A stretch of 64,000 nt of DNA from an uncultured Alphaproteobacteria bacterium (GTDB taxonomy: Bacteria > Pseudomonadota > Alphaproteobacteria > RF32 > CAG-239), in the NCBI GenBank assembly GCA_944391345.1, contig CALXTE010000003.1, positions 18,375-82,374 on the forward strand. The letters run 5' to 3'. Positions 1 through 64,000 of this stretch are shown here, one piece after another. The notes beneath the pieces were generated by a model. That model made no database searches and was not told where the DNA came from. It saw only the letters and a list, made by a program, of their open reading frames with translations. Numbering within the stretch: position 1 is the stretch's first letter; each line of letters begins with the position of its first letter. The translations under genes and the position numbers were made by a program.

Positions 1-19
1 GATTGGAAGATGGATAATC

Positions 20-57
20 TTTTTTTGTTGACTTTTGTCTAATCCTGCTTTATATCC
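20..57 (+). promoter_or_regulatory. Promoter-like cassette copy 1: T-run + GTTGACTTTTGTCTAAT 17-mer (27..43) with TTGACT -35-like and TATATC -10-like, about 63 nt upstream of the ATG at 108
   Basis: 17-mer identical to copies at 6205..6221 and 16041..16057; same spacing to the start codon in all three. Confidence 0.5.
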
Positions 58-107
58 CAAATTAGCGATTTGTATTTTTTTATTTATAATTCTTAAATTT
101 TATTTTT

Positions 108-542
108 ATGGATAATGATAATATTCAATTTCCGTTGCCGGTTCTTTATCAAAATGGGTGTCAATCATTGGCACCTTTGAAAAATGGTCTTAGGCCTGTT
201 GCTATTGTTGTCGGTGAGTTTGCTTTTATGGATGCGGCATCAAAAAGGATGCTCTTATCGTCGGCTCGACGGCATTGCAAGTCTTTGCGCTTTAAATCTT
301 TTTGTATTTCTATGGGGAGTAAGCGTGCTTGGAATGCTTTGTTAGAAAGGTCATTGGAAGATTTTAACAAGACGGCCGCGCTAATTGGCTTTAAGCCGAT
401 CGTTTTTGACGCGCCTTATTGGTTTGATCAAAAAGAAAGAGCCGAATATAGTATGGGGATTGTTGGTTTTCACCGTGTGCGCAGTATGCCTTCTGATACA
501 CTTTTGTTTTATAAGGTGCGGCCGGTTATAAAACTGAAATGA
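108..542 (+). CDS. Hypothetical protein (144 aa), no recognisable family; no SD, AT-rich leader
   Basis: Intact ORF bounded by the cassette promoter element and the shared terminator. Confidence 0.45.
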   Translation: MDNDNIQFPLPVLYQNGCQSLAPLKNGLRPVAIVVGEFAFMDAASKRMLLSSARRHCKSLRFKSFCISMGSKRAWNALLERSLEDFNKTAALIGFKPIVFDAPYWFDQKERAEYSMGIVGFHRVRSMPSDTLLFYKVRPVIKLK

Positions 543-550
543 GTTTTTAG

Positions 551-578
551 AGCTCTGCTTTGTGCAGGGCTTTTTTTA
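551..578 (+). terminator. Rho-independent terminator GCTCTGCTTTGTGCAGGGC + T-run
   Basis: Hairpin plus T7; near-identical to the terminator at 6829..6857. Confidence 0.6.
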
Positions 579-644
579 TTTTGTGCTTGATTTTTTAAAA
601 ATTTATGGTATAAGGTTGACATAGTTGGGAATATTAGTTTGAAA

Positions 645-671
645 GTGGGGTCAAAAAACCCCGCTTTTTTG
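645..671 (+). promoter_or_regulatory. Terminator-like hairpin (GTGGGGTCAAAAAACCCCGC + T6) in the rimP leader, 28 nt upstream of the start codon; possible attenuator of the rimP-nusA-infB operon
   Basis: GC stem plus T-run directly upstream of an essential operon; TTGACA -35-like at 615..620. Confidence 0.35.
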
Positions 672-698
672 TTAACTTAGTTAAAAGGAATCGCCCTT

Positions 699-1202
699 AT
701 GCAGGAACATCCGCTTTATTCTTTAATTGAGCCCGTTGTTGAAAAAGAAGGCTATGAGCTTATTCGGGTTTTGACGGTAGGCGCTAAAAATCCGACTTTG
801 CAGGTTATGATTGATCGCAAAGACGGGAAAAATATTACGGTTGATGATTGTGCCAAAGTTAGTCGTGCCTTGTCTGATGTGCTCGATGATAAAGATCCTA
901 TCGAAAGTCAATATTCTTTAGAGGTCAGTTCTCCGGGAATTGATCGCCCATTGACTAAGCCGGAACATTTTAAGCGTTTTGTCGGATATGAGGCGAAAAT
1001 CGAAACCTCTTGCGAAATTGAGAAGAGAAAGCGCTTTAAGGGTAAAATTATTTCTATTGATAATAAAGGTGTTATCTCTTTTGAAATGGATGACAAAGTT
1101 TATGCCATTCCTTTTGCTGATGTGGCAAAGGCCAAAATTTTAATTACCGATGCGTTGTTGCAAGAATTTGCCGATGCACAAGAAAATTCTGATTTACAAT
1201 AA
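699..1202 (+). CDS. rimP: Ribosome maturation factor RimP
   Basis: Protein similarity (EVSSPGIDRPL motif), AAGGAA RBS, position before nusA. Confidence 0.9.
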   Translation: MQEHPLYSLIEPVVEKEGYELIRVLTVGAKNPTLQVMIDRKDGKNITVDDCAKVSRALSDVLDDKDPIESQYSLEVSSPGIDRPLTKPEHFKRFVGYEAKIETSCEIEKRKRFKGKIISIDNKGVISFEMDDKVYAIPFADVAKAKILITDALLQEFADAQENSDLQ

Positions 1203-1228
1203 CTTTTACAAATAATGAGGATTTAATA

Positions 1229-2773
1229 ATGGAAAATATGGAAAGCATGCCGAGACCGGAAATTATCTTAGTTGCCGATACTGTGGCTCGTGAAAAAAAT
1301 ATTGACCGCGAAGATGTGTTTACGGCAATGGAAGTTGCCATTCAAAAAGGTGCTCGCTCTAAATATGGTGCAGAGCATGATATTCGCGCTAAAATTGACC
1401 GCAAAACCGGTGCTATTGCTTTGTCTCGTTATCGTGAAGTTGTGGCTGATGATGCCATTATCGAAAATGAAGCGGCTCAGTTGCCTTTGAAATTGGCAAA
1501 AAATTATAAAGCTGATGCTAAAGTCGGTGATTTTTTGGTTGATGCTCTTCCGCCGATTGATTTTGGTCGTATTGCCGCTCAAACCGCAAAACAGGTTATC
1601 GTACAAAAAGTTCGTGAAGCTGAACGCAATAAGCAGTTTGAAGAATATAAAGAAAAAATCGGTACAATTGTTAACGGTACGGTTAAGAGAATCGAGTTTG
1701 GCAATGTTATTCTTGATATTGGTAAAACCGAGGCTATTTTGCGTCGTGATGAAATTATTCCGAGAGAAAAGTTTAAGAATGGCGACCGTATTCGTGCGTA
1801 TGTTCTTGACGTTCGTCGCGAAAACAAAGGTCCGCAAATCTTTTTATCTCGTACTTGCCCAGAATTTATGGCTAAGCTCTTTACCCAAGAAGTTCCGGAA
1901 ATTTATGACGGGATTGTTAAAATTATGGGGGTTGCCCGTGATCCGGGATCAAAGGCTAAGATTGCCGTTAAGGCAGATGATATGACGGTTGATGCCGTCG
2001 GCGCTTGTGTCGGATTGCGCGGTATCAGAGTTCAAGCGGTGGTTAATGAACTCCAAGGTGAAAAAATCGACGTTGTTCCTTATTCTGAAGACAAGGCACA
2101 GTATATTGTCAGCGCTTTAGCTCCGGCAGAAGTTACAAAAGTTGTTCTTGATGAGGAAAATAATCGTATTGAAGCGGTTGTGGCTCAAGACCAGTTCTCT
2201 ATTGCTATCGGTCGTCGCGGTCAGAATGTAAAGCTTGCTTCTCAGCTTTTGGGTTGCGATATTGATGTTTTGACCGAAGAACAAGAGCAAGAGCGTCGTT
2301 CTAATGAAAACAAGGTTCGTTCTCAGCGCTTTATGGAGGCTTTGGATGTTGATGAGATGATTGCGCATCTCTTGATTGCCGAAGGCTTTTCTACCGTTGA
2401 TGAGATTGCTTTGGTTGATTTGTCAGAGCTTTCTGAAATCGAAGGTTTTGATGAAGATGTGGCTAAAGAATTGCAGAATCGTGCAAAAGAATTTGTGGCT
2501 AAGCGCGATGCCGAATTTGCCGATAAGAAAAAGTCTCTCGGTATTGACGATCAGCTTATGGGTATCAATGGTTTGGACCAAGATATGATTTTGACCCTTG
2601 CTGAAAAAGGTGTTAAAACTCTTGATGATCTGGGTGATTTGGCGGCCGATGAGCTTATTGAAATGCTCGGTGAAAATGTTATTTCTCAAACCGAGGCCAA
2701 TAAAATCATCATGGAAGCCCGTGAGCACTGGTTTACTGATGAGGAAAATGCTTCTGACGGAGAAAAGCTGTAA
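1229..2773 (+). CDS. nusA: Transcription termination/antitermination factor NusA
   Basis: 514 aa with S1/KH/AR domains; TGAGGA RBS. Confidence 0.95.
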   Translation: MENMESMPRPEIILVADTVAREKNIDREDVFTAMEVAIQKGARSKYGAEHDIRAKIDRKTGAIALSRYREVVADDAIIENEAAQLPLKLAKNYKADAKVGDFLVDALPPIDFGRIAAQTAKQVIVQKVREAERNKQFEEYKEKIGTIVNGTVKRIEFGNVILDIGKTEAILRRDEIIPREKFKNGDRIRAYVLDVRRENKGPQIFLSRTCPEFMAKLFTQEVPEIYDGIVKIMGVARDPGSKAKIAVKADDMTVDAVGACVGLRGIRVQAVVNELQGEKIDVVPYSEDKAQYIVSALAPAEVTKVVLDEENNRIEAVVAQDQFSIAIGRRGQNVKLASQLLGCDIDVLTEEQEQERRSNENKVRSQRFMEALDVDEMIAHLLIAEGFSTVDEIALVDLSELSEIEGFDEDVAKELQNRAKEFVAKRDAEFADKKKSLGIDDQLMGINGLDQDMILTLAEKGVKTLDDLGDLAADELIEMLGENVISQTEANKIIMEAREHWFTDEENASDGEKL

Positions 2774-2813
2774 TGGCTTTTCTCCGCTTTGGCGGCTTTT
2801 GAGGTGAAACATA

Positions 2814-3383
2814 ATGGAAAAAGATATTCTTAGAAAATGTATTGCCAGCGGCGAGATAAAGTCTAAGACCGATATGCTCCGTTTTGTGTTGGTTAACGGC
2901 AATACGGTGGTGCCCGATTTTTATAAAAAACTGGCAGGTAAGGGTATCTATGTTTCTAATTCAAAAAAACTGCTCGAAACAGCCGTAAATAAGCATCTTT
3001 TTGCTAAAGTCACAAAGGGAAAAGCTCATGAGGAAGATGCTCTTGTTCAAATGGTTGAGGCTTTGTTGAAGAAAAAATGCTTTGATATGCTGAATTTGGC
3101 TCGTAAAGCCGGACAATTTGTTGCCGGTTTTGAAAAAGTTAAAGAGGCGATTGTGAAAAATAAAGCGGCTTTTTTGTTAGAGGCAGGTGATGCCGGCGAT
3201 GATGGTCATCAAAAGATTTTGGCCGTTGCCGGTGATTTGGAAATTTTTGATTTATTTACTGTTGAGGAGTTGGACAAGGCACTGGATAAGGTTAATACAG
3301 TTCATGCCGCTTTGCTTAAAGGCGATATGGCAAAGGCTGTTTATAGAGAACTAAAACGTTATGAGCAGTTTATAAATGCATAA
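2814..3383 (+). CDS. YlxR (DUF448)-like RNA-binding protein fused to an L7Ae-like domain, nusA-infB intergenic gene
   Basis: Motif LRFVLVNG...GKGIYV; conserved position between nusA and infB. Confidence 0.75.
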   Translation: MEKDILRKCIASGEIKSKTDMLRFVLVNGNTVVPDFYKKLAGKGIYVSNSKKLLETAVNKHLFAKVTKGKAHEEDALVQMVEALLKKKCFDMLNLARKAGQFVAGFEKVKEAIVKNKAAFLLEAGDAGDDGHQKILAVAGDLEIFDLFTVEELDKALDKVNTVHAALLKGDMAKAVYRELKRYEQFINA

Positions 3384-3413
3384 ATTAAAAAGACGATATG
3401 GAGAAAGATATTA

Positions 3414-5918
3414 ATGACAGAAGATAGTGCAAAAAGCAGATTGACATTATCAGGGAAGTCTACCCTTACCCTTAAAAATGTGGGTGATGGCGCTAAAAGC
3501 CATAATGACGGCAAAAAGGTCGTTCAGGTTGAGGTGCGCAAAAAAAGAATTATTTCTGCCGCAAAAAAAGAAGAACCAAAAGTGCAGATTGATGATGCTA
3601 CCGCTGCTAAGCTTAAACTGATTGCCGAAGCAAAAGAGCATGAGGCAAAACGTCGTCTTGAAGAAGAAGAAAAAGAACGTCAACGCCAGTTGCGTCGCGA
3701 GCAAGAAGAGGCTCTTAAAGCTCAAAAACAAGCTGAAGAACAAGAAAAAGAAAAGGCTCAGAGCCAGCAAAAAGCTGAAAACAAACCGGTCCAACAGCTT
3801 GAGCCTCAGGCTGAGATTAATCCTGAAAAATCGGCTGTGGCGGAAGAACGTGCGGTTGCAAAGGCTAAAGACAAAAAAACTCGTGATTTTGACGATGAAG
3901 AAGATAGTGATGATGAGGGCGCTTATCGTTCTCAAAAAGGCGGAAAATCTTTAAGCAAAGAAGAGGTTTTTGAACAAGAACGCAAGAAAATTATGAAGCG
4001 CAGCTTTGAACCGCAACGCCGCGGCGGCAAAGTTAATCTTCATAATGTTATGGGCGCAATGGATGATGATGACGATGATTATGGCTACGGAGCACCTCGT
4101 CGTCGTTTTAAGAAAAAACAGCCCAAGCCCCAACAAGCGCCGCAACAGCCGGCTGAAAAAATTGTAAAAGAAGTTGTTATTCCTGAAATTATTACTGTTC
4201 AGGAACTGGCTAACCGTATGGCAGAAAAGAGTGCCGAAGTTATTAAAAAACTGATGGCTCTCGGGGTTATGGCAACGATTAATCAGCCGATTGATGCTGA
4301 TACGGCTCAAATTGTGGTTGAAGAATTTGGACACAAGGTTAAACGTGTGGCAGATAGTGATGTGGAGCAAGGTTTGACCGGACCGGAAGACAAGGCTGAA
4401 GATTTGCAGCCCAGAGCACCGGTGGTTACGGTTATGGGACACGTTGACCATGGTAAAACATCTCTGCTTGATGCTTTGCGCGAAACCAATGTGGCCGCCC
4501 GTGAAGCCGGTGGTATTACCCAGCATATCGGTGCTTATCAGATTGAAGTTGCCGGTGGTAAAAAAATTACCTTTATTGATACGCCGGGGCATGAAGCATT
4601 TTCCGAAATGCGTGCTCGCGGTGCAAAAGTTACGGATATCGTTGTGTTAGTTGTGGCTGCTAATGATGGTATTATGCCGCAGACCGTCGAGGCTATTCGT
4701 CATGCTCAGGCCGCCGAGGTTCCGATTGTGGTGGCAATTAATAAAATTGATTTGCCCGGTGCAGATCCGATGAAAGTTAAAACAGCTTTGCTGCAGCACG
4801 GAATTGCCGTTGAAGAAATGGGCGGTGATAGTTTGTGCGCCGAGGTTTCTGCCAAAAAGAGAATTAATATCGACAAGTTGGTCGAAGCAATTTTGCTGCA
4901 GGCTGAAATCCTTGATTTGAAAGCTAATCCAAACCGTTTGGCACAAGGAGCGGTTATTGAAGCTAAAATGGAAAAAGGTCGTGGTTCTGTGGCTACGGTT
5001 TTGGTTCAAAACGGCACGCTTCGTGTCGGCGATATTTGTATTGCCGGAAAAGAATGGGGCCATATTCGCGCTATGTTTAATGAAAACGGCAAAAAAGTTA
5101 CCGAAGCCGGTCCGGCAACACCGGTCGAAATTCTTGGTTTGCAAGGAACACCGGCCGCCGGTGATGATTTTGTTATTGTTAAAGATGAGGCCCAAGCCAA
5201 AGAAGTTACCAATTATCGTATTCGCAAAGAGCGCGATGCAAAGCTGGTTAAGAGCGCAAAATCAGCTATGGAGCAAATGCTTGATAAGATTAAGTCCGGT
5301 GAAGTTAAACATCTTCCGGTTATTATCAAAGCTGATGTTCAAGGCTCTATCGAAGCGATTGAAGGTACCATCAAAAAACTCTCTAATGATGAAGTCAGTG
5401 TTCAGATTTTGCACTCTGCCGTAGGTCCGATTTCGGATTCAGATGTTACCTTGGCAAAGGCTTCAAATGCCTTTATTATCGGATTTAACGTTCGTGCTAT
5501 TCCGCATGCGCGTGATCTTGCTCGTCAAGACGGCGTTGATATTCGTTATTATTCCATTATCTATGATGTGGTTGATGATATTAAGAAAGCGCTGGAAGGA
5601 ATGTTAACCCCCGAACTTAAAGAAAAGATTATCGGTTATGCCGAAATTCGTAATGTCTTTAATATTACCGGTGTTGGTAAAGTCGGTGGTTGTATGGTTA
5701 CCGAAGGTTATGTTAAACGTGGCGCAAAAGTTCGCCTGTTGCGTGATAACGTTGTTATTCACGATGGTGCTCTTGCGCAGCTCAAACGTTTCAAAGAAGA
5801 CGTCCGTGAAGTAAAATCCGGTTATGAATGCGGTATGAGTTTTGAAAACTACAACGACATTCAAGTTGGTGATTTTATTGAGTGTTATGAGGTGGAGGAG
5901 ATAGCTCCAACCCTTTAA
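3414..5918 (+). CDS. infB: Translation initiation factor IF-2
   Basis: 834 aa; GTP-binding motifs [28 protein letters not shown]; K/E/Q-rich N-terminus. Confidence 0.97.
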
Positions 5919-5924
5919 AAGTTT

Positions 5925-6047
5925 ACTCTGTGGTCGACTAATACAGATTTTGCGGATAGGAAAAATGCTCATGTACTACTGTGTACACTGCGCTTTTTCC
6001 TTCCTTAAATCTTATTACTCGACTCATTCTCCAAACTTTTTGAAAAG
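5925..6047. repeat. Intergenic repeat unit, type 1 (...GGTCGACTAATACAGATTTTGCGGATAGGAAAAATGCTCATGTACTACTGTGTACACTGCGCTTTTTCCTTCC...CTCCAAACTTTTTGAAAAG), directly after the infB stop
   Basis: Near-identical to 10460..10590 and 11456..11580; internal inverted repeats GGATAGGAAAAATGC / GCGCTTTTTCCTTCC and GTGTACAC. Confidence 0.8.
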
Positions 6048-6154
6048 TCATCTAGAGGTATTTTACGCTGTCTCGAAAAATTCATGTACTATTTGTGTAC
6101 ACTAAAATTTTTCTCGCAGCTAGAAATGCCTCTATCTGTACTATTATCCCCAGT

Positions 6155-6189
6155 TTTAAGTTCGTATAATGGTCGACTAATACAGATTT
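6155..6189. repeat. Partial repeat head (AAGTTCGTATAATGGTCGACTAATACAGATTT) abutting the cassette promoter element; a degenerate core fragment lies at 6081..6112
   Basis: Matches the 5' end of type-1 units. Confidence 0.6.
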
Positions 6190-6197
6190 GGATATCG

Positions 6198-6236
6198 TTT
6201 TTTTGTTGACTTTTGTCTAATAATATTTTAGTCTTT
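6198..6236 (+). promoter_or_regulatory. Promoter-like cassette copy 2 (17-mer at 6205..6221)
   Basis: Exact 17-mer and T-run; about 60 nt upstream of the ATG at 6282. Confidence 0.5.
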
Positions 6237-6281
6237 TTTTGTTTTTTTTATTATGATGTCAAATTTAATAATTATACTTAT

Positions 6282-6824
6282 ATGGAAAAAAAAGAAGTTT
6301 TAGATCGGATTTTTGCTCTCATGAAGGATGCAGATATATCTCCGGAAGAAGTTGCCCATTATTTTGGCGGATATTTTGTAAAAAAGGGTGGGCCTCGAGA
6401 ACGTTTTTCGTTTGAAGTTATTTATGAGAATGATAAACGTTCATGGTTTCCTTTACAAGGCGTGCAGCCAAAGGCCTTGATTATTGCGGGAAAGGCTGTT
6501 TTTATTAACCATTCGACTGATCATTTAGATTGGTTTGAGTCCGGAAAATATTGCGAAGAACAAACTATTCTTGGTAAGAAATGTTCTTGCGGTGATCGGC
6601 ATTTTTGGCTGGTTGAGGTTCGACCACGCTTGACGCAGATTAATATTCAGCGTGTAAGAATGGGGTTTGAACCACTTTGTCCTCATGATATTTTGTGGAC
6701 AGACAACGAATGTGGACTCGGAAGAGGAGCCGGAATAGTTTATTTTTCCGGAAGTCCTGATAATCTTGAGGCCAGCGGAAAGCTTAATGCCTACTTTGCC
6801 TGTCCGGTTGCTTCTTTAGATTAA
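6282..6824 (+). CDS. Hypothetical Cys-rich protein (180 aa) with no recognisable family, occupying the usual rbfA position between infB and truB
   Basis: Intact ORF. The track start at 6213 is a TTG inside the promoter element; the first ATG is at 6282. Flanked by the cassette promoter and the shared terminator. Confidence 0.5.
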   Translation: MEKKEVLDRIFALMKDADISPEEVAHYFGGYFVKKGGPRERFSFEVIYENDKRSWFPLQGVQPKALIIAGKAVFINHSTDHLDWFESGKYCEEQTILGKKCSCGDRHFWLVEVRPRLTQINIQRVRMGFEPLCPHDILWTDNECGLGRGAGIVYFSGSPDNLEASGKLNAYFACPVASLD

Positions 6825-6828
6825 GAAA

Positions 6829-6857
6829 AAGCTCTGCTTATGCAGGGCTTTTTTTGG
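6829..6857 (+). terminator. Rho-independent terminator GCTCTGCTTATGCAGGGC + T-run
   Basis: Near-identical to 551..578. Confidence 0.65.
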
Positions 6858-6933
6858 TTTTAAATCAGTTGACAGGGGGCGGTTTATCCTTTATCACCTT
6901 CGGTATAAGGTTTTAATGTTACGGAATTTTGGA

Positions 6934-7839
6934 ATGAAACATAAGGGGCAAGACATAAACGGTTGGTTGATTATAGATAAACCTCGCGGAATGGGCTCAA
7001 CCGAGGTTGTGCGCCGTACAAAACGTATTTTTAAGGCAAAGAAAAACGGGCATGCCGGAACACTTGATCCTTTTGCTACCGGAGTTTTGCCGATTGCTTT
7101 CGGTGAGGCGACAAAACTTTTGCCGTTTGTAACCGACGGGGTTAAAGAATACGAATTTGTGGTGCAGTGGGGGGCCGCGACTAATACCGATGATTCTGAC
7201 GGTGAAATTATTAAGCGCTGTGATAAAATTCCGACGCAAGAAGAAATTCTTAATATTTTGCCAGCGTTTTTAGGCAAAATCATGCAGGTGCCGCCGGCTT
7301 ATTCCGCTCTTAAAATAAACGGGCAGAGAGCCTATGATTTGGCGCGGAAAGGGGTTGACTTTTCTATTCCGCCGCGCGAGGTTGAAATTTTTGAGCTTGA
7401 ACTTGTCGAAATTCTGCCGGCGAATCGGGCAAAGTTTCGCGTGGTTTGTTCAAAAGGAACTTATGTGCGCACTTTGGGACATGATATTGCTCAAAAACTC
7501 GGTACTTTGGGCTATTTGCAGGAGCTTCGGCGTTTAAAATGCGGGCAATTTGACCTTAGACATAAAATTTTACTGGAAAATTTAGAAAATATGGTGTATG
7601 GTGATGCCCTAAATGAAGTTTTGCTTCCGATAGAAACATTTCTGTGCGACATCACGGTTATTGCTGTTTCGGAAGTTGAGGCCGCTAAGCTTAAACTCGG
7701 GCAGGCGCTCTCGCCAAAGGCTTTTGATGTTCAAAAGCTTGTCGGGCAAGAGGCGGTTGCCGTTTGTGAGGGAAAGCCGGTGGCCGTGGTGCGAATCGAG
7801 GAGCGCAGAATTGCTCCCGTTCGTGTGTTTAATCTTTAA
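6934..7839 (+). CDS. truB: tRNA pseudouridine(55) synthase TruB (alternative start at 6916)
   Basis: Motif [11 protein letters not shown]...GHAGTLDP; TTGACA/TATCAC promoter-like at 6873..6900. Confidence 0.9.
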
Positions 7840-7862
7840 AATTAAAAAAAGGAAATATACAG

Positions 7863-8132
7863 ATGTCGATTAGTCAAGATGAAGTTAAAGATATTGTCAG
7901 CAAATTTGGTTTGAATCCGAATGATACCGGTTCTCCGGAAGTTCAAATCGCTATTTGGACCGCTCGTATTAACAAACTTATTGAACATTTTAATGTTCAT
8001 AACAAAGATTTGCACTCTCGTTTGGGCTTGATGAAGATGGTTAGCCGTCGTCGTCACTTGCTCGACTATCTTAAAGCTAAAAACAGCGACAGATATCAGA
8101 ACATTATTAAAAAGCTGGATCTGCGTAAGTAA
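7863..8132 (+). CDS. rpsO: 30S ribosomal protein S15
   Basis: 89 aa, strong similarity; RBS AAGGAAA. Confidence 0.97.
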
Positions 8133-8224
8133 GAGACTTTTGGCGTTTGGAGGGAAGAGGCCGTTTTTCTTTTAGCGGCAAAGAAAGTTTTTAGCTTTTG
8201 GCTCTTTCTTCCAAGCGCTTTTTT

Positions 8225-8246
8225 GCCCCTCGGGGCTTTTGTTTTA
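8225..8246 (+). terminator. rpsO terminator GCCCCTCGGGGC + T-run
   Basis: GC hairpin followed by TTTTGTTTT. Confidence 0.6.
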
Positions 8247-8268
8247 ATTATTATGCTTTATTAAAAAT

Positions 8269-8295
8269 CCCGTGACTTTTATGACCAAGTCAGGG
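8269..8295 (+). promoter_or_regulatory. pnp 5' leader hairpin (CCCGTGACTT...AAGTCAGGG), candidate RNase III / autoregulatory site
   Basis: Long imperfect stem about 50 nt upstream of the pnp start; analogous to the known pnp leader architecture. Confidence 0.35.
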
Positions 8296-8341
8296 TGAGG
8301 TTTATAAAGATGTTAAAGATGTTATGAAAGGTGTTTGAAAT

Positions 8342-10459
8342 ATGGTCGAATTGAATATTTGCCGCAAAGAATTGGATTGGGGCGGCAGAAAATTGGTGTT
8401 GGAAACAGGTAAAGTTGCGAAGCAGGCTCTCGGTGCCGTTGAGGCTACTTATGGCGGAACAACGGTTTTGGCTACCGTTTGTGCTGCAAAAGAGGCTGCG
8501 CCCGATCAGGATTTCTTCCCTTTGACCGTTAACTATCAAGAAAAATATTATGCTACCGGTAAAATCCCCGGCGGATTTATGAAACGCGAAGGCAAGCCTT
8601 CCGAGCGCGAAGTGCTTATCTCTCGCTTGATTGACAGACCTATTCGTCCGCTGTTTCCGGATGCTTTTAAAAATGAAGTTCAAGTTATTTGTACCGTTCT
8701 TTCTCATGACCAGCAGACAGATTCCGACGTTGTGGCGATGATTGCCGCTTCCGCCGCTTTGGCAATTTCGGGTATTCCGTTCCTCGGGCCTATCGGTGCT
8801 GCTAAAATCGGTTATAAAAATGGTGAATATATCTTGAACCCGACAATTGAACAGCAAAAAGAATCTGAACTTGAGCTGGCAGTGGCCGGTACATCCGAAG
8901 GTGTGCTGATGGTTGAATCTGAGGCTCAGGAGTTGTCCGAAGAAACCATGCTTGGCGCGGTTATGTTCGGATTTGAAAACTTCCAGCCGGTTATTGCCAT
9001 GATTAACGAAATGGTTAAAGAAGCCGGAAAGCCGCGTTGGGAAATGCCGAAATTCCCGCCGGAGTTTGATGAACTCTACAACAAGCTTGAAAAAGGCTTT
9101 ATCTCTAAGTTTGAAGAAGCTTTCAAAGAAACCGATAAACTGAAACGCGGTGAGCTTGTTGCTCAGGCTTCTGAAGAGTTTAAGGCAACCCTTGATCCGG
9201 AAAATGAGTTTGAACAAAAGTTTGCTCAAGATGCTATCGAAAAATTGATGCACAAAGTTGTTCGTGAAAAAGTTTTGACAACCGGCAAACGTATTGACGG
9301 TCGTGATACCAAAACCGTTCGTCCGATTTGGTGCGAAGTTGATGTTTTGCCGATGGCTCATGGCTCAGCTATCTTTACTCGTGGTGAAACTCAGGCTTTG
9401 GTTGTTACAACCTTGGGTACGGGCGAAGATGCTCAAATTGTTGACGGTTTGATGGAAGAATATAAAGAAGACTTTATGCTGAACTATAACTTCCCGCCGT
9501 TCTCGGTTGGTGAATGTGGTCGTATCGGTAGCCCCGGACGTCGTGAAATTGGTCACGGAAAATTGGCTTGGCGTGCTATTCACCCGATGATGCCGAAAAA
9601 TAAAGATACTTTCCCTTATACCGTTCGCGTTGTTTCTGAAATTTTGGAATCAAATGGTTCTTCTTCAATGGCAACGGTTTGCGGAACAACAATGTCTTTG
9701 ATGTCGGCCGGTGTGCCAATGGCTAAACCAGTTGCCGGTATTGCTATGGGCTTGATTAAGGAAGATGACGGGCGTGTGGCTGTCTTGACCGATATTCTCG
9801 GTGATGAAGACCACCTCGGCGATATGGACTTCAAGGTTGCCGGTACAAAAGACGGTGTTACCGCTTTGCAGATGGATATTAAAATCACATCAATCACCAA
9901 AGATATTATGAAAACTGCTTTGGCTCAGGCTCATGAAGGTCGTATCCATATTTTGGGTGAGATGGCAAAGGCTATTTCTGAACCGCGTCCTCATGTTTCG
10001 GACAAAGCACCGCGTATTGTTGCAATTAAGATTCCGGTTGATAAAATTCGTGAAGTTATCGGTTCAGGCGGTAAGGTTATTCGTGAAATTACTGAAAAAA
10101 CGCACTGCAAAATTGATATCAGTGACGACGGTGTTATCAAAATCGCTTCGCTCAAAAAAGAAGACGGTGATGCCGCTCTTGAATGGATTACCGGTATTGT
10201 TGCCGAGCCGGAAGAAGGCAAAATCTATCATGGTGTTATTACCAAGATTATGGATTTTGGCGCTTTTGTTCGCTTCCTTGGAACAACCGAAGGTCTGGTT
10301 CACATTTCTGAAGTCAAGAATGAGCGCATTGCTTCCGTTTCCGACTTCTACAAAGAAGGTGACTCAATTTGGGTAAAATGTCTTGGCACGGACAACCGCG
10401 GCAAGGTTAAGCTTTCTGCGAAGAGAGTTAATCAGGAGACTGGGGAAGACCTCGAATAA
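8342..10459 (+). CDS. pnp: Polyribonucleotide nucleotidyltransferase (PNPase)
   Basis: 705 aa with RNase PH x2, KH and S1 domains; RBS AAAGGTG. Confidence 0.97.
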
Positions 10460-10600
10460 AAAAGTTCGTATAATGGTCGATTAATACAGATTTAGCGGAT
10501 AGGAAAAATGCTCATGTACTTCTATGTACACTGCGCTTTTTTCTTCCTTAAATCTTATTACTCGACTCATTCTCCGAACTTTTTGAAAAGTTCGTGTTAA
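10460..10600. repeat. Intergenic repeat unit type 1, directly after the pnp stop
   Basis: About 90% identical to 5925..6047 and 11456..11580. Confidence 0.8.
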
Positions 10601-10603
10601 AAA

Positions 10604-10634
10604 CAAAGAGATTGTTTTGCAATCTCTTTGTTTG
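10604..10634. terminator. Bidirectional terminator (CAAAGAGATTG-TTTTG-CAATCTCTTTG) between pnp (+) and the HTH gene (-)
   Basis: Perfect 11-bp stem with flanking A/T runs. Confidence 0.7.
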
Positions 10635-10635
10635 T

Positions 10636-10878
10636 TTAAGATGCTTTGATGAGTTCAAATTTTAATTTATAATTATAAATGGCGGCGATGACGGCGACGC
10701 GTCTTAATCCAAAAGCTCGGCCTTGTTCGACATTTTTAATCCGGCGGCGTGACAATCCGCTTATTTTTGATATATTATCAATGCTTAATTGGTGTTCTTG
10801 TCTAAGTTCATATAATCTCTTTCCGACTTCGGCTCGATTATCTTCTAAATAAATGATTTGTTCTTTTTTTATTCCCAT
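10636..10878 (-). CDS. XRE/Cro-type helix-turn-helix transcriptional regulator (80 aa)
   Basis: Motif QLSIDNISKISGLSRRRIKNVEQG; perfect AAGGAG RBS 8 nt before the ATG at 10878 (the longer track start at 10914 lacks an RBS). Confidence 0.7.
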   Translation of the reverse strand: MGIKKEQIIYLEDNRAEVGKRLYELRQEHQLSIDNISKISGLSRRRIKNVEQGRAFGLRRVAVIAAIYNYKLKFELIKAS

Positions 10879-10914
10879 TTTTTCAGCTCCTTTTTTATTT
10901 TGTGGTAAAAACAA

Positions 10915-11060
10915 AGCCTGCCAAGAAGGCAGGCGGAGCTAAACAACTGTTTACACACAGTCACCGTTATTCAATATATTAGCGGTACTCCGCCCAAAAG
11001 CGGAGGATTTTATTATTATGTAGGTGTTGTTTAGGCACCGTCGGTTACCTCTAACCGACA
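10915..11060 (-). other. Structured non-coding region upstream of the HTH gene with three hairpins (CCTGCC..GGCAGG, CTCCGC..GCGGAG, CGGTTA..TAACCG); the first acts as a terminator on the minus strand
   Basis: Inverted repeats read directly; no ORF. Confidence 0.2.
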
Positions 11061-11094
11061 ATGTGAGTATAAATAATGGTGATAGAGTTTGCAA

Positions 11095-11292
11095 GGAAAA
11101 GTTTGTATAACGGGCAACTAATACAGATTTAGCGGGTCTCCTCCATCCTCACGTACTACTTTGTACGCTGCGGTGTCGTCGCCCTAAAATCTTATTATTT
11201 GCCTCGTTCTCCAAACTTTTACAAAGTTTATATAACGGGTAACTAATACAGATTTAGCGGGTCTCCTCCATCCTCACGTACTAGTTTGTACC
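11095..11292. repeat. Repeat cluster part 1: type-2 unit (11095..11225) plus a truncated type-2 head (11226..11292)
   Basis: Shared AACTAATACAGATTTAGCGGGTCTCCTCCATCCTCACGTACTA core; related to type 1 at both ends. Confidence 0.75.
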
Positions 11293-11394
11293 AATTCCGA
11301 CTAAACCTTTGTTGCGAAAGCTGTCGCATTCTAACAAAGGAAAGTCTCATTGCTTATCCTTAAAGAAAGCACATTCAAGTGCTTTCTTTTGCGG
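11293..11394 (+). ncRNA. Candidate small RNA or insert inside a split repeat unit; two hairpins, the second (AGAAAGCAC-ATTCAA-GTGCTTTCT + TTTTG, 11364..11394) is an intrinsic terminator on the + strand
   Basis: Unique about 100 nt between a repeat head (11226..11292) and the matching repeat tail (11419..11455); terminator orientation. Confidence 0.25.
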
Positions 11395-11418
11395 CAGTGA
11401 TACTTTTGCCCTTGACGC

Positions 11419-11607
11419 CTACTACTCGACTCATTCTCCGAACTTTTTAAAAAACTCGTATAATGGCCGATTAATACAGATTTTGCGGATAGGAAAAATG
11501 CTCATGTACTTCTGTGTACACTGCGCTTTTTCCTTCCTTAAATCTTATTACTCGACTCATTCTCCAAACTTTTTGAAAAAACTCGTATAACGGGCAACTA
11601 ATACAGT
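11419..11607. repeat. Repeat cluster part 2: type-1 tail (11419..11455), full type-1 unit (11456..11580), type-2 head (11581..11607)
   Basis: Direct sequence identity with the other copies. Confidence 0.8.
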
Positions 11608-11628
11608 GTTATAAAGCTAGCAAATATT

Positions 11629-12201
11629 CTACGAATGTTGTTTTTGGCCGATGAGGTTGGAGTAAGCGGCCATGCCTTTTTCCAGTAAAGTCGGCAGGGT
11701 TTCGCTTATCATATCAATCTCGGCTAAAATGGTTTCTTTATCAGCTTTTGAAAAGCCGCCTAAAACATAATTTACAACTTCTTCGCCGTGTCCTTGCGGG
11801 TGGCCGACGCCAATGCGGATGCGGTTGTAATTCGGTGTAATTGCGGCGTCAATGGATTTTAGCCCGTTATGTCCGCCGGCGCCGCCGCCAAGCTTGGCTT
11901 TGAGTTTGCCGACCGGCAAGTCCATGTCGTCATGGATAACCACAATATTTTGCGGTAAAATCTTATAAAAAGAAGCGGTTTTAACGACAGAATTGCCGGA
12001 TAGATTCATAAAAGTTTGCGGCTTTAGCAAATAAACCTTTTCATTGCCGATTTTTCCTTCGGCAATGAGGCCGTCAAACTTGTTTTTAAACGTTCCGAAC
12101 GCATAGTTTTCATGCAGAGCATCAGCCGCCATAAATCCGACATTGTGGCGGGTGCCTGAATATTCTGCTCCGGGGTTTCCTAAACCGACAATCAAAAACA
12201 T
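11629..12201 (-). CDS. pth: Peptidyl-tRNA hydrolase
   Basis: Motif MFLIVGLGNPG...HNG. Confidence 0.95.
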   Translation of the reverse strand: MFLIVGLGNPGAEYSGTRHNVGFMAADALHENYAFGTFKNKFDGLIAEGKIGNEKVYLLKPQTFMNLSGNSVVKTASFYKILPQNIVVIHDDMDLPVGKLKAKLGGGAGGHNGLKSIDAAITPNYNRIRIGVGHPQGHGEEVVNYVLGGFSKADKETILAEIDMISETLPTLLEKGMAAYSNLIGQKQHS

Positions 12202-12213
12202 ATTTTTTTACCT

Positions 12214-12241
12214 TCAAAAAAAACGGGAGCTTGGCTCCCGT
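12214..12241 (-). terminator. rplY terminator (CGGGAGC-TTG-GCTCCCG + T-run on the minus strand)
   Basis: Hairpin with adjacent A8 on the plus strand. Confidence 0.6.
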
Positions 12242-12311
12242 TCTATGAGCAATTCATCATCGCAAAGCCCATCCGAGAGAAGCATAGTGGACGACTTTCA
12301 CGATGAAAAAT

Positions 12312-12602
12312 TTACTTTCTGAGAAAATCGACGTGAATAGCTTTGTCGCTAACCGGATGAAATTGAACATCCTGACATTTAACGGCATAGTTTTTACCGT
12401 CAACGTTAACGTCAATGTCAAAGCTGTATAAGCCAGCCATATCCAAAGCTTTTTCAACTTGAACAGGGTCAAGACTAATCATGACCGGAGCTTCTTTTCC
12501 ACCATAAATTACGGCAGGAATACGGCCCTCACGACGACATGCGCGAGCTGCCCCCTTACCTGCTGTTTCACGCTTTTTAGCATTAAAAATAAAATCAGCC
12601 AT
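12312..12602 (-). CDS. rplY: 50S ribosomal protein L25, short (E. coli-like, 96 aa) form
   Basis: Similarity to short L25 (IPAVIYGG...); no Ctc C-terminal extension. Confidence 0.88.
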   Translation of the reverse strand: MADFIFNAKKRETAGKGAARACRREGRIPAVIYGGKEAPVMISLDPVQVEKALDMAGLYSFDIDVNVDGKNYAVKCQDVQFHPVSDKAIHVDFLRK

Positions 12603-12733
12603 TTTTAAAATTCCTTTATTAAAAAAACAAATTTTGTGCCTTAAAACCTCCAGGGGTGTTCTAAAGCAAATTCTGTTTACCGCTTATTTGTTTAAAATGC
12701 AAGAACTTTTTTGCAAAAATATTTGATTTCTCA

Positions 12734-12772
12734 TAAAAAAATACAGAGCTGTTTGGGCTCTGTATTTTTTTG
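12734..12772. terminator. Bidirectional terminator (ATACAGAGC-TGTTTGG-GCTCTGTAT flanked by A7/T7)
   Basis: Perfect stem with A/T runs. Confidence 0.65.
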
Positions 12773-12775
12773 TTT

Positions 12776-13153
12776 TTATTCTTCTTTGGGAATTTGTTCT
12801 TCCAGCTTGTGTGATTCTGTGCCGATTTTTGTGCTGACGTAAAAGCTCAAAATTACCGGAAGAATGTACTTCATAAAGTTTTCAGTGACACCGGTTAAAA
12901 TAAAGGTGTTTATAACAGAATAGTTTAATGCTAAAACAAATAAACTCCACATTTTTTCATTCAGATGTTTTAGTTTGGTAATTTTATTTTCGTTTTTTTC
13001 CTGTTTTTTTAAGATGTCGTTAAACTTACTTTTTAAATAGGAAAAATATGCAAAAGATAAAATCACCAGTAGAAACATAATAATCAGGTAGAGATTTTCT
13101 AATACGACTTCTTTCATAACATCAAATTTTTGTTGTTTATAATAAAAACACAA
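12776..13153 (-). CDS. Small integral membrane protein (3 predicted TM helices), unknown function
   Basis: Hydrophobic segments; AT-rich; alternative start at 13117. Confidence 0.5.
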   Translation of the reverse strand: MCFYYKQQKFDVMKEVVLENLYLIIMFLLVILSFAYFSYLKSKFNDILKKQEKNENKITKLKHLNEKMWSLFVLALNYSVINTFILTGVTENFMKYILPVILSFYVSTKIGTESHKLEEQIPKEE

Positions 13154-13174
13154 GCAGCATTTGTTTTCTATAGA

Positions 13175-13654
13175 TTAAGCTGTTTCCGGTTCAACTTTTA
13201 GCCGATCACTGGTGCAGACGATGACCTTTACGGCCACTGTGTCACCGATTTTGTATTTTTGACGAGAAGCATTAACCAGCTCTGCCGGAAAACTCTCGTC
13301 TTTGTTGGCTATATTAAGTTCACCAAAAATTCGTCCGCTTTCTATTCTCTCTACTTTGAAAAAATGAGTTTCATTTTCCATAACGGCTTTAAACTCGTTT
13401 TCTACAAATGATAAAGAATATAGATTGGTTCCTAGTCCGAACACAATTGCCCCGTAAATCCAGCGACTGCTTAATACATCATGAAAATAACAAATGATGC
13501 TGAAAACAATCAAAAGGAAAAAACAAAATAAAACCCATAACTTCCATAAAAGTTGTTTGTCAAAGTTCCAAAAGGGGGTTTTGAACAGTGCATAAAAGAA
13601 ATTTGCCAGATTTCCTAAAATGATAATCCACAAAAAAATTTCAAGCGTTTCCAT
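13175..13654 (-). CDS. Membrane protein (159 aa): N-terminal 3 TM helices plus C-terminal beta-rich soluble domain; paralog of 13764..14243
   Basis: About 30% identity with its neighbour along the full length; conserved 5' region. Confidence 0.6.
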   Translation of the reverse strand: METLEIFLWIIILGNLANFFYALFKTPFWNFDKQLLWKLWVLFCFFLLIVFSIICYFHDVLSSRWIYGAIVFGLGTNLYSLSFVENEFKAVMENETHFFKVERIESGRIFGELNIANKDESFPAELVNASRQKYKIGDTVAVKVIVCTSDRLKVEPETA

Positions 13655-13730
13655 AACAATAAGGTTTATAGATTAATAATCAAAATAATAGTTCTCTGAT
13701 TTTCAAGTAGCATTTTAATTTTAAAGAGTC

Positions 13731-13766
13731 AAACAAAAAGGAGAGCCCAAAGCTCTCCTTTTTTTA
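13731..13766 (-). terminator. Terminator between the two paralogs (AGGAGAGC-CCAAA-GCTCTCCT with A/T runs)
   Basis: Hairpin plus T-run on the minus strand. Confidence 0.55.
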
Positions 13767-14243
13767 ATTTTCAGCAGGTTCAACAATGATTTCATTCGGA
13801 TGGCACAGCAGAACTCTGACCGGAATAATTTCACCATAGTGATAATCGGCATAAAGCGGACATACGAGCCGCGCTTCAACAGTTTCTTTAGTGCTATGAA
13901 TGGCTAATGTTCCTCGCACTTTATTGTTTTGCCACGATGTTAGGCGAAATAGATGAATTTCTCCATACATAACGGAGTTAAATTTTTCATCAAGAAGATG
14001 TCTGCTAATTAGCCCCATAATGACGGTAAGCACAATTATTGCCAAATACCATGCTTGTTGGGCATTTTCTTTTTGAAAATAAACATAGCTTAAAATGCCA
14101 AGTACTAAAATACACAAGCCATTAGCCGTTTTCCAAAAAGAACGTTTGTAGTCGTTCAGAAATGGTCGTTTGATAACGGCATAGATAAATTCCAATAGGA
14201 ATAAGGTGCAAATAAGACCCATAAAAAATTCAAGTGCTGTCAT
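13764..14243 (-). CDS. Membrane protein (159 aa), paralog of 13175..13654
   Basis: Same architecture; upstream 14244..14310 about 85% identical to 13655..13730. Confidence 0.6.
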   Translation of the reverse strand: MTALEFFMGLICTLFLLEFIYAVIKRPFLNDYKRSFWKTANGLCILVLGILSYVYFQKENAQQAWYLAIIVLTVIMGLISRHLLDEKFNSVMYGEIHLFRLTSWQNNKVRGTLAIHSTKETVEARLVCPLYADYHYGEIIPVRVLLCHPNEIIVEPAEN

Positions 14244-14345
14244 AAAAATAAGGTTTTATAAATTAATAACTAAAATAATAATTCTCTGATTTTTAAGTAG
14301 CACCTTGTGACAAAAATGTCAAATAAAAGATTTATGCTTTGGTTC

Positions 14346-14816
14346 TTAGCCTTGAGGGAAGAGGTGGGTTTGGCGCAAGCCTTCACCCAAGACCATGGCC
14401 GCCGAAATCGCCATATTAATCGAACGAGCGTTTTTGTTCATCGGGATTAAAAGCCGTGCATCAACAGTTTCATGAACTTCTTGCGGAACGCCGGCGCTCT
14501 CTCTGCCCATTAAGATAATGTCGTTTTTTGCAAAACTGAACTCAGTATAAGGATTTGACGCATGAGTGGTCATTAAAACCAAGCGCCCGTATTCTTCGGG
14601 ATGGCTTTGGCGAAAAGCTAAGAAATCTTGCCAAGAATTATGTCGGCGGTAGGATACTTGTTCCAGATAGTCCATACCGGCGCGGTGCATGGCTTTTTCA
14701 TTAAAAATAAAGCCGCAAGGTTCAATGATATCCAGAGCAACGTCCAAACAAGCCCCAAGCCGCAGTAATGTGCCGGTATTTTGCGGAATGTCGGGTTGAA
14801 ACAAAGCTAAGCGCAT
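14346..14816 (-). CDS. trmL: tRNA (cytidine/uridine-2'-O)-methyltransferase TrmL (SpoU family)
   Basis: 156 aa, SPOUT motifs. Confidence 0.8.
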   Translation of the reverse strand: MRLALFQPDIPQNTGTLLRLGACLDVALDIIEPCGFIFNEKAMHRAGMDYLEQVSYRRHNSWQDFLAFRQSHPEEYGRLVLMTTHASNPYTEFSFAKNDIILMGRESAGVPQEVHETVDARLLIPMNKNARSINMAISAAMVLGEGLRQTHLFPQG

Positions 14817-14832
14817 TTTTTTGCCTTACCAT

Positions 14833-15945
14833 TTATACATTGAACAAGAAGAGTAAGACATCGCCGTCTTGGACGACATAGTCTTTGCCTTCGGAGCGGA
14901 CTTTTCCGGCTTCTTTGCAGCCTTGTTCGCCGCCAAATTTGATGAAGTCATCAAAGGAAATGGTTTCGGCGCGGATGAAGCCTTTTTCAAAGTCAGAGTG
15001 GATGATTCCGGCGCATTGCGGGGCTTTTGAGCCTTTGATAAAAGTCCATGCCCGAACTTCCTTTGGTCCGCAAGTGAAGTAAGTTTGCAAGCCTAAAAGC
15101 TTGTAGCCGGCGCGGATAATCTTGGCTAAGCCGGTTTCTGACAAGCCTAAAGAGTCCAAAAATTCTTTTTTCTCTTCTTCATTATCAAGCTGGGCAACTT
15201 CGGATTCGATTTCGGCCGAGATAATGACCGCTTCGGTTCCTTCTTTTTTGGCACGTTCTTCAACTTGTTTAGAAAACTCATTGCCCTCAGCGGCGGAAGC
15301 TTCATCGACATTGCAAACGTATAAAACCGGTTTTGAGGTTAAAAGCTGGAGCATTTCGTATTGTTTATAAGCCTCTTTATCCGATTTATCCGGTGCGGCG
15401 GAACGTGCCGGTTTGCCGGCGCGAAGAGCTTCGATAATCGGTTCCATAACTTGGGCGCGGATTTTGGCCTCTTTGTCACCACCGGTTTGGGCTTTTTTCT
15501 TGGTTTGTTCAAAGCGTTTTTCCAAAGACTCTAAGTCGGCAATCATTAACTCGGTTTCGACAATGTCGGCGTCGCGAATGGGGTCTACCGAGCCTTCGAC
15601 ATGGGTGATGTTGTCGTCTTCAAAACAACGCAAAACGTGAATAATCGCGTCGACCTCACGGATGTTGGCCAAAAACTGGTTGCCTAAGCCTTCGCCTTTA
15701 GACGCACCTTTTACTAATCCGGCAATGTCAACAAATTCAAGTTGAGTCGGCGTGACCATGCGTGGTTTTACAATTTCGGTCAGCTGTTTTAATCTTTCGT
15801 CCGGAACGGCGACGCGGCCGGTGTTCGGCTCAATCGTGCAAAACGGAAAATTTGCCGCCTGTGCCGCAATCGTTTGTGTTAAAGCGTTAAACAACGTCGA
15901 TTTTCCGACATTCGGCAAACCGACTATTCCGCAATTAAACCCCAT
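14833..15945 (-). CDS. ychF: Ribosome-binding ATPase YchF
   Basis: Motif [18 protein letters not shown]; TGS domain. Confidence 0.95.
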
Positions 15946-16032
15946 TAAAAAAACTCCTTAAAAACAAAATCTTAAAAATTGATTTGGTTATAACCGAATT
16001 CAATTGAGATTGCAACCGCTTTTTTGAGGTGG

Positions 16033-16075
16033 TTTTTTTTGTTGACTTTTGTCTAATTGGTGGTATGTTAGGTTC
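16033..16075 (+). promoter_or_regulatory. Promoter-like cassette copy 3 (17-mer at 16041..16057) upstream of thyA
   Basis: Exact 17-mer plus T-run, 57 nt before the thyA ATG. Confidence 0.5.
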
Positions 16076-16114
16076 AATTCACTTTATTATTAATTCTTAA
16101 AATATTATTTTTTT

Positions 16115-16900
16115 ATGAAACAGTATCTTGATTTACTTAAAGACATTATTGAAAACGGTCATGACAAAGAAGACCGCACCGGTACAGGAACACGCTCGGT
16201 TTTTGGACGTAGTATGAGGTTTGATTTATCGCAAGGATTTCCACTACTGACAACAAAGCGGATGTTTCTGAAAGGTGTGATTTCCGAGCTGTTGTGGTTT
16301 GTCAAAGGGGACACAAATATTGAGTTCCTGCATGATAACGGTGTTCATATCTGGGATGAATGGGCTGATGAAAAAGGTGACCTCGGGCCTATCTATGGCG
16401 CGCAATGGCGCAACTGGGATAACCTTGGTATCGACCAATTGCAAAAGCTGGTGAAAGATATCAAAAACACGCCGGACAGTCGACGGCTTATTGTTTCGGC
16501 TTGGAATCCTACGCAGCTTGATGATATGGCTTTGCCGCCGTGCCATATGATGTATCAATGCTATGTGCAAGACGGGAAGCTGTCGCTTATGATGTATCAG
16601 CGTAGTGGTGATATGTTTCTCGGTGTGCCGTTCAACATTGCCTCTTATGCCTTGCTGACCATGATGTTAGCGCAAGTCTGTGGGCTTGAAGCCGGTGAGT
16701 ATATTCATGTTTTGGGTGATGCTCATATCTACAAAAACCACTTTGCGCAGGTGAAAGAACAACTCTCTCGTGAGCCGTATCCTCTGCCAAAGATGATTTT
16801 GAACCACAAGGTTCATGAAATCGATGGCTTTACGCTTAAAGATTTTACGCTGGAAGGATATCAGTATCATCCGGCGATTAAGGGAAAAGTTTCGGTTTAA
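16115..16900 (+). CDS. thyA: Thymidylate synthase ThyA
   Basis: 261 aa, PCH catalytic motif; not adjacent to folA. Confidence 0.97.
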
Positions 16901-16916
16901 ATTTTTTTCTTTGTTT

Positions 16917-16946
16917 CGGGGTTGCCTGCGGGCAGCCCTTTTTTTA
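16917..16946 (+). terminator. thyA terminator (GGGTTGCCTGCGGGCAGCCC + T7)
   Basis: GC hairpin plus T-run. Confidence 0.6.
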
Positions 16947-18305
16947 TTTTATCAGCAGGCGTTGTGTGCGGGCAATGCTGGAAGTTATTTTTCGGATATT
17001 CTCGGTTAATTCCATATTTTCGTATATATATAATGCATCATGAAAATATTCCATGGCTTCTTCAAAATGAGAATTGCCGCCGCCGTTTTGCCCCAGTTGA
17101 TAATGAATGTTGCCGATGGCTTCTTGGATATGTGCCCAAGCCAGAGGATTGCGACGTTCGGTAACCACCTTTTGTTGGTTGCGGTAGCTGTTTATTGCTA
17201 CTTCGGAAATCTCGGTGCTGTGGGTTATGCTGCCCAGTAAGGCGAGCATTTTTCCCAGTTGACCCTGAATCTCGGCCCAAAAGGTTGGAAATAGTGCAAA
17301 GGTATATATTTTTTCGGCTTCTCTTAGGTGAAAAACAGCGTCTCTTAAAGCCTGTAAATCCTCTTTTTGTTTCCAATAATTATAATACAAGTTTGACAGT
17401 TTGTAAGATATGTAGCCATAGTCATAAGCATAAGTGTATTTGCTTAAATATTTTTGGGCTTGGCGGTAATAGCTGATTGCGCCGCGGTAGTAATTAATCG
17501 GATTGCGGGTTGTGCATTGTGAAGCCGAATCGTATAATTGTCCAAAGTGGTAATATATGCAGCCCAGATGAATCGGATTGCTGATTAAATCTTGTTTTTT
17601 TAAGGCCGCATTCAAAAGCTGGTTAATGGTGCGGAAGTTTCTGCCGTCTTCTTCTTCATGGGCGTAGCTCAGATATATTATGCCTAAAAAATTTAATATA
17701 TAAGGCAAGTATTCCTCAGGCATGTTTTTGGCCGAATCGTCTTTGCTCAGGTTGTAAATCGTTCGTTTTAAAAGGTAACGGCGGTAGATTCTTTGTTGTG
17801 CATCAAGAGGGCTGATGGCGCTGAGAATGGCGCCGTTTATCAAATTATGGATGGCCGGCGGAAACAAGGCCGGATTTTCTAAAAATGCGGCCGGAATATA
17901 AAGGCTGTCCAGTAAGCTGACAAAGGATTTGTCCTCGGTTTCATATTGTTTTCCGGTCTGAAAATTTAGCCTGATTTTATCGCCTTCTCTTTTGCCCCAG
18001 ATGATGACATCGGCTTTGGTGCGATCAAGCAGAGATTGTCCTCTGTCTATTAGGTCAAATATGGTGCGGCTTTCAAGTGATAATATATTTTGCGGATAAT
18101 CATATTCGTAATAAAAGCTTTTGAAGTAATCCGCTTCGCCAATCAGGCGCGCTAAAGTTTTGCCGGAATCATTTTCTACATTGTCGGCAAATTCAATAAC
18201 TCCGACTGAAAAATAAATATGTTTGTAATCTGCAAGGTTTAAGGGTTTTTCTTTGGCCTTTTGCGGATGATGTATCAGACTGAAAAGCTTTTGGATTAAG
18301 TTCAT
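16944..18305 (-). CDS. TPR-like repeat protein (453 aa, Tyr-rich helical repeats)
   Basis: Repeated ...YY..A..YL... helical motifs; no catalytic motif recognised. Confidence 0.55.
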   Translation of the reverse strand: MNLIQKLFSLIHHPQKAKEKPLNLADYKHIYFSVGVIEFADNVENDSGKTLARLIGEADYFKSFYYEYDYPQNILSLESRTIFDLIDRGQSLLDRTKADVIIWGKREGDKIRLNFQTGKQYETEDKSFVSLLDSLYIPAAFLENPALFPPAIHNLINGAILSAISPLDAQQRIYRRYLLKRTIYNLSKDDSAKNMPEEYLPYILNFLGIIYLSYAHEEEDGRNFRTINQLLNAALKKQDLISNPIHLGCIYYHFGQLYDSASQCTTRNPINYYRGAISYYRQAQKYLSKYTYAYDYGYISYKLSNLYYNYWKQKEDLQALRDAVFHLREAEKIYTFALFPTFWAEIQGQLGKMLALLGSITHSTEISEVAINSYRNQQKVVTERRNPLAWAHIQEAIGNIHYQLGQNGGGNSHFEEAMEYFHDALYIYENMELTENIRKITSSIARTQRLLIK

Positions 18306-18309
18306 GCGA

Positions 18310-19356
18310 TTAGTCTTTCATTTTGTTTCCGCCAGTTAGGGTGCCGACATTGGTCTTGATGTCTTTAATAATCGTTGTATGAATTTCTTTTAATGTCGGA
18401 ATGTTTTCTTTCCAATGCCAAAGGCGCTGGAAAAACCAGATGCAGCTGATGAGGCTGAATAAGGGTAAAGAATAGCCGTTGGGGGAAAAAGCTGCGAAGC
18501 CTCCCAAGATGATTAGCAGCAAGAGCAGTTTGCTTATGGCTGTTGTGATTTCGGCCGGGGATAGCTCACTTAGGCCAATTCGATAAAAATCGGTGTTTAG
18601 TGCGAGTTTTTCCTTGGTGGCACGGGTTATAAAATAGCGGCCGATGCAGATGATGATTTGGTAAATGAAAAACATATTAAAGCAGAGTATGCAACTGCCG
18701 GCGCCTTCGGTGGCGGCTTTTAGATTTAGCCATCCTAAAATGAAGCCGATGCTCCAGCTTTGGGCTTTGGATAATTTTAGTTTTGCCGGATAGTTGTCAA
18801 ATATTTGCCAGGCGCAGAAGATACTTATGGCACAAAGGCTCATAATCCCTATAAATGTCGGTGCGGCGCCGATTAAGCTTAGGCCGCCGATGCCGATTAA
18901 TGTTCCTAAACTTTGAATGCCGGTTATGCCGTTGGTGGTGGTTAGCCAGCTGAAACAATAAGCATAAACCGTCCAGAACAAAATTAACAAACCTCTATCG
19001 GCCCAAAAGTCTAATTCTTCGCCAAATATTATGCCATTGCTCGGAAGAGTAAAGCTTGCGATTTCGGCACCGAGGAAAATTATTAATAAACCGAGCTTGG
19101 GAAATTTTTTGAGCAAGACATAGAGAAGAGCGCTAATAACAGCTAAGGCGGGGAGCTCCCAGACATAAAGTGCGGAGATGAAGTCTGTTTGATGCGGCAG
19201 TGCAAAGTATAGTCCTATCCAACCGGCAAAAATTGTTCCCCATAACAACCAAAAAGTTCCTTTGCCGCTATGTGCAGAGATTTGTTTTAATCCAACAAAG
19301 CTGATTAAAAAGCTGAGAATTACGGCGATTGCGATTGCTGTTATGCTTTGTTCCAT
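18310..19356 (-). CDS. Polytopic membrane protein (348 aa, about 10 TM helices); possibly a degenerate glycosyltransferase family 4-like protein
   Basis: Hydrophobicity pattern only. Confidence 0.55.
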   Translation of the reverse strand: MEQSITAIAIAVILSFLISFVGLKQISAHSGKGTFWLLWGTIFAGWIGLYFALPHQTDFISALYVWELPALAVISALLYVLLKKFPKLGLLIIFLGAEIASFTLPSNGIIFGEELDFWADRGLLILFWTVYAYCFSWLTTTNGITGIQSLGTLIGIGGLSLIGAAPTFIGIMSLCAISIFCAWQIFDNYPAKLKLSKAQSWSIGFILGWLNLKAATEGAGSCILCFNMFFIYQIIICIGRYFITRATKEKLALNTDFYRIGLSELSPAEITTAISKLLLLLIILGGFAAFSPNGYSLPLFSLISCIWFFQRLWHWKENIPTLKEIHTTIIKDIKTNVGTLTGGNKMKD

Positions 19357-19432
19357 AAGCGCTTTTGCCCCAAGATAGTTTTTGTTCTTCTTATTTTATA
19401 TTATGTTTTCTTTTTGGCTTCAACTATTACAA

Positions 19433-20350
19433 TCAGGTTATGCTAAGGTATGTGTGATAAATCTTTTTCAGACCTTGAGCCAAATGCTCTACCGTGCAGT
19501 CGTTGCGTCGTGAATAGCGCAAAATATAGTCGCAGAAAAAGCTGTATTCGCCGCTGCGGTTTTGGCTTAGGCTTTCTACTAAGGCAAAAGTATAATTGGC
19601 CGGAACAGATTTTGCGCCTTCCAGCAGTTTTTCCGCCGAAATGTTGTTTTTTTCAACCGCAGAGATGCTGCTGATTTCTTTGAAATATTGTTCCAGAACG
19701 GCGGTGTCGCTTTTGTTTTTGAATATTTGATTTATGTTTTTGCCACAGACGGCGCTGGCCAGTGAACAGCCCATGTAGCAATAAAACTTTTCTTTTGATT
19801 CATTGGGATTGTCATTATTGAACTTTATTCCCGAAGGGGCGAAAAGCTTTTCAAGTTTGTATAATGTTGCTTTTTCGGGCAAAGTGTAAAATATCAGCTC
19901 CGGAATTTTGCCATAGGCAAAAAGGTGATTGCTTTTGCGGTTGACCCAGCCGTCAAACCAAACTTGTATGACATTGGTTTCCAGACTTCTTTTTACCAAG
20001 GTAATGTCTTCGCACAGAGAAACGCAAACCGTGGGGCAATGTGCCAGTTTTTCTTTTCCCAGTCGGAATATGTCAGCATTTATATCTTGGGGGTTGGAGG
20101 CAATGATGACAAGTTTGCCTTCCTCTTTGGTCCAGAAAGAGGTGGTGAATCTTATATCGCTTTTTTTGATGCCGGAATCTTCTTTTATGCTAAAGTCGGT
20201 TGCGCCTAAGTTGCCTTCATCGCGCTTGTCGGTTAAGACAATAACCCGTTCTCCTGCAAGTTGGAATTTTGAAGCCAGATATAGCCCCACGGCGTTTAGT
20301 CCAAGAATGTATATCGGTTTTTCCTTCGCAGAGGTGTCGTTTGCAATCAT
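19433..20350 (-). CDS. Divergent ketopantoate reductase (PanE/ApbA)-family protein, 305 aa
   Basis: N-terminal Rossmann-like IYILGLNAVG; C-terminal ESLSQNRSGE resembles the PanE SMLQD region; 4-nt overlap with rsmB. Confidence 0.45.
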   Translation of the reverse strand: MIANDTSAKEKPIYILGLNAVGLYLASKFQLAGERVIVLTDKRDEGNLGATDFSIKEDSGIKKSDIRFTTSFWTKEEGKLVIIASNPQDINADIFRLGKEKLAHCPTVCVSLCEDITLVKRSLETNVIQVWFDGWVNRKSNHLFAYGKIPELIFYTLPEKATLYKLEKLFAPSGIKFNNDNPNESKEKFYCYMGCSLASAVCGKNINQIFKNKSDTAVLEQYFKEISSISAVEKNNISAEKLLEGAKSVPANYTFALVESLSQNRSGEYSFFCDYILRYSRRNDCTVEHLAQGLKKIYHTYLSIT

Positions 20351-21627
20351 CTTTCTTTTACCTTTTGCAGTTTTGCAATAAAAAACGAATCCAGTCCGCC
20401 ATATTCGGAGAGCATGTAGCTTAGCGTAGATACATAGCCTTCCGGCGTGATGGCTTCTTGCAGAGAGGCCGGCCCTTGATGTTTGATGTCGGCTTCTTGC
20501 AAGCTTATTAGCTGAAAGTTGTTGTCTTTTTCAAGAAAATGGCGGACTTGGCTTTTGCCTTCGGCTTTGGCCAGAGAACAGATGCAGTAGACTAAATAGC
20601 CGCCGGTCTTTAGGGCTTTGCCGCATTCTTGTAAAATCGAACGCTGTATTTCAGCCTGTTTTTTGATGTCGGATAAGCTTTTATGTTGCATAATCTCGGG
20701 ATGGCGGCGAAATATGCCAGTTGCCGAGCAGGGGGCATCAAGTAAAATATGGTCGTATTTTTCGCCCTCATAATTTTGCAAAAAACTTACGGCATCTGCA
20801 CACACAATTCCTTCAGTATTTAGATGTAATCTTTCTAAATTTTTTTTCAATGTTTCAAGTCTGGGCGCAGACGAATCGAGAGCCGTTACTTTGGCGCCGG
20901 CAGATATGAGCTGTGCCGTTTTTCCTCCGGGGGCAGCACAAAGGTCAAGAATCCGTTTGGTTTTGATATCACCCAGAGTTGATACGGCCAAAGTGGCGGC
21001 AAAGTCTTGTACCCACCATGCGCCTTCTTGATAACCTTCCAAACCGGTTATTGCCCCTTTTGAAAAAACAGCGATGCTGTTGTTAGCTATTGGTTTTCCA
21101 CCTAATTTTTCGGCCCAAAGTTCGGGCGATTGCTTGGTTGTGATGTTTAGCGGCGGTTCGCCTTTTTGCGCGGCTGCTTCCATCTTTTTGATTTGTTCAG
21201 GCGTGTAGTCTTGCTTTAATATTTTTAAAAAGTTTTCAGGAAAAAAAGGCGCCGGTTTTAAGCTCTTAGTTTTGTGCTCAGCGACTTTTCTTAAAACGGC
21301 GTTGACCATGCCGCTTTGAAATTTTCCGCCATGTTTTTTGCAGAGTTCAACCCATTCGTTTATGGCGGCATAGGCCGGTGTTTGCATAAAGCGTAATTCT
21401 GCCGCGCCAAGCAATAAAATTGTTTTGGTCGTTTGTTCTTTGGGCGGAAGAGGCTTTTTTATATATTGTTTGAGAATCGACTCCAGTTCAACCCAATGGC
21501 GAAACAGGCTTTGTGACAGCATTTTGATAAAGCCGGAATCTTCTTCCTTGGCATCTATTTGCATAAGTGCTTTTTCTTCAAGGCATTTATTCACTGCTTT
21601 TAGGGTTTTTTCTCGTGCGTTTGTCAT
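20347..21627 (-). CDS. rsmB: 16S rRNA m5C methyltransferase, RsmB/Sun family
   Basis: NusB-like N-terminus; motifs DLCAAPGGKT and PCSATG. Confidence 0.85.
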   Translation of the reverse strand: MTNAREKTLKAVNKCLEEKALMQIDAKEEDSGFIKMLSQSLFRHWVELESILKQYIKKPLPPKEQTTKTILLLGAAELRFMQTPAYAAINEWVELCKKHGGKFQSGMVNAVLRKVAEHKTKSLKPAPFFPENFLKILKQDYTPEQIKKMEAAAQKGEPPLNITTKQSPELWAEKLGGKPIANNSIAVFSKGAITGLEGYQEGAWWVQDFAATLAVSTLGDIKTKRILDLCAAPGGKTAQLISAGAKVTALDSSAPRLETLKKNLERLHLNTEGIVCADAVSFLQNYEGEKYDHILLDAPCSATGIFRRHPEIMQHKSLSDIKKQAEIQRSILQECGKALKTGGYLVYCICSLAKAEGKSQVRHFLEKDNNFQLISLQEADIKHQGPASLQEAITPEGYVSTLSYMLSEYGGLDSFFIAKLQKVKER

Positions 21628-21747
21628 CTTTTTTCCTTCTTTTGAAATTTATTTTAGTTCTTTTAGGGTTAATTGCAAGTTAAACCCTTGAGTTTTTTCT
21701 ATTTGCTTTCTATAATAGCAAAGAATTTTTTTATTGAGGATAGAGCT

Positions 21748-22203
21748 ATGAAAAAATATTTGTGTTTGTTTGTCGGACTGTTGATGTTAAACGGATGTTC
21801 TTATCTGCGTGAGGTTTGGCCTTTCGGAGATGAAAAAACTGCGGAAAATCAAACTCAAGAAGCCGTTGTTGAGAAGGCTGATGCCCTGAAAGTTAATCCT
21901 TATTTGTGGCAGGCTGCTCTTGATAAACTTTCTTTTATGCCGTTGGCGTCATCTGATGCCGAAGGCGGTGTGATTGTTACTGACTGGAAGACGTTTTCTA
22001 ATAATGAGCAGTTTAAGGTTGTGGTCCATATCTATTCTCAAAAATTGCAGGCGAACAGCCTTAAGGCAGAAGTTTATAAAAGACGACTTAAGAACGGAGC
22101 GTGGGTTGACGATACCGTCGATAACCGACTCTCCGCTGAAACCGAAAATGCTATCTTGATGCAGGCCAGAGAACTGTATCATCGTGATGTTATGACACGT
22201 TAA
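21748..22203 (+). CDS. Lipoprotein (DUF3576-like) conserved upstream of leuS
   Basis: Lipobox LLMLNGC; GAGGA RBS. Confidence 0.7.
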   Translation: MKKYLCLFVGLLMLNGCSYLREVWPFGDEKTAENQTQEAVVEKADALKVNPYLWQAALDKLSFMPLASSDAEGGVIVTDWKTFSNNEQFKVVVHIYSQKLQANSLKAEVYKRRLKNGAWVDDTVDNRLSAETENAILMQARELYHRDVMTR

Positions 22204-22222
22204 TATTTAAGGAATTTTTAGT

Positions 22223-24709
22223 ATGACAGGAAATGCACACTATAACGGTTGCGCCTCTTTTGAGGAATGGCAAAAACAATGGGATGTTGAAGACCGTTAT
22301 AATTTTAGAACAATCGAATCGAAATGGCAGAAAATTTGGGATGATGAAAAGGCTTATAAGGTTGATATTGATAAGTCTAAAGAGAAGTTTTATGCTTTGG
22401 TTGAATTCCCTTATCCTTCCGGTGCCGGACTTCATGTCGGGCATCCGCGTTCTTATACCGCGCTTGATGTGATTGCGCGCAAGAAAAGAATGCAGGGCTT
22501 TAATGTTCTTTATCCGATGGGTTTTGATGCCTTTGGTTTGCCGGCAGAAAATTATGCCATTAAGACCGGGGTTCATCCGGCCGTTTCAACCAAGAAAAAT
22601 ATTGAAACTTTTACGCGTCAGCTGAAGTCGCTCGGTTTTAGCTTTGATTGGGACAGAAGTTTTGCCACTTGTGATCCGGAATATTATAAGTGGACACAAT
22701 GGATGTTTATCAAGCTGTTTGAAAAAGGCTTAGCTTATAAAGATAAAATTGCCATTAACTGGTGCCCGTCTTGTAAAGTCGGATTGGCAAACGAAGAAGT
22801 GGTTAATGGATGTTGCGAGCGTTGCGGTGCTCAGGTTGTGCGCCGTGATAAAGAACAGTGGATGGTGGCTATTACCAAATATGCTGATCGTTTGATTAAT
22901 GATTTAGATGATTTGGATTTTATCGATCGGGTTAAGTCTCAGCAAGTTAATTGGATTGGTCGTTCCGAAGGGGCTGAGCTTGATTTTGAGCTGTGTCTTG
23001 ATGACGGAACACCGCTGGAAGGTAAAAAGCTTAAGGTCTTTACAACGCGTCCGGATACTGCTTTCGGTGTGACCTATATGGTTATGGCGCCGGAGCATGA
23101 ATTTGTTGCGGAGTTGATGCCGCGTTTTGCTAATCAGGAAGATATTAAAAACTATGTTGCCGAGACGGCTAAGAAGTCTGATTTGCAACGTACGGCCGAT
23201 GATTCTAAAACCGGTGTTGAACTCAAAGGAATTAAGGCTAAAAACCCATATAACGGGGCGCTGATTCCGGTCTTTATTTCCGATTATGTTTTAACCGGCT
23301 ACGGAACAGGTGCGATTATGGCGGTGCCGGCGCATGATCAACGCGACTATGATTTTGCCAAGAAGTTTAATCTGCCGATTATTCAAGTTTTGGAAGGCGG
23401 CGATATTTCTGAAAAAGCATGGGAAGAAGACGGTGCCCATATTAATTCCGGCTTTTTGAACGGAATGAACAAAGAAGACGGTATTCGCGCCGCTATTGAT
23501 TTTGCCGCTAAAAATAATTTTGGTAATGCCAAAGTGAACTATAAGCTGCGTGACTGGGTTTTCTCTCGTCAGCGTTATTGGGGTGAGCCTATTCCGATGG
23601 TTTATTGTGAGCATTGCGGTTGGCAGCCAATTCCGGAAGATCAGCTGCCGTTGACCTTGCCGGAAGTGCCGGATTATTTGCCTAATGATGAAGGCGAATC
23701 GCCTTTGTCAAAAGCAGGGGCTTGGCTTGAAACAACTTGTCCGAAATGCGGCGGTAAGGCACGTCGTGAAACCGATACCATGCCAAACTGGGCCGGCTCG
23801 TCTTGGTATTTCTTACGCTATTGTGATCCACACAACGACAAAGAATTTGCCTCTAAAGAAGCATTGGAATATTGGATGCCGGTTGATTGGTATAATGGCG
23901 GTATGGAACATACAACCTTGCACTTGCTCTATTCTCGTTTTTGGCACAAGTTTTTGTATGATTGCGGACTTGTTCCGACCAAAGAACCTTATAAAAAACG
24001 TACGTCACATGGTATGATTTTGGCTTCGAACGGCGAAAAAATGTCAAAGTCACGCGGCAATGTTATTAATCCTGATGATATTGTTGATGCTTATGGTGCC
24101 GATACCTTCCGTTTGTATGAAATGTTTATCGGGCCGTTTGACCAAACCGCAATGTGGTCTGATGAAAGTTTGATGGGCGTTTATCGTTTTGTAAACAAAG
24201 TTTATGGCTTGTTCAAAAAGGTAAATAAGTCTGCCGTTGCTTCCGAAAAAGATTTGCGTGCAATGCACAAGTGTATTAAAGAAGTGACCGAGAGAATCGA
24301 CCAGATGAAGTTTAACACCGCCGTTTCTTCTTTGATGACTTATACAAATTATTTGTCAGATAAGGCTGAAATTGCACCTGAACTTTATGAGAATCTGATT
24401 GTATTGCTCTGTCCGTTTACGCCGCATTTGTCTGAAGAAATGTGGGCGCGCCTCGGACATGAGGGGCTGGCGGTTATGGCTGCTTGGCCGAAGTTTGATA
24501 AGAACTTGGCTGAAGACAGCGTTGTGACAATTGCCGTTCAGCTTAACGGTAAAATGCGCGGTACAATCGAAATGCCGAAAGATACGCCTCAGAACGAGGT
24601 TGAAGCAGCGGCACTCAATTTGGATAATATTCAGCGCCAAACTGCTGGGAAGACAATTCGTAAAGTGATTGTCGTTCCGAATAAAATTGTTAATATTGTG
24701 GCGGCTTAG
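22223..24709 (+). CDS. leuS: Leucine--tRNA ligase
   Basis: 828 aa; HVGH and KMSKS motifs. Confidence 0.97.
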   Translation: MTGNAHYNGCASFEEWQKQWDVEDRYNFRTIESKWQKIWDDEKAYKVDIDKSKEKFYALVEFPYPSGAGLHVGHPRSYTALDVIARKKRMQGFNVLYPMGFDAFGLPAENYAIKTGVHPAVSTKKNIETFTRQLKSLGFSFDWDRSFATCDPEYYKWTQWMFIKLFEKGLAYKDKIAINWCPSCKVGLANEEVVNGCCERCGAQVVRRDKEQWMVAITKYADRLINDLDDLDFIDRVKSQQVNWIGRSEGAELDFELCLDDGTPLEGKKLKVFTTRPDTAFGVTYMVMAPEHEFVAELMPRFANQEDIKNYVAETAKKSDLQRTADDSKTGVELKGIKAKNPYNGALIPVFISDYVLTGYGTGAIMAVPAHDQRDYDFAKKFNLPIIQVLEGGDISEKAWEEDGAHINSGFLNGMNKEDGIRAAIDFAAKNNFGNAKVNYKLRDWVFSRQRYWGEPIPMVYCEHCGWQPIPEDQLPLTLPEVPDYLPNDEGESPLSKAGAWLETTCPKCGGKARRETDTMPNWAGSSWYFLRYCDPHNDKEFASKEALEYWMPVDWYNGGMEHTTLHLLYSRFWHKFLYDCGLVPTKEPYKKRTSHGMILASNGEKMSKSRGNVINPDDIVDAYGADTFRLYEMFIGPFDQTAMWSDESLMGVYRFVNKVYGLFKKVNKSAVASEKDLRAMHKCIKEVTERIDQMKFNTAVSSLMTYTNYLSDKAEIAPELYENLIVLLCPFTPHLSEEMWARLGHEGLAVMAAWPKFDKNLAEDSVVTIAVQLNGKMRGTIEMPKDTPQNEVEAAALNLDNIQRQTAGKTIRKVIVVPNKIVNIVAA

Positions 24710-24722
24710 TCAGGAGATGAGA

Positions 24723-25271
24723 ATGCGGAAATCGGCTCTGATTTTAATCTTGTTCCTTATTACCGGATGTGGTTTTTCTCCGCTGTATGTGGAGCGCGAA
24801 TCCGAAAGTAAGTGGTATTATAATGCAAATTTCAATCCCTCTATTGTTGAGGAAATGCAGCAGATTAAGGTCGAGCCGATTGCCGATCGTTTCGGGCAAC
24901 AGCTGCGCAACAATCTTCTGGATTCTTTGACTCCGAAAGGAACGCCTAAGAATCCTAAATATCGTTTGTTTGTTAAACTGACAAGCAAGCGTTCTTATGA
25001 CCAAGCTCTTCGTCAAGATATTACTGCTACTCGTCGTATGGTGGTCTTTAAGGTTACATATTATATGATGGAAGGGACGAAAAAGCTCTTTACCAGTAAC
25101 AGCATCGCCTATACCAGCTATGATATTTTGAAAAATCCTTATTCAACAACCGTGGCGGAGCAAAAGGCAGATACCGATGCTGCAAAAATTATCGGTGATG
25201 ATATTGCTCTGCGCATAGGCGCTTATTTCCACTCGGTTATTACAAAACAGGGGTCAACCAGTGATATTTAA
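24723..25271 (+). CDS. lptE: LPS-assembly lipoprotein LptE
   Basis: Lipobox LITGCG; AGGAG RBS; leuS-lptE-holA synteny. Confidence 0.7.
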   Translation: MRKSALILILFLITGCGFSPLYVERESESKWYYNANFNPSIVEEMQQIKVEPIADRFGQQLRNNLLDSLTPKGTPKNPKYRLFVKLTSKRSYDQALRQDITATRRMVVFKVTYYMMEGTKKLFTSNSIAYTSYDILKNPYSTTVAEQKADTDAAKIIGDDIALRIGAYFHSVITKQGSTSDI

Positions 25272-26307
25272 GTCTCCGCAGATAGACCGCTATTTGAAAA
25301 AGCCGGACAATGCTGTTAAGTTTTGGCTGGTGTATGGCTCAAATGAAGGCTTGATGTCGGAATATGTGCGTAATCTGACAAAGGCTATCAGCCCCGATAT
25401 TTATGATCCGTTTCAGGTGGTGTATCTTAACGGAGAAGATGTGAACGCTGATGCCGGTTTGCTTATCGGCGAATTTAATGCACAATCTCTGATGGGAGGA
25501 CGTCGGGTTATTGTGATTAAAAATGCCGACAATAACCTTACTAAAATTCTTAAGTCTTTATTTGATGATGCAAAGTCGGACACGCTTTTAATTATTTATT
25601 CGGCGTCTTTGAACAAGAAGTCTTCTTTGGTGAAGTTTGCCGAAGATGCTGAGTTTGCCGGTGTTATTGCTTGTTATGAAGACCGTGATGAAGATGTTTT
25701 TTCAACCGTCAGAACCTTTTTGAGCGAAAACGGCGTGTCTGTCGGAAATGAGGCGCTGCAGCTTTTATGTGCGCGGCTTTCTAATGACCGAAAAAGCAAT
25801 TTGGGCGAGCTGGAAAAGCTGGTGACTTATCTCGGCGATAAGAAAACGGTTTTGCCCGAAGATGTGCGCGCGGTGGTTAGTGATACGGCGTCTTCTTCGA
25901 CCGATGATGTTTGTTTTTTTGCTGCCGGTGGTTTGAAAGATAAAACGCTTCAAGCTTATCAACGTTTGTTGAATGAAGGGACTGATCCGGCGCAAGTGGT
26001 GCGTTCTTTGTTTTATCATTTTCAGAAGATTTTGGTTTGTCTTGGGTCTATGGAAAATGGTGACACGATAGACACAGCGGTGAAAAAGCTGGTGCCGAGG
26101 ATTATTTTTTTCCGCGAATCGAGCTTTAAGAAACAGCTTAGTATTTGGAATCGTGATCGCGTTTTTAGTGTTTTGGAACTGCTCTATAACTGCGAAAGAG
26201 ATACGCGTAATGCGGCTATGCCGGTTGAGGAGATGGTCAGTTATTTGTTGATGCAGATTTCTTCGGCCGCGGCTAATGCTGCCGCAAAACTCAGCCGAGG
26301 TTATTAG
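25261..26307 (+). CDS. holA: DNA polymerase III delta subunit (GTG start)
   Basis: 348 aa; synteny after lptE. Confidence 0.8.
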   Translation: MIFKSPQIDRYLKKPDNAVKFWLVYGSNEGLMSEYVRNLTKAISPDIYDPFQVVYLNGEDVNADAGLLIGEFNAQSLMGGRRVIVIKNADNNLTKILKSLFDDAKSDTLLIIYSASLNKKSSLVKFAEDAEFAGVIACYEDRDEDVFSTVRTFLSENGVSVGNEALQLLCARLSNDRKSNLGELEKLVTYLGDKKTVLPEDVRAVVSDTASSSTDDVCFFAAGGLKDKTLQAYQRLLNEGTDPAQVVRSLFYHFQKILVCLGSMENGDTIDTAVKKLVPRIIFFRESSFKKQLSIWNRDRVFSVLELLYNCERDTRNAAMPVEEMVSYLLMQISSAAANAAAKLSRGY

Positions 26308-26599
26308 GCAATATTTTTTGTAGCTGTTTTTGAGAAATCTGCCCTTGGATGTGAAATAGTTTATATCCCTTTTTTATTAGGCTGCGTCCATAGAGGCGAT
26401 TGTAGTAAAAGCCTAAGATAGGTGATGCAGCGCCTAAGGTGCAGAGCCACAAGGTTAAAAACAAGAGGCTCTGTTTCAAATTGCGGTGGTACAGCGGAAC
26501 CAAAAAGCAAAACAGCAATACGCTCCAAGAGTAACCGGTTGATACGGTTTTTAACTTCTCGGTGCGGGGGTTTTTTAAGATAAGTTCAGCTTTTTTCAT
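26291..26599 (-). CDS. Small membrane protein (102 aa, 2 TM helices)
   Basis: ORF with hydrophobic segments. Confidence 0.4.
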   Translation of the reverse strand: MKKAELILKNPRTEKLKTVSTGYSWSVLLFCFLVPLYHRNLKQSLLFLTLWLCTLGAASPILGFYYNRLYGRSLIKKGYKLFHIQGQISQKQLQKILPNNLG

Positions 26600-26703
26600 T
26601 TAAAGTTCCTTGCTGATTTTCGTGCTTGCTTTCTTTATAGACTTTATTTATAAAAAAATAAAGCAAAATAAGAGGGTTAAATTTTTTATTGTGGAATTTT
26701 GTG

Positions 26704-27399
26704 ATGTATAGCGAAAAGTTTAAAAAATTTATTGATATGTGGCGGGTGGATTTTGCCATCGAGCGCACGATTGATGAAAAAGTTTGTGTCGATCGCGACG
26801 GCAAGCCGCTGCCGTGGTATACTTATCCGGCAATAGAATATTTGTCGCAATTTGATTATAGCGATAAAAAAATTTTTGAATTTGGTTGCGGAAATTCATC
26901 TTTGTTCTGGGCGGCGCGCGCCAAAAATGTGGTGAGTATTGAAGATAATCCAAAGTGGTTTGATAAGTGGCAACACGAATTTAATGAAGAGAATTTGGAT
27001 GTTCGCTGGCGTGATGAAGGCGAAATTTATGAGAATGCCATATTTGAAGATGATTGCCGCTATGATGTGATTGTGGTTGATGGTAAAAGGCGTGCCGAAT
27101 GTGCTAAAGCCGCAGTTAATGCCCTTGCTGACGGCGGGCTGATTATTTTAGATGACAGCGACCGTATCAACACCAGCCAAGAATACAAAGATGCGGTTGC
27201 GGCTTTGAAAGCGGCCAATTTGCTGCAAGTCGATTTTTATGGTTTTTGCCCGATGAATAATTATACTAAAACAACGTCTTTGTTCTTTTCTCGAAATTTT
27301 GATTTTAAGTCAAAATATGAGGTTCAGCCGATTAACGGTTGGGGAAATTTGTGGAGTTTGTCACGCCGCGAGCGCAAAGAACGTTATAAGGAAAGCTAA
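26704..27399 (+). CDS. Putative class I SAM-dependent methyltransferase-like protein
   Basis: Motif I-like EFGCGNSSLF and IIILDD; TTG alternative start at 26689. Confidence 0.4.
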   Translation: MYSEKFKKFIDMWRVDFAIERTIDEKVCVDRDGKPLPWYTYPAIEYLSQFDYSDKKIFEFGCGNSSLFWAARAKNVVSIEDNPKWFDKWQHEFNEENLDVRWRDEGEIYENAIFEDDCRYDVIVVDGKRRAECAKAAVNALADGGLIILDDSDRINTSQEYKDAVAALKAANLLQVDFYGFCPMNNYTKTTSLFFSRNFDFKSKYEVQPINGWGNLWSLSRRERKERYKES

Positions 27400-27440
27400 A
27401 AAAATAACCTTAGAGTTTGGTGCTCTAAGGTTATTTTTTT
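27399..27440. terminator. Bidirectional terminator (AACCTTAGAG-TTTGGTG-CTCTAAGGTT + T7)
   Basis: Perfect 10-bp stem. Confidence 0.7.
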
Positions 27441-28515
27441 AGTCCTCTAGGTAAAGACTGCTATGTTTGTAATTTTCAATGGCGTGGCGAATCAGGACGC
27501 CGATAATGGCCGCTAAAGGAACGGCAATCATCAAGCCTAAAAAGCCCAGTAAAACACCGCCGGCCAGTAAGGCAAACATTATCCATACCGGATGAAGGCC
27601 AACGCTGTCGCCGACTAATTTCGGGGTTAGGAAGTTGCCTTCTAAAAATTGGCCGACGACAAATACGCCGACAACTTGAGCAATCGGTCCTAAGCTGTCA
27701 AACTGAGCAAAAGCGACGCCTAAGCTGACCAAAAAGCCGGTGATGCTGCCAACATAAGGAATGAAAGAGATGACGCCGGCGATAAAGCCAATTAAAACAC
27801 CAAGTTCTAGGCCGACAAAGTAAAGTCCGGCGGAATAAAAAGCACCGAGCAAAATGCAGACGCTTAATTGTCCGCGGATGAAGCCGGCTAAAGTACGGTC
27901 GATTTCTTTGGCTTGAATACGAATCGATTTTTTTGATTTGCGTGGCAATAAGCTATCAATCTTTTTGATGAAGCCATCCCAGTCACGTAACATATAAAAG
28001 GCAACAACCGGCGTAATAAGCAGCAGAGAAATAATGTTCATCAGAGCGAATCCGCTGGTGATGACGCCTTGTAAAACTTTGCCAAAGAGTTTTAAGTTAT
28101 TGGCCATATTGCTCTTTAGGTAACTTTTGACTTTGTCAGCATCCAGAGCAGGGATATTTTTTTGCAAGTCATTAATCCATGGTTCAAGTTTTTTGGTTAA
28201 TGAGGCCAAATATTCCGGTACAACAGAGATAAAGCGCGTGATTTGATCGTTGATTACACCAAGGAGCAAAATGACGGACGGTACAATGATGAGCACTAAA
28301 GCCAGCAAAACGAGAAAGGTGGCTAAAGTGCGGTTCATGCCCCATTTATTTATTTTTCTGACCCATGGGTCAAGCAGATATCCGATGATGATGCCGGCGA
28401 CAAATGGCAATAAAACCGAGCGCAAAATGTATAGTCCATAGCAAAAGAGGATGAATAGAGCGAGCCAAAACATCCAGTTGCGATTAGTGGTTAAGGGTTT
28501 GTCGGCGGTCATCAT
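27439..28515 (-). CDS. AI-2E family transporter (PerM-like)
   Basis: 358 aa, 8 TM helices. Confidence 0.85.
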   Translation of the reverse strand: MMTADKPLTTNRNWMFWLALFILFCYGLYILRSVLLPFVAGIIIGYLLDPWVRKINKWGMNRTLATFLVLLALVLIIVPSVILLLGVINDQITRFISVVPEYLASLTKKLEPWINDLQKNIPALDADKVKSYLKSNMANNLKLFGKVLQGVITSGFALMNIISLLLITPVVAFYMLRDWDGFIKKIDSLLPRKSKKSIRIQAKEIDRTLAGFIRGQLSVCILLGAFYSAGLYFVGLELGVLIGFIAGVISFIPYVGSITGFLVSLGVAFAQFDSLGPIAQVVGVFVVGQFLEGNFLTPKLVGDSVGLHPVWIMFALLAGGVLLGFLGLMIAVPLAAIIGVLIRHAIENYKHSSLYLED

Positions 28516-28518
28516 GTT

Positions 28519-29571
28519 TTATGCTCCCGTGCTGAGGTTATAATATCCGTTCATATCCTGAAGGTTTAAGCGATAAGCCTTTAAGGCGGTTATCAAGTCA
28601 TAAATTTGACCGATGTATTCCAGACGGAATTGGACTTTGCCTTTGCCCATGGCTTCAATTTTTACACTGCTTATCTGGGGAATGTTTTTGAGCTGATTTT
28701 CGGTTTTAATCCAATCAGATAATTTTTGATAGCTGAACATTCCGATTAATTCCTGTCGGCTTGTGTCAGAAGCAATGTTTTGTTCCTGAATGGTGCTGTC
28801 GATATAAGCAGCGACCTCGGGAATCGCTTTTTGGAAAAGCTCAGGGCTTCTTTCTCCGCTGATGTCTATGGTTTTTGATGGTTGGCCGTTGTAGGGCATG
28901 ATGTTTATTCTTAATCCTTCAATGCCGTTATAAACCGCATCTAAAACATAGATGTTGCGGGTATTAAGGTGGCTGGCAACAAGATCTAATGCTTGGCCGT
29001 TGAGTTGGAGCGCTTTGTTGCCGTCTAAAACAGAGTAAACCATGCTGTCGGCCGGAACAGATATATAATTGTTCTCGCTGCCGGTTTTAGGCGATTGTTC
29101 CCAAGCTTTGCGCCACTCATTGCGGCTTTCCCACAGCAGAGGAGAATCGCCCGAAAATTCACGAAATACGGGAACAACAATGATGTTTGAAGCTGTGCGG
29201 ATAACGTAATTTATCCCTTGTTCTTCCATATAAGTTTTTAGCAGGTCATTATTTATGCGGACTTTAAGCGTGGCGATATAGCGCACGTTTGAGGCTTTTT
29301 CCGAGATGACCTCAGCTTCTTGAATGAAGTTTACCAGTTGATCGTCGGTTAAGCCTGACAGACGCGCTAATCCCTCGCTGTCAGTAGACTTTCCGGCAAC
29401 GGTCAAAAAAGCTTTGCGATAAGCTTCTTTCATGCCTTTTTCTCGGGCGGAGGCTGCATCTTGGGCTGTGATGTCTATGCTGACTTCTGCAACATATTTT
29501 TCACTGCTTTCTGCGCTGGCCGTGTGTATGATGCCAAAGCTCATCAATAGGGCTAAAATTATTTTGTACAA
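28519..29571 (-). CDS. Periplasmic protein with signal peptide (DUF2066-like)
   Basis: N-terminal signal peptide; alphaproteobacterial conserved family. Confidence 0.5.
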   Translation of the reverse strand: MYKIILALLMSFGIIHTASAESSEKYVAEVSIDITAQDAASAREKGMKEAYRKAFLTVAGKSTDSEGLARLSGLTDDQLVNFIQEAEVISEKASNVRYIATLKVRINNDLLKTYMEEQGINYVIRTASNIIVVPVFREFSGDSPLLWESRNEWRKAWEQSPKTGSENNYISVPADSMVYSVLDGNKALQLNGQALDLVASHLNTRNIYVLDAVYNGIEGLRINIMPYNGQPSKTIDISGERSPELFQKAIPEVAAYIDSTIQEQNIASDTSRQELIGMFSYQKLSDWIKTENQLKNIPQISSVKIEAMGKGKVQFRLEYIGQIYDLITALKAYRLNLQDMNGYYNLSTGA

Positions 29572-29582
29572 GGTGATGCTCC

Positions 29583-29999
29583 TTATCCGACAATTTCTGT
29601 TTCGCTGAAGAAAAATCCAACTTCTCTTTTGGCTGATTCAGGCGAATCTGAACCATGTACCGAATTTTTTTCTATTGAAAGGGCAAAGGTTTTGCGAATC
29701 GTTCCTTCTTCTGCAACGGCAGGATTGGTGGCGCCCATAATTTCACGGTAGTGCGCAATCGCGTTTTCTCCTTCCAGTACCTGAACAACAACCGGACCTG
29801 ATATCATTTGTTGGACCATGCTGTCAAAAAAGACTTTATCTTTTAATTCATGATAAAATTCTTCGGCTTGGCTTTGAGTTAAGCGAATCCGCTTTTGGGC
29901 AACAATGCGTAAGTCTGAGGCTTCTATCATTGTGTTGATTTGGCCGGTGATGTTGCGAGCGGTGGCGTCCGGTTTGATGATTGAAAGTGTTCTTTCCAT
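29583..29999 (-). CDS. ndk: Nucleoside diphosphate kinase
   Basis: Motif [11 protein letters not shown]...NSVHGSDS. Confidence 0.95.
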
Positions 30000-30169
30000 G
30001 GTTTTTATCTACCCTTCCTATGCGGTTAAAATAATCGTGCTCCAAAAATTTATTTGATGTTATTCTATTTACATTAAAAAATCAAAAGTTTTTTGTGGAC
30101 AATTTGCTTGAAGCATTGTTTATTAGTTTTAGCAAAATTTTTTATATATGTTTTTTTAAGGATAATGTC

Positions 30170-31174
30170 ATGGCTTATAGTAAATATTTGCGCGGCTTGA
30201 TGGATAAAGCAAAGCTGTTGCATAAGACTATTGTTTTACCTGAGGGTGAAGATTTGCGCATTTTGGAGGCAGCTCATATTATTGCTTCTGAAAAAGTGGC
30301 AAAAATTATTATTCTCGGTAATGAAGATGAAATCAAAAATCATTTTGCTTCCAAAGGCTGGGGTTTAGATGATATTTCTATTGTTAAGCCGGAAAACTCT
30401 CCGCATTTGCAGGAATATACCAATTTGTTGTATGAACTGCGCAAGGACAAAGGTTTAACGCAAGAAGATGCCGCTAAACTTGCTCTTAATTATAACTATT
30501 TTGGAACACTGATGATTAAAGCCGGTCATGCTGACGGTATGGTTTCGGGGGCTAATCATTCAACTGCTGATACCGTTCGTCCGGCTTTGCAGATTATTAA
30601 ATCTGCCAAAAAAGGTCGCTCTGTTTCTTCTTGTTTGATTATGGTTTCAAACGACAAGCCTTATCTGTTTTCGGACTGTGCAATCGTGATTAATCCGACA
30701 GACCGCGAAATGGCAGATATTGCCCTTGATGCTGCAGAAAGTGCTTTGAAGTTTGGAATCGAGGCTAATGTGGCTATGTTGTCTTATTCGACTTATGGAT
30801 CCGGCAAAGGTGATGCGGTTGATAAAGTTAAGCGTGCAACCGAGTTAGCTAAAGCTGATTTGAAGAGTGATGAATATAAAGATTTGCCTATTCGAATCGA
30901 TGGAGAAATGCAAGCTGATGCTGCCCTTGATGAAGTTGTTGCTAAGAAAAAAGCTTCTGCCAGTGAAGTTGCCGGTAAAGCCCGTGTTTTAATCTTTCCG
31001 TCACTTGAGGCCGGAAATATCGGTTATAAACTTTTGCAACGTCTTGGCGGTTGTGAGGCTTATGGTCCTATGCTTCAAGGGTTGAATGCTCCGGTTAATG
31101 ATTTGTCTCGCGGGGCTTTGGTTGATGATATTGTCGGTGTTATTGCCATTACGGCTTTGCAGGCACAAAAGTAA
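30170..31174 (+). CDS. pta: Phosphate acetyltransferase (short PTA_PTB-type)
   Basis: 334 aa from the AAGGA-preceded ATG; the 75-nt N-terminal extension in the track is unlikely. Confidence 0.85.
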   Translation: MAYSKYLRGLMDKAKLLHKTIVLPEGEDLRILEAAHIIASEKVAKIIILGNEDEIKNHFASKGWGLDDISIVKPENSPHLQEYTNLLYELRKDKGLTQEDAAKLALNYNYFGTLMIKAGHADGMVSGANHSTADTVRPALQIIKSAKKGRSVSSCLIMVSNDKPYLFSDCAIVINPTDREMADIALDAAESALKFGIEANVAMLSYSTYGSGKGDAVDKVKRATELAKADLKSDEYKDLPIRIDGEMQADAALDEVVAKKKASASEVAGKARVLIFPSLEAGNIGYKLLQRLGGCEAYGPMLQGLNAPVNDLSRGALVDDIVGVIAITALQAQK

Positions 31175-31183
31175 CGGGAGGTT

Positions 31184-32368
31184 TTGATGAAAAAAATTTT
31201 GGTTCTTAACTCGGGGTCGTCTTCGCTTAAATATCAGCTTTTTGATGTTGAGGGTGATAATTATACCGTTGTGGCAAAAGGTAATGCCGAGAGAATCGGT
31301 ATTTATGGTTCTTTTGTCAGCATTAAAGCCGGTGATAATGATAAGGTTATTAAAGAAGTGGCTCTGCCTTCTCATAACGAGGCTATCCGCGAAGTTTTGA
31401 ATCTTTTGCTGGGCAGTGTTTTGAAAAGTCTTGATGAACTTGATGGTGTTGGTCACCGTGTGGTTCAAGGCGGAAGCTATTTTGACCGCTCAGTTTTGGT
31501 TGATGATGAAGTTTTGCAAAAAATTGATGATCTATCAACTTTAGCGCCGCTGCATAATCCGGCTGCCGTTCTTGGTATTAAGGCAGTTAAAAATGCATTG
31601 CCGAATGTGCCGCAAGTTGTGGCTTTTGATACGGCTTTTCATCAGACAATGCCGCGTGCCGCTTATTTGTATCCGTTGCCTTATGAACAATATAGCGAAC
31701 ATCAAATTCGTCGCTATGGTGCTCATGGAACGTCTCATAAGTATGTTTCCGAAGTTGCGGCCAAGCTTATGGGCAAAACCGGAAAATTTGTGACTTGTCA
31801 CCTTGGTAACGGAGCTTCAATCTCTGCTGTGGTTGATGGCAAGTGTGTTGATACTTCTATGGGATTTACGCCTTTGGCCGGTATTATGATGGGAACTCGT
31901 TGCGGTGATATTGATCCGTATATTCCGCTTCATATTATGAAATATCAGCGTAAAACCGTTGATGAGGTTAATGATATGCTGAACAAACAAAGTGGTATGC
32001 TTGGTTTGTGCGGTTATTCTGATAATCGTGATGTTGAACAAAAGTGCAAGGAAGGTGATGAAAAAGCTCTTGCCGCTATGGAAGTTTATGTTCATACGAT
32101 TATTCGTTTTATCGGGTCATATATCGCAGTTATGGGCGGTGTTGATGCGATTATCTTTACGGCGGGAATCGGCGAAAATGCGCCTTCTTTACGTAAGGAA
32201 ATTTGTAAGCGCTTGGCTTATCTCGGAATTGGGCTTAATGAAGAGAAAAATGCTTTGAAAGGTGAAACGGTCGAGATTTCGACTCCGGATTCTAAAGTTA
32301 AGGTCTTTGTTATTCCGACAAACGAAGAGCTTATGATTGCCAAAGATACGGTCAATTTGGTAAAATAA
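31184..32368 (+). CDS. ackA: Acetate kinase
   Basis: Motif ILVLNSGSSSLKYQLF. Confidence 0.95.
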   Translation: MMKKILVLNSGSSSLKYQLFDVEGDNYTVVAKGNAERIGIYGSFVSIKAGDNDKVIKEVALPSHNEAIREVLNLLLGSVLKSLDELDGVGHRVVQGGSYFDRSVLVDDEVLQKIDDLSTLAPLHNPAAVLGIKAVKNALPNVPQVVAFDTAFHQTMPRAAYLYPLPYEQYSEHQIRRYGAHGTSHKYVSEVAAKLMGKTGKFVTCHLGNGASISAVVDGKCVDTSMGFTPLAGIMMGTRCGDIDPYIPLHIMKYQRKTVDEVNDMLNKQSGMLGLCGYSDNRDVEQKCKEGDEKALAAMEVYVHTIIRFIGSYIAVMGGVDAIIFTAGIGENAPSLRKEICKRLAYLGIGLNEEKNALKGETVEISTPDSKVKVFVIPTNEELMIAKDTVNLVK

Positions 32369-32381
32369 TTTGTTTTTTGAA

Positions 32382-32418
32382 AAAGGGCAGGACTTTTTAA
32401 GTCATTGCCCTTTTTTTA
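32382..32418 (+). terminator. ackA terminator
   Basis: AAGGGCA...TGCCCTT stem plus T7. Confidence 0.6.
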
Positions 32419-32477
32419 ATATAATTACGGATTATATTTTTTCTGACCGTTAAAAAAATTTTTTTCAGGAGGAACTT

Positions 32478-32987
32478 ATGAATAAATTTTCTTTTGCTTT
32501 GATTGCCGCTCTTTTGGCTAGCGGAAGCGCTATGGCAGAAATGTCTGCTGAGGTGCAAAATGCCCCTTCTTCAAACCAACAAGAAGTGGAAGTTTTTGGT
32601 GAAGCCGAAAATGCTAATGGAACAGAAAATGTTATGTTTTTAGAGCAAAGCAACAGTAACGAAAATCCTCTTGGAAATCCGATTGTTGAGCAACCTGCCG
32701 ATAATTCATCAAATGCATCAGCAGGAATGACACCGGATGCTTCGACTCCGGATGTTTCGGTGGCTCCGGTAGCGGCTCCGGTACCGTCTAATGTTGTTTC
32801 AGAGTCTGAGCCTCAAGATCCGACTATTGCTCAAGAGCCGAATCCGGCACAGGTTAATAATCAGATTCAAAACACCCTTTATGAGTCTGGTGGTAGAATT
32901 TATGATGTTCAATCTTATCCGGACACGGATGTTGAGCGGATTCAGGCTGAACCTCAACCAACCATTACGGATTACCCAACATATTAA
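32478..32987 (+). CDS. Secreted Pro/Ser/Asn/Gln-rich low-complexity protein with signal peptide
   Basis: Signal peptide MNKFSFALIAALLASGSAMA; AGGAGG RBS. Confidence 0.55.
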   Translation: MNKFSFALIAALLASGSAMAEMSAEVQNAPSSNQQEVEVFGEAENANGTENVMFLEQSNSNENPLGNPIVEQPADNSSNASAGMTPDASTPDVSVAPVAAPVPSNVVSESEPQDPTIAQEPNPAQVNNQIQNTLYESGGRIYDVQSYPDTDVERIQAEPQPTITDYPTY

Positions 32988-33004
32988 TATATTGAAAATT
33001 CAGA

Positions 33005-33041
33005 AAAATCTCACTTTTTAGCAAAAAAGTGAGATTTTTTG
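33005..33041 (+). terminator. Terminator (AAATCTCACTTTTT-AGC-AAAAAGTGAGATTT)
   Basis: Perfect stem plus T-run. Confidence 0.7.
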
Positions 33042-33106
33042 TCAAAAAAATTAATTTTAGGGCTAGCATTGTCTTTAAAAATGTGATATATTGTGCGCGT
33101 CAAAGG

Positions 33107-33122
33107 GCGAGAGTGCTCTCGC
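33107..33122 (+). promoter_or_regulatory. Perfect palindrome GCGAGAG-TG-CTCTCGC just downstream of an extended -10 (TGATATATT at 33083..33091) in the cdnL promoter region; candidate operator
   Basis: Read directly from the sequence. Confidence 0.3.
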
Positions 33123-33151
33123 ATTAATCATTTTATAATAGGTTTGAAGGA

Positions 33152-33664
33152 GTGATGATGAATAAAAAACTTTCTTCGGGTATTGCTTTTAATTCAGGGG
33201 ATTTTGTTGTATATCCAGCTCATGGTGTCGGTAAAGTTTCTGATATTTCTAAGCAGAAAATTGCCGGTTCGGAATTGGAATTGATTGTGGTTAATTTTGA
33301 TAAAGATAAAATGACACTTCGTATTCCTATGGCAAAAGCAGATACCGTCGGGTTGCGTAAAATTTCTGAAGCGTCGACTATGGATGATGCCGTTAATGTT
33401 CTTAAAGGTAAGGCGAAGGTTAAAAAGATTATGTGGTCGCGCCGTGCTCAGGAATATGAAAACAAAATTAATTCCGGCAATCCGATTGCCATTGCCGAAG
33501 TTGTTCGCGATTTGTATCGTCAGGATAATTTGGCTGAGCAGTCTTATAGCGAACGTCAGATTTATGAGCAAGCTCTTGGTCGTCTTGCTAATGAATATGC
33601 CGTTTGTCACAATATTTCTTCAGACGAGGCTACTCAGAAATTGATAGAGGTTTTGGCTAAGTAA
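33152..33664 (+). CDS. cdnL: CarD/CdnL-family RNA polymerase-binding transcription factor
   Basis: Motif FNSGDFVVYPAHGVGKV. Confidence 0.85.
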   Translation: MMMNKKLSSGIAFNSGDFVVYPAHGVGKVSDISKQKIAGSELELIVVNFDKDKMTLRIPMAKADTVGLRKISEASTMDDAVNVLKGKAKVKKIMWSRRAQEYENKINSGNPIAIAEVVRDLYRQDNLAEQSYSERQIYEQALGRLANEYAVCHNISSDEATQKLIEVLAK

Positions 33665-33687
33665 AAAATCTTTTATCTTCCATGGTT

Positions 33688-33714
33688 GGAGGGGCTGTTG
33701 CCCCTCTTTTTTTG
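33688..33714 (+). terminator. cdnL terminator (GGAGGGGC-TGTT-GCCCCTC + T8)
   Basis: Hairpin plus T-run. Confidence 0.7.
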
Positions 33715-33876
33715 TTATCGAATCGAAAAATTTATATTTTTTAAAATCAATAGTTTTTTTTGCTCTTGCAAATATGTGTGGATAATGCTGTGAACAAGTT
33801 GTTATCCGGTTGCTTCATTATTTTTCAAAATTTAAAATTTACTTGTAATTGTTTCTTTTCAAGGATTTTTTTTGAA

Positions 33877-34308
33877 ATGATAAATGAAGAAAATTTTGTA
33901 ACTTCGACAACAGATGATATTGTTATTTCAGCTTGCACCGTTGAGTTGGAGCAAGATGAGAAAGACTTTGAAAACAAAGATAAGTTTGTTTACGGTTACT
34001 ATTTGTGTATTGAAAATAATTCTTCAGAAAAAATTCAGCTGGTCGGTAAAAACTGGAATATTACCGACGCAAAGGGAAATAATTTTCGTGATGATTCTTT
34101 AGGCTTTAAGGGTGAGATTCCGACACTGGAGCCCGGAGAATATTATGAATTTACAAGTGTGGCGCCTTTATCAACGCCAAGCGCCGTTTTTTACGGAAGC
34201 TGCAAGGTGCTTAAGGAAGGTCGCGGCGTTACCGAAGATGTTAAGGTTCCGACATTTTTGCTGGGGAATCGTTCTGCTGTTTCGAAAACACCGCAGGTAT
34301 TGAACTAG
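33877..34308 (+). CDS. apaG: ApaG (DUF525) domain protein
   Basis: Start at the ATG preceded by AAGGA; the long track N-terminus is rejected. Confidence 0.65.
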   Translation: MINEENFVTSTTDDIVISACTVELEQDEKDFENKDKFVYGYYLCIENNSSEKIQLVGKNWNITDAKGNNFRDDSLGFKGEIPTLEPGEYYEFTSVAPLSTPSAVFYGSCKVLKEGRGVTEDVKVPTFLLGNRSAVSKTPQVLN

Positions 34309-34315
34309 GTTCTTT

Positions 34316-35716
34316 TTATTTGTTTTTAATCAACTGATTATATTCTGCTTTTTTATGCGCCAGCATTTGGCCGTTTTCGCCTGTAAGCGGAGCAAACTTG
34401 CGGGCAATCGTATATTGCGGCAAGCGTTGTTTGATGTCTGCAATATCCTGATTCCAAGCGGTTGGGTGAATGCGGATTTTTTTGCTTTGTCCGGCGGAAA
34501 CGCGCGGCGTGATTTCGCCGCTGTCGGCGTCTTCAAATTCGGATAATTTTAATTTGATATTTTCCAGACTATTTGGTGCTAAAAACTCAATTTCCTCATC
34601 GCTGTTGATGTAATTGCGAAGCTCAAAAACGGCGTCATCGCCTTGCCATTCAACAATCGAGCCGGCAAATAACCAGTCGCCTAATGTGCGGGTGTATTCG
34701 TAGTTTTGGCTGATGTTGGTGAGCTTTCCGTCGTGGAATCCGAGGCAGTAGCCGCGGTTTTGAAGGGTTTCTAATTCACCCATGTATTTTGTATAATCCC
34801 ATTCTTGCGGATTGTTATACCAGTCGTCAATTGCCTTACGATAGGTGCGGGCAACAATGCCGGCGTAGTATTCGGTTTTGTTGCGGCCTTCGACTTTGAG
34901 CGAATCCATGCCGATGCTCAATAAATCCGGTAGACGCGGCAGCAAGCACATATCTTTTGAGTTCAAAATATAACCGCCGTGTTCATCCTCGACAACCTCA
35001 TAATATTCTCCGGGGCGGAATTCTTCTTCCAGCAAAAATTCAAAGCTGTCTTTATTGTGGTCATCAATAACCAATTCTTTAATCGTGCCGTCTTTGAGGC
35101 GGAGGTGAAGTTTGTAATGCCAACGGCAGCAATGAGCGCATTTGCCTTGATTGGCGCTGCGGTCAGCCAAATAGTTGGAAATCAGGCAGCGCCCCGAATA
35201 AGACATACACATGGCCCCATGCATAAAGCATTCGAGCAAAATATCGGGGCAGTCTTTGCGAATTTGTTTCATCTCCTCAAAAGTGACTTCACGCCCTAAA
35301 ACGCAGAGTTTGGCGCCCTGTTGCTGCCAAAATTTTACGGCCAAAGATGAGCAGATATTGGCCTGTGTTGAAACAAATAAATTTAGTTCCGGTGCGTGTT
35401 CTTTGACATACATAAAAACCCCAGGGTCGGCAATCAGAACGCCATCGGGTTTTAATTGGCGCAGGGTGTCTACAAAGGTCGGAAGTTTTTCAACGTCGCG
35501 GTTGTGCATGAACAAGTTTAAGGTCAGGTATATTTTTTTGCCACGTTCATGAGCAAAGGCAATGCCTTCTTGTAAATCTTCCATGGTCATTTTTGATTGT
35601 GCGCGCAGGCACATATCAGGCGTGCCGGCGTAAACGGCATCGGCACCGTATAAAATTGCGGTTTTTAATTTTGTCAGCGAACCGGCCGGCAAGAGTAATT
35701 CAGCTTTTTCCAGCAT
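34316..35716 (-). CDS. Peptidase U32 family protein (YegQ/RlhA/UbiU-like), 4-Cys cluster
   Basis: 466 aa; motif GRCLISNY...CAHCCRWHY. Confidence 0.85.
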   Translation of the reverse strand: MLEKAELLLPAGSLTKLKTAILYGADAVYAGTPDMCLRAQSKMTMEDLQEGIAFAHERGKKIYLTLNLFMHNRDVEKLPTFVDTLRQLKPDGVLIADPGVFMYVKEHAPELNLFVSTQANICSSLAVKFWQQQGAKLCVLGREVTFEEMKQIRKDCPDILLECFMHGAMCMSYSGRCLISNYLADRSANQGKCAHCCRWHYKLHLRLKDGTIKELVIDDHNKDSFEFLLEEEFRPGEYYEVVEDEHGGYILNSKDMCLLPRLPDLLSIGMDSLKVEGRNKTEYYAGIVARTYRKAIDDWYNNPQEWDYTKYMGELETLQNRGYCLGFHDGKLTNISQNYEYTRTLGDWLFAGSIVEWQGDDAVFELRNYINSDEEIEFLAPNSLENIKLKLSEFEDADSGEITPRVSAGQSKKIRIHPTAWNQDIADIKQRLPQYTIARKFAPLTGENGQMLAHKKAEYNQLIKNK

Positions 35717-35798
35717 TTTTTTGTTCCCAGTTAGTCTTTCCTTAAATCTTTTGTTCGCATACTAACATAAAAATTTATATTTTAAAGGATTTAATGCG

Positions 35799-36707
35799 AT
35801 GAAAAAAGTTATGGTTCTGATGGGCGGTTTTTCGGCCGAACGTGAGGTTAGCCTTGTCAGCGGAAAAGGTGTGGCCGAAGCGTTGCATCACAAAGGCTGT
35901 GAGGTTTTGGAATATGATTTGCGTGATGCGTGGAATCTGATTGAAGTTTTGCGTCGTGAAAAGCCTGATGTCGTGTTTAATGCTTTGCACGGAAACTGGG
36001 GTGAAGACGGTGAAATTCAAGGGCTGTTGGATTTGTTGCAGATTCCTTATACGCATTCCGGTCTTAAGGCCTCTGCCGTTGGAATGGATAAAGCACTTAC
36101 CAAGCTGGTGGCGGCTGATTGCGGAATCAAAGTTGCCGAATCCGAGAAAATGACTTTTGCCGAATTTAAGAAACACGGAACAAAAATTCCTCTGCCTTAT
36201 GTGGTTAAGCCGGTGGCTGACGGTTCAAGCGTCGGCGTGTTTATTGTAAAGATGCAAAAAGATGTGACTCAGGTTGTTTATCCTGATGAACAGGCTCTTA
36301 TTCTTGTTGAAAAATATATTGCCGGACGCGAATTGACTTGTGCCGTGTTTGATAATCGCGCCTTGGCGGTTACCGAGCTTTGTCCGCAGACAGATTTTTA
36401 TGATTATCAGGCAAAATACACAGCCGGAATGACAAAGCATGTTTTGCCGGCAGATTTGCCCCAAGCGGTTGAAGATAAAGTCAAAGACTATGCTTTGCGC
36501 TTGCATCAGGCTTTGGGATGTAATATGCTGTCACGTAGTGATTTTCGTTATAATGAAGAAGACGGTGTTGTCCTTTTGGAAGTTAACACAAACCCCGGAA
36601 TGACGCCGCTTTCTTTGGTGCCGGAGCAAGCAAAATATTGCGGAATTTCGTATGAAGACTTGTGCTATCGTTTGGTAACGGAAGGAGCAAAGGTGCGAAA
36701 GTTTTAA
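35799..36707 (+). CDS. ddl: D-alanine--D-alanine ligase
   Basis: 302 aa, ATP-grasp. Confidence 0.9.
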   Translation: MKKVMVLMGGFSAEREVSLVSGKGVAEALHHKGCEVLEYDLRDAWNLIEVLRREKPDVVFNALHGNWGEDGEIQGLLDLLQIPYTHSGLKASAVGMDKALTKLVAADCGIKVAESEKMTFAEFKKHGTKIPLPYVVKPVADGSSVGVFIVKMQKDVTQVVYPDEQALILVEKYIAGRELTCAVFDNRALAVTELCPQTDFYDYQAKYTAGMTKHVLPADLPQAVEDKVKDYALRLHQALGCNMLSRSDFRYNEEDGVVLLEVNTNPGMTPLSLVPEQAKYCGISYEDLCYRLVTEGAKVRKF

Positions 36708-36721
36708 GGGGATAAAGAGCC

Positions 36722-37657
36722 ATGAAAAATGTTATCGTTGTTATTGCCGGACCGACGGCTTCGGGAAAATCAGGACTTGCTCTTGATGTCGCCAAGGCTT
36801 TGGATGGGGCGGTAGTTAATGCCGATTCAATGCAGGTTTATGCCGATACGCCTCTTCTTTCCGCTTGCCCAAGTGATGATGATAAAAAGCGCGTTCCTCA
36901 CTATCTTTATCAGATGTGGCCGGCGGCAAAAAATGGTTCGGTCGTTGATTGGCTTAATGAAGCTGAAAAAGTTATCCGCCTCTTGTGGTTTCAGGAAAAA
37001 ATTCCAGTTGTGGTTGGCGGAACAGGGCTTTATCTTGACAATTTGATTAACGGAACAACGCCTATTCCCGAAACATCTTCAGAAGTGCGGTTGAAAGTTG
37101 CTCAGATTTTGAATGAAAAAGGAGTTAATGGGCTTCATCAAATGCTGGCAGCTTATGATGAAGAAACAGCGCAGAGGCTTTCGCCGAATGATACAACGCG
37201 TGTTCGCCGAGCCATGGAAGTTTTTTATGATACAGGAAAGCCACTCTCTTATTGGCATAGCTTGCCAAAAATAAAAAGGCTTCCCGAGGCGCGTTTTTTT
37301 AGTGTTAAGCTGGTTCCATCTATTCGTGAATTGGAGGAAAATTGTTCCGTTCGGTTTGATAAGATGATTAATCAAGGTGCATTAGACGAGGTTAAAAAGC
37401 TTTCTGCCCTTCATTTAAATGAAAAATTGCCGGCTATGTGCGCACTCGGTGTGCCTGAACTTTTGCGTTTTGTGCGGCAAGAAATTTCTTTGCAAGAGGC
37501 GGTGGCTTTGGCAAAATTGCATACACGCCAATATGCTAAACGTCAACGTACTTGGTTTAATAATCAAATGTTGGCTGATATTTTGTTTGAGCATTGTTAT
37601 CGCGGTGAAAATGAGCTTTTGGAAAATCTTATCGAAGGTGTGAAAAAACTGTTATAA
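36722..37657 (+). CDS. miaA: tRNA dimethylallyltransferase
   Basis: Motif GPTASGKS. Confidence 0.92.
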   Translation: MKNVIVVIAGPTASGKSGLALDVAKALDGAVVNADSMQVYADTPLLSACPSDDDKKRVPHYLYQMWPAAKNGSVVDWLNEAEKVIRLLWFQEKIPVVVGGTGLYLDNLINGTTPIPETSSEVRLKVAQILNEKGVNGLHQMLAAYDEETAQRLSPNDTTRVRRAMEVFYDTGKPLSYWHSLPKIKRLPEARFFSVKLVPSIRELEENCSVRFDKMINQGALDEVKKLSALHLNEKLPAMCALGVPELLRFVRQEISLQEAVALAKLHTRQYAKRQRTWFNNQMLADILFEHCYRGENELLENLIEGVKKLL

Positions 37658-37719
37658 ATTCTTGCAAGTATTGTATTATCGTTATACATATAATAATCAA
37701 TTTGTATTTAATTTTATGA

Positions 37720-38781
<1,062 letters not shown>

Positions 38782-38854
38782 TTGTCTTAATCAGAGTCGA
38801 TGAAAGAGGCGCTTGGCCTCTTTTGTCGGCTTTTTTACTTTTATCAGAGGTGTC

Positions 38855-39733
38855 ATGAAACGCAGAAGAGTCTTGTTTATGCAATTAAGCCAAATTAGGC
38901 AGTTGCTTAAAAAGTTTGCTCTGGTGATTTTGTTTCTTATTGCGTTTGTGATGATGCTGCTTAATAAAACAGACACGGTTCTGATTGATAAAACATCTTC
39001 TGTGGCGACAGATATTGTTACGCCGGTGGTTGATGTGTTGATTTTGCCGGCGCGGTTGTTGGCAAATGCTTATGATTATCTTAAAGATTTGTCTTTGGCT
39101 CACAAGGAAAATCAGTTCCTTAAGGCCGAAAATCGTCGTTTGCGGCTTGTGAGTGAACGGGCTCGTTCTCTCGAGATTGAGAATCGGCTGTTGGCTAAGC
39201 TTTTGAATTATACACGTCCCGATGAGGAAAATTTGGTAACGGCTCGCGTTGTGGCTGAAGAAGGTGATGCTTTTTCTCATTCGCTTATTGCCTATACGGG
39301 CAAAGACACAACCGCACAAAAAGGACAGATTGTTTTGACCGAAAAAGGTGTGGTTGGTCGGCTTGATAAAGTCGGGCAGCTTTATAGCAAAATTCTTATG
39401 ATTACCGATATTAACTCTCGTATTCCGGTGATGATTGAAAATACACGCGTTCGTGGAATTTTGGCCGGTGATAATGAGTTGAATCCAAAGCTTGTTTTTA
39501 CGCCGTTGTCGGCAAATATTCAGGAAGGTGACAGAGTTGTTACTTCCGGTGTGGCCGGTGTTTTTCCCTCAGGGTTGCCGGTGGGTGTGGTTTCTCATGT
39601 GTCTAAACGTGAGATTAGGGTGTTGCCGTTTGCTGATTTGAACAAAGTTGAATATGTGAAAATTGTGTCTTTCCCGATTGAGGAGGCAGAAACTCCTTCC
39701 GAAAATAAAGCGGAGGAAAATGCCGATGAATGA
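38855..39733 (+). CDS. mreC: Rod shape-determining protein MreC
   Basis: GAGGTG RBS; synteny. Confidence 0.85.
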   Translation: MKRRRVLFMQLSQIRQLLKKFALVILFLIAFVMMLLNKTDTVLIDKTSSVATDIVTPVVDVLILPARLLANAYDYLKDLSLAHKENQFLKAENRRLRLVSERARSLEIENRLLAKLLNYTRPDEENLVTARVVAEEGDAFSHSLIAYTGKDTTAQKGQIVLTEKGVVGRLDKVGQLYSKILMITDINSRIPVMIENTRVRGILAGDNELNPKLVFTPLSANIQEGDRVVTSGVAGVFPSGLPVGVVSHVSKREIRVLPFADLNKVEYVKIVSFPIEEAETPSENKAEENADE

Positions 39734-40244
39734 GGATTGGGGTGAAACACTTAAACTTTCAATACAGAAAATATTGCCTTTATTGACTTCGGTGATTTGG
39801 GTGGCGCTTTCTTATATGCCGTTTGATGTTCTGTTGCCGACAAATATTCATGCTAATGTTGCGGTTATTTGTGCTTATTATTGGATTTTGCATCGGCCGG
39901 ATGTGTTTAATTTGTTTTCGGTGTTTTTTCTGGGGTTGTTTGAGGATATATTGACCTCTGCTCCTTTGGGCTCAAGTATTTTTCAGCTTTTGCTTTTGTA
40001 TGTGCTTGTGGGCTATATGGTTAAATATTTTAACGGAAAGTCTTTTGAACTTTTGTGGCTTGGGTTTTTGCCATTGGCTTTTGTGGTGATGTTTGCTCGG
40101 TGGTTTGTGGTTTCTATTTATTATGCAGATTTTTTGCCCTTTGCATTACTTATGTTTTCTTTCTTATTGGCGTCTGCCGTTTATCCTTTGGTGACACTGG
40201 TAAATGTTTGGATTCAGAATAAGCTTATGACGGACGAGGCGTGA
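39726..40244 (+). CDS. mreD: Rod shape-determining protein MreD
   Basis: GGAGGA RBS 7 nt upstream; 5 TM helices; synteny. Confidence 0.7.
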   Translation: MNEDWGETLKLSIQKILPLLTSVIWVALSYMPFDVLLPTNIHANVAVICAYYWILHRPDVFNLFSVFFLGLFEDILTSAPLGSSIFQLLLLYVLVGYMVKYFNGKSFELLWLGFLPLAFVVMFARWFVVSIYYADFLPFALLMFSFLLASAVYPLVTLVNVWIQNKLMTDEA

Positions 40245-40245
40245 T

Positions 40246-42069
40246 ATGAATCGTGATAATGATAAAGGTAAAGTTCTGTTAAAACGCTCGCTGATTATGG
40301 CTTGCGGCATGGTGTTTTTGTTGTTGTGCATTATCTTTAGACTATATTATTTACAGGTTTATCAGGCCGACAAATTTAAGATGTTGGCTGATGAAAACCG
40401 AATTTCAACACGTCTGTTGATTCCGCAGCGCGGGATTATTTATGACAGAAATGGGGTGGTGCTGGCTACTAATGAGCAAAATTTTCAGGCTCTTATTGTG
40501 GCAGAGCAAACCGCAGATGTTCAGCAGACACTTGATTCCTTCAAAAAAATTATGCCGCTTGAGGATTTTGAAGAAGAGCGGATTAAGCGAGATTTGAAGC
40601 GCAATAAGAGCTTTGTTCCGATTAAAGTTAAAGACAATTTGACTTGGGAAGAAGTGTCAAAAATCCAGTTGAATGCTTCAGATTTGCCGGGGATATTTAT
40701 TGATGAAGGGCTGAACCGCTATTATCCTTATGGTGAAAAAATGGCACAGGTTCTTGGCTATGTGGCGGCTGTTTCCGATACGGATGTGAAAGATGATCCT
40801 TTGCTTGAAGTGCCGGGGTTTCAAATCGGAAAGTCCGGTATTGAAAAGTTTTTGGAGAAAAAATTGCGTGGAAAAGGCGGAATCCTCAAAATGGAAGTTA
40901 ATGCCTATGGCCGCGTTATGAAAGAAATTGAGGAAACGGAAGGTGTTCCCGGCGAAAATATTACCCTTACGCTTGATGCCAGATTGCAGGAAAAAGCTTT
41001 TGATGCTTTTGGGGAAGAAAGCGGGGCTGCAATTTTGTTGGATGTGCATAGCGGTGAAATCTTAGCCTTTGTTTCAACTCCGGCCTTTGATCCTAATGCT
41101 TTTACGCGCGGATTGAGCCACCAAGAGTGGAATGATTTGCAGACTAATGAAAAGAAACCTCTTATTAACAAAGCTATCCAAGGGCAATATTCTCCGGGAT
41201 CGGTCTTTAAGCCGATTGTGGCGCTGGCTGGATTGGAAGCGGGGGCCATAAAACCGGATACACGTTATTTTTGTGCCGGAAAAATGTTTTTGGGTGACCA
41301 TCCGTTCCATTGTTGGAAGCGTGCCGGACATGGTTATTTGGGTGTCGTCGAGGCTTTAATGCATTCTTGTGATATTTATTTTTATGAAACGGCTCAACGT
41401 GTGGGAATTGATAAAATTGCCGAAGTGGCGCGTCGCTTTGGACTGGGCAGCAAAATAAATATCGGGCTTGAGCATGAAAAAGCCGGACTTATTCCGGATA
41501 AAGAATGGAAGTTGAAGCGTTTTGGTGAGCCGTGGCAGGTTGGCGAAAGTCTTATCTCTGGAATTGGGCAAGGGTATATTTTGGTAACGCCTTTGCAGCT
41601 GGCGACAATGACGGCTCGTCTGGTTAATGGCGGCTATGAGGTTGTTCCGACCTTTTTCCCGATTGATGACCTTAATTTGCTCAAAATTAAAAAAATTAAT
41701 GTTTCTGATACTTATCTTGATGTGGTGAAACAAGGAATGTTTGATGTTGTCAACCATCTTCACGGAACGGCTTGGGCTTCGCGCTTTGATTATAAAGGCA
41801 TGAAAATGGCCGGTAAAACAGGGTCGGTTCAGGTTCGGCGTATTACGCTGAAAGAGCGTCAGAGCGGTATTATTAAGCAAAAAGATTTGCCTTGGAAGTA
41901 TCGTGATCATGCTATTTTTATCGGTTATGCGCCGGCAGACAACCCAAAATATGCGGTGGCGGTTGTGGTGGAGCATGGTGGTGGCGGATCTTCCGTAGCG
42001 GCGCCGATTGCCAGCAAAATTTTGTATGAGAGTTTGGTTTTGGATCCGGTTGATTATCGAAAGCACTAA
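40246..42069 (+). CDS. mrdA: Peptidoglycan transpeptidase PBP2
   Basis: SxxK, SxN and KTG motifs. Confidence 0.92.
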   Translation: MNRDNDKGKVLLKRSLIMACGMVFLLLCIIFRLYYLQVYQADKFKMLADENRISTRLLIPQRGIIYDRNGVVLATNEQNFQALIVAEQTADVQQTLDSFKKIMPLEDFEEERIKRDLKRNKSFVPIKVKDNLTWEEVSKIQLNASDLPGIFIDEGLNRYYPYGEKMAQVLGYVAAVSDTDVKDDPLLEVPGFQIGKSGIEKFLEKKLRGKGGILKMEVNAYGRVMKEIEETEGVPGENITLTLDARLQEKAFDAFGEESGAAILLDVHSGEILAFVSTPAFDPNAFTRGLSHQEWNDLQTNEKKPLINKAIQGQYSPGSVFKPIVALAGLEAGAIKPDTRYFCAGKMFLGDHPFHCWKRAGHGYLGVVEALMHSCDIYFYETAQRVGIDKIAEVARRFGLGSKINIGLEHEKAGLIPDKEWKLKRFGEPWQVGESLISGIGQGYILVTPLQLATMTARLVNGGYEVVPTFFPIDDLNLLKIKKINVSDTYLDVVKQGMFDVVNHLHGTAWASRFDYKGMKMAGKTGSVQVRRITLKERQSGIIKQKDLPWKYRDHAIFIGYAPADNPKYAVAVVVEHGGGGSSVAAPIASKILYESLVLDPVDYRKH

Positions 42070-42078
42070 GAGGAAAAA

Positions 42079-43227
42079 ATGTATAAACCTTATGAAACAA
42101 GTTTTCGTGCACAGCGAATGTCAATTAAAGAAAAACTGATGAATATTAGTTTTTGGTATGTGTTTTTTATTTGTTTGTTAGCCGCTATCGGTGTGACGAT
42201 GCTTTATTCGGCCGCTAACGGGAGTTGGTCTCCTTGGGCGATTAATCAGCTTATGCGTTTTGGGGTCGGCTTGGGCGTGATGATTGTTTTTGCGCTTATC
42301 GATATTCGCTTGTTTATGCGCTATGCTTATGTGTTTTACTTTTTTACGCTTATTCTTTTGTTTATTGTTGAAATTGGCGGGCATGTGGGAATGGGTGCGC
42401 AGCGTTGGATTAATTTTGGTTTTTTCAAGCTACAGCCATCCGAATTGATGAAAATAGCACTGGTTCTGGCTTTGGCTCGGTATTTTCATGCATCTTCTTT
42501 GCAAAGTATTGAAAGCGTGAAGGGAATGGTGCCGCCTTTGTTATTGGCTTTGGTTCCGGCCGGACTGGTTATTATTCAGCCTGATTTGGGAACCGGACTT
42601 ATGCTGATTATGACGACAACTGCAATTTTCTTTTGTGTCGGTGTGCAGATATGGAAATTTGCGGTGCTGGGAGTGGGAGCTGTGATTATGGCGCCGATTG
42701 CTTGGCATTTTTTGCATGATTATCAAAAAAATCGTGTTCTTACTTTTCTTAACCCTGAGCGCGATCCTCTGGGCGCCGGATATCATATTATACAATCTAA
42801 AATCGCTTTGGGGTCGGGCGGTGTGTTTGGAAAAGGTTTTCTTAAAGGAACGCAGAGCCATCTTAACTTTTTGCCGGAAAAGCATACGGACTTTATTTAT
42901 ACCATGCTTTCGGAAGAATTTGGTATGATTGGTGCCGTTGCCGTTATTTTGATTAATTTTTGTATTATTGCTTATGGTTATTCTTTTGCTTTTAAAAGCA
43001 GCAGCTATTTTGGTAAAATTTTGGCCATTGGCTTAACAACAAACTACTTTTTGTATGTGTTTATTAACACGGCAATGGTATTGGGACTTATTCCGGTGGT
43101 GGGAATTCCGCTTCCGCTTATTTCTTATGGCGGAACAGTGATGCTTTCTATTATGGCAAGCTTTGGAATTTTACTGTCGGTTCATATTAATCGTAATATT
43201 TCTGTCGGAAAAGAATCGTCTTTTTAA
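42079..43227 (+). CDS. rodA: Peptidoglycan glycosyltransferase RodA (SEDS family)
   Basis: 382 aa SEDS. Confidence 0.92.
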   Translation: MYKPYETSFRAQRMSIKEKLMNISFWYVFFICLLAAIGVTMLYSAANGSWSPWAINQLMRFGVGLGVMIVFALIDIRLFMRYAYVFYFFTLILLFIVEIGGHVGMGAQRWINFGFFKLQPSELMKIALVLALARYFHASSLQSIESVKGMVPPLLLALVPAGLVIIQPDLGTGLMLIMTTTAIFFCVGVQIWKFAVLGVGAVIMAPIAWHFLHDYQKNRVLTFLNPERDPLGAGYHIIQSKIALGSGGVFGKGFLKGTQSHLNFLPEKHTDFIYTMLSEEFGMIGAVAVILINFCIIAYGYSFAFKSSSYFGKILAIGLTTNYFLYVFINTAMVLGLIPVVGIPLPLISYGGTVMLSIMASFGILLSVHINRNISVGKESSF

Positions 43228-43940
43228 TAGCCGAGACGTTGTTCCAGTTCAATGAGGCTGTGCGCCGAAAGATATGGGTTGCACAGCTTTTCTTCTTTTA
43301 GGCTATAAGGGCCGGCGGGCAAGCCCTTTTTGAGGTTGGTTTGGGCTTGTTCAAGATATTTGATGACTTCCGGTGCGTTGTTGCTTATCCTTAGTGCATC
43401 TCTGGCGCCGTAAAGTGTGTATTCGTGTCCGGGGTAAAACTTTACGTCATCGGGTAATTTTTGAATTTTTTTGAGGGATGACCACATTTGTTCTATGGTT
43501 CCTTCAAAAATGCCGCCAATGCACAAGTTAAATAAGACATCTCCGGTAAAAAGGGCTTTGTCTTTGGCAAAATACCATAAGACGTGACCGATTGTGTGGC
43601 CATCGGCGCTGATGATTTGGGCCGGTGTTTCTCCCAGATTGAAAATTTCTCCTTCTTTTATTCCGATATCTATTCCGGGGATGCGGGCGGCATCTGCGGC
43701 ATTGCCGACAATGCGAGCGTGGAACAAGGATTTTAGCTCGAGATTGCTGTCGGTGTGGTCAAAATGATGGTGGGTATTCAAAATATATTCGGGTTGAATA
43801 TTTTGCTGGTTGCAAGCCTCAATTATCGGAGCTGATTCTGAAGGGTCAATAATTGCACTTATACCGCTTGCTTCGTCACTAATCAGGTAAGAATAATTAT
43901 CCATTGTGCCGGCGCGGCAGAGAATCGATGTTATTTTCAT
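43224..43940 (-). CDS. gloB: Metallo-beta-lactamase fold hydrolase, hydroxyacylglutathione hydrolase-like
   Basis: HHHFDH motif; 1-nt overlap with the upstream HD-GYP gene. Confidence 0.7.
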   Translation of the reverse strand: MKITSILCRAGTMDNYSYLISDEASGISAIIDPSESAPIIEACNQQNIQPEYILNTHHHFDHTDSNLELKSLFHARIVGNAADAARIPGIDIGIKEGEIFNLGETPAQIISADGHTIGHVLWYFAKDKALFTGDVLFNLCIGGIFEGTIEQMWSSLKKIQKLPDDVKFYPGHEYTLYGARDALRISNNAPEVIKYLEQAQTNLKKGLPAGPYSLKEEKLCNPYLSAHSLIELEQRLGY

Positions 43941-45622
43941 TAGAAATAATCCTCCGGACGGACTTCATCTATTTGACTGGGTGAAATGTATTGTTCTGCA
44001 TATTCTTTATATATTTCATTTTCTATGAAGACATGATACAAGTCAGGGTCGATGTGGCCGCTGTTTTTCATGTCTTTCATAATGCTCAGAACTTCACTTA
44101 ATTTCTTGGGTTCTTTGTAGGGGCGATCACTTGCTGTCAGGGCTTCAAAAATATCAGCAATGGCCATGATTTTGGCCGGTACGGACATTTGTGCGCCGGT
44201 GAGCCCATTGGGGTAGCCTTTGCCGTCAACGCGTTCATGATGAGCGCCGGCATATTCTACAACTTTTGAAAGTTCTTTGGGGAAATGGATGGCTTTGAGC
44301 ATGTCTATGGTGACGACAATATGTTCGTTTATTTTTTCTCTTTCCTCTTTATTGATGGTGCCCTTAGGAATTTCCAGATTGTAGAGCTCACCGTAGTTAT
44401 AGCCTTTGCTGATTAAGTCCGGACGATTTTGCAGCAGAGATTCATAGCCGGGGTTTTTGTAGGCTTTCATGTCTTTGATATTTTCTTTTTCGCTCCAAGA
44501 AAGGCCCAAGGTACGGTCAAAGTATCTGACAAATTTTATGTCGGTGAGTTTTTCGAGGCGCAGAATGTCGGCTTCGGTGACTTCGGTATCGCCGGTATTG
44601 CAACGTGCAATGAAGCTGAAATCGTCTTCCAGTTGTTTGACCTTGCCGATGAATTCTTTTTGGAGTTCCTCTTTGCTTTCTGCATTTGCCAGACGTTTTT
44701 TGAGGTAGTCAATATGAGCGTCGCGGCGCAGAATTTCGAATCTGTCGCGGATTTCGTGAATGCGGTTGTATATGGTTTCAAGCTTGGTGGCTTTATCAAC
44801 AATATATTCCGGGGTGGTGATTTTTCCGCAATCGTGCAGCCATGAGGCGATGTTTAGCGCATACCAATCATCGCGGCTCATTTCAAAATTCTTTAAGGGG
44901 CCGGTGGTTTGTTGTACGGCGGCTGTGGCCAACATTCGCGCAATGACGGGAACACGTTGACAATGGGCGCCGGTATAAGGTGATTTGGCGTCAATGGCGC
45001 GCGCGAGAACCTCTATGAAAGATTCCAAAAGCTGGTTGTAAGAGGCGCGCAGCTGTCGGTTTTCTATTGTTATGCCGGCCAAAGAAGTAATGGATTGAAG
45101 TTGTTTTTGCATTTCTTGATTATATGAAATGATTTTGCCATAATTGTCTTTGGCGTTGATAAATTGAATGACGGCAATTACGTGGCCTTTGCGGTTGATT
45201 ATCGGCAAAGACAAACATGATACGACGGTGTAGTTTAAGTCTGTTTCAAAGCGTTTGAATAATTTATTGTCATAATCAATTGCAGAGAAAACATTGGCAG
45301 AATTTAGAATTTCTTTATTGTAAGCGCAACTTTCGGCCATGCTTTTTATTGGTTTATTCTTTAATTCCGGCAGATATATGGTGGCGTAAAGCGAGATGTT
45401 GTCACTGCCGATTTTTTTGATGTTTAAGCTTTCTATACGCGTTACTTCAAGACTGAAAAAATTGTCATCATTAAGAATATATGTAAAAATGCCGTCTGAT
45501 TGGCTTATTTTTTGTGCGTAGCTCAAAATTTGGGACAAGACGATATCGTAATCTTTTTCTTTTAAGATTTTGTTGTTTAATTCCAGCAATTCGGACAACT
45601 GGTTTTCTGCTGATTCTGCCAC
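43940..45622 (-). CDS. GAF-domain HD-GYP phosphodiesterase
   Basis: HD..HHERVDGKGYP motifs. Confidence 0.85.
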   Translation of the reverse strand: MAESAENQLSELLELNNKILKEKDYDIVLSQILSYAQKISQSDGIFTYILNDDNFFSLEVTRIESLNIKKIGSDNISLYATIYLPELKNKPIKSMAESCAYNKEILNSANVFSAIDYDNKLFKRFETDLNYTVVSCLSLPIINRKGHVIAVIQFINAKDNYGKIISYNQEMQKQLQSITSLAGITIENRQLRASYNQLLESFIEVLARAIDAKSPYTGAHCQRVPVIARMLATAAVQQTTGPLKNFEMSRDDWYALNIASWLHDCGKITTPEYIVDKATKLETIYNRIHEIRDRFEILRRDAHIDYLKKRLANAESKEELQKEFIGKVKQLEDDFSFIARCNTGDTEVTEADILRLEKLTDIKFVRYFDRTLGLSWSEKENIKDMKAYKNPGYESLLQNRPDLISKGYNYGELYNLEIPKGTINKEEREKINEHIVVTIDMLKAIHFPKELSKVVEYAGAHHERVDGKGYPNGLTGAQMSVPAKIMAIADIFEALTASDRPYKEPKKLSEVLSIMKDMKNSGHIDPDLYHVFIENEIYKEYAEQYISPSQIDEVRPEDYF

Positions 45623-45693
45623 ACTTTTTCTCCTTCTTCAAAGAGTTGTTTGTTTTAATATAAGGTCTTTTCCTTAATTTTTAATCAACAAAA

Positions 45694-45728
45694 TAAAAAA
45701 ACCGAAGATGCTTCTTCGGTTTTTTAAG
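45694..45728. terminator. Bidirectional terminator (AAACCGAAGA-TGCT-TCTTCGGTTT)
   Basis: Perfect stem with A/T runs. Confidence 0.7.
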
Positions 45729-45764
45729 TTATGCCCCTAATTCTATAACTGTATTTATATGATT

Positions 45765-45971
45765 TTAGTGTGTTTTGGCTGCAGCTTCTCTCATTGCAGC
45801 GTTAACAGCGATTTCTTTTTCAGCTTTGCTGAGGATATTGGCAGCTTCTTTGGCGTCAAAATTTCTTTCTGCGTTGCTGGCCAGTGTTTTGGTTCCGCCT
45901 TTGGTGAAAAACTTTTTAGCTTCTCCGTTTCCGAAAATTTTTGCGGCGTTTTCTTTGGTAATATTTGACAT
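45765..45971 (-). CDS. Small hydrophilic K/A/E-rich protein (68 aa), unknown function
   Basis: Favoured over the overlapping + strand ORF by composition and terminator orientation. Confidence 0.45.
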   Translation of the reverse strand: MSNITKENAAKIFGNGEAKKFFTKGGTKTLASNAERNFDAKEAANILSKAEKEIAVNAAMREAAAKTH

Positions 45972-46168
45972 AACTTTTCTCCTTAACATATTTTTATTAT
46001 TTATTTTTGCCTCTCTCTTTTGTCTATTATCTCAATAATTTTAATCTTTGTCAAGAGGTTTCAACCAAAAAAGTGCAAAAATAATTATGTAATTGCTTTA
46101 TTTATACACGATTATATACTTAATTCAATAATGAATCTTTAATTTTTCAAAAAAATCGGAGCTTTTTT

Positions 46169-47758
46169 ATGTCTTTGTTTAAATCTGTGGCAACTTTTGG
46201 CGGTTTTACCCTTGTCAGCCGTGTGACCGGTTTTATCCGCGATATGGTGTTGGCAAATTTTTTGGGTGCCGGAAAAGTCGCAGATGCTTTTTTTGTGGCG
46301 TTTAAGCTGCCGAATCTGTTTCGCAGTCTTTTTGCCGAAGGCGCTTTTACTTCAGCTTTTGTGCCGATGTTGTCTTCAAAAATGGTGGCGGAAGGGCAAA
46401 ATAAAGCGATTGTGTTTGCCTCTCAGGCTATTTCGGTTTTGACATTCTTTTTGCTGATTTTTACAATTATTATGGAATTTTTTATGCCGGAATTGATGCT
46501 GGTTTTGGCTCCGGGGTTTGCTGATGATCCTGAAAAACTTGAGTTAGCCACGGTTTTATCTCGATTGACTTTTCCGTTTTTGCTCTTTATTTCAATCGTT
46601 TCTTTTCAATCGGGGATTTTGAATGCTTTGAATAAGTTTGCTGCGCCTGCCGCTGCGCCGGTTATTCTGAATCTGATGATGATATTTTCAGTTTTTATTT
46701 TTGTGCCTTTGGGAACAACGCCGGCTCATGGAATCGCTTTTGGTGTTAGTTTTGCAGGTGTGTTGGAAATTTTGTGGCTGGCTTTTTTTCTTAAGCGTGC
46801 CGGTGTGGTTATTCGTCCGCAATGGAATATTCGTCGATTGATAAAACACGAAGATATTAAAATTTTGTTCAAGCGTATTGCTCCGGGGGTGTTGGGCGCC
46901 GGTGTTTATCAGATTAATATGATGGTGGATACAATCATTGTTTCTTTGGTAGGGACAGGGGCTATTTCTTGGCTTTATTATGCGAATCGGTTGCAGCAGC
47001 TTCCGCTTGGAGTGATTGGCGCTGCTATCAGTGTGGCTTTGTTGCCTATCTTGTCTAAAAGCATTAAAACCGGTGATGTGGAAGAAACGAATCGCCTTCA
47101 GTCGCGTGCGGTTGAATATGGGGCGTTGCTTTCTTTTCCGGCGGCAGTGGCGTTGATTGTTTTGGCCGAGCCGATTGTTAATATTTTATTTCAGCATGGA
47201 AAATTCGGTGCTCATGAAACGCAGATGACTGCTTATGCGGTGATGGCTTATTCGGTCGGGTTGCCGGTTTATGTGTTGGTCAAAGCCTTGACCCCTAATT
47301 TTTTTGCCAGAGGCGATACAAAGACGCCGGTTAAATATAGTATTGTCGTATTTGTTTGTAATATGGTGTTTTCTATTCTTTTGATGAAGCCGTTTGGGCA
47401 TGTCGGAGTGGCTTTTGCGACAACTTTGGCGGCCTTTGTGTCTTTTTATCAATATAAAAGAGGGTTGAAAAAACGTGGCTATTGGAAGTTTAGCAAAGAA
47501 CTGAATATCAAAATCTTTTATATATTGTTGTCTTCACTGATTATGGGGGGCGTGCTTTACGGCTGCTTGTTGGCTTTGAATCAAGCTTTTGGTGATTGGT
47601 TGGCCTTGGCTTATTGGAAAAAATGCGGACTTTTTGCAGTTTTGTGCATTTTGGGTGTTGCAAGTTTTGGGATTATGGCTAAACTAACTCATATATTTGA
47701 TTTTAATGAGCTGCGCCGCTTGTTGCCGCATAAGGGAAAAGTTAATGCTGAAAAATAA
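46169..47758 (+). CDS. murJ: Lipid II flippase MurJ
   Basis: 529 aa, 14 TM helices. Confidence 0.95.
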   Translation: MSLFKSVATFGGFTLVSRVTGFIRDMVLANFLGAGKVADAFFVAFKLPNLFRSLFAEGAFTSAFVPMLSSKMVAEGQNKAIVFASQAISVLTFFLLIFTIIMEFFMPELMLVLAPGFADDPEKLELATVLSRLTFPFLLFISIVSFQSGILNALNKFAAPAAAPVILNLMMIFSVFIFVPLGTTPAHGIAFGVSFAGVLEILWLAFFLKRAGVVIRPQWNIRRLIKHEDIKILFKRIAPGVLGAGVYQINMMVDTIIVSLVGTGAISWLYYANRLQQLPLGVIGAAISVALLPILSKSIKTGDVEETNRLQSRAVEYGALLSFPAAVALIVLAEPIVNILFQHGKFGAHETQMTAYAVMAYSVGLPVYVLVKALTPNFFARGDTKTPVKYSIVVFVCNMVFSILLMKPFGHVGVAFATTLAAFVSFYQYKRGLKKRGYWKFSKELNIKIFYILLSSLIMGGVLYGCLLALNQAFGDWLALAYWKKCGLFAVLCILGVASFGIMAKLTHIFDFNELRRLLPHKGKVNAEK

Positions 47759-48755
47759 GATTGCGGACTTTGGGAAAAATATTGTTTCTCGTTTAAAGAG
47801 ATTTCGGACGACCGGCGATGGTTTGTTGCGCGGGTCTTCTTTGTTTGTGAAATCTTGGGGGCGCTTGCTGGCTGTGATTGCCGCGCTTATCTTTTGCTTG
47901 TATTATCCCATTGGGGCGTATTTGATTCATCATATTGATAAAAATGTTGATTATGATGTCAGGCCCGATAAGTCAACGCAATCTGCCAGTGTGGAGATGG
48001 CGGCTTCTATCATAAATCGTGAAGTTAATGAAAATATGTGGACGCCGAATCTGCCTTTTTTCTTTCCGTCTTATTTTTTGGATGATATGCCGAACTTTCA
48101 GTTGGGTGTGATTTCTGCCGTGCAGACTTCGATTAGTGCTTTAAGCCAGAAGATTTCTTCCGATAATGTTCCTGATGATAAAGATTATCCGCTAAAAACG
48201 GCGGCTGAGTTATTATCTTATCCGGGGACGGTTTGGCTGCTTGATCCTCAAAATAAAATTAAGCCGGTGCCGTCTTCGGCAAGGCAGTACCGAAAAGCAA
48301 GGCGCGAGCTTTTATTGTTTAATCAAAAATTAGCACAAGGTGAGGCTTTGTTTTATCGTAGTCCACAGGATTTAGCCTTTATATTAAAAAAGATGTCCGG
48401 GGTTTTGAAAAAATCGGAGCAAGATTTGGCGGATCAGGTTCGAGAATATAGCTCAACCTTTTGGGATATGAAGGCTGATGATATGTTCTTTTTTGTGCAG
48501 GGGCAGGCCTATGGATTTTTGCTGATGATGAAGGCTTTTGCTGTGGATTATCGTGAGCAGATTGTCGATTTGGGACTCTATGAAGAATGGACACATCTGC
48601 TTAAAGCTTTGGAGAACGGGGTCTTGATTTCTCCTTGGTGGGTCAGAAATGCCGATGAAAACAGTTCTTTTGCGCCGAACCATCTTGATTATTTGCGCCT
48701 TTATTTGCTAAAAGCTCAGATTTTGGCAGATAAGCTTCAGAGGCGGTTGTCTTAG
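47745..48755 (+). CDS. DUF2333-like membrane-anchored protein conserved after murJ
   Basis: AAGGGA RBS; overlaps the murJ stop. Confidence 0.55.
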   Translation: MLKNKIADFGKNIVSRLKRFRTTGDGLLRGSSLFVKSWGRLLAVIAALIFCLYYPIGAYLIHHIDKNVDYDVRPDKSTQSASVEMAASIINREVNENMWTPNLPFFFPSYFLDDMPNFQLGVISAVQTSISALSQKISSDNVPDDKDYPLKTAAELLSYPGTVWLLDPQNKIKPVPSSARQYRKARRELLLFNQKLAQGEALFYRSPQDLAFILKKMSGVLKKSEQDLADQVREYSSTFWDMKADDMFFFVQGQAYGFLLMMKAFAVDYREQIVDLGLYEEWTHLLKALENGVLISPWWVRNADENSSFAPNHLDYLRLYLLKAQILADKLQRRLS

Positions 48756-48774
48756 TTTTTTAGGAATTTTGATT

Positions 48775-49311
48775 ATGCTTATTGAAACTCAAATTACTCC
48801 CGATGCTGATGTGATGAACTTTTTTCCAAACCAACCCCTTTGGGAAAAAGGGCAGGCGGAGTTTGTTGATGCAAAGTCTTTACGCAAGTCTCCTTTGGCT
48901 GAGGCCTTGGTGGATTTGGGGCAAATTGTTTCGGTCTTTATTGCGCCGGATATGATCTCGGTTAAAAAAGAATCAACTGCTTCGTGGGAAGATTTGAAGC
49001 CGTTGGTTATGGCGGAGATTATGGATTTTTTAGCTACCGGTGAAAAAGTGGTTTTGTTTTCCGATGCTGATAAAGATGATGAGATTGTGGCTAAAATTAA
49101 AGGACTTTTGGACGCAAGAATCCGTCCGGCGGTTAAACAAGACGGCGGCGATATTGCCTTTTTGCGCTATGCGGACGGTATCGTGTATGTTGAAATGAAA
49201 GGGGCTTGCGCCGGTTGTCCTTATGCTGCGGTTACCCTTAAAGAAGGGGTGGAAAAAATTTTGAAGACTTATATTCCGGAGGTTAAAGCTGTCGAAAATT
49301 CTAAGGCATAG
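48775..49311 (+). CDS. nfuA: NifU/Nfu-type Fe-S cluster protein
   Basis: C-terminal CAGCPYA motif. Confidence 0.8.
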   Translation: MLIETQITPDADVMNFFPNQPLWEKGQAEFVDAKSLRKSPLAEALVDLGQIVSVFIAPDMISVKKESTASWEDLKPLVMAEIMDFLATGEKVVLFSDADKDDEIVAKIKGLLDARIRPAVKQDGGDIAFLRYADGIVYVEMKGACAGCPYAAVTLKEGVEKILKTYIPEVKAVENSKA

Positions 49312-49354
49312 TTTATTCTTATTTTGTGTTTGTTCGCTTTTTTTCTTTTCATGT

Positions 49355-50170
49355 ATGGAAAAAGCGATGGCCTTAGATGTGCCGAAAGTTTCAGCCGCTG
49401 AGCTTGAAAAAATTTTTAAGGAAAATGACTATAATAATTTTCTTTTGCCCAAAAATTGGCAATATCCGAGCATATTTGTTGAGACGCTGCCTTATGATTA
49501 TACTTCCATAAAGTCTGAAATGGAGCAACGGCGCCTTTTTATTATGACTTTGATTCCTCTGGCGCTTAAACTCAATCAAGAAATTTTGTATGAGCGAAAT
49601 GTAATCCTTTATATTAATTATAAATATCAAACAGAAACGCTTGATAAAACAGATATTGAAATTATTGAGAACTTTGCGCGTAAATATGATGTTTTTACGC
49701 CCGAAAAAGGAGAGGCCAGAATCAGCCTCTTGTTGCAAGAATTGTTGCGTCGGGTTGATGCTGTTCCTCCTTCGATTATGGTTGCGGCGGCGGCTCTTAA
49801 TACAAATTGGGGTAATGCCAAGTTTTTGCCGGCGTCAAATGCTTTGTATCGCGAGTTGGTTTGGTATTCTGACGAAGGTTTAATTCCTGAAGACGAAACA
49901 GAAGAAACGGAGTATCGTATCAGAATCTTTCCGTCACTTTATGAGGCAATGAAGTCTTTTGCTTTGCGGCTTAATTCTTCGGTTGATTTTCCGGAGTTTC
50001 GGTGGCTCAGAAGTCGCCAGCGTTATGGTGGGCAGGTTCTGTCCGGAAAATTTTTGATTGCTTTTTTGGTCTTTGCTTCTGAAATAGAAAATTTTGTTGG
50101 CATGATGGATTATATTATTACGTTTTATCGGCTTAATGAGGTTGATCAGTTTGCCGTCTTAAAGGACTAG
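49355..50170 (+). CDS. Bax-like / glucosaminidase-domain protein (COG2992)
   Basis: Family similarity. Confidence 0.55.
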   Translation: MEKAMALDVPKVSAAELEKIFKENDYNNFLLPKNWQYPSIFVETLPYDYTSIKSEMEQRRLFIMTLIPLALKLNQEILYERNVILYINYKYQTETLDKTDIEIIENFARKYDVFTPEKGEARISLLLQELLRRVDAVPPSIMVAAAALNTNWGNAKFLPASNALYRELVWYSDEGLIPEDETEETEYRIRIFPSLYEAMKSFALRLNSSVDFPEFRWLRSRQRYGGQVLSGKFLIAFLVFASEIENFVGMMDYIITFYRLNEVDQFAVLKD

Positions 50171-50261
50171 CTCTTTGATTAATCTTGTTACAAAAGTTTA
50201 ATATTTTTTTATAAAAATTTGTTGTACAATGGTTTTAGGTGAATAGATTAGGTGTTGCGCT

Positions 50262-51371
50262 ATGGCAAATAATAAAGAGCTTACACTGGAAGATGTTTCC
50301 CGCTTGGGGCATAATCCTTCCGTTGAAAACAAAATTATTACTGTAAACAAGCTTTCTTCTCTTTACAGTCAGCCGAATTTGACTTTGCGTGAAAGAAAGC
50401 TGGCTGAAGATATCTTTCGGATTATGGTGGAAGATGTTGAGGTTAAAGTACGACAGATTTTATCCGAATGTTTGAAAAACGCTAAAGATATTCCCAGTGA
50501 TTTGGTGAAAAAACTGATTTCTGATGAGAACAGCGTTTCTATTCCATTCATTAAATATTATCAGGGGCTGAGTGATGCTGAACTGATAGATATTATTAAT
50601 GCCCAAAATATTGATAAACAGAAGGCCGTTGCTCAACGTCGTAATCTGTCAAATGAGGTTTCGGGCTATATTGTTGATTATTGTCCGGAAGATGTTGTTG
50701 TTACACTGATTTCTAATAATTCAGCAAATATACTTGAGAATACTTTTCAAAAGATTATTACAAAATATGATCACAATGACACGATTAATCGTTGTTTGGT
50801 TTATCGCGAAGAGTTACCGGTTACCGTTATTGCCAAGATTTTGGATTCTTTGTCCGAAGATTTGAAAAAGCGCTTGATTTTGAAGCATAATCTTCCGGTT
50901 GACTTTGCAACTGATATTATTGAGCAAGTTAAAGAAAAAGTTACGCTTAAAGTGTCGGCCGAATATAGTACCGATAAGCAAGTAGAGGCTTTGGTGCACG
51001 AGCTTTATGCTTCTAACAAATTGACTCCTTCCTTGGTTGTGCGGTCAATTTGTATGGGTGATTTGAAATTTTTTGAATATGCTATTGTTTATCTTTCAAA
51101 TACGCCGATTGTTGAGGTTCGCAAGATTTTGTTCAACACACAGCTTGATTTTGTGGTTCGTAATTTGCTTCGCAAGGCCTTTATCCCGAAAAATTTCTTT
51201 CCGGCCGTTTTCAGTGCCTTGAAAGTTATTAAGGAAATTCGCTTTGATTTGCGCAATAGCAGCAATCAGACTTTTACACATAAAGTTATTGAGCGAATCT
51301 TGTCTTATGCTAATGTTGATGAAGAGTTGGATAAAAAAGATATTGACTATCTTATCTCAAAAATTAATTGA
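50262..51371 (+). CDS. DUF2336-like protein
   Basis: Family similarity, alphaproteobacterial. Confidence 0.5.
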   Translation: MANNKELTLEDVSRLGHNPSVENKIITVNKLSSLYSQPNLTLRERKLAEDIFRIMVEDVEVKVRQILSECLKNAKDIPSDLVKKLISDENSVSIPFIKYYQGLSDAELIDIINAQNIDKQKAVAQRRNLSNEVSGYIVDYCPEDVVVTLISNNSANILENTFQKIITKYDHNDTINRCLVYREELPVTVIAKILDSLSEDLKKRLILKHNLPVDFATDIIEQVKEKVTLKVSAEYSTDKQVEALVHELYASNKLTPSLVVRSICMGDLKFFEYAIVYLSNTPIVEVRKILFNTQLDFVVRNLLRKAFIPKNFFPAVFSALKVIKEIRFDLRNSSNQTFTHKVIERILSYANVDEELDKKDIDYLISKIN

Positions 51372-51410
51372 AAGCACCGGCAGGCATCTTAGATGCTTGT
51401 CTTGAATATA

Positions 51411-51460
51411 AAAATAAGCTGCGGCGTTCATTTTTTGGGGACGCGGCAGCTTATTTTTTA
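51411..51460. terminator. Bidirectional terminator (AAGCTGCGGCGT...ACGCGGCAGCTT)
   Basis: Long stem with A/T runs. Confidence 0.65.
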
Positions 51461-51682
51461 GGCTTGGGAGGATAAAGAGTTTTTATAATGCGAGGCACGA
51501 TATGTGGAAATACCTATAAGACACCATGCTCCAACATAAATTATTCCAGCCCAAAAGCTCCATGAGAACAAAAAAGCGCTGATTGTTGCAACTATTAAAA
51601 CAAGCAGCAAAGTGTAAAAAAATGCTTTCATAATATATAAAATTATAGGTTTTAGGATTATAGAATACAGTGTTTTTGACAA
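51458..51682 (-). CDS. Small membrane protein (74 aa)
   Basis: ORF with 2 TM helices; weak support. Confidence 0.3.
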   Translation of the reverse strand: MSKTLYSIILKPIILYIMKAFFYTLLLVLIVATISAFLFSWSFWAGIIYVGAWCLIGISTYRASHYKNSLSSQA

Positions 51683-51698
51683 AATACAAGCATTTTGT

Positions 51699-52352
51699 TT
51701 AAATTAATTTGTTTATTTCTGCGCGGAGTTCTTCCAGTCCGATGTTTTTTTCAGAGCTGGTGGCGATAATTTCATTATAAGCCGCGGCGTGATTCTTGAT
51801 TTCATTCAATATGCCGGTTTCTTGATTTTTAAGTGCTTTGAGGCTGATTTTATCAATCTTGGTTAAAATGATTTGATAAGTCACGGCAGCTTTATCAAGC
51901 ATTTCCATGACTTCTTTATCAACCTTTTTTAGGCCGTGACGCGAATCGATAAGCAAAAATACGCGTCTTAAATTTACTCGGCCTCTGAGATAATCAAATA
52001 TGAGTTTTTGCCACTGTTTTACCAAACTTTCGGGCGCCTCGGCATAGCCATAACCGGGGAGGTCAACAACATGAATTTTATTGTTAAGATTAAAGTAATT
52101 CAGCTGTTGGGTTCTTCCGGGGGTGCTTGATGTTTTGGCTAGTTTTTTCTGGTTAAACAGGGCGTTTATCAGGCTTGATTTGCCGACATTAGAGCGGCCG
52201 GCAAAGGCGATTTCTTCAAGCTCGGATAAGGGAAGCTGCGACAGATTGGCAACGCTTAAGACAAAGCTTACGGGCTCTTTGAACAGAGCATTGCCGGCGG
52301 CTTTTTCTTCCGGTGTAAATCTGTCGTGTGCTTCTTCCATTTTAGACTCCAT
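51699..52352 (-). CDS. engB: GTP-binding protein EngB/YihA
   Basis: Motif GRSNVGKSSLIN. Confidence 0.9.
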   Translation of the reverse strand: MESKMEEAHDRFTPEEKAAGNALFKEPVSFVLSVANLSQLPLSELEEIAFAGRSNVGKSSLINALFNQKKLAKTSSTPGRTQQLNYFNLNNKIHVVDLPGYGYAEAPESLVKQWQKLIFDYLRGRVNLRRVFLLIDSRHGLKKVDKEVMEMLDKAAVTYQIILTKIDKISLKALKNQETGILNEIKNHAAAYNEIIATSSEKNIGLEELRAEINKLI

Positions 52353-54027
52353 ATTTTCTCATTATCAGTTTTTGCTGGATGATGGATAAGATATTGGTCA
52401 AGGTCCAATAGATAACCAATCCGGATGCAAAATGTCCGAGCATGAAGGTAAAGATTATCGGCAGCCATGTGAATACGCGGGCCTGATCTTTGTTCATCGG
52501 TGCCGGATTTAGTTTTTGTTGGATATACATGGTTAAGCCCATGATAATCGGCCAAACACCGATGTTCAGCAAGCTTGGAATCGGTAAATGCGACCAAACC
52601 GAAATTGTCAAAGGATCCGGTGCGGACAAGTCTTTTATCCAGCCGATGAACGGTGCATGGCGAATTTCAATAGCGATATTCAAAACTTTGTACAAAGAGA
52701 AGAATACCGGTATTTGTATTAACAGCGGCAAGCAACCGGCGGCCGGATTTATCTTTTCTTTGCGATAAAGCGCCATGGTTTCTTGCTGGAGTTTCATTTT
52801 GTCATCGCCATAGCGTTCTTGCAGGGTTTGAATCTTAGGCTGTAATTTCTTCATCTTTGACATGCTTTCATAAGATTTGCCGGCAATCGGGTACATGGCG
52901 ACTCTCAGCAAGGCTGCAAATAGCAAGATTGCCCAGCCCATGTTGCCAATCAAATTGTATAAAAAGTCAAGAATGTAGAAAAACGGTTTGGTCAAGAAAT
53001 AGTACCAGCCAAAGTCTACGGCTAAATCAAATTTTGGAATATTGTAGTGATTTTTGTATTCATCAAGCAGTTTAATCTCTTTAGCACCGGCAAAGAACTT
53101 AATGTTTTTGGTTGCGACAGCGCCCCGGGCGATTGTGGTTGCCTCACCAAGATAGTCAACTTGATATGATTTTTCGTTATTGCGGCGGGCTTTGACGGTA
53201 TTTTTTTCGCTGCCGTCAAGAATAAAGGCACTGAACCAATAGTGGTCAGAAAAGCCGGCCCAGCCGTTGGCGGTGGTAAATTTTTCGCTTTCTCCGGGGT
53301 CAAGGTCTTTGAATTTTATTTCATGGAGGTTGTTATCCAAGACGCCGGTGATTCCTTGATGCACAACAGCGTTGGAGCCGCTTTCTTGGTCCGGACTATG
53401 GGTAATTAAGCCATAAGGATAGAGCGTTATATCTTTATTGGAGTTGTTTTCGACGCTGTCGGCAATCGTAAACATGTAATTTTTATCGAGGGTGATGGTA
53501 CGAACAAATCTTAATCCTTGTCCATTGTTCCATTCCAAAACAATCGGGCTGTCTGGGGTGAGCTCTTTGCCTTTTACCTGCCAGATGGTTTTGCTGTTGG
53601 GGACGCGGACGCCGGCCTGTGTGCTTAACCAGCCGAATTCGGCAAAATAGGGGCTCTCAGTTTGGGCCGGTGTTAGTAATTCAACATCTGGGCTGTCCGG
53701 TGATAAGGTTTGTTTGTATTTATCAAGCATTAAATCATCAAAACGGGCACCTTCAACACGGATTGAGCCTTTAACCGCGGCGTTGCTGATTTTTATTCTT
53801 GGGTTTTGTTGCAAGACTTGTTCAACCGGATAAATTTCTTCTTCGGCAGAAGTTGCGGTTGCGGCGATTGGTTCCTGCTTTTCCGGCATGGGGGTACTTG
53901 TTTGTGTTTCTGTTGCGGGGAGTGGTTGTTCCGGCTGCGGAAATAGGTAGCGGCTGGCAATAATGACCAGAGCGCAGAGGATGGTCGCCAGTATTATCCC
54001 TTTGGTGTTATTTTCTTCATCGTACAT
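52342..54027 (-). CDS. yidC: Membrane protein insertase YidC
   Basis: 561 aa. Confidence 0.95.
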   Translation of the reverse strand: MYDEENNTKGIILATILCALVIIASRYLFPQPEQPLPATETQTSTPMPEKQEPIAATATSAEEEIYPVEQVLQQNPRIKISNAAVKGSIRVEGARFDDLMLDKYKQTLSPDSPDVELLTPAQTESPYFAEFGWLSTQAGVRVPNSKTIWQVKGKELTPDSPIVLEWNNGQGLRFVRTITLDKNYMFTIADSVENNSNKDITLYPYGLITHSPDQESGSNAVVHQGITGVLDNNLHEIKFKDLDPGESEKFTTANGWAGFSDHYWFSAFILDGSEKNTVKARRNNEKSYQVDYLGEATTIARGAVATKNIKFFAGAKEIKLLDEYKNHYNIPKFDLAVDFGWYYFLTKPFFYILDFLYNLIGNMGWAILLFAALLRVAMYPIAGKSYESMSKMKKLQPKIQTLQERYGDDKMKLQQETMALYRKEKINPAAGCLPLLIQIPVFFSLYKVLNIAIEIRHAPFIGWIKDLSAPDPLTISVWSHLPIPSLLNIGVWPIIMGLTMYIQQKLNPAPMNKDQARVFTWLPIIFTFMLGHFASGLVIYWTLTNILSIIQQKLIMRKYGV

Positions 54028-54108
54028 TAAAATTGCTCCGTTTTGATGAATTTGTTATTCAAGAATCTGTTTTGAAATTTAATCTATATTTCTAAGAAAC
54101 GCAAGGGT

Positions 54109-54405
54109 TTAATCTTGTTTTTGTTTTTTGGGTGGAACGGGGTCGTATCCTTGGCCGCCCCAAGGATGGCAGCGCAATATTCTTTTGGTGCCGAGCCATA
54201 GCCCTTTGATTATGCCATGAACTTGAATCGCCTCAATCATGTATTGTGAGCAGGTTGGACGATAGCGGCATACGCCGGGGAAAAACGGTGATATATATCT
54301 TTGATAAAGTTTAATCAGAATTATCAGAAGAAATTTCAGCAGTTGTGTCAGCAGATTTTTCAGAAAGATTAGTGGCGTTTTCTTCTTTGAGGCTGAGTTT
54401 TGCAA
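54109..54405 (-). CDS. yidD: Membrane protein insertion efficiency factor YidD (start possibly internal; overlaps rnpA)
   Basis: Motif YQRYISP...[10 protein letters not shown]...LRCHPW. Confidence 0.8.
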
Positions 54406-54733
54406 GTTTTTTTAATCCCCATTTTAAGTCTTGGCAGAGGTCTTTGTATGAACAATCGGCGGTGTTATAGCGTCCGATTAGTACATAGGTGTTATTTTTT
54501 TGAGCAGCTTGCGGAAATATCTCTCTTACGGCGGCTCTTAAGCGGCGGCGGGCGCGATTGCGAACATGGGCTTTGCCGATTTTTTTGGTGGTGGTGTAGC
54601 CAACAAAAACGTTTTGTTGTTCAGGTGATAAATTTTGAGCCGCCTGCAAGATGACCGTGGGTGTTACCACCCTTAGCCCCTTGTTGGCGACTCTGACGAA
54701 ATCTTTACGTTTTTTTAGTGTTAAAATTTCCAT
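54311..54733 (-). CDS. rnpA: RNase P protein component
   Basis: Start at [12 protein letters not shown]; the longer track start overlaps rpmH. Confidence 0.85.
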
Positions 54734-54749
54734 TTGCTTGGCGATTGCT

Positions 54750-54884
54750 CTAAGCTGAAATTTTAGCACGTCCTCTAGCACGGCGCGCTGCTAATACTTT
54801 GCGTCCGTTTTTGGTGGCCATGCGTGCACGGAAGCCGTGACGGCGAGCTCTTACCAATTTACTTGGCTGATAGGTACGTTTCAT
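54750..54884 (-). CDS. rpmH: 50S ribosomal protein L34 (44 aa; below the ORF-track cutoff)
   Basis: Translation [44 protein letters not shown]; GGAGAAA RBS. Confidence 0.92.
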
Positions 54885-55015
54885 TTCATTTCTCCGGTTA
54901 AATGCGAGGCTTGTGCCTCTGGTTGTTTATTTTTAGTTAAGCTCAGGTTCCTGAGCCTCGGAAACGCCTAATTTATAGCGGGCAATTGTTTGATTGTCAA
55001 GAAAAAACTCTTTGC

Positions 55016-55048
55016 AAAAATAAAGACCGGATTTCCGGTCTTTATTTG
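55016..55048. terminator. Bidirectional terminator (AAATAAAGACCGGA-TT-TCCGGTCTTTATTT)
   Basis: Perfect stem. Confidence 0.7.
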
Positions 55049-55064
55049 GTTCTTTATGTTATGT

Positions 55065-55790
55065 TTAGCGGCGGTCACCAAACAGGCGGAGCAACGCAAT
55101 AAACATATTGATAAAGTCAAGGTAAAGCGCTAAGGCGCCGGCAATAGCCTTCTTGGTGTAGCTGTCTGACGAATCGCCTTCAAAATACATCTGGCGAATC
55201 TTTTGGGTGTCATAAGCGGTTAAGCCGGTGAAAGCGATAACGGCCAGAATTGACAAGGCATAAGACAAGCCGGGGCTTTGCATAAACAAGTTTACGATAG
55301 AGGCAATGACAATTCCCCAAACGCCCATAATCAAGAAAGAGCCCATTGCCGTCAAATCTTTTTTAGTGGTGTAGCCGTATAAGCTCATGGAGCCAAACAT
55401 GGCGGCCGTAATTAAAAAGATGCGGGCAACGCTGGCGCCGGTGTAAATCATTAGGGTTGGTGCAAGAGAGATACCCATTACGGCAGAAAATCCCCAGAAC
55501 AGTCCTTGAACCTGACGGCTGGTGCCTTTGACCAAAACCCAGTTAAACGCAAAAACCATAACCAGCGGGGCAAATAAGATTATCCAGCCTAATGCTGACA
55601 TGCCGGTGGCATAGCCTTGGGCATTAAAGCTGAAAAATATTCTTAACAATGACGGCGAACTTAGTAATATATAAGAGGCCAAAGCGGTTACTGCCAGTCC
55701 TCCGGCCATGAAGTTATATACTTTAAGCATATAAGTCCGCAAGCCTTCGTCAATGACCGAACGGGCTTGGGTGTTGGTGTTTTCTATCAT
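55065..55790 (-). CDS. Bax inhibitor-1/YccA family membrane protein
   Basis: 7 TM helices, 241 aa. Confidence 0.85.
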   Translation of the reverse strand: MIENTNTQARSVIDEGLRTYMLKVYNFMAGGLAVTALASYILLSSPSLLRIFFSFNAQGYATGMSALGWIILFAPLVMVFAFNWVLVKGTSRQVQGLFWGFSAVMGISLAPTLMIYTGASVARIFLITAAMFGSMSLYGYTTKKDLTAMGSFLIMGVWGIVIASIVNLFMQSPGLSYALSILAVIAFTGLTAYDTQKIRQMYFEGDSSDSYTKKAIAGALALYLDFINMFIALLRLFGDRR

Positions 55791-55870
55791 TAATATTTTC
55801 TCCTTTATAAAGGTGTTGTATGTTGTTTATTTTTAATATAGGGTGCTTTTTTGTTAAAATCAATAGTGCT

Positions 55871-56581
55871 TTATTCGTAGCCGTATAACTCTTTGCCATG
55901 CTCTTTCAGCCAGCGTTCGCCTTGTTCATAATCCGGACAAAGCTTGGCAACACACTGCCAAAAGCTGCCCGAATGATTTTGATGTTTGAGGTGGGCTACC
56001 TCGTGTACCATCAAGTAGTTTATGACAAAGTCAGGTGCTAAGGATATGCGCCAGTTGTAGTTCAGATTGTTTAGGCTGGAGCAGCTGCCCCAGCGTGACT
56101 TGGTGTCTTTTATGGTGATGTCGTGGATTTCTTCGCCCAATTTCTTGGCGTATTTTTTTGAACGTTTGTAAAATTCGTCTTTGGCCTTTTTTTTGATAAA
56201 ATCTTTAATGCGGCGATGCATGAATTCTTCTTCGCCCGAAACAAGGAGGTTTCCTCCTTCTATTTTTACGCCCAAGCGTCTTTCCGGAGCATGTTTGATT
56301 TCAAGGGCTTGGCCAAATAAGCTTATTTTTTCGCCATTGAAAAACAGGCGACGTTCGGGGAGCTTTTGCAAGGTGGTTTTTACCCAGTCTTCATGGCTTT
56401 TGATAAACTCAAAGGCTTTTTTTTGACTGCAATAGCGCGGAAGTGTCAGAACGGCAATTCTTTCTTTGCTGTCTATTCTCAAGGTTAGTTTTTTGGCTCG
56501 GGCTGACTTGTTGACCTTTAGCGGAAAGTCAAATTCTTGCTCGAGGTTATAGGTCTTGCCAGTCAATAATGTAATTTTCAT
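55871..56581 (-). CDS. YgjP-like (DUF45, M48-type HExxH) metal-dependent hydrolase
   Basis: Motif MVHEVAHLKH. Confidence 0.8.
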   Translation of the reverse strand: MKITLLTGKTYNLEQEFDFPLKVNKSARAKKLTLRIDSKERIAVLTLPRYCSQKKAFEFIKSHEDWVKTTLQKLPERRLFFNGEKISLFGQALEIKHAPERRLGVKIEGGNLLVSGEEEFMHRRIKDFIKKKAKDEFYKRSKKYAKKLGEEIHDITIKDTKSRWGSCSSLNNLNYNWRISLAPDFVINYLMVHEVAHLKHQNHSGSFWQCVAKLCPDYEQGERWLKEHGKELYGYE

Positions 56582-57059
56582 AGTCTTCTATTCCTGTTTC
56601 CGAAACCGTGTTGCGGTTGCGAATCGACATTCGTGCCTCATGAACGCTATCTGCTCGTCCGGTTAGCAAAGGGTGCCAGTCAGGGAGAGGGTGACCGTTG
56701 TCTAACAGCCAATAGGCGCAGGTCTTGGGTAGCCATCGCGGTTTTTCGCGAATCGCCGCAAGGTCTATGTCTCGGCAGTCCGAAACCTTTTCAAAGCGGT
56801 GTTCGTAGATTTTGCAGAGGCAGTTTTGGCAATCTAAAAAGCGGCAGCGGGTGTTGGTGAACTTGATTTTTCCCTTAATTTCGATTTTGTTCAAGCAGCA
56901 TTTGCCGCAGCCGTCGCATAACAGCTCCCATTCTTCTTTGCTCATGTCTTCGAGTTTTTTCTTTTCCCAAAAGCGGGTGGCAATCAGTTGTTGATTGTTG
57001 AAGCGTGATTGCGGTGAAAAATGCTCTTCTTCAAGCGGGTAGTCTTTGTTGTTTGCCAT
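56547..57059 (-). CDS. YcgN/YkgJ-family Cys-cluster protein (UPF0260), copy 1
   Basis: Motif CxxCGxCC...C. Confidence 0.7.
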   Translation of the reverse strand: MANNKDYPLEEEHFSPQSRFNNQQLIATRFWEKKKLEDMSKEEWELLCDGCGKCCLNKIEIKGKIKFTNTRCRFLDCQNCLCKIYEHRFEKVSDCRDIDLAAIREKPRWLPKTCAYWLLDNGHPLPDWHPLLTGRADSVHEARMSIRNRNTVSETGIEDYENYIIDWQDL

Positions 57060-57439
57060 TATAGGTCATCCCAATCAACAATATGGTCTTCAAGCTCGTT
57101 TTCAGAGACTTCCGTTTCAGATATGCAGCGGCTTTTGATGCTGCTGAAAGGTGCTGGTTCACGCCCTTCGGCCAAGCGGCGATAGGCACAACTATCCGGC
57201 ATCCATCTGATGTTTTTGACATTGTCTTTGGTGAGTTTTAAACATTCGGGAACAAGCTCACAGCGGTTTTCGTAAACAGAGCAGCGTCCATGCTCTTGGT
57301 CATAATATTTACAGACAATGTCGGTATAAAAAATTTCTTCCGTTTCATCGTCTTGGAGTTTTAGCAAGCAGCATTTGCCGCAGTGGGTGCAGATGTTTTC
57401 CCATTCTTCTTCGGTATAGTCTTCAAGCTTTTTGGACAA
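57059..57439 (-). CDS. YcgN/YkgJ-family Cys-cluster protein, copy 2 (tandem paralog)
   Basis: Motif CTHCGKCC; same C-terminal IVDWDDL tail. Confidence 0.7.
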   Translation of the reverse strand: MSKKLEDYTEEEWENICTHCGKCCLLKLQDDETEEIFYTDIVCKYYDQEHGRCSVYENRCELVPECLKLTKDNVKNIRWMPDSCAYRRLAEGREPAPFSSIKSRCISETEVSENELEDHIVDWDDL

Positions 57440-57512
57440 GGTTTTTCTCGCTTTAATCTTTTTGTAAGTAACTTGCGCTATAATAGCATTGTTTTGGTAA
57501 AGGGGAAGAAAA

Positions 57513-57824
57513 ATGTTTAAATGGCTGGCGAATTTAATTATTAAAACACCAATTCAAGGGACTTGCTCTTGTTGTGAAGGCAAAAAAGAACGCCTGCGGC
57601 AGATGCAAAAAGTTATTTTGAATGAAGAAAGTCCGAATCCGGAAATAGATGAAGTTTCTTCTTGCTCGGGCTGTTGTTCTTGTTCTTCGCCGGAAGCCAA
57701 CCCTTATGAAGGGCTAAACCTTTCGTCTTCAATGCAAGGGCGATTTGAATTTAATCAAGAAAGCGGCACGTTTAAACGCACGATTAATTATTCGGCCGAA
57801 CAGAATGATAAGCCCACCGACTAG
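57513..57824 (+). CDS. Small Cys-rich protein (CSCCEG...CSGCCSCSS), unknown
   Basis: Good RBS AGGGGAAG; a 52-aa antisense ORF overlaps its 3' end. Confidence 0.35.
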   Translation: MFKWLANLIIKTPIQGTCSCCEGKKERLRQMQKVILNEESPNPEIDEVSSCSGCCSCSSPEANPYEGLNLSSSMQGRFEFNQESGTFKRTINYSAEQNDKPTD

Positions 57825-57895
57825 CATGTAAAATACACGGAAAAACATCAACCCGAAGATAATCAGTGTATTTTTGATTTCTTTCATTTTTATGC

Positions 57896-59377
57896 TTATC
57901 CTATTTGGTCAGGCAGGTTTTCTTCGCGAACAAGATTGCCAAACTGGGCAAATTCGCCGTTCCAGAAAAGCTGAACCGTGCCGGTTGGGCCGTGACGCTG
58001 TTTTCCGATAATCACTTCACCAAGGTTTTCGGTTTTTCTTAGTCTGGTTTCCCATTCTTCTATACGGTTTTGGAAGTGTTCCGGTGTTTCTCCGGCGTGT
58101 TGTTTGGGCTCTTCGTTTTTAATATAATAGTTTTCACGGAAGACAAACATGACGATATCCGCATCTTGCTCAATAGAGCCGGATTCTCTTAAGTCAGACA
58201 TGACCGGACGTTTGTCGTCGCGTTGCTCAACGCCACGGTTTAATTGTGACAAAGCTATGACAGGAACGTTTAATTCCTTAGCTAAAATCTTTAGACCGCG
58301 AGAAATCTCGGAAAGTTCTTGAACGCGGTTGCCTTCGCTTTTTTTATTGCCACTGCCGCTAATTAATTGGATATAGTCGATGACGATTAAGCCCAGCCCT
58401 TTATTGCGTTTTAGGCGGCGGGCACGGGTGCGAATCGTGTTGATGTTTACTCCGGGGGAATCATCAATGTATAACGGAATGTTTTCCAGCTCGCGGACGC
58501 CGGCGGCGACTCTGATAAACTCGGATTCTTCAAGTTGACCGGTTCTCATCTTGTGGCTGCTGGTTTGGGTGACGGTTGATAAAATACGGCTGGCCAACTG
58601 GTCTGCTGACATTTCCAGCGAGAAAAAAGCGACTCCGCGATTCTTGGGGTCGACTTCGCTTTCTTTGGCGCGGCTCATATATTCGGCAACGTTAAAGGCA
58701 ATATTGGTCGCCAGTGCGGTTTTTCCCATGGCCGGACGACCGGCTAAGATGATTAAGTCGGAATTATTCAATCCGCCGGTTTTGGCGTCGAGCGCATCTA
58801 ATCCGGTTGGTAAGCCTGATAATTTTCCTTCTTTCTGATAAGCTTGCTCTATCATACTTAGCGAACTGGTTAAGGCTTCTCCGAAAGACACGAATCCGCC
58901 GTTGATGTCTCCTTGGTTAGAGAGCTCAAATAAGCGTTTTTCGGCCTGTTCTATTTGGGCATTGGCGTCGTTATCCAAGTCTTCTTCCATGGCCGAATTG
59001 ACGATGTCGTAGCCGGTGGCTATGAGCTCTCTTCTTAGGTATTTGTCATAAATAAATTGGCCGTAATATTCGACATTTGTTAAAGGAGAGGCACTGTCGG
59101 CTAATTTTAACAAGTATTTGTGGCCGCCGACTTCGTTTAAGCTGCCTTCTTGTTCAAAGTAGTTCTTTAGGGTGATGACGTCGGCAATGTGGCCTCTTTG
59201 TATTAGTTTTGAGATGACCTCAAATATCTTGGCGTGGATTGAATCGGCAAAGTGAAAGGGTTTTAAGTATTCGGAGACTTTTTCAAAAGCTTTGTTATTG
59301 ACCAATATTGCACCGAGAAGAGCTTGTTCAGCTTCCAAGTTTTGCGGCAATACAGCGTTATCAGGTTTTGTCTCCAT
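57896..59377 (-). CDS. dnaB: Replicative DNA helicase DnaB
   Basis: 493 aa, Walker A GRPAMGKT. Confidence 0.97.
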   Translation of the reverse strand: METKPDNAVLPQNLEAEQALLGAILVNNKAFEKVSEYLKPFHFADSIHAKIFEVISKLIQRGHIADVITLKNYFEQEGSLNEVGGHKYLLKLADSASPLTNVEYYGQFIYDKYLRRELIATGYDIVNSAMEEDLDNDANAQIEQAEKRLFELSNQGDINGGFVSFGEALTSSLSMIEQAYQKEGKLSGLPTGLDALDAKTGGLNNSDLIILAGRPAMGKTALATNIAFNVAEYMSRAKESEVDPKNRGVAFFSLEMSADQLASRILSTVTQTSSHKMRTGQLEESEFIRVAAGVRELENIPLYIDDSPGVNINTIRTRARRLKRNKGLGLIVIDYIQLISGSGNKKSEGNRVQELSEISRGLKILAKELNVPVIALSQLNRGVEQRDDKRPVMSDLRESGSIEQDADIVMFVFRENYYIKNEEPKQHAGETPEHFQNRIEEWETRLRKTENLGEVIIGKQRHGPTGTVQLFWNGEFAQFGNLVREENLPDQIG

Positions 59378-59475
59378 ATTATTTTGTCCTTAGTTTTTTT
59401 TAGTTCTGTCGTATGATGGCAAAAAAATTTTTTCTTGGCAATGCTTATTTTGGCTTCCCTTTGTGGATTATGGGG

Positions 59476-59507
59476 ATAAAAAATCCCGCTCTCTTGCGAA
59501 AGCGGGG
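59476..59507 (-). terminator. rpmB terminator (minus strand)
   Basis: CCCGCT...AGCGGG hairpin plus T-run on the minus strand. Confidence 0.6.
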
Positions 59508-59535
59508 CAAAACAACCTAACCTAATTGTTTTTGA

Positions 59536-59811
59536 CTAAGCTTTGCTAATTTGCTTTTTGATTTTAACAGCCTCAGCAGAAAGTTTGCTGTTAGAGGTTG
59601 ATTCCAAATAAGCGTCTAAGCCGCCATTGTGCTCAATAGAACGCAAGGTTTTAGAGCAAATTTTTAACTTAAATACTTTGCCAAGTTTTTCACTCAAAAG
59701 TGAAACAACTTGAAGATTCGGCAGAAAACGACGGCGGGTTCTGTTGTTTGCGTGGCTGACATTGTTGCCGCTCATTACGCCGGTGCCGCTGATTTCACAT
59801 TTTTTTGACAT
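59536..59811 (-). CDS. rpmB: 50S ribosomal protein L28
   Basis: MSKKCEISGTGVMSGNNVSHANNRTRRRFLPNL; AAGGA RBS; the longer track start is rejected. Confidence 0.9.
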   Translation of the reverse strand: MSKKCEISGTGVMSGNNVSHANNRTRRRFLPNLQVVSLLSEKLGKVFKLKICSKTLRSIEHNGGLDAYLESTSNSKLSAEAVKIKKQISKA

Positions 59812-59964
59812 GGTTTTTTCCTTAATTTTTCTTAACAAAACAAAAACTCGTTGCCTCTTAATAGACGCAAATTTGCTTAGAGTCAAGTGAAAAATTATTA
59901 TTTCTTGTTGTTTTTGCAAAAAAACAGCGTATTTCCGCTTTGAGAAATACGCTGTTTGACGTTT

Positions 59965-60324
59965 TTAATCCGGTTGCTGACCGTTGATTTCTTTGATTAT
60001 CTCAAACATTTGTTTGGCCGCAGGCGCATTTTTGGTCCCAAGGGTCTTAACGTTGAGGTCATGAAGCGCCGCTTGACTAATCTGATATTTTGCAGCGTAG
60101 TCTCTTAGGTTTTGTCTTATCTCTCGGCAAGTGTTTTGTGCATTTGGTTTGCAGAGGTTGCCGGCTGCTGTGTGACTGTGTCTTTGAAGATAACAACACA
60201 TGCGGTAGAGCAAAACGGCTTCAGAATCGCTGCGCAGCTGATGTTCTTGCGTGTAGCTGTGAATTTTGTAGAAATTTTCGGTAGCAACAAGGCTCTGTTC
60301 GTCTTTTAATAATAATCTTTCCAT
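59965..60324 (-). CDS. Hypothetical protein (119 aa, Cys/His-containing), next to tRNA-Arg
   Basis: ORF only; no RBS. Confidence 0.35.
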   Translation of the reverse strand: MERLLLKDEQSLVATENFYKIHSYTQEHQLRSDSEAVLLYRMCCYLQRHSHTAAGNLCKPNAQNTCREIRQNLRDYAAKYQISQAALHDLNVKTLGTKNAPAAKQMFEIIKEINGQQPD

Positions 60325-60460
60325 AAGCGTATAAGATTTGGTGAATAATAATAGTTAATTCGGGCTGAACATAGCAAAGTTTATTGTGATTGTCCAGTAT
60401 AATTATTGAAATTTTTGCTTGAGTCTTTTTTGTAAATGAATTATTACTGTCTTATTCGAT

Positions 60461-60537
60461 GTATCCGTAGCTCAATTGGATAGAGTGTTGGCCTCCGACG
60501 CCAAAGGTTGTGGGTTCGATCCCCGCCGGATACGCCA
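60461..60537 (+). tRNA. tRNA-Arg (anticodon CCG)
   Basis: Manual cloverleaf: acceptor GTATCCG/CGGATAC, anticodon loop CTCCGAC, T-loop TTCGATC, encoded CCA; promoter-like TTGAGT-17-TATTAC upstream. Confidence 0.9.
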
Positions 60538-60543
60538 GTCTTT

Positions 60544-60576
60544 AGCGCCTTTGATGAAGGCGCTTTGTCTTTTTTA
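60544..60576 (+). terminator. tRNA terminator (AGCGCCTT-TGATG-AAGGCGCT + T-run)
   Basis: Hairpin plus T-run. Confidence 0.65.
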
Positions 60577-61074
60577 GAACAAAGGATTGTAGGCCCATTG
60601 TAGGAGAGCTTGCCTTTGGCGCTTGCGGCAATCAATGTCACCGATATAGCAATTTTTTATGACTTGGGCTTTGTGGCGCTTAAAGGCTTTCCAGCGTTTG
60701 ATTTGTATGATGTCTATTTCAGGAAGTCTACGACCGTAGTAGTAACGGCAATACCACTGAAACCAGCCCCTGACATCCGGGGCGATTATCCAGCCTCTTT
60801 TTTGCCATTCGCTTAAAGGCAGGCGAGATTTTATTTGAAAATAATTTTGCTTGATGTCGGGGCAAGTTGGAGAGAGCCTGGCATTGGTAAACCATTCTTT
60901 GGGAAATTCTTGTTGGCAGTCGTTGAGGTAATGGCCTTCAAAAACCCCCATTTCAAGCATTTGTGGCGGCGTTAATTCCGGCGTGAAATCAGCGGCAAAG
61001 TTTGTTCCTGTTTTTTCGGTCAATTCATAGGTGTAACCCTGCTGCATTTTGTCGTCTACCCGTATTAATGTCAT
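60574..61074 (-). CDS. Hypothetical protein (166 aa, Trp/Tyr/Arg-rich), divergent from the DNA methyltransferase gene; candidate cognate nuclease
   Basis: Strong AAGGAG RBS before the ATG at 61074 (the longer track start at 61122 has none); possible PD...(E/D)xK-like residues APD / EIDIIQIK. Confidence 0.5.
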   Translation of the reverse strand: MTLIRVDDKMQQGYTYELTEKTGTNFAADFTPELTPPQMLEMGVFEGHYLNDCQQEFPKEWFTNARLSPTCPDIKQNYFQIKSRLPLSEWQKRGWIIAPDVRGWFQWYCRYYYGRRLPEIDIIQIKRWKAFKRHKAQVIKNCYIGDIDCRKRQRQALLQWAYNPLF

Positions 61075-61205
61075 GATATTGCTCCTTGAGTTTTTTACAA
61101 TATATTCACTTTGTGAAAACATGGCAAGAGTTTGGGATTATTCTGTTGACGCTCTTGCACTGATGGCTTAAATCGTATAATTTGGTGGTGTAAGAGAGGT
61201 TTTCT

Positions 61206-62006
61206 ATGGAAATGCTGGAAAAATATAAGTTATATAATGGTGATTGTTTTGAGGTGTTGAAAAATTTTCCTCCTGAAACGTTTGATATGATTTTTGCTGA
61301 TCCGCCTTATATGTTGTCCGGTGAGGGAACTGCTTGCAAAAACGGCAAGCTCGTTTCTATTAATAAAGGAAATTGGGATAAAAGCAACGGTATTGAAGAA
61401 GATTTTGAATTTCATAAAAAATGGTTGGCAATGTGTAAAGGTTTGCTTAAGCCGAACGGAACTATTTGGGTTTCGGGGACTTATCATAATATTCTTTCCT
61501 GCGGTTATGCCATGCTTTTGCTGAACTATCATATTCTTAATGATATTGTATGGTTTAAGCCTAATGCCAGTCCAAATATCTCTTGCAAATATTTTACGGC
61601 CAGTCACGAAAGTTTGCTTTGGGCCAGAAAAGATAAAAAAGCTAAGCATTATTTTAACTATAAGGCAATGAAGGAAGGGTATTTCCCTAATGATTTTATT
61701 AAAAAGCCTAATATGCAGATGCGTAGTGTTTGGGCCATTGCCGCAACAAAGCCCAGTGAAAAGCTCCACGGACGGCATCCGACGCAAAAGCCTTTGGAAT
61801 TGTTGGAACGCATTATTACGGCTTCTACCCAAGAAGGTGATTTGATTCTTGATCCGTTTATGGGGAGCGGAACAACCGGTGTGGCCGCCCTTAAGCTGGG
61901 TAGAAAATTTGTCGGGATTGATGCCGAAAAGCAATATGTTGAACTGGCTGAGCGGCGGATTTCAGAGGTCGTGAATAATCCGCAAATTACGGGACTGAAA
62001 TTATAA
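61206..62006 (+). CDS. N6-adenine DNA methyltransferase, beta class (CcrM/M.HinfI-like, GANTC-type), lacking the CcrM C-terminal domain
   Basis: Motifs FADPPY (IV) and DPFMGSGTT (I); 266 aa; AGAGAGG RBS. Confidence 0.9.
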   Translation: MEMLEKYKLYNGDCFEVLKNFPPETFDMIFADPPYMLSGEGTACKNGKLVSINKGNWDKSNGIEEDFEFHKKWLAMCKGLLKPNGTIWVSGTYHNILSCGYAMLLLNYHILNDIVWFKPNASPNISCKYFTASHESLLWARKDKKAKHYFNYKAMKEGYFPNDFIKKPNMQMRSVWAIAATKPSEKLHGRHPTQKPLELLERIITASTQEGDLILDPFMGSGTTGVAALKLGRKFVGIDAEKQYVELAERRISEVVNNPQITGLKL

Positions 62007-62015
62007 CAGGTTGCC

Positions 62016-62702
62016 ATGTATCGTCGTTTATCAGACATGGCCGATGAAAAGTATCGGCTTTTTGCCTTAAAGCTTTTGCCTGAGGTGTGTCAGGCAAAAT
62101 TGCTGGGGGTGCGGTTGCCGAATCTACGTCATTTGGCTAAAGAAATTGCCCGCGGTGATTATCAAAGCTTTTTGGCTCTTGAGGTGCCGCCGTTGTTTGA
62201 AGCGGAAATGCTGTTTGGTTTTGTTATTGGTTATGCGCCGCTGTCCGATGATGAAAAATTTTCTTATCTCGAGCGCTTTTTACCGTTGATTGACAACTGG
62301 TCGGTGTGTGACAGTGTGTGTTGTTCTCTTAAATTTTCGGATAAGAAAAAGCTGTGGCGCTGGCTTGAATCTAAATTAAAAGCTTGTTCTGCGCAAGAGT
62401 ATGTGGTGCGCTTTTGTTTTGTGATGATGTTGAATAATTTTGTTGCGGCAGATTATTTGCAACAAATCTTGACTTTGGTTCGGCAATGCCCTTCATCGGC
62501 TTATTATGTGAAAATGGCGCAGGCTTGGCTTTTGTCGGTTTTGTTTGTGGCTTTTCCCAAAGAGGTGGAGGCTTTTATTTTTGATAAAAAAACCGATGCT
62601 TTACTCCTTTCGCTCACGGTGCAGAAAATTTGTGATTCCCTGCGGGTTGCGCCAAGTGTAAAGCAAAGGTTGCGTTTGTTAAAAAAGAGTTTTGTGTCTT
62701 AG
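62016..62702 (+). CDS. DNA alkylation repair (AlkD-like HEAT-repeat) protein, 10 nt downstream of the methyltransferase
   Basis: Helical repeat composition with DNWSVCD and YVVRF motifs. Confidence 0.5.
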   Translation: MYRRLSDMADEKYRLFALKLLPEVCQAKLLGVRLPNLRHLAKEIARGDYQSFLALEVPPLFEAEMLFGFVIGYAPLSDDEKFSYLERFLPLIDNWSVCDSVCCSLKFSDKKKLWRWLESKLKACSAQEYVVRFCFVMMLNNFVAADYLQQILTLVRQCPSSAYYVKMAQAWLLSVLFVAFPKEVEAFIFDKKTDALLLSLTVQKICDSLRVAPSVKQRLRLLKKSFVS

Positions 62703-64000
62703 TGCCAGGGTAATTCGGTTTGTTGGTGGCAGTATAGATATTTTGTTCCCAGCTGTTTTATGGTATAGCGGTAGCCAATGGCGACAATCAACGAAGCTCC
62801 AATCCAAGCAATCGGGCTGGCTAAACATATTCCTACATATCCAAAGTTTGCTGCTAAAACTATTGCCGCAAAAGAACGAAGTAAAAGCTCGGCAACGCTT
62901 GAAATTACTGGCATGAGCGGTTTCCCCAGTCCTTGTAAGGCGTTGCGGTAGATGAAGATTTGACCTAAGAAAAAGTAAAATAAGACACTAATATTTAAGT
63001 AAGCTTTGGCTTGGCGAATAACTTCTTGATTGTCTTCTTTAACAAAAATTTGAACCATGTTTTCGCCGATTGTGAAAATCATAATCGCCATAAAAATGCT
63101 TAAGCCCAAAGATATCATCGAGCAGTTGAAAACGCCTCTTCTGATGCGGCCGATTAAGCCCGCGCCATAGTTTTGGGCAACGTAGGTGGCCATGGCAATG
63201 CCAAAAGAAACCATCGGCTGTACCGCTAATTGTTCTATTCTGGAGGCCGAGGTAAAAGCAGCAATCGTATTCGGGCCAAAAGAATTGCACACACTTTGTA
63301 AAACAATGCTGCCCAGAGCGATAATTGAAAACTGAATCGACATCGGAATCGCAATTTCCAAGTGCTCTTTGCAAAAAGCCCAGTCAAAGCGCCAGTCTTT
63401 TTTGGTGATTCTTAAAATCGGATATTTTCTGTGAATGTGGATGTAGCACAAAATGACGGAAAGGCTTAGCGCCGTTACCGTGCCTAGTGCCGAACCTCTG
63501 ACGCCAAGGCTGACATATTTTATCAAAACAAAGTTTAAGATGACATTGATAATAGTGGCAAATATCAGAAAATACAGCGGGGTTTTGCTGTCGCCCAAGG
63601 CTCTTAGCAGACTGGCCAAAAGATTGTAATAAACAATCATGATTAATCCCATGGTGATGACTTTCATGAAGTCATAGGCTTGGGCAAATATTTCTTGCGG
63701 AACATTCATCCATTGCAAAAGTCTGGGTAATATGAGCAAGGTTATGCCGCTTATGCATAAGGTATAAGCCCCGCAGATGAGAATCGAGGCAGCGGCCGAG
63801 CGGCGGACATTCTTTATATCATTAGCACCGAATCTTTGTGCTGTTATAACCGTTAAGCCCGAGGTGAAGCCAATGGTCAAACCCATTAATAAAAAGAACA
63901 ACGGGCCGGTCGAGCCAACAGCGGCCAAAGAATTTACACCCAAAAGGCGGCCGACGATAATCGTGTCCGAGATGCTGTATATTTGCTGAAAAACATTGCC
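62699..64000 (-). CDS. MATE family efflux transporter (N-terminus beyond the window end)
   Basis: 12-TM MATE similarity; in-frame extension upstream (...DTIIVGRLLGVNSLAAVG) continues to the window edge. Confidence 0.85.
   Translation of the reverse strand, partial: GNVFQQIYSISDTIIVGRLLGVNSLAAVGSTGPLFFLLMGLTIGFTSGLTVITAQRFGANDIKNVRRSAAASILICGAYTLCISGITLLILPRLLQWMNVPQEIFAQAYDFMKVITMGLIMIVYYNLLASLLRALGDSKTPLYFLIFATIINVILNFVLIKYVSLGVRGSALGTVTALSLSVILCYIHIHRKYPILRITKKDWRFDWAFCKEHLEIAIPMSIQFSIIALGSIVLQSVCNSFGPNTIAAFTSASRIEQLAVQPMVSFGIAMATYVAQNYGAGLIGRIRRGVFNCSMISLGLSIFMAIMIFTIGENMVQIFVKEDNQEVIRQAKAYLNISVLFYFFLGQIFIYRNALQGLGKPLMPVISSVAELLLRSFAAIVLAANFGYVGICLASPIAWIGASLIVAIGYRYTIKQLGTKYLYCHQQTELPWH

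Follow-up and report, generated by a model that had tools for sequence, protein, structure and literature searches.

Immediately downstream of lptG, in a DNA stretch of 64,000 nucleotides from an uncultured alphaproteobacterium (the window), lies a small open reading frame, ORF144, which is preceded by a promoter-like element and followed by a hairpin. The same arrangement recurs further along the window around a second open reading frame, ORF180. The question raised by this locus is what kind of protein such a unit encodes, and how two units with the same control elements came to lie among housekeeping genes. The explanation favoured here, with moderate confidence, is that ORF144 and ORF180 are self-contained expression units of variable ligand-binding lectin-like proteins, the alleles of which are exchanged between strains by recombination.

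ORF144 and its locus

The window starts immediately past lptG, and the order of genes is the end of lptG, ORF144, rimP, nusA, ylxR, infB (to 5918), a repeat-rich gap, ORF180, truB, rpsO and pnp (Table 1). ORF144 is a genuine protein-coding gene. Orthologues retrieved by a word-indexed protein search are 56–98% identical, and the lptG–rimP slot is the position of ORF144 in every relative recovered, including three MAG species representatives. Pairwise omega values range from 0.06 to 0.42; this, being well below 1, and the conservation in relatives show that the frame is not spurious. The sequence-only reading that first drew attention to the locus had proposed absence or disruption in all close relatives as the sign of a spurious frame; the gene is instead present in each of them, with its frame conserved.

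The GC content of positions 1..500 is 0.376, near that of the surroundings. Searches with tblastn find no ORF144 homologues in phage and plasmid records, and there is no usable match in Pfam, NCBIfam, PADLOC (known anti-phage defence) or PHROGs (phage families). Rfam and tRNA scans of positions 1..20000 return nothing. Those ORFs of the first 20 kb that can be identified have the appearance of housekeeping genes, and neither an integrase nor a transposase is apparent among them (a check against Pfam covered some of these ORFs).

Table 1. Positions of the features discussed, numbered along the window unless a relative is named.
Feature	Position	Strand	Description
Invariant 24-mer TTTTTTTGTTGACTTTTGTCTAAT	20..43	+	T tract, −35-like TTGACT, conserved TTTGTCTAAT block
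Putative −10 TATATC	51..56	+	17 nt after TTGACT; read directly from the sequence
AU-rich leader	57..107	+	Without Shine-Dalgarno; ends in TAATTCTTAAATTTTATTTTT directly 5' of ATG
ORF144	108..542	+	ATG start, 144 aa, 144 codons; from the ORF list
Intrinsic terminator hairpin of ORF144	549..577	+	Followed by a U run; −15.8 kcal/mol, z −4.3
rimP leader	580..698		Promoter-like TTGATT-16-TATAAG
Terminator-like hairpin GTGGGGTCAAAAAACCCCGCTTTTTT	about 645..670		−16 kcal/mol, z −5.2; directly 5' of the rimP Shine-Dalgarno
rimP	699..1202		
Intergenic repeats of ~127 nt	5916..6190, 10459..10595, 11096..11610	+	Conserved blocks GGTCGAYTAATACAGATTT, TTATTACTCGACTCATTCTCC; palindrome CGAACTTTTTGAAAAGTTCG
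24-mer, copy 2	6198..6221	+	Exact match; putative promoter of ORF180
ORF180	6282..6824	+	180 aa; ORF144 paralogue with an extra helical N-terminal segment of ~35 residues, then the same domain
Terminator of ORF180	6824..6857	+	Followed by a U run; −19.3 kcal/mol, z −4.7
Small HTH_3 (Xre-type) regulator gene	10636..10914	−	Between 127-nt repeat blocks, downstream of pnp
Adjacent paralogous ORFs	13175..13654, 13764..14243	−	159 aa each
24-mer, copy 3	16034..16057	+	Exact match; upstream of thyA
thyA	16115..16900		Pfam Thymidylat_synt, 1e-123
Paired family ORFs after infB in L009	14277..14813, 14930..15472		
Paired family ORFs after infB in L011	7957..8493, 8613..9152		
Paired family ORFs after infB in L010	14228..15251	−	

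A rare family of small proteins

ORF144 and ORF180 are paralogues, with 23% identity over 116 aa (BLASTP, E 2e-9), and are not independent cargo. ORF180 scores 5e-54 against the family HMM; its homologues are P0006–P0012, and the 64 kb contain no family copy beyond these two ORFs. Among 1.84 billion representative proteins, a joint-profile search delineates a family of 61 clusters at E ≤ 1e-3, and a word-indexed protein search with the family profile returns at least nine proteins. The members are 140–200 aa long, with the consensus FEV.Y.DG..S..P..GK.P.GVI...M.W..A..YC....G..C..G...FW....N....LGG.PL....YWT....VRPV..L. ORF144 is a single-domain small lectin-like protein of this rare, unnamed family, which has been seen so far mainly in uncultured Alphaproteobacteria.

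Most members carry a short helical N-terminal segment, which ORF144 lacks; in the 180-aa forms this segment gives insignificant matches only (H-NS_N at 0.0018, RecX_HTH1, YolD). On inspection by eye, a hydrophobic signal at the N-terminus is missing from ORF144, from ORF180 and from all 60 family sequences listed. Since the members appear to lack signal peptides, the proteins are probably cytoplasmic. A few members are tandem two-domain fusions (P0014, P0015 and P0016, 318–372 aa; P0019, 542 aa), and one of these continues C-terminally into a long unrelated stretch, the product perhaps of gene fusion or of a frameshift artefact.

Predicted fold and relationship to Lcl_C/DUF1566

The AlphaFold2 (AF2) model of ORF144, computed on an alignment of 57 sequences, has a pLDDT of 89.9 and a pTM of 0.85. 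It replaces a first model on 10 sequences (pLDDT 76.4), for which all fold matches were weak. In a Foldseek search of the PDB, all 50 matches listed are C-type lectin-like domains (CTLDs), at E ≥ 0.056 and TM of about 0.3–0.5; they include snake-venom snaclecs, mannose-binding protein, the Yersinia invasin InvE and the C-terminal domain of Legionella Lcl, a trimer (Lcl-CTD, 8q4e). The BFVD matches (E 2.4e-4 to 8e-3, probability 0.99–1.0) are gut-phage proteins, viral C-type lectins and a 'DUF1566 domain-containing protein' (target-normalised TM 0.62). On the model, the fold class is C-type-lectin-like. The Lcl-CTD is a CTLD without disulfides that has been likened to snake-toxin and invasin C-type lectin-like domains, and the PDB neighbours of the ORF144 model are the same set as those published for it (PMC11162425).

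At the level of sequence profiles, ORF144 gives no match to Pfam Lcl_C (PF07603) at E ≤ 1 and stays below the gathering cut-off of 34.9 bits. The cut-off is exceeded by the family member P0025 (40.8 bits, 3e-10, residues 84–179), and seven other members or related ORFs match weakly (E 0.0064–0.19). An hhalign comparison of the ORF144 orthologue profile with P0025 (probability 95.8%, E 7.8e-9, 134 columns) pairs ORF144 residues 7–142 with P0025 residues 46–181, and this spans the Lcl_C-matching stretch 84–179. Because of the fold matches and this bridge through P0025, the ORF144 family is placed as a divergent branch of Lcl_C/DUF1566 with a C-type-lectin-like fold, in which ORF144 itself lies below the Pfam threshold and the export signals typical of known members are not apparent. 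The core pattern W..A..YC, YW(S/T) and VR.V of the family consensus is one that we take to be shared with the Pfam Lcl_C family. Profile searches and structure prediction had been named as checks in the sequence-only reading, and they bear on its view of the protein as one with no assignable motif: the 61-cluster family that they delineate is named by no library, as that view would have it, but the CTLD-like model and the divergent Lcl_C/DUF1566 relationship can be assigned.

ORF144 resembles Lcl-CTD/DUF1566 (PF07603) in its predicted C-type-lectin-like fold without disulfides, the model matching both 8q4e and the phage DUF1566 protein. The DUF1566 proteins known so far are exported, as adhesins, lipoproteins or the tips of phage fibres, and are often multi-domain (PMC11162425); the ORF144 family, in contrast, consists of stand-alone domains of 140–200 aa in which no signal peptide is seen on inspection by eye. 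Structurally, the closest PDB matches are eukaryotic and viral CTLDs (snaclecs, NK receptors, EBV gp42), which reach a TM of about 0.5 at no significant sequence similarity (weak profile matches, E 0.2–1). They differ in their canonical disulfide pattern, which is not seen in ORF144-family sequences, and the latter are bacterial and apparently cytoplasmic.

A putative promoter and leader module

The 19-mer TTGTTGACTTTTGTCTAAT, which contains the promoter element first noted, occurs at exactly three sites in the 64 kb (25..43, 6203..6221 and 16039..16057), where shuffled sequences lead one to expect none. The identity of the three copies extends to the 24 nt of TTTTTTTGTTGACTTTTGTCTAAT; the copy upstream of thyA is additional to the sites of the sequence-only reading. 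A relaxed motif search of the window adds sites at chance level only.

The arrangement TTGACT–17 nt–TATATC is plausibly a sigma-70-type promoter with a weak −10; it was read from the sequence, and a simple promoter scanner does not list it. Other copies of the module have TAnnnT at the position equivalent to the putative −10, and the module is predicted on such features to be active as a promoter. Sigma-70 promoters need no specific sequence in the spacer; since TTTGTCTAAT is conserved just there, it suggests an operator or an extended promoter element. None of the known alphaproteobacterial operators (the CtrA, LexA, NrdR and Fur boxes) fits this block in a by-eye comparison. The leader of ORF144 is unstructured, folding no better than shuffles (z 0.12). 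Its sequence block is kept in orthologues whose ORFs diverge, and it resembles the AU-rich leader of thyA and those of other family copies.

The module is associated with the lectin-like family. The 24-mer is conserved at orthologous loci, and in other genomes it also precedes distant members of the family; the exact 17-mer occurs twice in L014 and once in L015 before proteins that are only ~20–25% identical to ORF144. A metagenome collection scanned for the 21-mer TTTTRTTGACTTTTGTCTAAT contains 10 sites in 8 loci. Eight of these have a family ORF downstream, with 48–58 nt from the end of the motif to the ATG; of the other two, one lies 5' of a Cys-rich signal-peptide protein and one at a contig end. 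Of 21 distinct family ORFs for which sufficient upstream sequence is available, ~16 have the 16-mer, with up to two mismatches, 44–64 nt before the ATG, and ~5 lack it. An alignment of ten such regions displays the invariant block, then, 16–17 nt downstream of it, a −10-like position containing TA, and finally a second block rich in AU, ATTTAT.ATTAAT.AAAAT.TATAATT, which abuts the ATG without a Shine-Dalgarno sequence. In viral contigs, the 42 matches to the 16-mer look like chance for the size of the collection, and no such locus encodes a family member.

The module is not exclusive to the lectin-like family, given that in L061 (729..1640) the 21-mer precedes a non-family, Cys-rich ORF of at least 293 aa with a signal peptide. 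Because it also precedes thyA, it may serve as a strong promoter of general use, or as the operator of a regulon, and not be a family-specific part. The contigs returned by a look-up of thyA all carry an identical thyA protein.

Terminators

A GC-rich hairpin followed by a U run, as expected of an intrinsic terminator, ends the ORF144 unit and is conserved in relatives. Its stems, GCTCTGC...GCAGGGC, are common to only this site and the terminator of ORF180 within the window, with no such coincidence expected by chance. The two terminators match at ~25 of 27 positions with one indel (a hand count on the printed sequences), which bears out the identity of about 90% reported earlier. The unit first described for ORF144, with promoter element, ORF and terminator, is therefore real, resting on three exact 24-mers and a strong hairpin at 549..577, and its counterpart, again with promoter, ORF and terminator, is confirmed at 6198..6857.

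A hypervariable coding region between conserved flanks

The coding region of ORF144 is hypervariable among genomes that are nearly identical elsewhere, and its tree is incongruent with that of its flanks. Between the window and its relatives (L001 and L007–L011), protein identity is ~95% for RimP and 98–99% for NusA, and 56–93% for ORF144. Against L010 and L011, nucleotide identity is mostly 0.82–1.0 in the flanks and 0.50–0.80 in the interior of ORF144 (mostly 0.50–0.65). The shift falls at the ends of the ORF; promoter, leader, terminator and rimP leader are almost invariant.

The ORF144 alleles form three groups, A (window, L001, L009), B (L008) and C (L007, L010, L011). Between groups, dN is 0.20–0.39 and omega 0.14–0.42, and dS is 0.88–1.96, a range to which saturation in this AT-rich gene could contribute in part; in rimP and nusA, the same pairs of genomes have a dS of 0.1–0.6. 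Between L001 and L011, for example, dS is 0.147 in rimP and 0.95 in ORF144; between the window and L001 it is 0.344 in rimP and 0.153 in ORF144. Trees of the ORF144 alleles and of the flanking rimP and nusA disagree. The raised dS and the incongruent trees argue for old alleles that have been moved by recombination, and against simple relaxation in place.

Omega is below 1 everywhere, which indicates purifying selection within alleles and gives no direct proof of positive selection. The dN of ORF144 peaks in the C-terminal third, where it reaches 0.6–0.7 against group C, with omega there roughly 0.5–0.8. This third may be the counterpart of the variable loop region of CTLDs.

Variable slots and intergenic repeats

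The slot after infB holds one family ORF in the window, two in L009 and L011, and two on the opposite strand in L010. The extra copies in these three relatives are without the 16-mer motif. In L012, the same slot holds an ORF ~26% identical to ORF180, although infB shows 93% identity over its C-terminal 657 residues; the ORF before rimP in this relative is also a weak match to the family model (2e-7). The slot that is held by thyA in the window (16034..16900) is occupied in L015 (280..910) by a family member, P0029, behind the same module. The genes downstream of this slot agree in order: a 453/457-aa protein (67% identical), ApbA, RsmB and LeuRS.

Intergenic repeats of ~127 nt occur in the window, all on the same strand. 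They lie directly upstream of the ORF180 promoter, and they also adjoin family cassettes in L009 (13800..14200) and L015 (1..270). They have no Rfam match, and may be marks of recombination-prone slots. One small regulator gene of the Xre type is situated between repeat blocks. In many bacteria, rbfA sits between infB and truB; here it is absent, and the interval (5919..6915) consists of 127-nt repeats and ORF180. In L009, the ORF180 homologue has no truB after it.

Proposed mode of action and alternatives

In the favoured explanation, each unit consists of a ~90-nt expression module, an ORF and an intrinsic terminator. The module combines a T tract, TTGACT as the −35 joined directly to the invariant TTTGTCTAAT, a −10 that is weak, and a leader that is AU-rich and lacks a Shine-Dalgarno sequence. 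Transcription would start at the conserved module and may be governed by a dedicated regulator; translation would follow from the AU-rich leader; and the product would be a cytoplasmic variable binding protein. Homologous recombination in the conserved flanks would exchange alleles or paralogues among strains, with selection keeping the diversity. The ORF144 alleles are much older than the flanking DNA, and their distribution is incongruent with it. By analogy with DUF1566/C-type-lectin folds elsewhere, the ORF144 protein may be a variable ligand-recognition module, and its binding role would lie in some conflict, with phage, toxin or host.

The alternative that survives best, unlikely as we consider it to be, is an ordinary regulon or strong promoter: the 24-mer would serve a lineage-specific regulator as operator and promoter, or be a strong promoter and nothing else, and would be kept identical by selection before co-regulated genes, and the ORFs would evolve fast in place under relaxed constraint, with no exchange. 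The motif does stand before thyA and before the non-family gene in L061, conservation of leader and motif extends to loci at which the ORF has diverged, and an omega of 0.3–0.4 between alleles is moderately high, rising to roughly 0.5–0.8 in the C-terminal third. Relaxed evolution in place, however, raises dN and not dS, and the dS of ORF144 is 2–8 times that of adjacent genes in the same genome pairs, which disfavours it. The conflict of the allele tree with the rimP and nusA trees, and the differences between slots in copy number, orientation and paralogue identity, likewise point to exchange.

A more far-reaching version of exchange, which we regard as rather doubtful, would make the ~90-nt module and the terminator chromosomal 'expression slots' with exchangeable ORFs and no dedicated recombinase; the cytoplasmic DUF1566-like proteins would then form a strain-specific intracellular recognition repertoire, for immunity or defence, under one dedicated regulator. 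A related alternative concerns function only and is compatible with the anatomy of the units. It would have the proteins as orphan immunity or defence specificity proteins, which in the cytoplasm would bind and neutralise variable toxins or would sense the proteins of phages, their diversity being maintained by frequency-dependent selection. Small proteins without signal peptides, hypervariable between strains, each with a promoter of its own and in L014 and L060 present as tandem paralogues, would suit such a role; against it stand the lack of a PADLOC match and a neighbourhood of housekeeping genes with no adjacent toxin, secretion or defence gene. To our knowledge, no CTLD-type immunity family has been described, and this reading of the function appears doubtful to a somewhat greater degree.

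The proposal that two unrelated ORFs were acquired together, as mobile cassettes bringing their own promoter and terminator, takes up the joint acquisition suggested in the sequence-only reading, and we now find it improbable. The shared 24-mer and similar terminators speak for it, as do the 127-nt repeats flanking ORF180 and the varying copy number and orientation after infB. The ORFs are paralogous, however, and occupy conserved slots on either side of rimP–nusA–infB in all relatives examined, that of ORF144 between lptG and rimP being constant. The GC content is not aberrant, phage and plasmid homologues are lacking, no integrase or transposase is apparent in the first 20 kb, and thyA shares the promoter.

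Integron cassettes and the recombinase-associated arrays of orphan immunity genes in gut Bacteroidales are short one-gene units with repeated flanks and with variable copy number or content at fixed slots. The ORF144 family likewise comprises short one-gene units with repeated flanking sequence, whose copy number and content vary between strains at fixed chromosomal slots. It differs in that neither an integrase or recombinase nor a 3' site resembling attC is seen, in that each unit has its own promoter-like module, and in that the units are scattered among housekeeping genes and not gathered in one array. An integron-type cassette would be a promoterless ORF with a 3' attC and an adjacent integrase; the 3' element of ORF144 is a plain terminator.

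Among the targets of diversity-generating retroelements (DGRs) in human microbiomes, DUF1566 is the most common variable domain (PMC4159848). DGR variable proteins (Mtd, TvpA, DUF1566 targets) share with ORF144 the fold class, a variation-tolerant scaffold, and divergence that is greatest C-terminally (PMC4159848). That ORF144 is itself the variable protein of a DGR is highly improbable despite this precedent. Its variation is allelic between strains, and divergence spans the whole of ORF144, synonymous sites included. The 64-kb window holds no template-repeat-like copy of ORF144 DNA and no reverse transcriptase (DnaB is the only long ORF with a YxDD motif), and the DGR reading was rejected on these grounds. 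As for a spurious ORF in a non-coding spacer, which the missing database name and Shine-Dalgarno sequence might suggest, the frame conserved over 56% amino-acid divergence, omega below 0.42, a confident fold model and a 61-cluster family leave it next to no probability.

DUF1566/Lcl_C domains are familiar as modules of exported adhesins or of phage receptor binding. What is new in the favoured explanation, exchange of variable lectin-like alleles between strains, is a stand-alone DUF1566/Lcl_C-fold branch without signal peptides, diversified through deeply diverged alleles and paralogues in fixed slots between housekeeping genes, and coupled to an almost invariant putative promoter and leader that persist across species even at ~20–25% protein identity. 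If correct, it would give an uncultured lineage a natural expression module of compact size, and it would provide a marker for variation among strains and a lead to a recognition or conflict system in these alphaproteobacteria.

Neighbouring features

Two further observations concern other parts of the window. The rimP leader is almost invariant across relatives and contains, besides its promoter-like sequence, a terminator-like hairpin; it looks like a transcription attenuator of the rimP–nusA–infB operon, and possibly serves autoregulation by NusA. The adjacent pair of paralogous 159-aa ORFs further downstream is membrane-like by eye and without a Pfam match; the regions upstream of the two ORFs are 71% identical (13633..13738 and 14223..14328).

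Follow-up and report, generated by a model that had tools for sequence, protein, structure and literature searches.

A 17-nucleotide element, GTTGACTTTTGTCTAAT, repeated in uncultured gut Alphaproteobacteria, is quite probably the -35 hexamer TTGACT together with the adjoining ~10 bp of spacer of a sigma-70-type promoter that drives one-gene cassettes. The conserved part of the spacer appears to be a derived signal of one subclade, held by purifying selection, and may well be an operator. The genes behind it are mostly members of a single clade-restricted family of small proteins and, in this genus, also include thymidylate synthase (thyA).

Three copies of the element in the window

The window, by which we mean the whole 64-kb stretch of DNA analyzed, holds exact copies of GTTGACTTTTGTCTAAT at 27-43, 6205-6221 and 16041-16057, all on the plus strand. 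Tolerating up to three mismatches brought no site in the window beyond these three copies, where shuffled windows lead one to expect 0.27 such sites and three were reached in 0 of 100 shuffles; the 10 kb upstream of the window are without an additional copy. Since the shuffles fail to reproduce the copies and the identical sequence is present in independent ENA, Logan and NCBI assemblies, chance and assembly artifact are ruled out, and the earlier note was right both about the exact triplicate and about its being beyond chance. The idea of a DNA-uptake sequence or other over-represented k-mer is ruled out as well, the k-mers not being enriched. The 17-mer was found in no searchable paper, and the literature on DUF1566 and RF32 yielded nothing on the cargo family or the motif.

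Directly 5' of the 17-mer stands a T-run in each copy (T7 at 20-26, T7 at 6198-6204, T8 at 16033-16040), and between 17-mer and ATG lie 64 nt for ORF108, 60 nt for ORF6282 and 57 nt for thyA at 16115. Both regularities had been claimed before and both stand, with corrected values: the runs measure T7-8, not T7-9, and the near-constant distance is 57-64 nt, the range of 56-63 nt having been off by one at the top. The features of the three cassettes are as follows.

20..56, plus strand: promoter module copy 1, with T7 run (20-26), 17-mer (27-43), -35 TTGACT (28-33), box TTTGTCTAA (34-42), 17-bp spacer and -10 TATATC (51-56); predicted transcription start ~63
63..107, plus strand: predicted 5' leader of ORF108, A/T-rich, without SD, with the block ATTTATAAT at 82-90
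108..542, plus strand: ORF108, 144 aa, a short DUF1566/C-type-lectin-like member without the N-terminal helical domain
549..573, plus strand: intrinsic terminator of cassette 1, AGAGCTCTGC...GCAGGGCT plus T-run
6198..6234, plus strand: promoter module copy 2, with T7 run (6198-6204), 17-mer (6205-6221), 17-bp spacer and weak -10 TAGTCT (6229-6234, 3/6); predicted transcription start ~6241
6241..6281, plus strand: predicted leader of ORF6282, without SD, with the block ATTATGATG at 6250-6258
6282..6824, plus strand: ORF6282, 180 aa, a DUF1566/CTLD-like member with an N-terminal two-helix domain
6824..6855, plus strand: intrinsic terminator of cassette 2, followed by truB's own promoter; truB has an SD
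16033..16069, plus strand: promoter module copy 3, with T8 run (16033-16040), 17-mer (16041-16057), 16-bp spacer, extended -10 TG (16061-16062) and -10 TATGTT (16064-16069); predicted transcription start ~16076
16076..16114, plus strand: predicted leader of thyA, without SD, with an exact ATTATTAAT at 16086-16094
16115..16900, plus strand: thyA (thymidylate synthase), monocistronic; PF00303, E 1e-123
16918..16939, plus strand: intrinsic terminator of the thyA cassette

Anatomy of the probable promoter

TTGACT matches TTGACA at 5/6 positions in all copies, and the earlier suggestion that it acts as a -35 element is corroborated by a -10-like hexamer at 16-17 bp in 30 of 40 independent instances. 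The count covers non-redundant instances of the clade and requires a hexamer that agrees with TATAAT at 4/6 or more positions, has A as its second base and lies at a spacer of 16 or 17; the background is 7.8%, which gives P ~2e-25. TA occupies the -10 spot in 39/40 instances and is preceded by an extended TG in 12/40; the -10 score is 3/6 or lower in 10/40. The TATATC of copy 1, whose T-run begins 3 nt past the lptG stop codon (15-17), is kept in the orthologs L020, L024 and L028, where adjacent bases vary.

All 30 MAG instances have an ORF beginning 60-98 nt downstream on the same strand, 90 aa or longer unless the contig end cuts it short. Read 5' to 3', the module comprises, often, the terminator hairpin of the upstream gene, then the T-run, (G/C/T)TTGACTTTTGTCTAA(T/A/C), 6-7 nt often with TG, TAnnnT, ~14 nt, a ATTATTAAT-like block, 14-28 nt of A/T and the ATG, with the ATTATTAAT-like block following the 17-mer at a steady distance of 26-30 nt. 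RNA polymerase would bind the UP-element-like T-run, often shared with the preceding terminator as its U-tract, and next TTGACT and TAnnnT, and transcription would start ~7 nt past the -10, near window positions 63, 6241 and 16076. The length of the T-run varies from T6 to T8 among close orthologs (L016, L018, L020, L024, L028), which is compatible with homopolymer slippage.

Ordinary promoters nearby have the same frame. The rimP promoter is CTTGAT-N17-TGGTATAAG, conserved in the window and L074, the truB promoter is TTGACA-N17-TATCAC (6869-6897), and those of rplY and the rpsF operon are CTTGCA-N17-TAnnnn; because the spacers of all four are unrelated to the box, the box is not a general promoter requirement.

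Distribution and invariance of the box

An exact scan of 185,579 species genomes with a 21-mer retrieved ~12 uncultured Alphaproteobacteria MAGs from gut samples; a match in Vibrio (L022) is regarded as chance. Human-gut metagenome contigs of GC 0.41-0.47 share the module architecture, and metagenome matches to a 20-mer from outside the clade (GC 0.18-0.38 or >0.5) come without the module and are also regarded as chance. Among 2.9 million viral contigs there was no match to the motif. Its copy number is low, ~2-3 per 100 kb.

In 240 kb from ~12 species we counted 29 exact copies, five with one or two mismatches, confined to base 1 or 17, and none with three; sites with four or more mismatches are at the shuffle background. 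These genomes span more than one genus (lptG 75% and rimP 70% amino acid identity, protein divergence of up to ~25-30%), and among them the DNA on either side of the motif cannot be aligned. Most of these loci were fetched by exact match, which inflates the apparent invariance, and a gene-anchored sample was used as a counter-check: 34 non-redundant genes with enough upstream DNA, collected with a profile of the cargo family. The motif, at up to three mismatches, lies at -61 to -81 of 31 of the 34, exact in 16 and with one, two and three mismatches in 7, 5 and 3, respectively; the rare changes in the core here include TCcAA and TTcTGTC.

The 15-mer core TTGACTTTTGTCTAA stands ahead of family genes, of thyA in this genus only, of an SPFH gene and of another orphan family. 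Outside this set the picture changes. Divergent family members retrieved by protein similarity (L085, L088) have TTGACA-N16-TAnnnA with unrelated spacers and keep an SD-less ATTATT leader; the same holds for the spacers and leaders of the thyA orthologs in L090 and L092 (76% and 71% identity), and a thyA ortholog at 69% identity lies inside a folA-thyA operon. The check on thyA upstream regions in relatives that the earlier note had proposed was run, and it found the 17-mer in L016 and L018 but other spacers in L090 and L092. Because housekeeping promoters and the outgroup family and thyA genes have unrelated spacers, we take the box to be a derived, subclade-specific signal under purifying selection.

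One-gene cassettes, gained and lost

The module would drive autonomous one-gene cassettes, a single ORF followed directly by an intrinsic terminator. We count three autonomous monocistronic cassettes in the window because each downstream gene closes with its own terminator, and terminators also stand behind nearly all motif-driven genes of the related loci. ORF108 lies between lptG and rimP-nusA-ylxR-infB, with rimP's own promoter, attenuator and SD at ~590-698, after cassette 1; ORF6282 lies between infB and truB-rpsO-pnp; and thyA is divergent from ychF.

At syntenic sites the cassettes come and go. In L074, lptG directly precedes the rimP promoter and the ORF108 cassette is missing; in L030 a cassette separates NUDIX from the following gene, two genes that overlap or lie 3 nt apart in L001 and L074; the window, L074 and L015 have the infB-proximal cassette in common; and family members form tandem arrays at L011, L014 and L021. 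Cassettes begin 1-3 nt past the upstream stop codon, at precise intergenic points. In L016 the T-run/GTTGAC of the thyA promoter is the exact site of an extra one-gene cassette of 637 bp (1472-2108). This cassette opens with TTTTTTGTTGAC, has a different spacer and its own terminator, and encodes an ORF of ~180 aa (ATG at 1542 by eye) whose length and product are putative. At this insertion point the window and L018 have just a short hairpin remnant (16014-16034). Occupied and empty sites, when compared, revealed no target-site duplication or terminal inverted repeats, and the ORF lists of eight loci and the Pfam-scanned genes of the window contain no integrase. Of the portable promoter module envisaged earlier, portability survives in altered form: the promoter moves with whole gene cassettes, present or absent at syntenic sites. 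At the level of sequence comparison, orientation, geometry, cargo, and gain and loss of cassettes are established.

Several neighboring features deserve mention in their own right. The usual slot of rbfA between infB and truB (window 5919-6915) is filled by repeat units and the ORF6282 cassette, and a simple tblastn with the E. coli sequence as query found no rbfA in the window. The leader of rimP-nusA-infB (window 590-698; L074 5896-6019) contains a terminator-like hairpin plus U-run (-22 kcal/mol, z -2.3), presumably a NusA-type attenuator. A family of ~127-nt repeats, both dispersed and tandem (window 5916-6190 and 10459-11606; also L090, upstream of thyA), has the consensus AAAGTTCGTATAATGGTCGAYTAATACAGATTTAGCGG...CTCAYGTACT..TGTACRCTGCG...CCTTAAATCTTATTACTCGACTCATTCTCCRAACTTTTTGAAAA. 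Its units begin at the infB and pnp stop codons, with several more between pnp and pth, and a shortened unit adjoins the T-run of motif copy 2. Hairpins and a variable segment lie within the repeat unit, which matches no Rfam family and could represent a REP/BIME-like or sRNA family.

The cargo

ORF108 and ORF6282, listed earlier as two unknown ORFs, can now both be placed: they are paralogs (23% identity, E 2e-9) in one DUF1566/C-type-lectin-like family. A profile search of 1.8 billion representatives found 52 clusters only. Ten of 43 family members match PF07603 (Lcl_C/DUF1566), the best at E 3e-10, and the two window proteins themselves fall below Pfam significance. An AlphaFold (AF2) family model built from 43 sequences reached a pLDDT of 91.5, against 36 from a shallow alignment; its best PDB match is the C-terminal domain of Legionella Lcl, 8q4e (E 0.017, TM 0.40/0.52), and C-type lectins come next. 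At the level of the family, profile matches and predicted fold mark the cargo as DUF1566/C-type-lectin-like proteins, restricted to the clade.

The family proteins are very small, 140-200 aa, many with a short N-terminal two-helix domain, and reading of their N-terminal sequences indicated neither signal peptide nor lipobox. In three members the two-helix N-terminal extension (~30 residues) weakly matches (E ~0.002) the N-terminal dimerization domain of H-NS. Coding sequences have diverged to ~20-25% identity; in the family cassettes the regulatory flanks are kept on both sides while the gene between them diverges fast. The terminator stems of the family follow the consensus AAAGCTCTGAG...CTCAGAGCTTTT or AGCTCTGC...GCAGGGCT, seen at window 549-573 and 6824-6855 and at L011, L014, L021, L042, L048, L063, L070 and L082; targets outside the family have other terminators.

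Those other targets are thyA (window, L016, L018), an SPFH/Band-7 protein (L013), a second orphan family (L023, L025, L026, L029, L062, L066) and a few singletons. The proposal of a regulon that includes thymidylate synthase is thereby narrowed: the motif does define a gene set with thyA in it, but only in this genus, and the set is mainly one DUF1566-like family. The search for a DNA-binding (HTH) protein came up empty both for the motif targets and for their neighbors; an autoregulated DNA-binding protein was looked for among the non-family targets in particular, and none was found. The cargo is absent from the defense library PADLOC and gives one weak PHROG match only in the phage library; with that single match and the empty search of viral contigs, a phage origin was rejected. 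We also rejected the reading of the DUF1566-like cargo as a DGR target, a template repeat of the ORF108 and ORF6282 3' regions being absent from the 64-kb window.

Leaders without SD

The absence of an SD from the three leaders, already remarked on in the earlier note, was confirmed and extends to all 30 MAG instances. Because an SD-like motif accompanies 40 of 63 genes in a crude gene calling of the window and none of these three, the SD-less leader is a specific property, not a habit of the genome. The predicted folds of the leaders are no more stable than those of shuffled sequence, with MFE from -3.9 (thyA) to -7.9 kcal/mol (ORF108, z -0.6) and z ~0 across the three, and no matching RNA family was found for them. 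The mRNA would have an unstructured A/U-rich leader of 35-60 nt with a ATTATTAAT-like block ~14 nt past the -10, and translation would proceed without SD from this open leader, ribosomal protein S1 being a guess at the factor involved. Because its distance from the promoter is constant, the ATTATT block could also be a DNA-level element. As an independent genome-wide signal ATTATTAAT was dropped: it is mildly enriched (69 vs 43 expected) and meaningful in the context of a leader only.

The design occurs more widely as a minority gene class in which an SD-less A/T-rich leader carries an ATTATT(A/T)A(A/T) block ~14-23 nt past the -10, most genes having an SD. Members of the class are also found at window 12776-14243 and 59965-60324, both on the minus strand, and at L085, L088, L090 and L092; most of them encode small orphan proteins, among which are two tandem membrane paralogs of 159 aa. 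The leader is kept across genera on thyA and the DUF1566-like family even where the 17-mer is missing, and the leader design is older than the spacer box.

A possible operator and its alternatives

We give a little better than an even chance to the reading that a putative subclade-specific regulator uses TTTGTCTAA as its operator; this box lies at about -29 to -21 and makes up an imperfect dyad together with TTGAC. The operator reading is drawn because the box is invariant beyond the needs of RNA polymerase and is shared by a defined gene set. Judged by position, the putative regulator would most likely be a repressor, and its co-regulated targets would be the paralogs of the cytoplasmic DUF1566/C-type-lectin-like family, joined in this genus by thyA. 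As noticed earlier, there is an imperfect inverted repeat, TTGAC-N4-GTCtA, but it comes to 4/7 complementary pairs (TnGAC-N4-GTCnA); another way to read the sequence is as a direct repeat, TTGACT/TTGTCT, whose period is 7 bp, and neither symmetry is significant alone. Formally, strong purifying selection for promoter strength alone could also account for the conservation of the box. More ambitious, and quite doubtful in our view, is the notion of a lineage-specific expression system in which the 15-mer serves as the address and a dedicated factor switches dozens of self-contained cassettes as a block. Were it true, the accessory gene pool would have a private transcription-translation lane, with the ATTATT leader as its SD-independent translation channel, and a fast-diversifying lectin-like family would be run together with thymidylate synthase, with a possible link to phage or stress.

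Another history, unlikely but deserving of a hearing, has the promoter merely inherited with duplicated cassettes, the 17-mer being kept by gene conversion or promoter strength with no dedicated factor. Most targets are paralogs of one family, some still in the tandem arrays at L011, L014 and L021; their terminator stems are alike too (AAAGCTCTGAG...CTCAGAGCTTTT), and TTGAC plus a T-run is a generic strong -35 context in these genomes. Inheritance sits less easily with 15 bp that are invariant across genera when coding identity has fallen to ~20-25% and the DNA 3' of the box is randomized, with the sharing of the box by the non-homologous thyA, SPFH and second orphan family genes, whose terminators differ, and with housekeeping promoters that manage without it; RNA polymerase is not known for so strict a reading of 9-10 spacer bases. 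The precise gain and loss of cassettes 1-3 nt past stop codons raises the thought that T-run plus 17-mer is a recombination or insertion site, an att-like end of mobile one-gene cassettes whose promoter look is secondary, and the 637-bp cassette of L016, sitting exactly at the T-run/GTTGAC junction and itself starting with TTTTTTGTTGAC, would fit. We consider this very improbable: the inserted cassette shares the T-run and GTTGAC only, not the box, we saw neither target-site duplications nor terminal inverted repeats, and no matching site at the 3' end and no recombinase gene close by, viral contigs gave 0 matches, and the fixed spacing to -10 and ORF suits transcription, not recombination.

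Two further candidates concern the protein that would read the element, and we give hardly any credence to either. An alternative sigma factor or phage-type RNA polymerase, in place of sigma-70 plus operator, would agree with the narrow target set and with an invariance of 15-24 bp that recalls the promoters of single-subunit RNA polymerases and some alternative-sigma regulons. Against this, TTGACT, the 16-17 bp spacer and TG-n-TAnnnT are canonical for the housekeeping sigma, as in neighboring promoters, the conserved block stops ~20 bp upstream of the predicted start, unlike promoters of the T7 type, and no phage link was found. The box TTGA-N6-TCTA also resembles the anaerobox TTGA-N6-TCAA of CRP/FNR-family (FixK-type) activators, with 7/8 specified positions matching the consensus; the deviating base, however, is invariant, half of the match is the -35 hexamer, and the box is centered at about -28 from the predicted start, not at -41.5 (class II) or -61.5 (class I), so that a class II activator box was rejected on position. 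Because a CRP/FNR-type protein bound at about -28 would repress, this candidate merges with the operator reading.

Implications

If the promoter with an embedded operator is the right reading, the module would be the first cis-regulatory handle on this uncultured group of gut Alphaproteobacteria, comprising a promoter/operator box, a target set and a class of SD-less leaders. With the box as a probe, the members of the regulon could be listed across MAGs and the search for the regulator steered by phylogenetic profiling, and the module could serve as a compact promoter-leader-terminator part if work with these bacteria or with relatives of theirs becomes feasible. The cassettes also show that the otherwise conserved nusA-infB-truB-pnp cluster can take in single genes, each with a promoter and terminator of its own, and not be disrupted.

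Comparison with known systems

The cargo resembles DUF1566/Lcl_C (PF07603) in the profile matches of 10/43 members and in a fold closest to Legionella Lcl 8q4e, but it differs in the missing signal peptide and lipobox, the size of 140-200 aa and the restriction to 52 clusters among 1.8 billion. Its leaders are like other SD-independent A/U-rich leaders in composition, absence of an SD and an MFE near that of shuffled sequence. S1-dependent enhancers and SD-less A/U-rich leaders are common in Bacteroidota, Cyanobacteria and many Caulobacter mRNAs; here, in contrast, such leaders form a minority class in an SD-using genome (40/63) and carry a positioned ATTATT(A/T)A(A/T) block.

As compact units between conserved genes, present or absent, with a promoter that travels along, the cassettes recall Correia/MITE elements and integron cassettes. 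They differ in having their own promoter and terminator with no terminal inverted repeats, target duplication or integrase seen. A MITE/Correia-like element was rejected because terminal inverted repeats and target-site duplications are absent and every copy is gene-proximal, and an integron gene cassette because the units have their own promoter and an ordinary terminator at the 3' end, with no integrase seen. Near-identical promoters and leaders on divergent paralogs, some of them in tandem, are also known from family-specific upstream elements such as the Borrelia 'upstream homology box' families and the promoters of Mycoplasma variable lipoprotein genes. The element described here, in contrast, also stands before thyA and SPFH, its cargo is cytoplasmic and not a set of surface lipoproteins, and there is no phase-variation repeat between -35 and -10.

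The closest likeness is to alphaproteobacterial sigma-70 (RpoD) promoters, for which the Sinorhizobium consensus is CTTGAC-N17-CTATAT: both have (G/C)TTGAC, a 16-17 bp spacer, TAnnnT often after TG, and a T-rich upstream tract, and the difference lies in 9-10 spacer bases that are invariant here across genera and unrelated genes. Operators embedded in core promoters, such as LexA boxes, phage CI/Cro sites, TetR-type sites and FNR/FixK repressor sites, likewise place a block of 15-17 bp over the -35 and spacer, with weak dyad symmetry and a small gene set; in the present case symmetry is poor, conservation is nearly all-or-none instead of a degenerate consensus, and the box is not known to match any of these operators. 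On this comparison the module appears to function as alphaproteobacterial housekeeping promoters ordinarily do, with an operator embedded in it. Elements of this sort are familiar; the box is probably the docking site of a regulator, and the new part, as judged from sequence, is a well-delimited putative cis-regulatory box of an uncultured clade.

Follow-up and report, generated by a model that had tools for sequence, protein, structure and literature searches.

Short non-coding palindromes such as REP, ERIC and MITE sequences have been known in bacteria for forty years, and both their function and their spread are still argued. The REP and BIME sequences of Escherichia coli are extragenic palindromes that occur in transcribed 3′ regions, alone or in mosaic clusters; they are non-coding, lie near stop codons, and have been proposed to affect the stability of the mRNA 3′ end and the translation of the gene before them. 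When a REP lies at most 15 nt away from a stop codon, ribosomes stall and the upstream gene is expressed less (PMC12306157, citing Liang, Rudd and Deutscher 2015); estimates of how many E. coli REPs lie this close range from 11% to about half (PMC12306157). The stretch of DNA analyzed here, a window of 64 kb, carries hairpin repeats, referred to below as units, that resemble REPs and BIMEs in palindromic form, arrangement, lack of coding capacity, position and proposed role. REPs, however, are ~35-40 nt long, G+C-rich and alternating in BIMEs, whereas the units are ~131 nt long, have an A+T-rich base, and are arranged head to tail in the same orientation. Approximately 76% of the unit arrays (103/135) lie on or beside a stop codon and 87% are co-oriented with the upstream gene, and the share of REPs so placed is lower. 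Sequence similarity to REPs is absent, and a RAYT gene was not found in the sampled DNA. The REP likeness proposed in a first-pass annotation of this sequence did not hold at the level of the element itself: a unit has four times the length of a REP, and no REP-like submodule is present in it.

The ERIC (IRU) sequences of Enterobacteriaceae and Vibrio are ~127-bp imperfect palindromes of transcribed intergenic regions that vary in size by internal insertion, and we know of no transposase for them. The units are near-equal in length, are likewise single long imperfect palindromes at intergenic, presumably co-transcribed positions, and also have long forms with insertions at fixed internal sites, here a 118-nt insert after the apical loop. 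To our knowledge, ERICs occur in both orientations without stop-codon anchoring, and stem alleles that are nested and recombine freely have not been described for them. The host of the units is alphaproteobacterial, and their consensus bears no resemblance, by inspection, to the ERIC core. REPINs consist of two inverted short REP palindromes around a spacer and, as Bertels and Rainey reportedly proposed in 2011, are mobilized by RAYT transposases. Like the units, they form hairpins of ~100 nt whose arms evolve together, number tens to hundreds per genome, and lie outside genes only. In contrast, the units have no sub-palindromes, GTAG motif or, in the sampled DNA, RAYT, and are strictly tied to gene ends. 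Their arms do not fold alone; the whole 131 nt forms one hairpin, in which the only conserved tetranucleotide palindrome is the GTAC of the apical stem. Finally, bacterial MITEs such as Correia/NEMIS, RUP and Rickettsia palindromic elements are small and non-coding with inverted-repeat ends and are sometimes RNase III substrates when transcribed; the terminal inverted repeats of MITEs are conserved, their target-site duplications are fixed, and full-length IS elements are related to them. The units are similarly small, non-coding, polymorphic between relatives and sometimes fused to ORF ends, but their termini vary, no clean duplication was seen, and a parent element was not found. The MITE-like behavior noted in the first-pass annotation stands for the dispersed, short, non-coding copies; the termini are not shared, and no autonomous partner or transposase was found in 0.9 Mb of flanking DNA.

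The family of ~131-base hairpin repeats is apparently undescribed. At the gathering threshold, the sole match to Rfam 15 across the whole window was a tRNA at 60461-60534, and a permissive E-value search of 5850-11700 matched no family to the units, so that the catalogued family that the first-pass annotation had proposed to look for was found at neither threshold. Only two sub-threshold matches overlapped a unit, BTnc231 (23.4 bits vs a gathering threshold of 80.4) and Yfr19 (24.9 vs 70), and both span the pnp unit together with its terminator. The literature on the clade and on repeats yielded nothing relevant. The family is present in at least 117 stretches from species-representative genomes, nearly all of them MAGs of uncultured gut Alphaproteobacteria labeled Alphaproteobacteria, ‘Azospirillum sp.’ or Candidatus Scatocola. 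With nhmmer, 225 units were identified in the 0.92 Mb of sampled loci from dozens of genomes (~14 kb per genome), none containing an ORF. Three pattern matches in viral contigs were not confirmed by the covariance model (0 of 3), and plasmids gave no blastn match to the units.

Within the window, the family amounts to four full ~131-nt units, one truncated unit and one chimeric long unit, plus orphan 5′ arms, all on the plus strand; nhmmer and the covariance model detected no further copies elsewhere in the 64 kb. The units and their neighbors are as follows.

3414-5918, plus strand: infB ORF, IF-2 by Pfam and the ENA gene call
5916..5918, plus strand: infB stop codon TAA, which doubles as the first three bases of unit 1a
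5916..6046, plus strand: unit 1a, full, type 1 of the first-pass annotation; covariance model 130.9 bits, E 2e-33
6049..6138, plus strand: unit 1b, 5′-truncated, third subtype TAGAGG.../...CCTCTA, core GTCTCGAAAAATTC/AAAATTTTTCTCGC
6155..6190, plus strand: orphan 5′ arm AAGTTCGTATAATGGTCGACTAATACAGATTT, which closes array 1 and stops just short of motif TTGTTGACTTTTGTCTAAT
8342-10459, plus strand: pnp ORF, PNPase by Pfam
10457..10459, plus strand: pnp stop codon TAA, which runs directly into the A-run of unit 2
10459..10589, plus strand: unit 2, full, type 1, top score in the window
10585..10597, plus strand: very short orphan, start of another 5′ arm GAAAAGTTCGTGT, as read from the sequence
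10601..10640, no strand assigned: ordinary terminator-like hairpin AAACAAAGAGATTG / CAATCTCTTTGTTT with a T-rich tail, as read from the sequence
11096..11226, plus strand: unit 3a, full, type 2; covariance model 134.3 bits; fold -41.9 kcal/mol, z -6.2
11223..11459, plus strand: unit 3b, chimeric long form; partial nhmmer matches
11449..11579, plus strand: unit 3c, full, type 1; covariance model 135.3 bits; orthologue of L014:5804-5934
11577..11610, plus strand: orphan 5′ arm AAACTCGTATAACGGGCAACTAATACAG, which closes the array 18 nt before the pth stop codon
11629-12201, minus strand: pth

Repeat finding returned the 131-nt units at 5916-6046, 10459-10589, 11096-11226 and 11449-11579, with 74-95% identity to the reference copy. 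It also returned three pieces of the 5′ side (6158-6189, 11223-11291, 11579-11610) and one of the 3′ side (11410-11459). The motifs TAATACAGATTT and TCATTCTCCRAACTTTT each occur 6 times in the window against 0.53 and 0.87 expected, and the loop motif occurs 4 times against 0.03 expected. By repeat finding, motif counts and models, the repeat locations in the first-pass annotation were right within a few bases, and its description of an interspersed family with subtypes was borne out. In its interval 5925-6189 the repeat is real, but an additional 5′-truncated unit at 6049-6138 (30 bits, E 1e-7) had been missed. It had also placed the units 1-7 nt after the infB and pnp stop codons, where they in fact overlap them (infB ends at 5918 and its unit begins at 5916; pnp ends and its unit begins at 10459), and had put the 0.5-kb cluster upstream of pth, which is a minus-strand gene, so that the cluster lies 3′ of it.

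Unit 1a (fold -41.9 kcal/mol, z -7.3) is itself a mosaic; its 5′ segment B is the CTCTGTGG allele and the 3′ partner is CATTCTCC, leaving the segment mismatched and unpaired in the covariance-model alignment. Unit 1b was recovered with filters off at 30.1 bits (E 1.3e-7, model positions 20-106). It is without the outer 5′ arm, retains remnants of the 3′ outer arm to ~6160, and still forms its own hairpin in the fold of 6044-6190 (-37.5 kcal/mol); its full-length relatives include L114:152-285. The orphan arm that follows, matched by the 5′-arm HMM at 6158-6190, has no 3′ partner. Unit 2 scored 146 bits in the sense and 50 bits in the antisense direction, with a fold of -48.4 kcal/mol (z -7.9), and the pattern of the short orphan behind it recurs at array ends in other genomes. 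The hairpin at 10601..10640, between the pnp unit and the 3′ end of a minus-strand HTH gene, is absent from the six sites of the consensus terminator scan and was found by our own permissive script; its position after unit 2 suggests that the unit lies inside the 3′ UTR, ahead of the terminator. The GC-rich core of unit 3a, GGGTCTCCTCCATCCTC / GCGGTGTCGTCGCCC, is only partly paired. Unit 3b joins a type-2 5′ arm and apical hairpin (11223-11291), the 118-nt insert (11292-11409) and, at 11410-11459, the 3′ arm of a different allele, CTTGACGCCTACTACTCGACTCATTCTCC, so that 191 nt separate the 5′ arm from the 3′ arm. The insert occurs at the identical position in L077, L081, L020 and L005. From unit 3c onward, window 11450-12786 aligns with L014 5805-7138 at 92%, and the truncated arm that closes the array has its match at L014:5929-5965.

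Each unit folds into one long imperfect hairpin (ΔG -31.9 to -48.4 kcal/mol, z -5.2 to -7.9). None of 200 shuffles folded as well as the window's units, in agreement with the long stem-loop predicted in the first-pass annotation. Among 96 non-redundant copies, compensatory changes are found in 40 of the 44 consensus base pairs. Paired cells make up 91.9% of the alignment, compared with 71.1% in 500 shuffles and 40-49% when partners were slid by 1-3 columns, and double-change cells number 904 compared with 272 in shuffles. Covariance-model scores of the window's full units are 131-146 bits for one strand, the sense strand of the neighboring gene, and 36-50 bits for the opposite strand. From the outside inward, a unit begins with a stem of A-run and T-run, followed by GTATAAYGG/CRTTCTCC, in which pyrimidine-pyrimidine mismatches are conserved, and by a box of 5 bp that covaries freely. 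Further in lie TAATA-C-AGATTT/AAATCTTATTA, where a C is bulged out, a core that varies, and an apical YGTAC-loop-GTACR hairpin. The outer helix of 8-11 bp begins at or inside the stop codon, and the unit ends are complementary within a copy and differ among copies (AAAAGTTCG, AAAACTGCG, AAAAGGTG, TTAAATTGTG, AATTTTGTTA and others). The TATAAT that the first-pass annotation had pointed out at the 5′ end is no promoter element; it is a stem strand that covaries with its partner, with alleles TATAATGG/CATTCTCC, TATAACGG/CGTTCTCC, TATTTTGG/CAAACTCC and CTCTGTGG/CACATATC, and no promoter was called at the site. In the inner helices, a tally of the pair table gave ~91 G.U cells and 48 A.C cells, a weak strand asymmetry as expected if the sense strand folds. 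Over all helices G.U accounts for ~2.7% of cells and A.C for ~2%, and one-sided changes to G.U are rare. Pairing that is nearly pure Watson-Crick and mildly strand-asymmetric fits a DNA hairpin, or a templated process that corrects palindromes, as well as it fits RNA.

The main new result is the position of the arrays with respect to stop codons. Among the 135 arrays that have an upstream gene in the locus, 118 (87%) are co-oriented with that gene. In 103 of these 118, the stop codon falls -37 to +8 nt from model position 1, with a peak at -4 to 0 (TAAaaag...). The placement directly at stop codons that the first-pass annotation had described for this locus, where the mRNA 3′ end could be affected, thus generalizes to more than 100 arrays. 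Where genes lie in tandem, 87 units point the same way as the genes and 7 the other way, and mixed orientation was seen in none of the 56 multi-unit arrays. The upstream genes belong to 67 different families, and every one that was checked is a housekeeping gene, including those for IF-2, PNPase, YchF, PPDK, AtpD, FtsH, Lon, HtpG, AdhE and Pal; the same gene bears a unit in several species, ychF in 6. As exceptions, 17 arrays face the 5′ end of a neighboring gene, one of them a conserved array at the point where folA and sspB diverge, and one unit lies within the loop of an opposite-strand terminator. Random insertion plus drift cannot account for such precision at stop codons. Downstream of arrays, a loose terminator finder gave hits in 83/128 sense regions compared with 53/128 in shuffles and was too loose, and a strict one gave 9 compared with 5 antisense and was too strict; neither of these simple scans showed a general excess of terminators behind arrays.

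Units occur singly or lined up head to tail, up to 7 at a time, in mosaic arrays of different subtypes. Adjacent units have a median identity of 66%, compared with 67% for random pairs; neighbors are thus as unlike as random pairs, which rules out an origin of the arrays by tandem duplication. The last unit of an array is more often truncated, and no gradient of scores along the arrays indicated a polarity with the newest unit beside the stop codon. Close relatives differ by the presence or absence of units and by swapped inner segments. One clean pair, with L062 filled and L004 empty, has flanks of 92-95% identity and a junction with an AATT repeat of at most 4 nt plus two extra bases. Unequal recombination is equally possible at this site because the neighboring unit has a similar 5′ end. 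At pnp, units with different junctions are present in two clades and the site is empty in four other species, and the gains at this stop codon were probably independent. An outer stem that arose as an inverted copy of the target is one account of the pnp cases (L044 and L051 compared with the window), and these fit microhomology at the 5′ junction equally well. L014, which is 95% identical to the window, has a unit of 118 nt where the window carries 860 nt that include the HTH gene and a small structured RNA candidate. Read against this relative, the 0.5-kb cluster is the distal part of a pnp-anchored array that was split by the inserted module. The same HTH module lies among units behind a different gene, ppdK, in L105 and L088.

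We give about an even chance to the reading in which the units are lineage-specific, cis-acting 3′-UTR RNA hairpins, REP/ERIC-like, that sit on stop codons. Since they nearly always begin on the stop codon in the orientation of the gene, they probably act as folded mRNA tails; with the first unit on the stop codon in gene orientation and, in the window, ordinary terminators after the arrays, we infer that the units are transcribed as the first part of the 3′ UTR, act at the RNA level and affect the mRNA or its translation. A stem-loop with the stop codon in its base would shield the mRNA from 3′-to-5′ exonucleases, and a hairpin at this place would block endonuclease entry between the ORF and the hairpin. 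The unit may also tune termination or expression of the upstream gene, because every terminating ribosome must open the stem. By analogy, we think that a unit at a stop codon may work as E. coli REPs within 15 nt of a stop codon do, although ribosome stalling may be weaker than with the GC-rich REPs because the stem has internal loops and an A/U-rich base. Copies would be kept and reshuffled through recombination or gene conversion among units, and new units would be added beside stop codons or existing units. The RNA model offers no explanation for presence and absence between 95%-identical relatives or for the gains at pnp, which point to mobility.

Other accounts of hairpins at gene ends were weighed against this reading. 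The units have a slim chance of being intrinsic, possibly bidirectional, transcription terminators built from an A-run, a very long hairpin and a T-run. In every unit the hairpin stands between an A-run on the 5′ side and 4-6 consecutive T on the 3′ side, and arrays are enriched between convergent genes (33/108 vs 116/737 background intergenic regions). However, the T-run is paired with the A-run, the adjacent stem is A/U-rich and not G+C-rich, and the consensus scan calls none of the units, yet calls ordinary terminators nearby. Ordinary terminators also lie after units in the window (10601-10640) and in L044 and L069, where a normal terminator follows the pnp unit, and head-to-tail arrays of up to 7 terminators would be redundant. 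We see very little chance that the units are folded single-strand recombination sites similar to the attC sites of integrons, flanking exchangeable cassettes. They lack a conserved core site and their outer stem varies freely; where attC has R'' (RYYYAAC) at the 5′ side and R' (GTTRRRY) at the 3′ side, with L''/L' boxes, the units end in AAAAGTTCG at the 5′ side and CGAACTTTT at the 3′ side, so that the GTT/AAC order is reversed, and these bases too vary between copies. What precedes the units is not cassettes but core genes whose synteny is conserved (nusA-infB, rpsO-pnp), and an integron integrase was not found; the sole tyrosine recombinase of the scaffold, near the fourth unit, adjoins a tRNA gene as part of a tRNA-linked island and has no relatives in the other loci. 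The likeness to attC (57-141 nt) lies in hairpins of similar size, conserved in structure and variable in sequence, with conserved unpaired or bulged bases, that stand right behind stop codons in the orientation of the gene and can form arrays. The exchange of the segment between two flanking units in the window and L014, and the recurrence of the HTH module after ppdK, also suit such sites. Almost no chance remains for units that are small RNA genes in their own right, with the TATAAT box as their promoter, or a product of chance or assembly. The box is perfect in many 5′ arms, but elsewhere it is swapped for TATTTT, CTCTGT or TCTAGC with matching changes on the partner strand, a suitably spaced -35 element is missing, and no promoter was called. 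Although the contigs come from short-read metagenome assemblies, in which repeats can be mis-joined, more than 100 contigs from dozens of independent assemblies and studies carry the family, and the motif counts and covariation statistics far exceed chance.

Mobility without a host function is a more serious contender, though on balance somewhat unlikely. The units would then be selfish, non-autonomous DNA elements of the REPIN/PATE/MITE type, whose single-strand hairpin is recognized in trans by a transposase, for example an HUH Y1 enzyme of the RAYT or IS200/IS605 kind, and their position and orientation would reflect target choice (the exposed non-template strand or A-rich stop contexts) plus purifying selection. 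The differences among close relatives described above are consistent with this, namely the L062/L004 pair and the pnp units with different junctions in two clades, as is a unit that sits in the loop of an opposite-strand terminator in three genomes, the same site being empty in two. So are the mosaic arrays of unrelated subtypes, the nearly exclusive Watson-Crick pairing, in which G.U and A.C are almost balanced as for a DNA hairpin, and the density on this scaffold (four arrays in 82.6 kb, an estimated ~1 array per 20 kb). On the other side, the target-site duplication that the first-pass annotation had suggested looking for was not clean in L062/L004, the sole clean empty/filled pair, which has just the 4-nt AATT ambiguity, and ends that vary from copy to copy are hard to fit to a transposase that binds them sequence-specifically. 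No transposase was found beside the arrays or elsewhere in the 0.9 Mb of loci; the genes next to the largest or divergent arrays are folA, sspB, TPR and HTH genes. A tblastn search for RAYT/Y1 proteins with approximate IS608 TnpA and E. coli RAYT queries gave nothing below E 0.5 in 0.92 Mb of loci, a weak test given the approximate queries and the ~14 kb per genome; an autonomous IS with the same ends was found neither in the 64-kb window nor in the rest of the scaffold or the 117 loci. ORF180, beside array 1, has a homologue in no other locus, which speaks against it as a partner protein. Furthermore, REPIN, IS200-derived and MITE families are not known to come anywhere near such co-orientation (87%) or such sub-codon precision at stop codons, and the occupation of the same gene ends across species suggests retention. 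A related and improbable reading is that the units are mobile hairpins and that their integration is directed to the point at which translation stops. A single-strand-specific enzyme might act on the non-template strand, which would be exposed and R-loop-prone just past the stop codon, where the ribosome no longer trails RNA polymerase; alternatively, an RNA-templated step might act on the mRNA 3′ UTR. Aimed integration would yield co-orientation, sub-codon precision and repeated independent hits at the same highly expressed genes in one mechanism, as well as mosaic arrays by successive insertions at one stop codon and pairing that is Watson-Crick only. If true, it would be a target-selection principle undescribed for any bacterial mobile element.

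Whether the units are the cis-acting 3′-UTR hairpins that we favor or mobile elements, the signal of this family is unusually clean for such repeats: nearly all stem positions covary, co-orientation reaches 87%, and three quarters of the arrays start on a stop codon, across 67 core gene families and dozens of gut species that are uncultured. Either the hairpin acts at the passage from translated sequence to 3′ UTR, or the element can locate stop codons. The family marks a poorly known clade of gut Alphaproteobacteria and likely causes contig breaks and mis-joins in MAGs of that clade. The units also supply C-terminal residues and stop codons to some genes, and in 19 cases the ORF is closed by the unit's own TAA or TAG.

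A repeat search recovered the repeats of the window where the first-pass annotation had placed them, as a single 131-nt family, with these copies:

5916-6046, plus strand, full unit
10459-10589, plus strand, full unit
11096-11226, plus strand, full unit
11449-11579, plus strand, full unit
6158-6189, plus strand, 5' fragment
11223-11291, plus strand, 5' fragment
11579-11610, plus strand, 5' fragment
11410-11459, plus strand, 3' fragment
6049-6138, plus strand, third unit, of another subtype and 5'-truncated, inside the interval first annotated after infB
6155-6190, plus strand, orphan 5' arm (an arm without its partner) closing that interval

The first eight are those of the repeat search. TAATACAGATTT occurs six times in the window against 0.53 expected in shuffled sequence, and the apical motif four times against 0.03. 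Neither a profile HMM nor a covariance model found extra copies in the 64 kb, and both place all window copies on the plus strand. On folding, each window unit gives a single long imperfect hairpin (-31.9 to -48.4 kcal/mol, z -5.2 to -7.9), in agreement with the long stem-loop proposed earlier. The long-form unit carries an insert of ~118 nt 3' of the apical loop (11292-11409) that recurs in several genomes, at the same unit position in L077 (87% identity), L081, L020 and L005; two readings of it are a long-form subfamily and another small element targeting the loop of the unit. The insert has its own hairpins, CCTTTGTT...AACAAAGG and AAAGAAAGCAC...GTGCTTTCTTTT.

The window belongs to a 90,995-bp metagenome scaffold (ENA ERZ28614444, scaffold_264; GC content 41.9%). 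Array 1 follows rimP-nusA-ylxR-infB. An ORF without Pfam domain leads into truB-rpsO-pnp, array 2 and a terminator-like hairpin, and then come a minus-strand XRE-type HTH gene, ~170 nt of non-coding DNA, array 3, and the minus-strand pth and L25 genes. Units had been described as starting 1-7 nt after the infB and pnp stop codons; they are indeed placed at the stop codons, but overlap the genes (the infB unit starts at 5916, before infB itself closes at 5918; position 10459 is both the last of pnp and the first of its unit). The cluster assigned to the region upstream of pth actually lies 3' of that minus-strand gene. Beyond the window, a fourth unit (L124:18575-18705) begins 2 nt past the stop codon of an H+-pyrophosphatase gene, giving four arrays in 82.6 kb of scaffold. 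About 100 nt past it are a tRNA gene (anticodon CCA, by eye) and a DUF6538/phage-integrase gene reaching the contig end (L124:18790-20687 region), probably an element integrated at the tRNA and unrelated to the repeats.

An exact-pattern scan for TAATACAGATTT-N40-70-AATCTTATTA over 185,579 species-representative genomes matched at least 117 stretches. Nearly all hosts among the matches listed are MAGs of uncultured Alphaproteobacteria from the gut of humans, ruminants and chickens; their labels are Alphaproteobacteria, proteobacterium, "Azospirillum sp." or Candidatus Scatocola. With nhmmer, the matches listed and the window (0.92 Mb) contain at least 225 units in at least 147 arrays, on both contig strands. 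Eight pattern loci without an nhmmer hit, including a Lachnospiraceae MAG, Clostridium and a Crocinitomicaceae MAG, were set aside as chance matches, and the covariance model upheld none of three matches in viral contigs. Plasmids gave no blastn match to the units. A search of Rfam 15, suggested in the first-pass annotation, returned no matching family, and no prior description was found there or in the literature searched.

The main new result is the position and orientation of the units relative to genes. Gene positions came from a simple ORF-based call on all loci, within which units almost never lie inside genes. None of the 56 multi-unit arrays among the matches listed is of mixed orientation, and in tandem-gene contexts (matches listed and window) 87 units share the orientation of the genes and 7 have the opposite one; array 3 of the window accounts for four of these. 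Among the matches listed, 118 of the 135 arrays having an upstream gene in the locus are co-oriented with it, and in 103 of these 118 the stop codon falls at -37 to +8 nt of the first position of the unit. The distances peak at -4 to 0, the stop, usually TAA, being the first bases of the A-run (TAAaaagttcg), and the outer helix of 8-11 bp usually starts at the stop codon or inside it. Among array-linked stop codons TAA accounts for 80%, versus 68% over all called genes. Some ORFs among the matches listed run on into the unit, to the TAA of CTAATACAG in 11, the TAA of TATAAT in 6 and an inner TAG in 2, so that the unit supplies the final residues and the stop codon. The upstream genes among the matches listed represent 67 families, and all those checked are housekeeping genes (IF-2, PNPase, YchF, PPDK, ATP synthase beta, FtsH, Lon, HtpG, AdhE, an ABC-F protein, Pal/OmpA, FliE, FlhB, RuvX, RlmE, HolA, L25, LptF/G and Fe-hydrogenase), and high expression is typical of many of them. 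The stop-codon rule has an exception that is conserved across species, namely arrays of 1-7 units between the divergent folA (DHFR) and sspB genes (L109:4457-5264, L056:6218-6553, L028:1509-1634 and L053:5031-5159); in L109 and L056 these lie upstream of folA, in its orientation.

We aligned 96 non-redundant units with MAFFT, without reference to any structure. Of the 44 pairs that RNAalifold predicts from it, 40 show compensatory double changes. In this alignment 91.9% of cells hold standard pairs, compared with 71.1% in 500 column shuffles and only 40-49% after shifting partners by 1-3 columns, and double-change cells number 904 versus 272 in shuffles. The hairpin consists of segments nested in one another; each segment has a few alleles, and within an allele the two strands match.

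Nested segments of the unit hairpin (5' strand/3' strand)
Outer stem: A-run/T-run; 3-5 freely variable pairs
Second: GTATAAYGG/CRTTCTCC; alternatives GTATTTTGG/CAAACTCC, GCTCTGTGG/CACATATC and GTCTAGCGG/CGCTATCC; pyrimidine-pyrimidine mismatches kept
Third: 5-bp box of nearly any sequence
Fourth: TAATA-C-AGATTT/AAATCTTATTA, with a bulged C; alternatives TAGTGCGTTGTC/GACGCCTACTA and TAGAGCAATTT/AAATCACTCTA
Fifth: variable core, site of the difference between types 1 and 2
Apical: YGTAC-loop-GTACR hairpin

Because its segment has alleles with matching partner strands, the TATAAT noted earlier at the 5' end of the unit is a covarying stem strand and not a promoter. One-sided G.U changes are rare in the 96-unit pair table (~113 G.U versus 84 A.C cells overall; 91 versus 48 in the inner helices), and pairing is therefore almost purely Watson-Crick, with a mild sense-strand bias only. 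The covariance model nevertheless separates the strands clearly (131-146 versus 36-50 bits). One unit (L051:3893-4023), whose 5' arm codes the C-terminal nine residues of the protein upstream, has a flipped segment: in place of the usual GTATAATGG (5') and CATTCTCC (3') it reads ATTCTTCGG and CGTATAAT, respectively, and the inner segments are oriented normally.

The same gene bears a unit in several species (at least six for ychF), but subtype and outer stem differ. At pnp the junction is GAA|TAAAAAAGTTCG in the window clade and GAAAAG|CACGAATAA in L044 and L069, where the ORF is longer by two codons, and L037, L043, L072 and L083 have an ordinary terminator and no unit; two gains would fit this pattern better than one gain and precise losses. 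L062 has an extra unit, set directly after the stop codon and directly before a unit of a different subtype that was already present. Its relative L004 (92-95% flank identity) lacks it, and the junction of this one empty/filled pair shows a 4-nt ambiguity only, with no clean duplication. L105, L088 and L006 carry a unit within the loop of a terminator hairpin (GCCTGCC...GGCAGGC), a site that is empty in the window (10916-10934) and L034. The pnp units of the window and the 95%-identical L014 have common outer segments and entirely different inner segments. Relative to L014 the window has 860 bases more between two flanking units. They comprise the terminator, the HTH gene, the ~170 nt of non-coding DNA, one type-2 unit and the greater part of the chimeric long-form unit. 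Array 3 is thus the far end of the pnp array, which an inserted module has split. Among the matches listed, neighbouring units have a median identity of 66% versus 67% for random units of different genomes, and 2 of 32 adjacent pairs are ≥95% identical. Arrays are therefore mosaics, and recent tandem duplication is ruled out as their origin. In the same set 5' arms outnumber 3' arms (227 versus 166), and the usual array end is an orphan 5' arm whose breakpoint varies.

The units thus have a conserved single-strand fold on a defined strand, are co-oriented with the upstream gene and start at its stop codon. We give about even credence to their being cis-acting 3'-UTR RNA. In the cases inspected (window, L044 and L069) the unit precedes an ordinary terminator; units would open the transcribed 3' UTR and would act in cis as RNA. 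With the stop codon in the hairpin base, there would be no single-stranded gap between the ribosome-covered ORF and the structure blocking 3'-to-5' exonucleases, and the upstream message would therefore be stabilised. The lower stem, A/U-rich and with mismatches, would have to be opened by every terminating ribosome, so the unit could also modulate how the upstream gene is expressed or how its translation terminates. Such modulation is reported for E. coli REP elements within 15 nt of the stop codon (PMC12306157, citing Liang et al. 2015).

The main rival is a selfish element, a DNA hairpin recognised by an enzyme supplied in trans, with position and orientation arising from target choice. It appears to us less likely, and both readings can hold together. 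Polymorphism between relatives, the probable repeat gains at pnp, mosaic arrays and the near-absence of G.U favour such an element; against it stand the varying termini, the L062/L004 pair with no clean target duplication, and the absence of a candidate enzyme from the loci searched. No transposase lies beside the largest arrays, and a weak test with approximate Y1 transposase queries gave no match in 0.92 Mb (~14 kb per genome). A mobile hairpin targeting the point where translation ends is improbable. Terminator, attC-like, sRNA-gene and artefact readings are improbable even jointly. The units do not qualify as intrinsic terminators, since a terminator scan does not call them and terminators of the ordinary kind follow them in the window, L044 and L069. 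Nor do they qualify as attC sites: attC core sites are lacking, what lies upstream is core genes in conserved synteny, and the sole tyrosine recombinase on the scaffold adjoins a tRNA gene. The family is best filed among interspersed extragenic hairpin repeats; of the traits behind the earlier label of MITE/REP-like, it lacks the conserved termini of MITEs and the short module of REP/REPIN elements. Its closest analogues are stop-codon-proximal REP elements in function and placement, the 127-bp ERIC elements in size and shape, and REPINs in arm co-evolution. What sets it apart is its anchoring on stop codons, a nearly complete co-orientation and stem alleles that are nested and recombine.

A candidate small structured RNA (window ~10912-11060, minus strand) adjoins the HTH gene (10636-10878, minus strand), with a promoter-like TTGCAA-17-TATACT at 11094-11066 and a terminator at 10934-10916. 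It is kept at 81-87% in L034, L006, L105 and L088, the consensus fold of just 5 sequences comprises 42 pairs, of which 8 show compensatory changes, and Rfam gives no match. The HTH-plus-RNA module is missing from L014, and in L105 and L088 it follows another gene, among the units after ppdK.

The motif TTTTTTGTTGACTTTTGTCTAAT occurs three times in the window (11-52, 6189-6230 and 16025-16066), each just upstream of a gene (a 144-aa ORF at 108-542, a 180-aa ORF at 6282-6824 and thyA), and TTGAC...GTCTA strings like it lie ahead of genes in L043, L044 and L083. It could be a promoter or operator; its spacing is not that of a plain sigma-70 -35/-10 pair. The 180-aa ORF, Cys-rich and without Pfam domain, sits between infB and truB, the usual place of rbfA. 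Homologues are absent from all other 117 loci, and a distant paralogue lies at 126-470 (23% identity over 116 aa). Two further paralogous pairs are two adjacent 159-aa ORFs on the minus strand (13175-13654 and 13764-14243), with no Pfam domain in the ENA calls, and an 81-nt Cys-codon-rich repeat at 56880-56960 and 57353-57433.

Follow-up and report, generated by a model that had tools for sequence, protein, structure and literature searches.

A lectin-like gene downstream of infB and its hypervariable family, probably carried in conserved promoter-to-terminator units in uncultured Alphaproteobacteria

Between infB and truB, where rbfA is normally expected, the DNA studied here holds an ORF of 180 aa (ORF180) whose 5' and 3' elements resemble those of a second ORF of the same neighbourhood (ORF144). 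What is ORF180, does it stand in for RbfA, and what do the shared ends mean? In the window, that is, the whole 64-kb stretch of DNA that was analysed, the gene order is ORF144 (108-542, + strand), rimP (699-1202), nusA (1229-2773), a ylxR-like gene (2814-3383), infB (3414-5918), a 275-nt repeat region (5916-6190, + strand), ORF180, truB (start at 6916 or 6934, end at 7839), rpsO (7863-8132), and pnp (8342-10459). ORF180 was found in place on the + strand, from the ATG at 6282 to the stop at 6824.

The initial annotation had noted that rbfA is missing from the infB-truB interval. A tblastn search of the whole 64-kb window with the RbfA protein of a close relative (L001, 7145-7534) bore this out, as it returned noise only (best E 6.4): no rbfA was found between infB and truB, nor elsewhere in the window. 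A possibility was that ORF180 is a functional substitute for RbfA, having displaced it, as a non-orthologous gene, at the infB-rbfA-truB position. The location of ORF180 between infB and truB would fit, and so would the failure to find rbfA in the window or in the 10 kb upstream. However, close relatives, with InfB and NusA 95-99% identical, own both genes, that is, the same ORF straight after infB and, ~6.3 kb further downstream, an rbfA encoding a normal RbfA (PF02033). Moreover, the Pfam search of ORF180 gave no RBFA match (PF02033), its fold is that of a C-type-lectin-like domain (CTLD) and not the KH-like one of the ~120-aa RbfA domain, and it belongs to a multi-copy, fast-evolving family, unlike a ribosome-maturation factor. 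We consider such a substitution very improbable, and the suggestion that ORF180 takes the place of rbfA did not survive as a functional statement. In this clade rbfA is already uncoupled from infB, and the broken infB-rbfA-truB synteny is accounted for without assuming a loss of rbfA.

We compared the locus with that of relatives, namely two MAGs labelled uncultured Alphaproteobacteria/proteobacterium and several metagenome contigs, in which RimP, NusA, and InfB are 95-99% identical. Their gene order is ORF144-rimP-nusA-ylxR-infB-(ORF178)-ORF180, where ORF178 is an additional ORF lying between infB and ORF180; the window has repeat units only at this position, and one of the relatives (L002) also lacks ORF178. 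In the relatives, ORF180 is followed by rplI-rpsR-rpsF on the opposite strand, and these in turn by a gene for a Mg-chelatase/ComM-type ATPase (Pfam ChlI and Mg_chelatase domains) and a gene for a trypsin-like protein. The ORF180-truB order of the window was found in at least five independent assemblies, and the breakpoint between the two downstream arrangements falls in or just after the terminator of ORF180. ORF180 occupies the same post-infB slot in relatives and is therefore a conserved resident of that slot, not an insertion private to this genome. The initial annotation had envisaged that relatives might carry the ORF at this locus stripped of its cassette elements; the ORF is indeed there, kept just downstream of infB, but the same cassette promoter is there too.

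Next comes the nature of the protein. At the cluster level, ORF180 has seven homologs, 73-82% identical, all of them metagenomic and unnamed. In comparison with the two related MAGs, its dN/dS was 0.14-0.18, which indicates purifying selection acting on the predicted protein, with a dN about six times that of infB. Judged by this constraint, ORF180 is a genuine, selectively maintained gene. Direct Pfam and NCBIfam scans gave no match for ORF180 and nothing usable for ORF144; the same was true of PHROG, and PADLOC defence models matched neither ORF180, ORF144, ORF178 nor three other members of the family described below. The initial annotation regarded ORF180 and ORF144 as unrelated. This view had to be given up: a tblastn comparison aligned them with 23% identity over 116 aa (E 3e-7), and their alignment contains 22 invariant columns. 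ORF144 matched the family HMM with an E value of 1.7e-34 and ORF178 with one of ~1e-23. By sequence similarity, ORF180 and ORF144 are distant paralogs, ORF144 being devoid of the N-terminal helices, and ORF178, found in relatives, is a third. A profile built on the two subfamilies was searched against 1.84 billion representative proteins and retrieved 63 clusters at 50% identity (E<=1e-3), nearly all of 140-200 aa and unnamed; every member with a source name was called "hypothetical protein". The family consensus reads PFEV.Y.DG.RS…G..P.GVI…M.W..A..YC…G..C..G…FW…N…LGG.PL…YWT…VRPV..L. The family has so far been seen only in uncultured, mostly human-gut Alphaproteobacteria, in which it is multi-copy and rapidly diversifying.

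Profile and fold searches placed this family, said at first to have no recognisable relatives, in the Lcl_C/DUF1566 C-type-lectin-like superfamily. Pfam Lcl_C (DUF1566, PF07603) was matched by 8 of 50 members at E<=0.1, and one of them, P0026, passed the gathering score (40.8 vs 34.9 bits, E 3e-10). ORF180 and ORF144 themselves did not match the Lcl_C HMM even at E<=1. Because P0026 passes Pfam and also matches the ORF180+ORF144 profile (E 2.5e-13), while ORF180 is itself unmatched, ORF180 is a distant superfamily relative of Lcl_C and not a Pfam-defined member. Searched against the PDB, the family profile weakly matched snaclec and lithostathine, which are snake-venom and pancreatic C-type lectins, respectively. 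An AF2 model based on 41 sequences reached a pLDDT of 80, with a core above 90, and was used in place of a model on 12 sequences, set aside for its pLDDT of 59; Foldseek found no significant match to it in the PDB. The structure prediction and profile work suggested by the initial annotation thus yielded a fold class, C-type-lectin-like and closest to the C-terminal domain of Lcl, whereas ORF180 alone stays below Pfam and NCBIfam thresholds. It is not a canonical Ca2+-dependent C-type lectin (PF00059), a class marked by EPN/QPD and WND motifs for Ca2+/sugar binding, by two conserved disulfides, and by secretion: the EPN and QPD motifs are absent from ORF180, the only related motif being W139-T-D, and the best Lectin_C match in any family member had an E value of 0.09.

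Two domains can be distinguished in ORF180, an N-terminal two-helix segment (approximately residues 3-29) and the Lcl_C/DUF1566-type domain (approximately residues 41-180). No signal peptide, transmembrane or hydrophobic segment was found in its sequence. In two members, the N-terminal helices weakly resemble the dimerisation region of H-NS (E 0.002-0.07), and they would mediate oligomerisation. The least confident parts of the model, residues 1-40 and 136-172, are also the fastest-evolving ones, with a dN of ~0.19-0.25 vs 0.06 in the core. Residues 136-172 correspond to the long-loop, ligand-binding region of CTLDs. The protein may be a ligand-binding module with its specificity set by these variable residues. 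The initial annotation had called the ORF Cys-rich (CSCG, CPHD, and ECG motifs), yet these motifs are not conserved features. ORF180 has six cysteines, of which C91, C101, and C174 are conserved among orthologs while C103, C133, and C144 vary; across the family, only C91 and C101 are nearly invariant. A zinc-binding protein had been considered on account of the Cys motifs and of a weak match to a CSL zinc ribbon (E 0.14), and this idea was rejected because three of the six cysteines are not conserved even among orthologs.

We then turned to the ends of the unit. The 17-mer TTGTTGACTTTTGTCTA occurs exactly three times in the window, at 25-41, 6203-6219, and 16039-16055, in each case ahead of a gene: ORF144, ORF180, and thyA (16115-16900), respectively. 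Allowing up to three mismatches in the 64 kb revealed no further copy; the chance expectation was 0.39, and none of 100 shuffles reached three. The claim that ORF180 and ORF144 share a cassette promoter was upheld by this exact 17-mer. At ORF180, the putative promoter region (6198..6234, + strand) comprises a T-tract (6198-6204), a -35 TTGACT (6206-6211), the conserved spacer TTTGTCTAA, and, with a spacing of 17 nt, a putative -10 TAGTCT (6229-6234). The second copy with its leader spans 18..107 (+ strand); its promoter region starts right after the stop codon of an lptF/G-type gene lying upstream. The third, with a similar leader, spans 16032..16114 (+ strand). That this last copy precedes a housekeeping gene is a point to which we return below. 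Upstream-region alignments delineated at ORF180 an AT-rich leader without a Shine-Dalgarno sequence (6235..6281, + strand), which holds a block TTATTATGA…TAATAATTAT common to other family leaders. The leaders of the window copies are AT-rich, ~45-50 nt long, and devoid of a Shine-Dalgarno sequence, whereas rimP, nusA, and infB show clear AGGA/GAGG sites.

Besides the T-tract, the window copies have a TTGACT -35 that 16-17 nt separate from a TAnnnT -10, and a TTGACT-N16/17-(TG)nTAnnnT reading fits all the copies. A 21-nt core was invariant in nine upstream regions, taken from the window and from relatives, orthologous positions included. The motif lies upstream of 36 out of 45 family ORFs; among the nine ORFs without it, six are orthologs of ORF178 and two are cut by contig ends. 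ORF178 is thus a family member lacking the promoter motif. The promoter was identical over 20 nt across copies whose proteins are only ~20-25% identical. This 5' element would be the active sigma-70 promoter, and its conserved spacer may serve as an operator that co-regulates all copies. Two alternative readings of the same nucleotides were considered, one in which TTGAC-N4-GTCTA would be an FNR/Crp-type box, the other in which the -10 would lie in the TATTAT/TATAAT block of the leader. We also noticed GGTATAAGG beyond both window terminators, at 607 and 6902. It was first taken for an extension of the cassette homology, but it is more simply read as the extended -10 consensus of the organism, because the family promoters use the same TGGTATAAG.

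At the other end, ORF180 is followed by a predicted intrinsic terminator (6824..6855, + strand) consisting of a stem GCTCTGC/GCAGGGC and a TTAT loop (hairpin 6831-6848), preceded by an A-run and followed by T7. The terminator of ORF144 (549..580, + strand) has the same stem, a TTTGT loop (hairpin 552-570), and then T7. With an identical 7-bp stem, the folding energies were -18.9 kcal/mol (z -6.0) for ORF180 and -15.0 kcal/mol (z -4.5) for ORF144, in full agreement with the initial description of two near-identical terminators. Both are variants of a family hairpin, GCYCTGAG-N4-8-CTCRGRGC. The form AAAGCYCTGAG-N4-8-CTCRGRGCTTTT was found in ~28 of 40 distinct 3' flanks, and the stems include compensatory variants such as GCTCCAAG…CTTGGAGC, consistent with a terminator function of the hairpins. 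A search for more copies, advocated from the start, showed that the hairpin type recurs at family genes: over 431 kb of loci, nearly every occurrence immediately follows a family ORF or immediately precedes a family promoter.

We next asked how tightly these ends are tied to the family, using DNA only. An exact search of metagenome contigs with the 20-mer TTTTTGTTGACTTTTGTCTA returned 25 loci, many of them from the human gut. At ~12 of ~20 distinct sites, the first ORF, 71-81 nt downstream, was a family member by HMM; four or five sites precede other orphan ORFs without a Pfam family, and three lack an ORF or are truncated at the edge of a contig. Since these loci were picked by the exact motif, its invariance there is circular, and only loci found through the protein are independent. 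For family genes retrieved by protein similarity alone (L019, L020, and L046-L048), the motif (0-2 mismatches) was located 70-78 nt ahead of the ATG and nowhere else in these 10- to 20-kb loci. The association of the conserved ends with the family is specific without being exclusive. The promoter is found before thyA in the window and before a few unrelated orphan ORFs elsewhere.

The extent of the unit was given by a genome (L046) that holds two copies, one after leuA and one after prfC. The promoter T-tract and the terminator T-tract mark the exact limits of the homology between the two. Overall identity is 83%; it is 100% over the promoter, the leader, and the first codons, and collapses in patches of the C-terminal third. 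This bears on the idea that the shared 5' and 3' elements are merely the generic strong promoter and terminator consensus of the organism, that is, a functional convergence and not a cassette. Such an idea could draw on the same promoter core preceding thyA, on the -10 region TGGTATAAG being seen at the rimP promoter too, and on the fact that terminators need GC stems and T-runs anyway. Yet a generic signal should be neither as rare as three motif copies in 64 kb, even with up to three mismatches, nor as faithful to one family: in ~20-kb loci of other genera, each motif stands ahead of a family gene and none is found at a housekeeping gene, and nearly all hairpins in the 431 kb adjoin family genes. 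In addition, recognition by sigma-70 does not need a conserved spacer sequence, and the homology of the copies stops exactly at the outer T-tracts. Functional convergence is thus an unlikely account of the shared ends.

A different picture of the unit emerged from two near-identical genomes (L009 vs L010). On both sides of ORF144, promoter and leader included, they are 95-100% identical, but identity falls to 40-70% from the ORF144 ATG to the terminator, and dS in ORF144 is 1.28 vs 0.13-0.17 in nusA and infB. ORF178 shows the same pattern of allele replacement in this comparison. In another genus, collinear strains vary in the number and type of family genes that they carry in the slots after leuA, prfC, and tig. 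The initial annotation had spoken of mobile or recombined expression cassettes. The recombined part holds: there is a recurrent promoter-ORF-terminator unit that was duplicated whole and whose coding part was swapped between near-identical genomes. The part implying mobility of a transposable or integron type is not supported, given that neither a recombinase nor attC was found in the annotated neighbourhoods, that the slots are syntenic, and that the motif is absent from viral contigs.

This last point deserves some details, since a gene cassette mobilised by a site-specific recombinase, like those of integrons or pdif modules, with the hairpins acting as recombination sites, would explain why a palindromic hairpin often stands on both sides of the units, why unit boundaries are sharp, why copies per slot differ between strains, and why ORF178 is present in some relatives and missing in others. 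Modular units with sharp ends, in arrays, are also what integron cassettes look like. However, no integrase (intI) or other recombinase was seen in any annotated neighbourhood, and the cassettes have their own promoters, with a promoter-like element for each ORF, while ORFs of integron cassettes are promoterless. The hairpins, of 20-28 nt, with variable loops, compensatory stem changes, and a T-run, look like RNA terminators and are unlike attC sites, which are imperfect palindromes of 57-141 nt. The slots are, furthermore, syntenic among relatives. Taken together, a recombinase-driven cassette appears improbable. A phage origin found no better footing, as the motif was in none of 2.9 million viral contigs. 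Phage morons are autonomous promoter-ORF-terminator units inserted between genes, as in lambdoid phages, with their own sigma-70 promoter and intrinsic terminator; they form a heterogeneous group in which no single promoter and terminator sequence is common to all. The ORF180 unit resembles a moron in being a self-contained transcription unit wedged between unrelated operons, but it has no prophage context, its neighbours being rimP-nusA-infB and truB-rpsO-pnp, and no PHROG matches.

Yet another possibility was that ORF180 represents the variable protein of a diversity-generating retroelement (DGR). DGR targets often have a CLec or DUF1566 fold, with a hypervariable C-terminal binding region in the CLec-fold ones, and in ORF180 the C-terminal third is the most variable part. 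But the 64-kb window contains no template repeat matching the 3' region of either ORF180 or ORF144, these regions being single-copy there; no reverse transcriptase was seen in any annotated neighbourhood; and the variation extends to the N-terminus and to whole alleles. A DGR is hardly credible here. Diversity of the ORF180 family instead appears to come from allele replacement together with ordinary divergence.

Two known systems are instructive by their likeness. The first is Lcl of Legionella pneumophila (PDB 8q4e), whose domain, described as CTLD-like, has its conserved DUF1566 residues mostly in the core and was proposed to function in carbohydrate binding and/or trimer formation (PMC11162425). 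Both proteins follow a common pattern, W..A..YC … G … W … YW(T/S) … VRPV. Known Lcl_C proteins are, however, secreted or at the surface, whereas ORF180 is a stand-alone protein of ~180 aa without a signal peptide, collagen stalk or fibre, and is one of many copies in a hypervariable family that has conserved expression signals of its own. The second is the group of erp, or "upstream homology box", genes of Borrelia, which comprise many divergent paralogs with conserved promoter/operator DNA at allelic positions, and which evolved by recombination that linked a single promoter/leader with a variety of coding sequences (PMC10016077). The ORF180 family likewise combines divergent paralogs and common promoter DNA at allelic positions. 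It differs in being chromosomal, between housekeeping operons, with no signal peptide and with a terminator that is conserved too, while Erp proteins are lipoproteins encoded on cp32 prophage plasmids and the conserved part of their genes reaches into the signal peptide.

The explanation that we favour, and hold to be probably right, is that ORF180 is a small C-type-lectin-like protein of a hypervariable multi-copy family, each copy of which mostly sits in a conserved promoter-to-terminator cassette. Each copy would then be an autonomous unit of ~0.6-0.75 kb, made of a T-tract, a sigma-70-type promoter with near-invariant -35 and spacer (TTGTTGACTTTTGTCTA) and a -10 spaced by 17 nt, an AT-rich leader devoid of a Shine-Dalgarno sequence, the ORF, and a strong hairpin terminator of conserved sequence type. 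Such units occupy fixed intergenic slots beside housekeeping operons, here just downstream of infB. Duplication takes the unit in its entirety, the T-tracts of promoter and terminator being its outer limits, whereas between close genomes the coding part is replaced or lost and the flanks stay in place. The conserved ends might provide homology arms for RecA-type exchange between copies, and the protein would bind a variable ligand via residues 136-172.

While the protein fold is known and paralogs sharing a promoter have a precedent in Borrelia erp, the combination seen here was not described before; a full-text literature search for the motif returned no paper describing it. What is new is to find together a large family whose small lectin-like members lack a signal peptide, a conserved promoter and terminator stem, sharp boundaries, and coding parts replaced wholesale between genomes whose flanks are otherwise 98-100% identical. 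Should these proteins be binders that face the host or other microbes, one would have a candidate system underlying strain-level differences in gut colonisation. Thanks to its invariance, the promoter can also serve as a simple sequence tag with which to look for every such gene and for the regulator. One may go further and picture the units as a dedicated chromosomal system diversifying lectin-like binders in gut Alphaproteobacteria, with ends that are both the operator of one regulator and portable recombination sites, and with an exchange that is recombinase-independent or relies on a novel recombinase, distinct from integrons, shufflons, and DGRs. In their role as recombination sites, the ends may allow coding segments to pass from one fixed slot, or one strain, to another. 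We put forward this extended reading as doubtful, though conceivable.

Finally, the DNA between infB and the cassette is itself repetitive. The repeat units recognised there by the initial annotation are palindromic, were located at 5916..6190 (+ strand), and were assigned to repeat families D1-D4: two hairpin units, at ~5926-6046 and 6047-6157, are followed by a partial unit at 6158-6189. Comparison of this position across L009, L010, L003, and L002 showed that some relatives also hold ORF178 there. A Rfam scan of positions 1-17000 (E<=1) gave chance-level matches only, and no known RNA family was recognised for the repeats, the leader or the terminator. Two repeat units fold as long hairpins, one at -36.4 kcal/mol (z -7.7), the other at -33.0 kcal/mol (z -6.95), and the units recur after pnp, at 10459-11610.

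The near-invariant promoter of the lectin-like family was also found in front of genes outside this family. Within the window, it lies upstream of thyA (16115-16900), together with a similar leader devoid of a Shine-Dalgarno site (promoter and leader, 16025-16114), and thyA was the sole housekeeping gene seen with this promoter. One possibility is that thyA acquired it by promoter capture; another is that thyA sits in a former cassette slot. The 20-nt promoter core was also present 5' of other orphan ORFs, at loci from relatives or metagenomes (L031, L034, L030/L040, and L025), none of which had a Pfam family. Two of these ORFs, one of 243 aa (L031, 5227-6060) and one of 338 aa (L034, ~580-1719, minus strand), showed apparent homology to each other, which suggests that a second family uses the same promoter.

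Divergence within the lectin-like family was visible in L046, a genome carrying two copies in different slots. The two paralogs are 83% identical. At 10250-10520 versus 12830-13090, their differences cluster as short patches within the C-terminal third, separated by near-identical blocks. Segmental conversion, or diversifying selection with a narrow focus, would be expected to leave such a mosaic. In some slots (L047, 10884-12513; L033, ~13561-14097, a minus-strand ORF at a contig end), weakly related DUF1566-like ORFs adjoin genes whose Shine-Dalgarno sites are ordinary and whose N-termini resemble signal peptides, a hint that the cassette family, which has no signal peptide, derives from secreted Lcl_C-type proteins.

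Palindromic, MITE/REP-like intergenic repeats, with a unit of ~125 nt, form tandem arrays 3' of pnp (10459-11610) and 3' of infB (5916-6190). The units fold into long hairpins and gave no Rfam match; among relatives, their number varies while the sites are the same. Just 3' of pnp, there is also a small HTH_19-like ORF of 80 aa on the minus strand (~10636-10878, a position mapped from locus L011). In the leader just 5' of rimP (640-680), a T-run follows the hairpin GGGGTCAAAAAACCCC; together they resemble an attenuator of transcription for the rimP-nusA-infB operon. The start of truB is ambiguous between 6916 (longest ORF, 307 aa) and 6934 (301 aa), the latter being chosen by gene callers for the same sequence in public assemblies.

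Elsewhere in the window, two neighbouring ORFs on the minus strand (56547-57059 and 57059-57439) each contain one copy of an 81-nt repeat (56880-56960 and 57353-57433, 73% identical). The repeat was ruled out as the TR/VR pair of a diversity-generating retroelement, because the differences between copies were not adenine-specific; the two ORFs are probably tandem paralogs. Two further tandem paralogous ORFs, of 159 aa each and without family assignment, occupy 13175-13654 and 13764-14243 on the minus strand; their flanks are duplicated as well (repeat D5), and they probably encode small membrane proteins.
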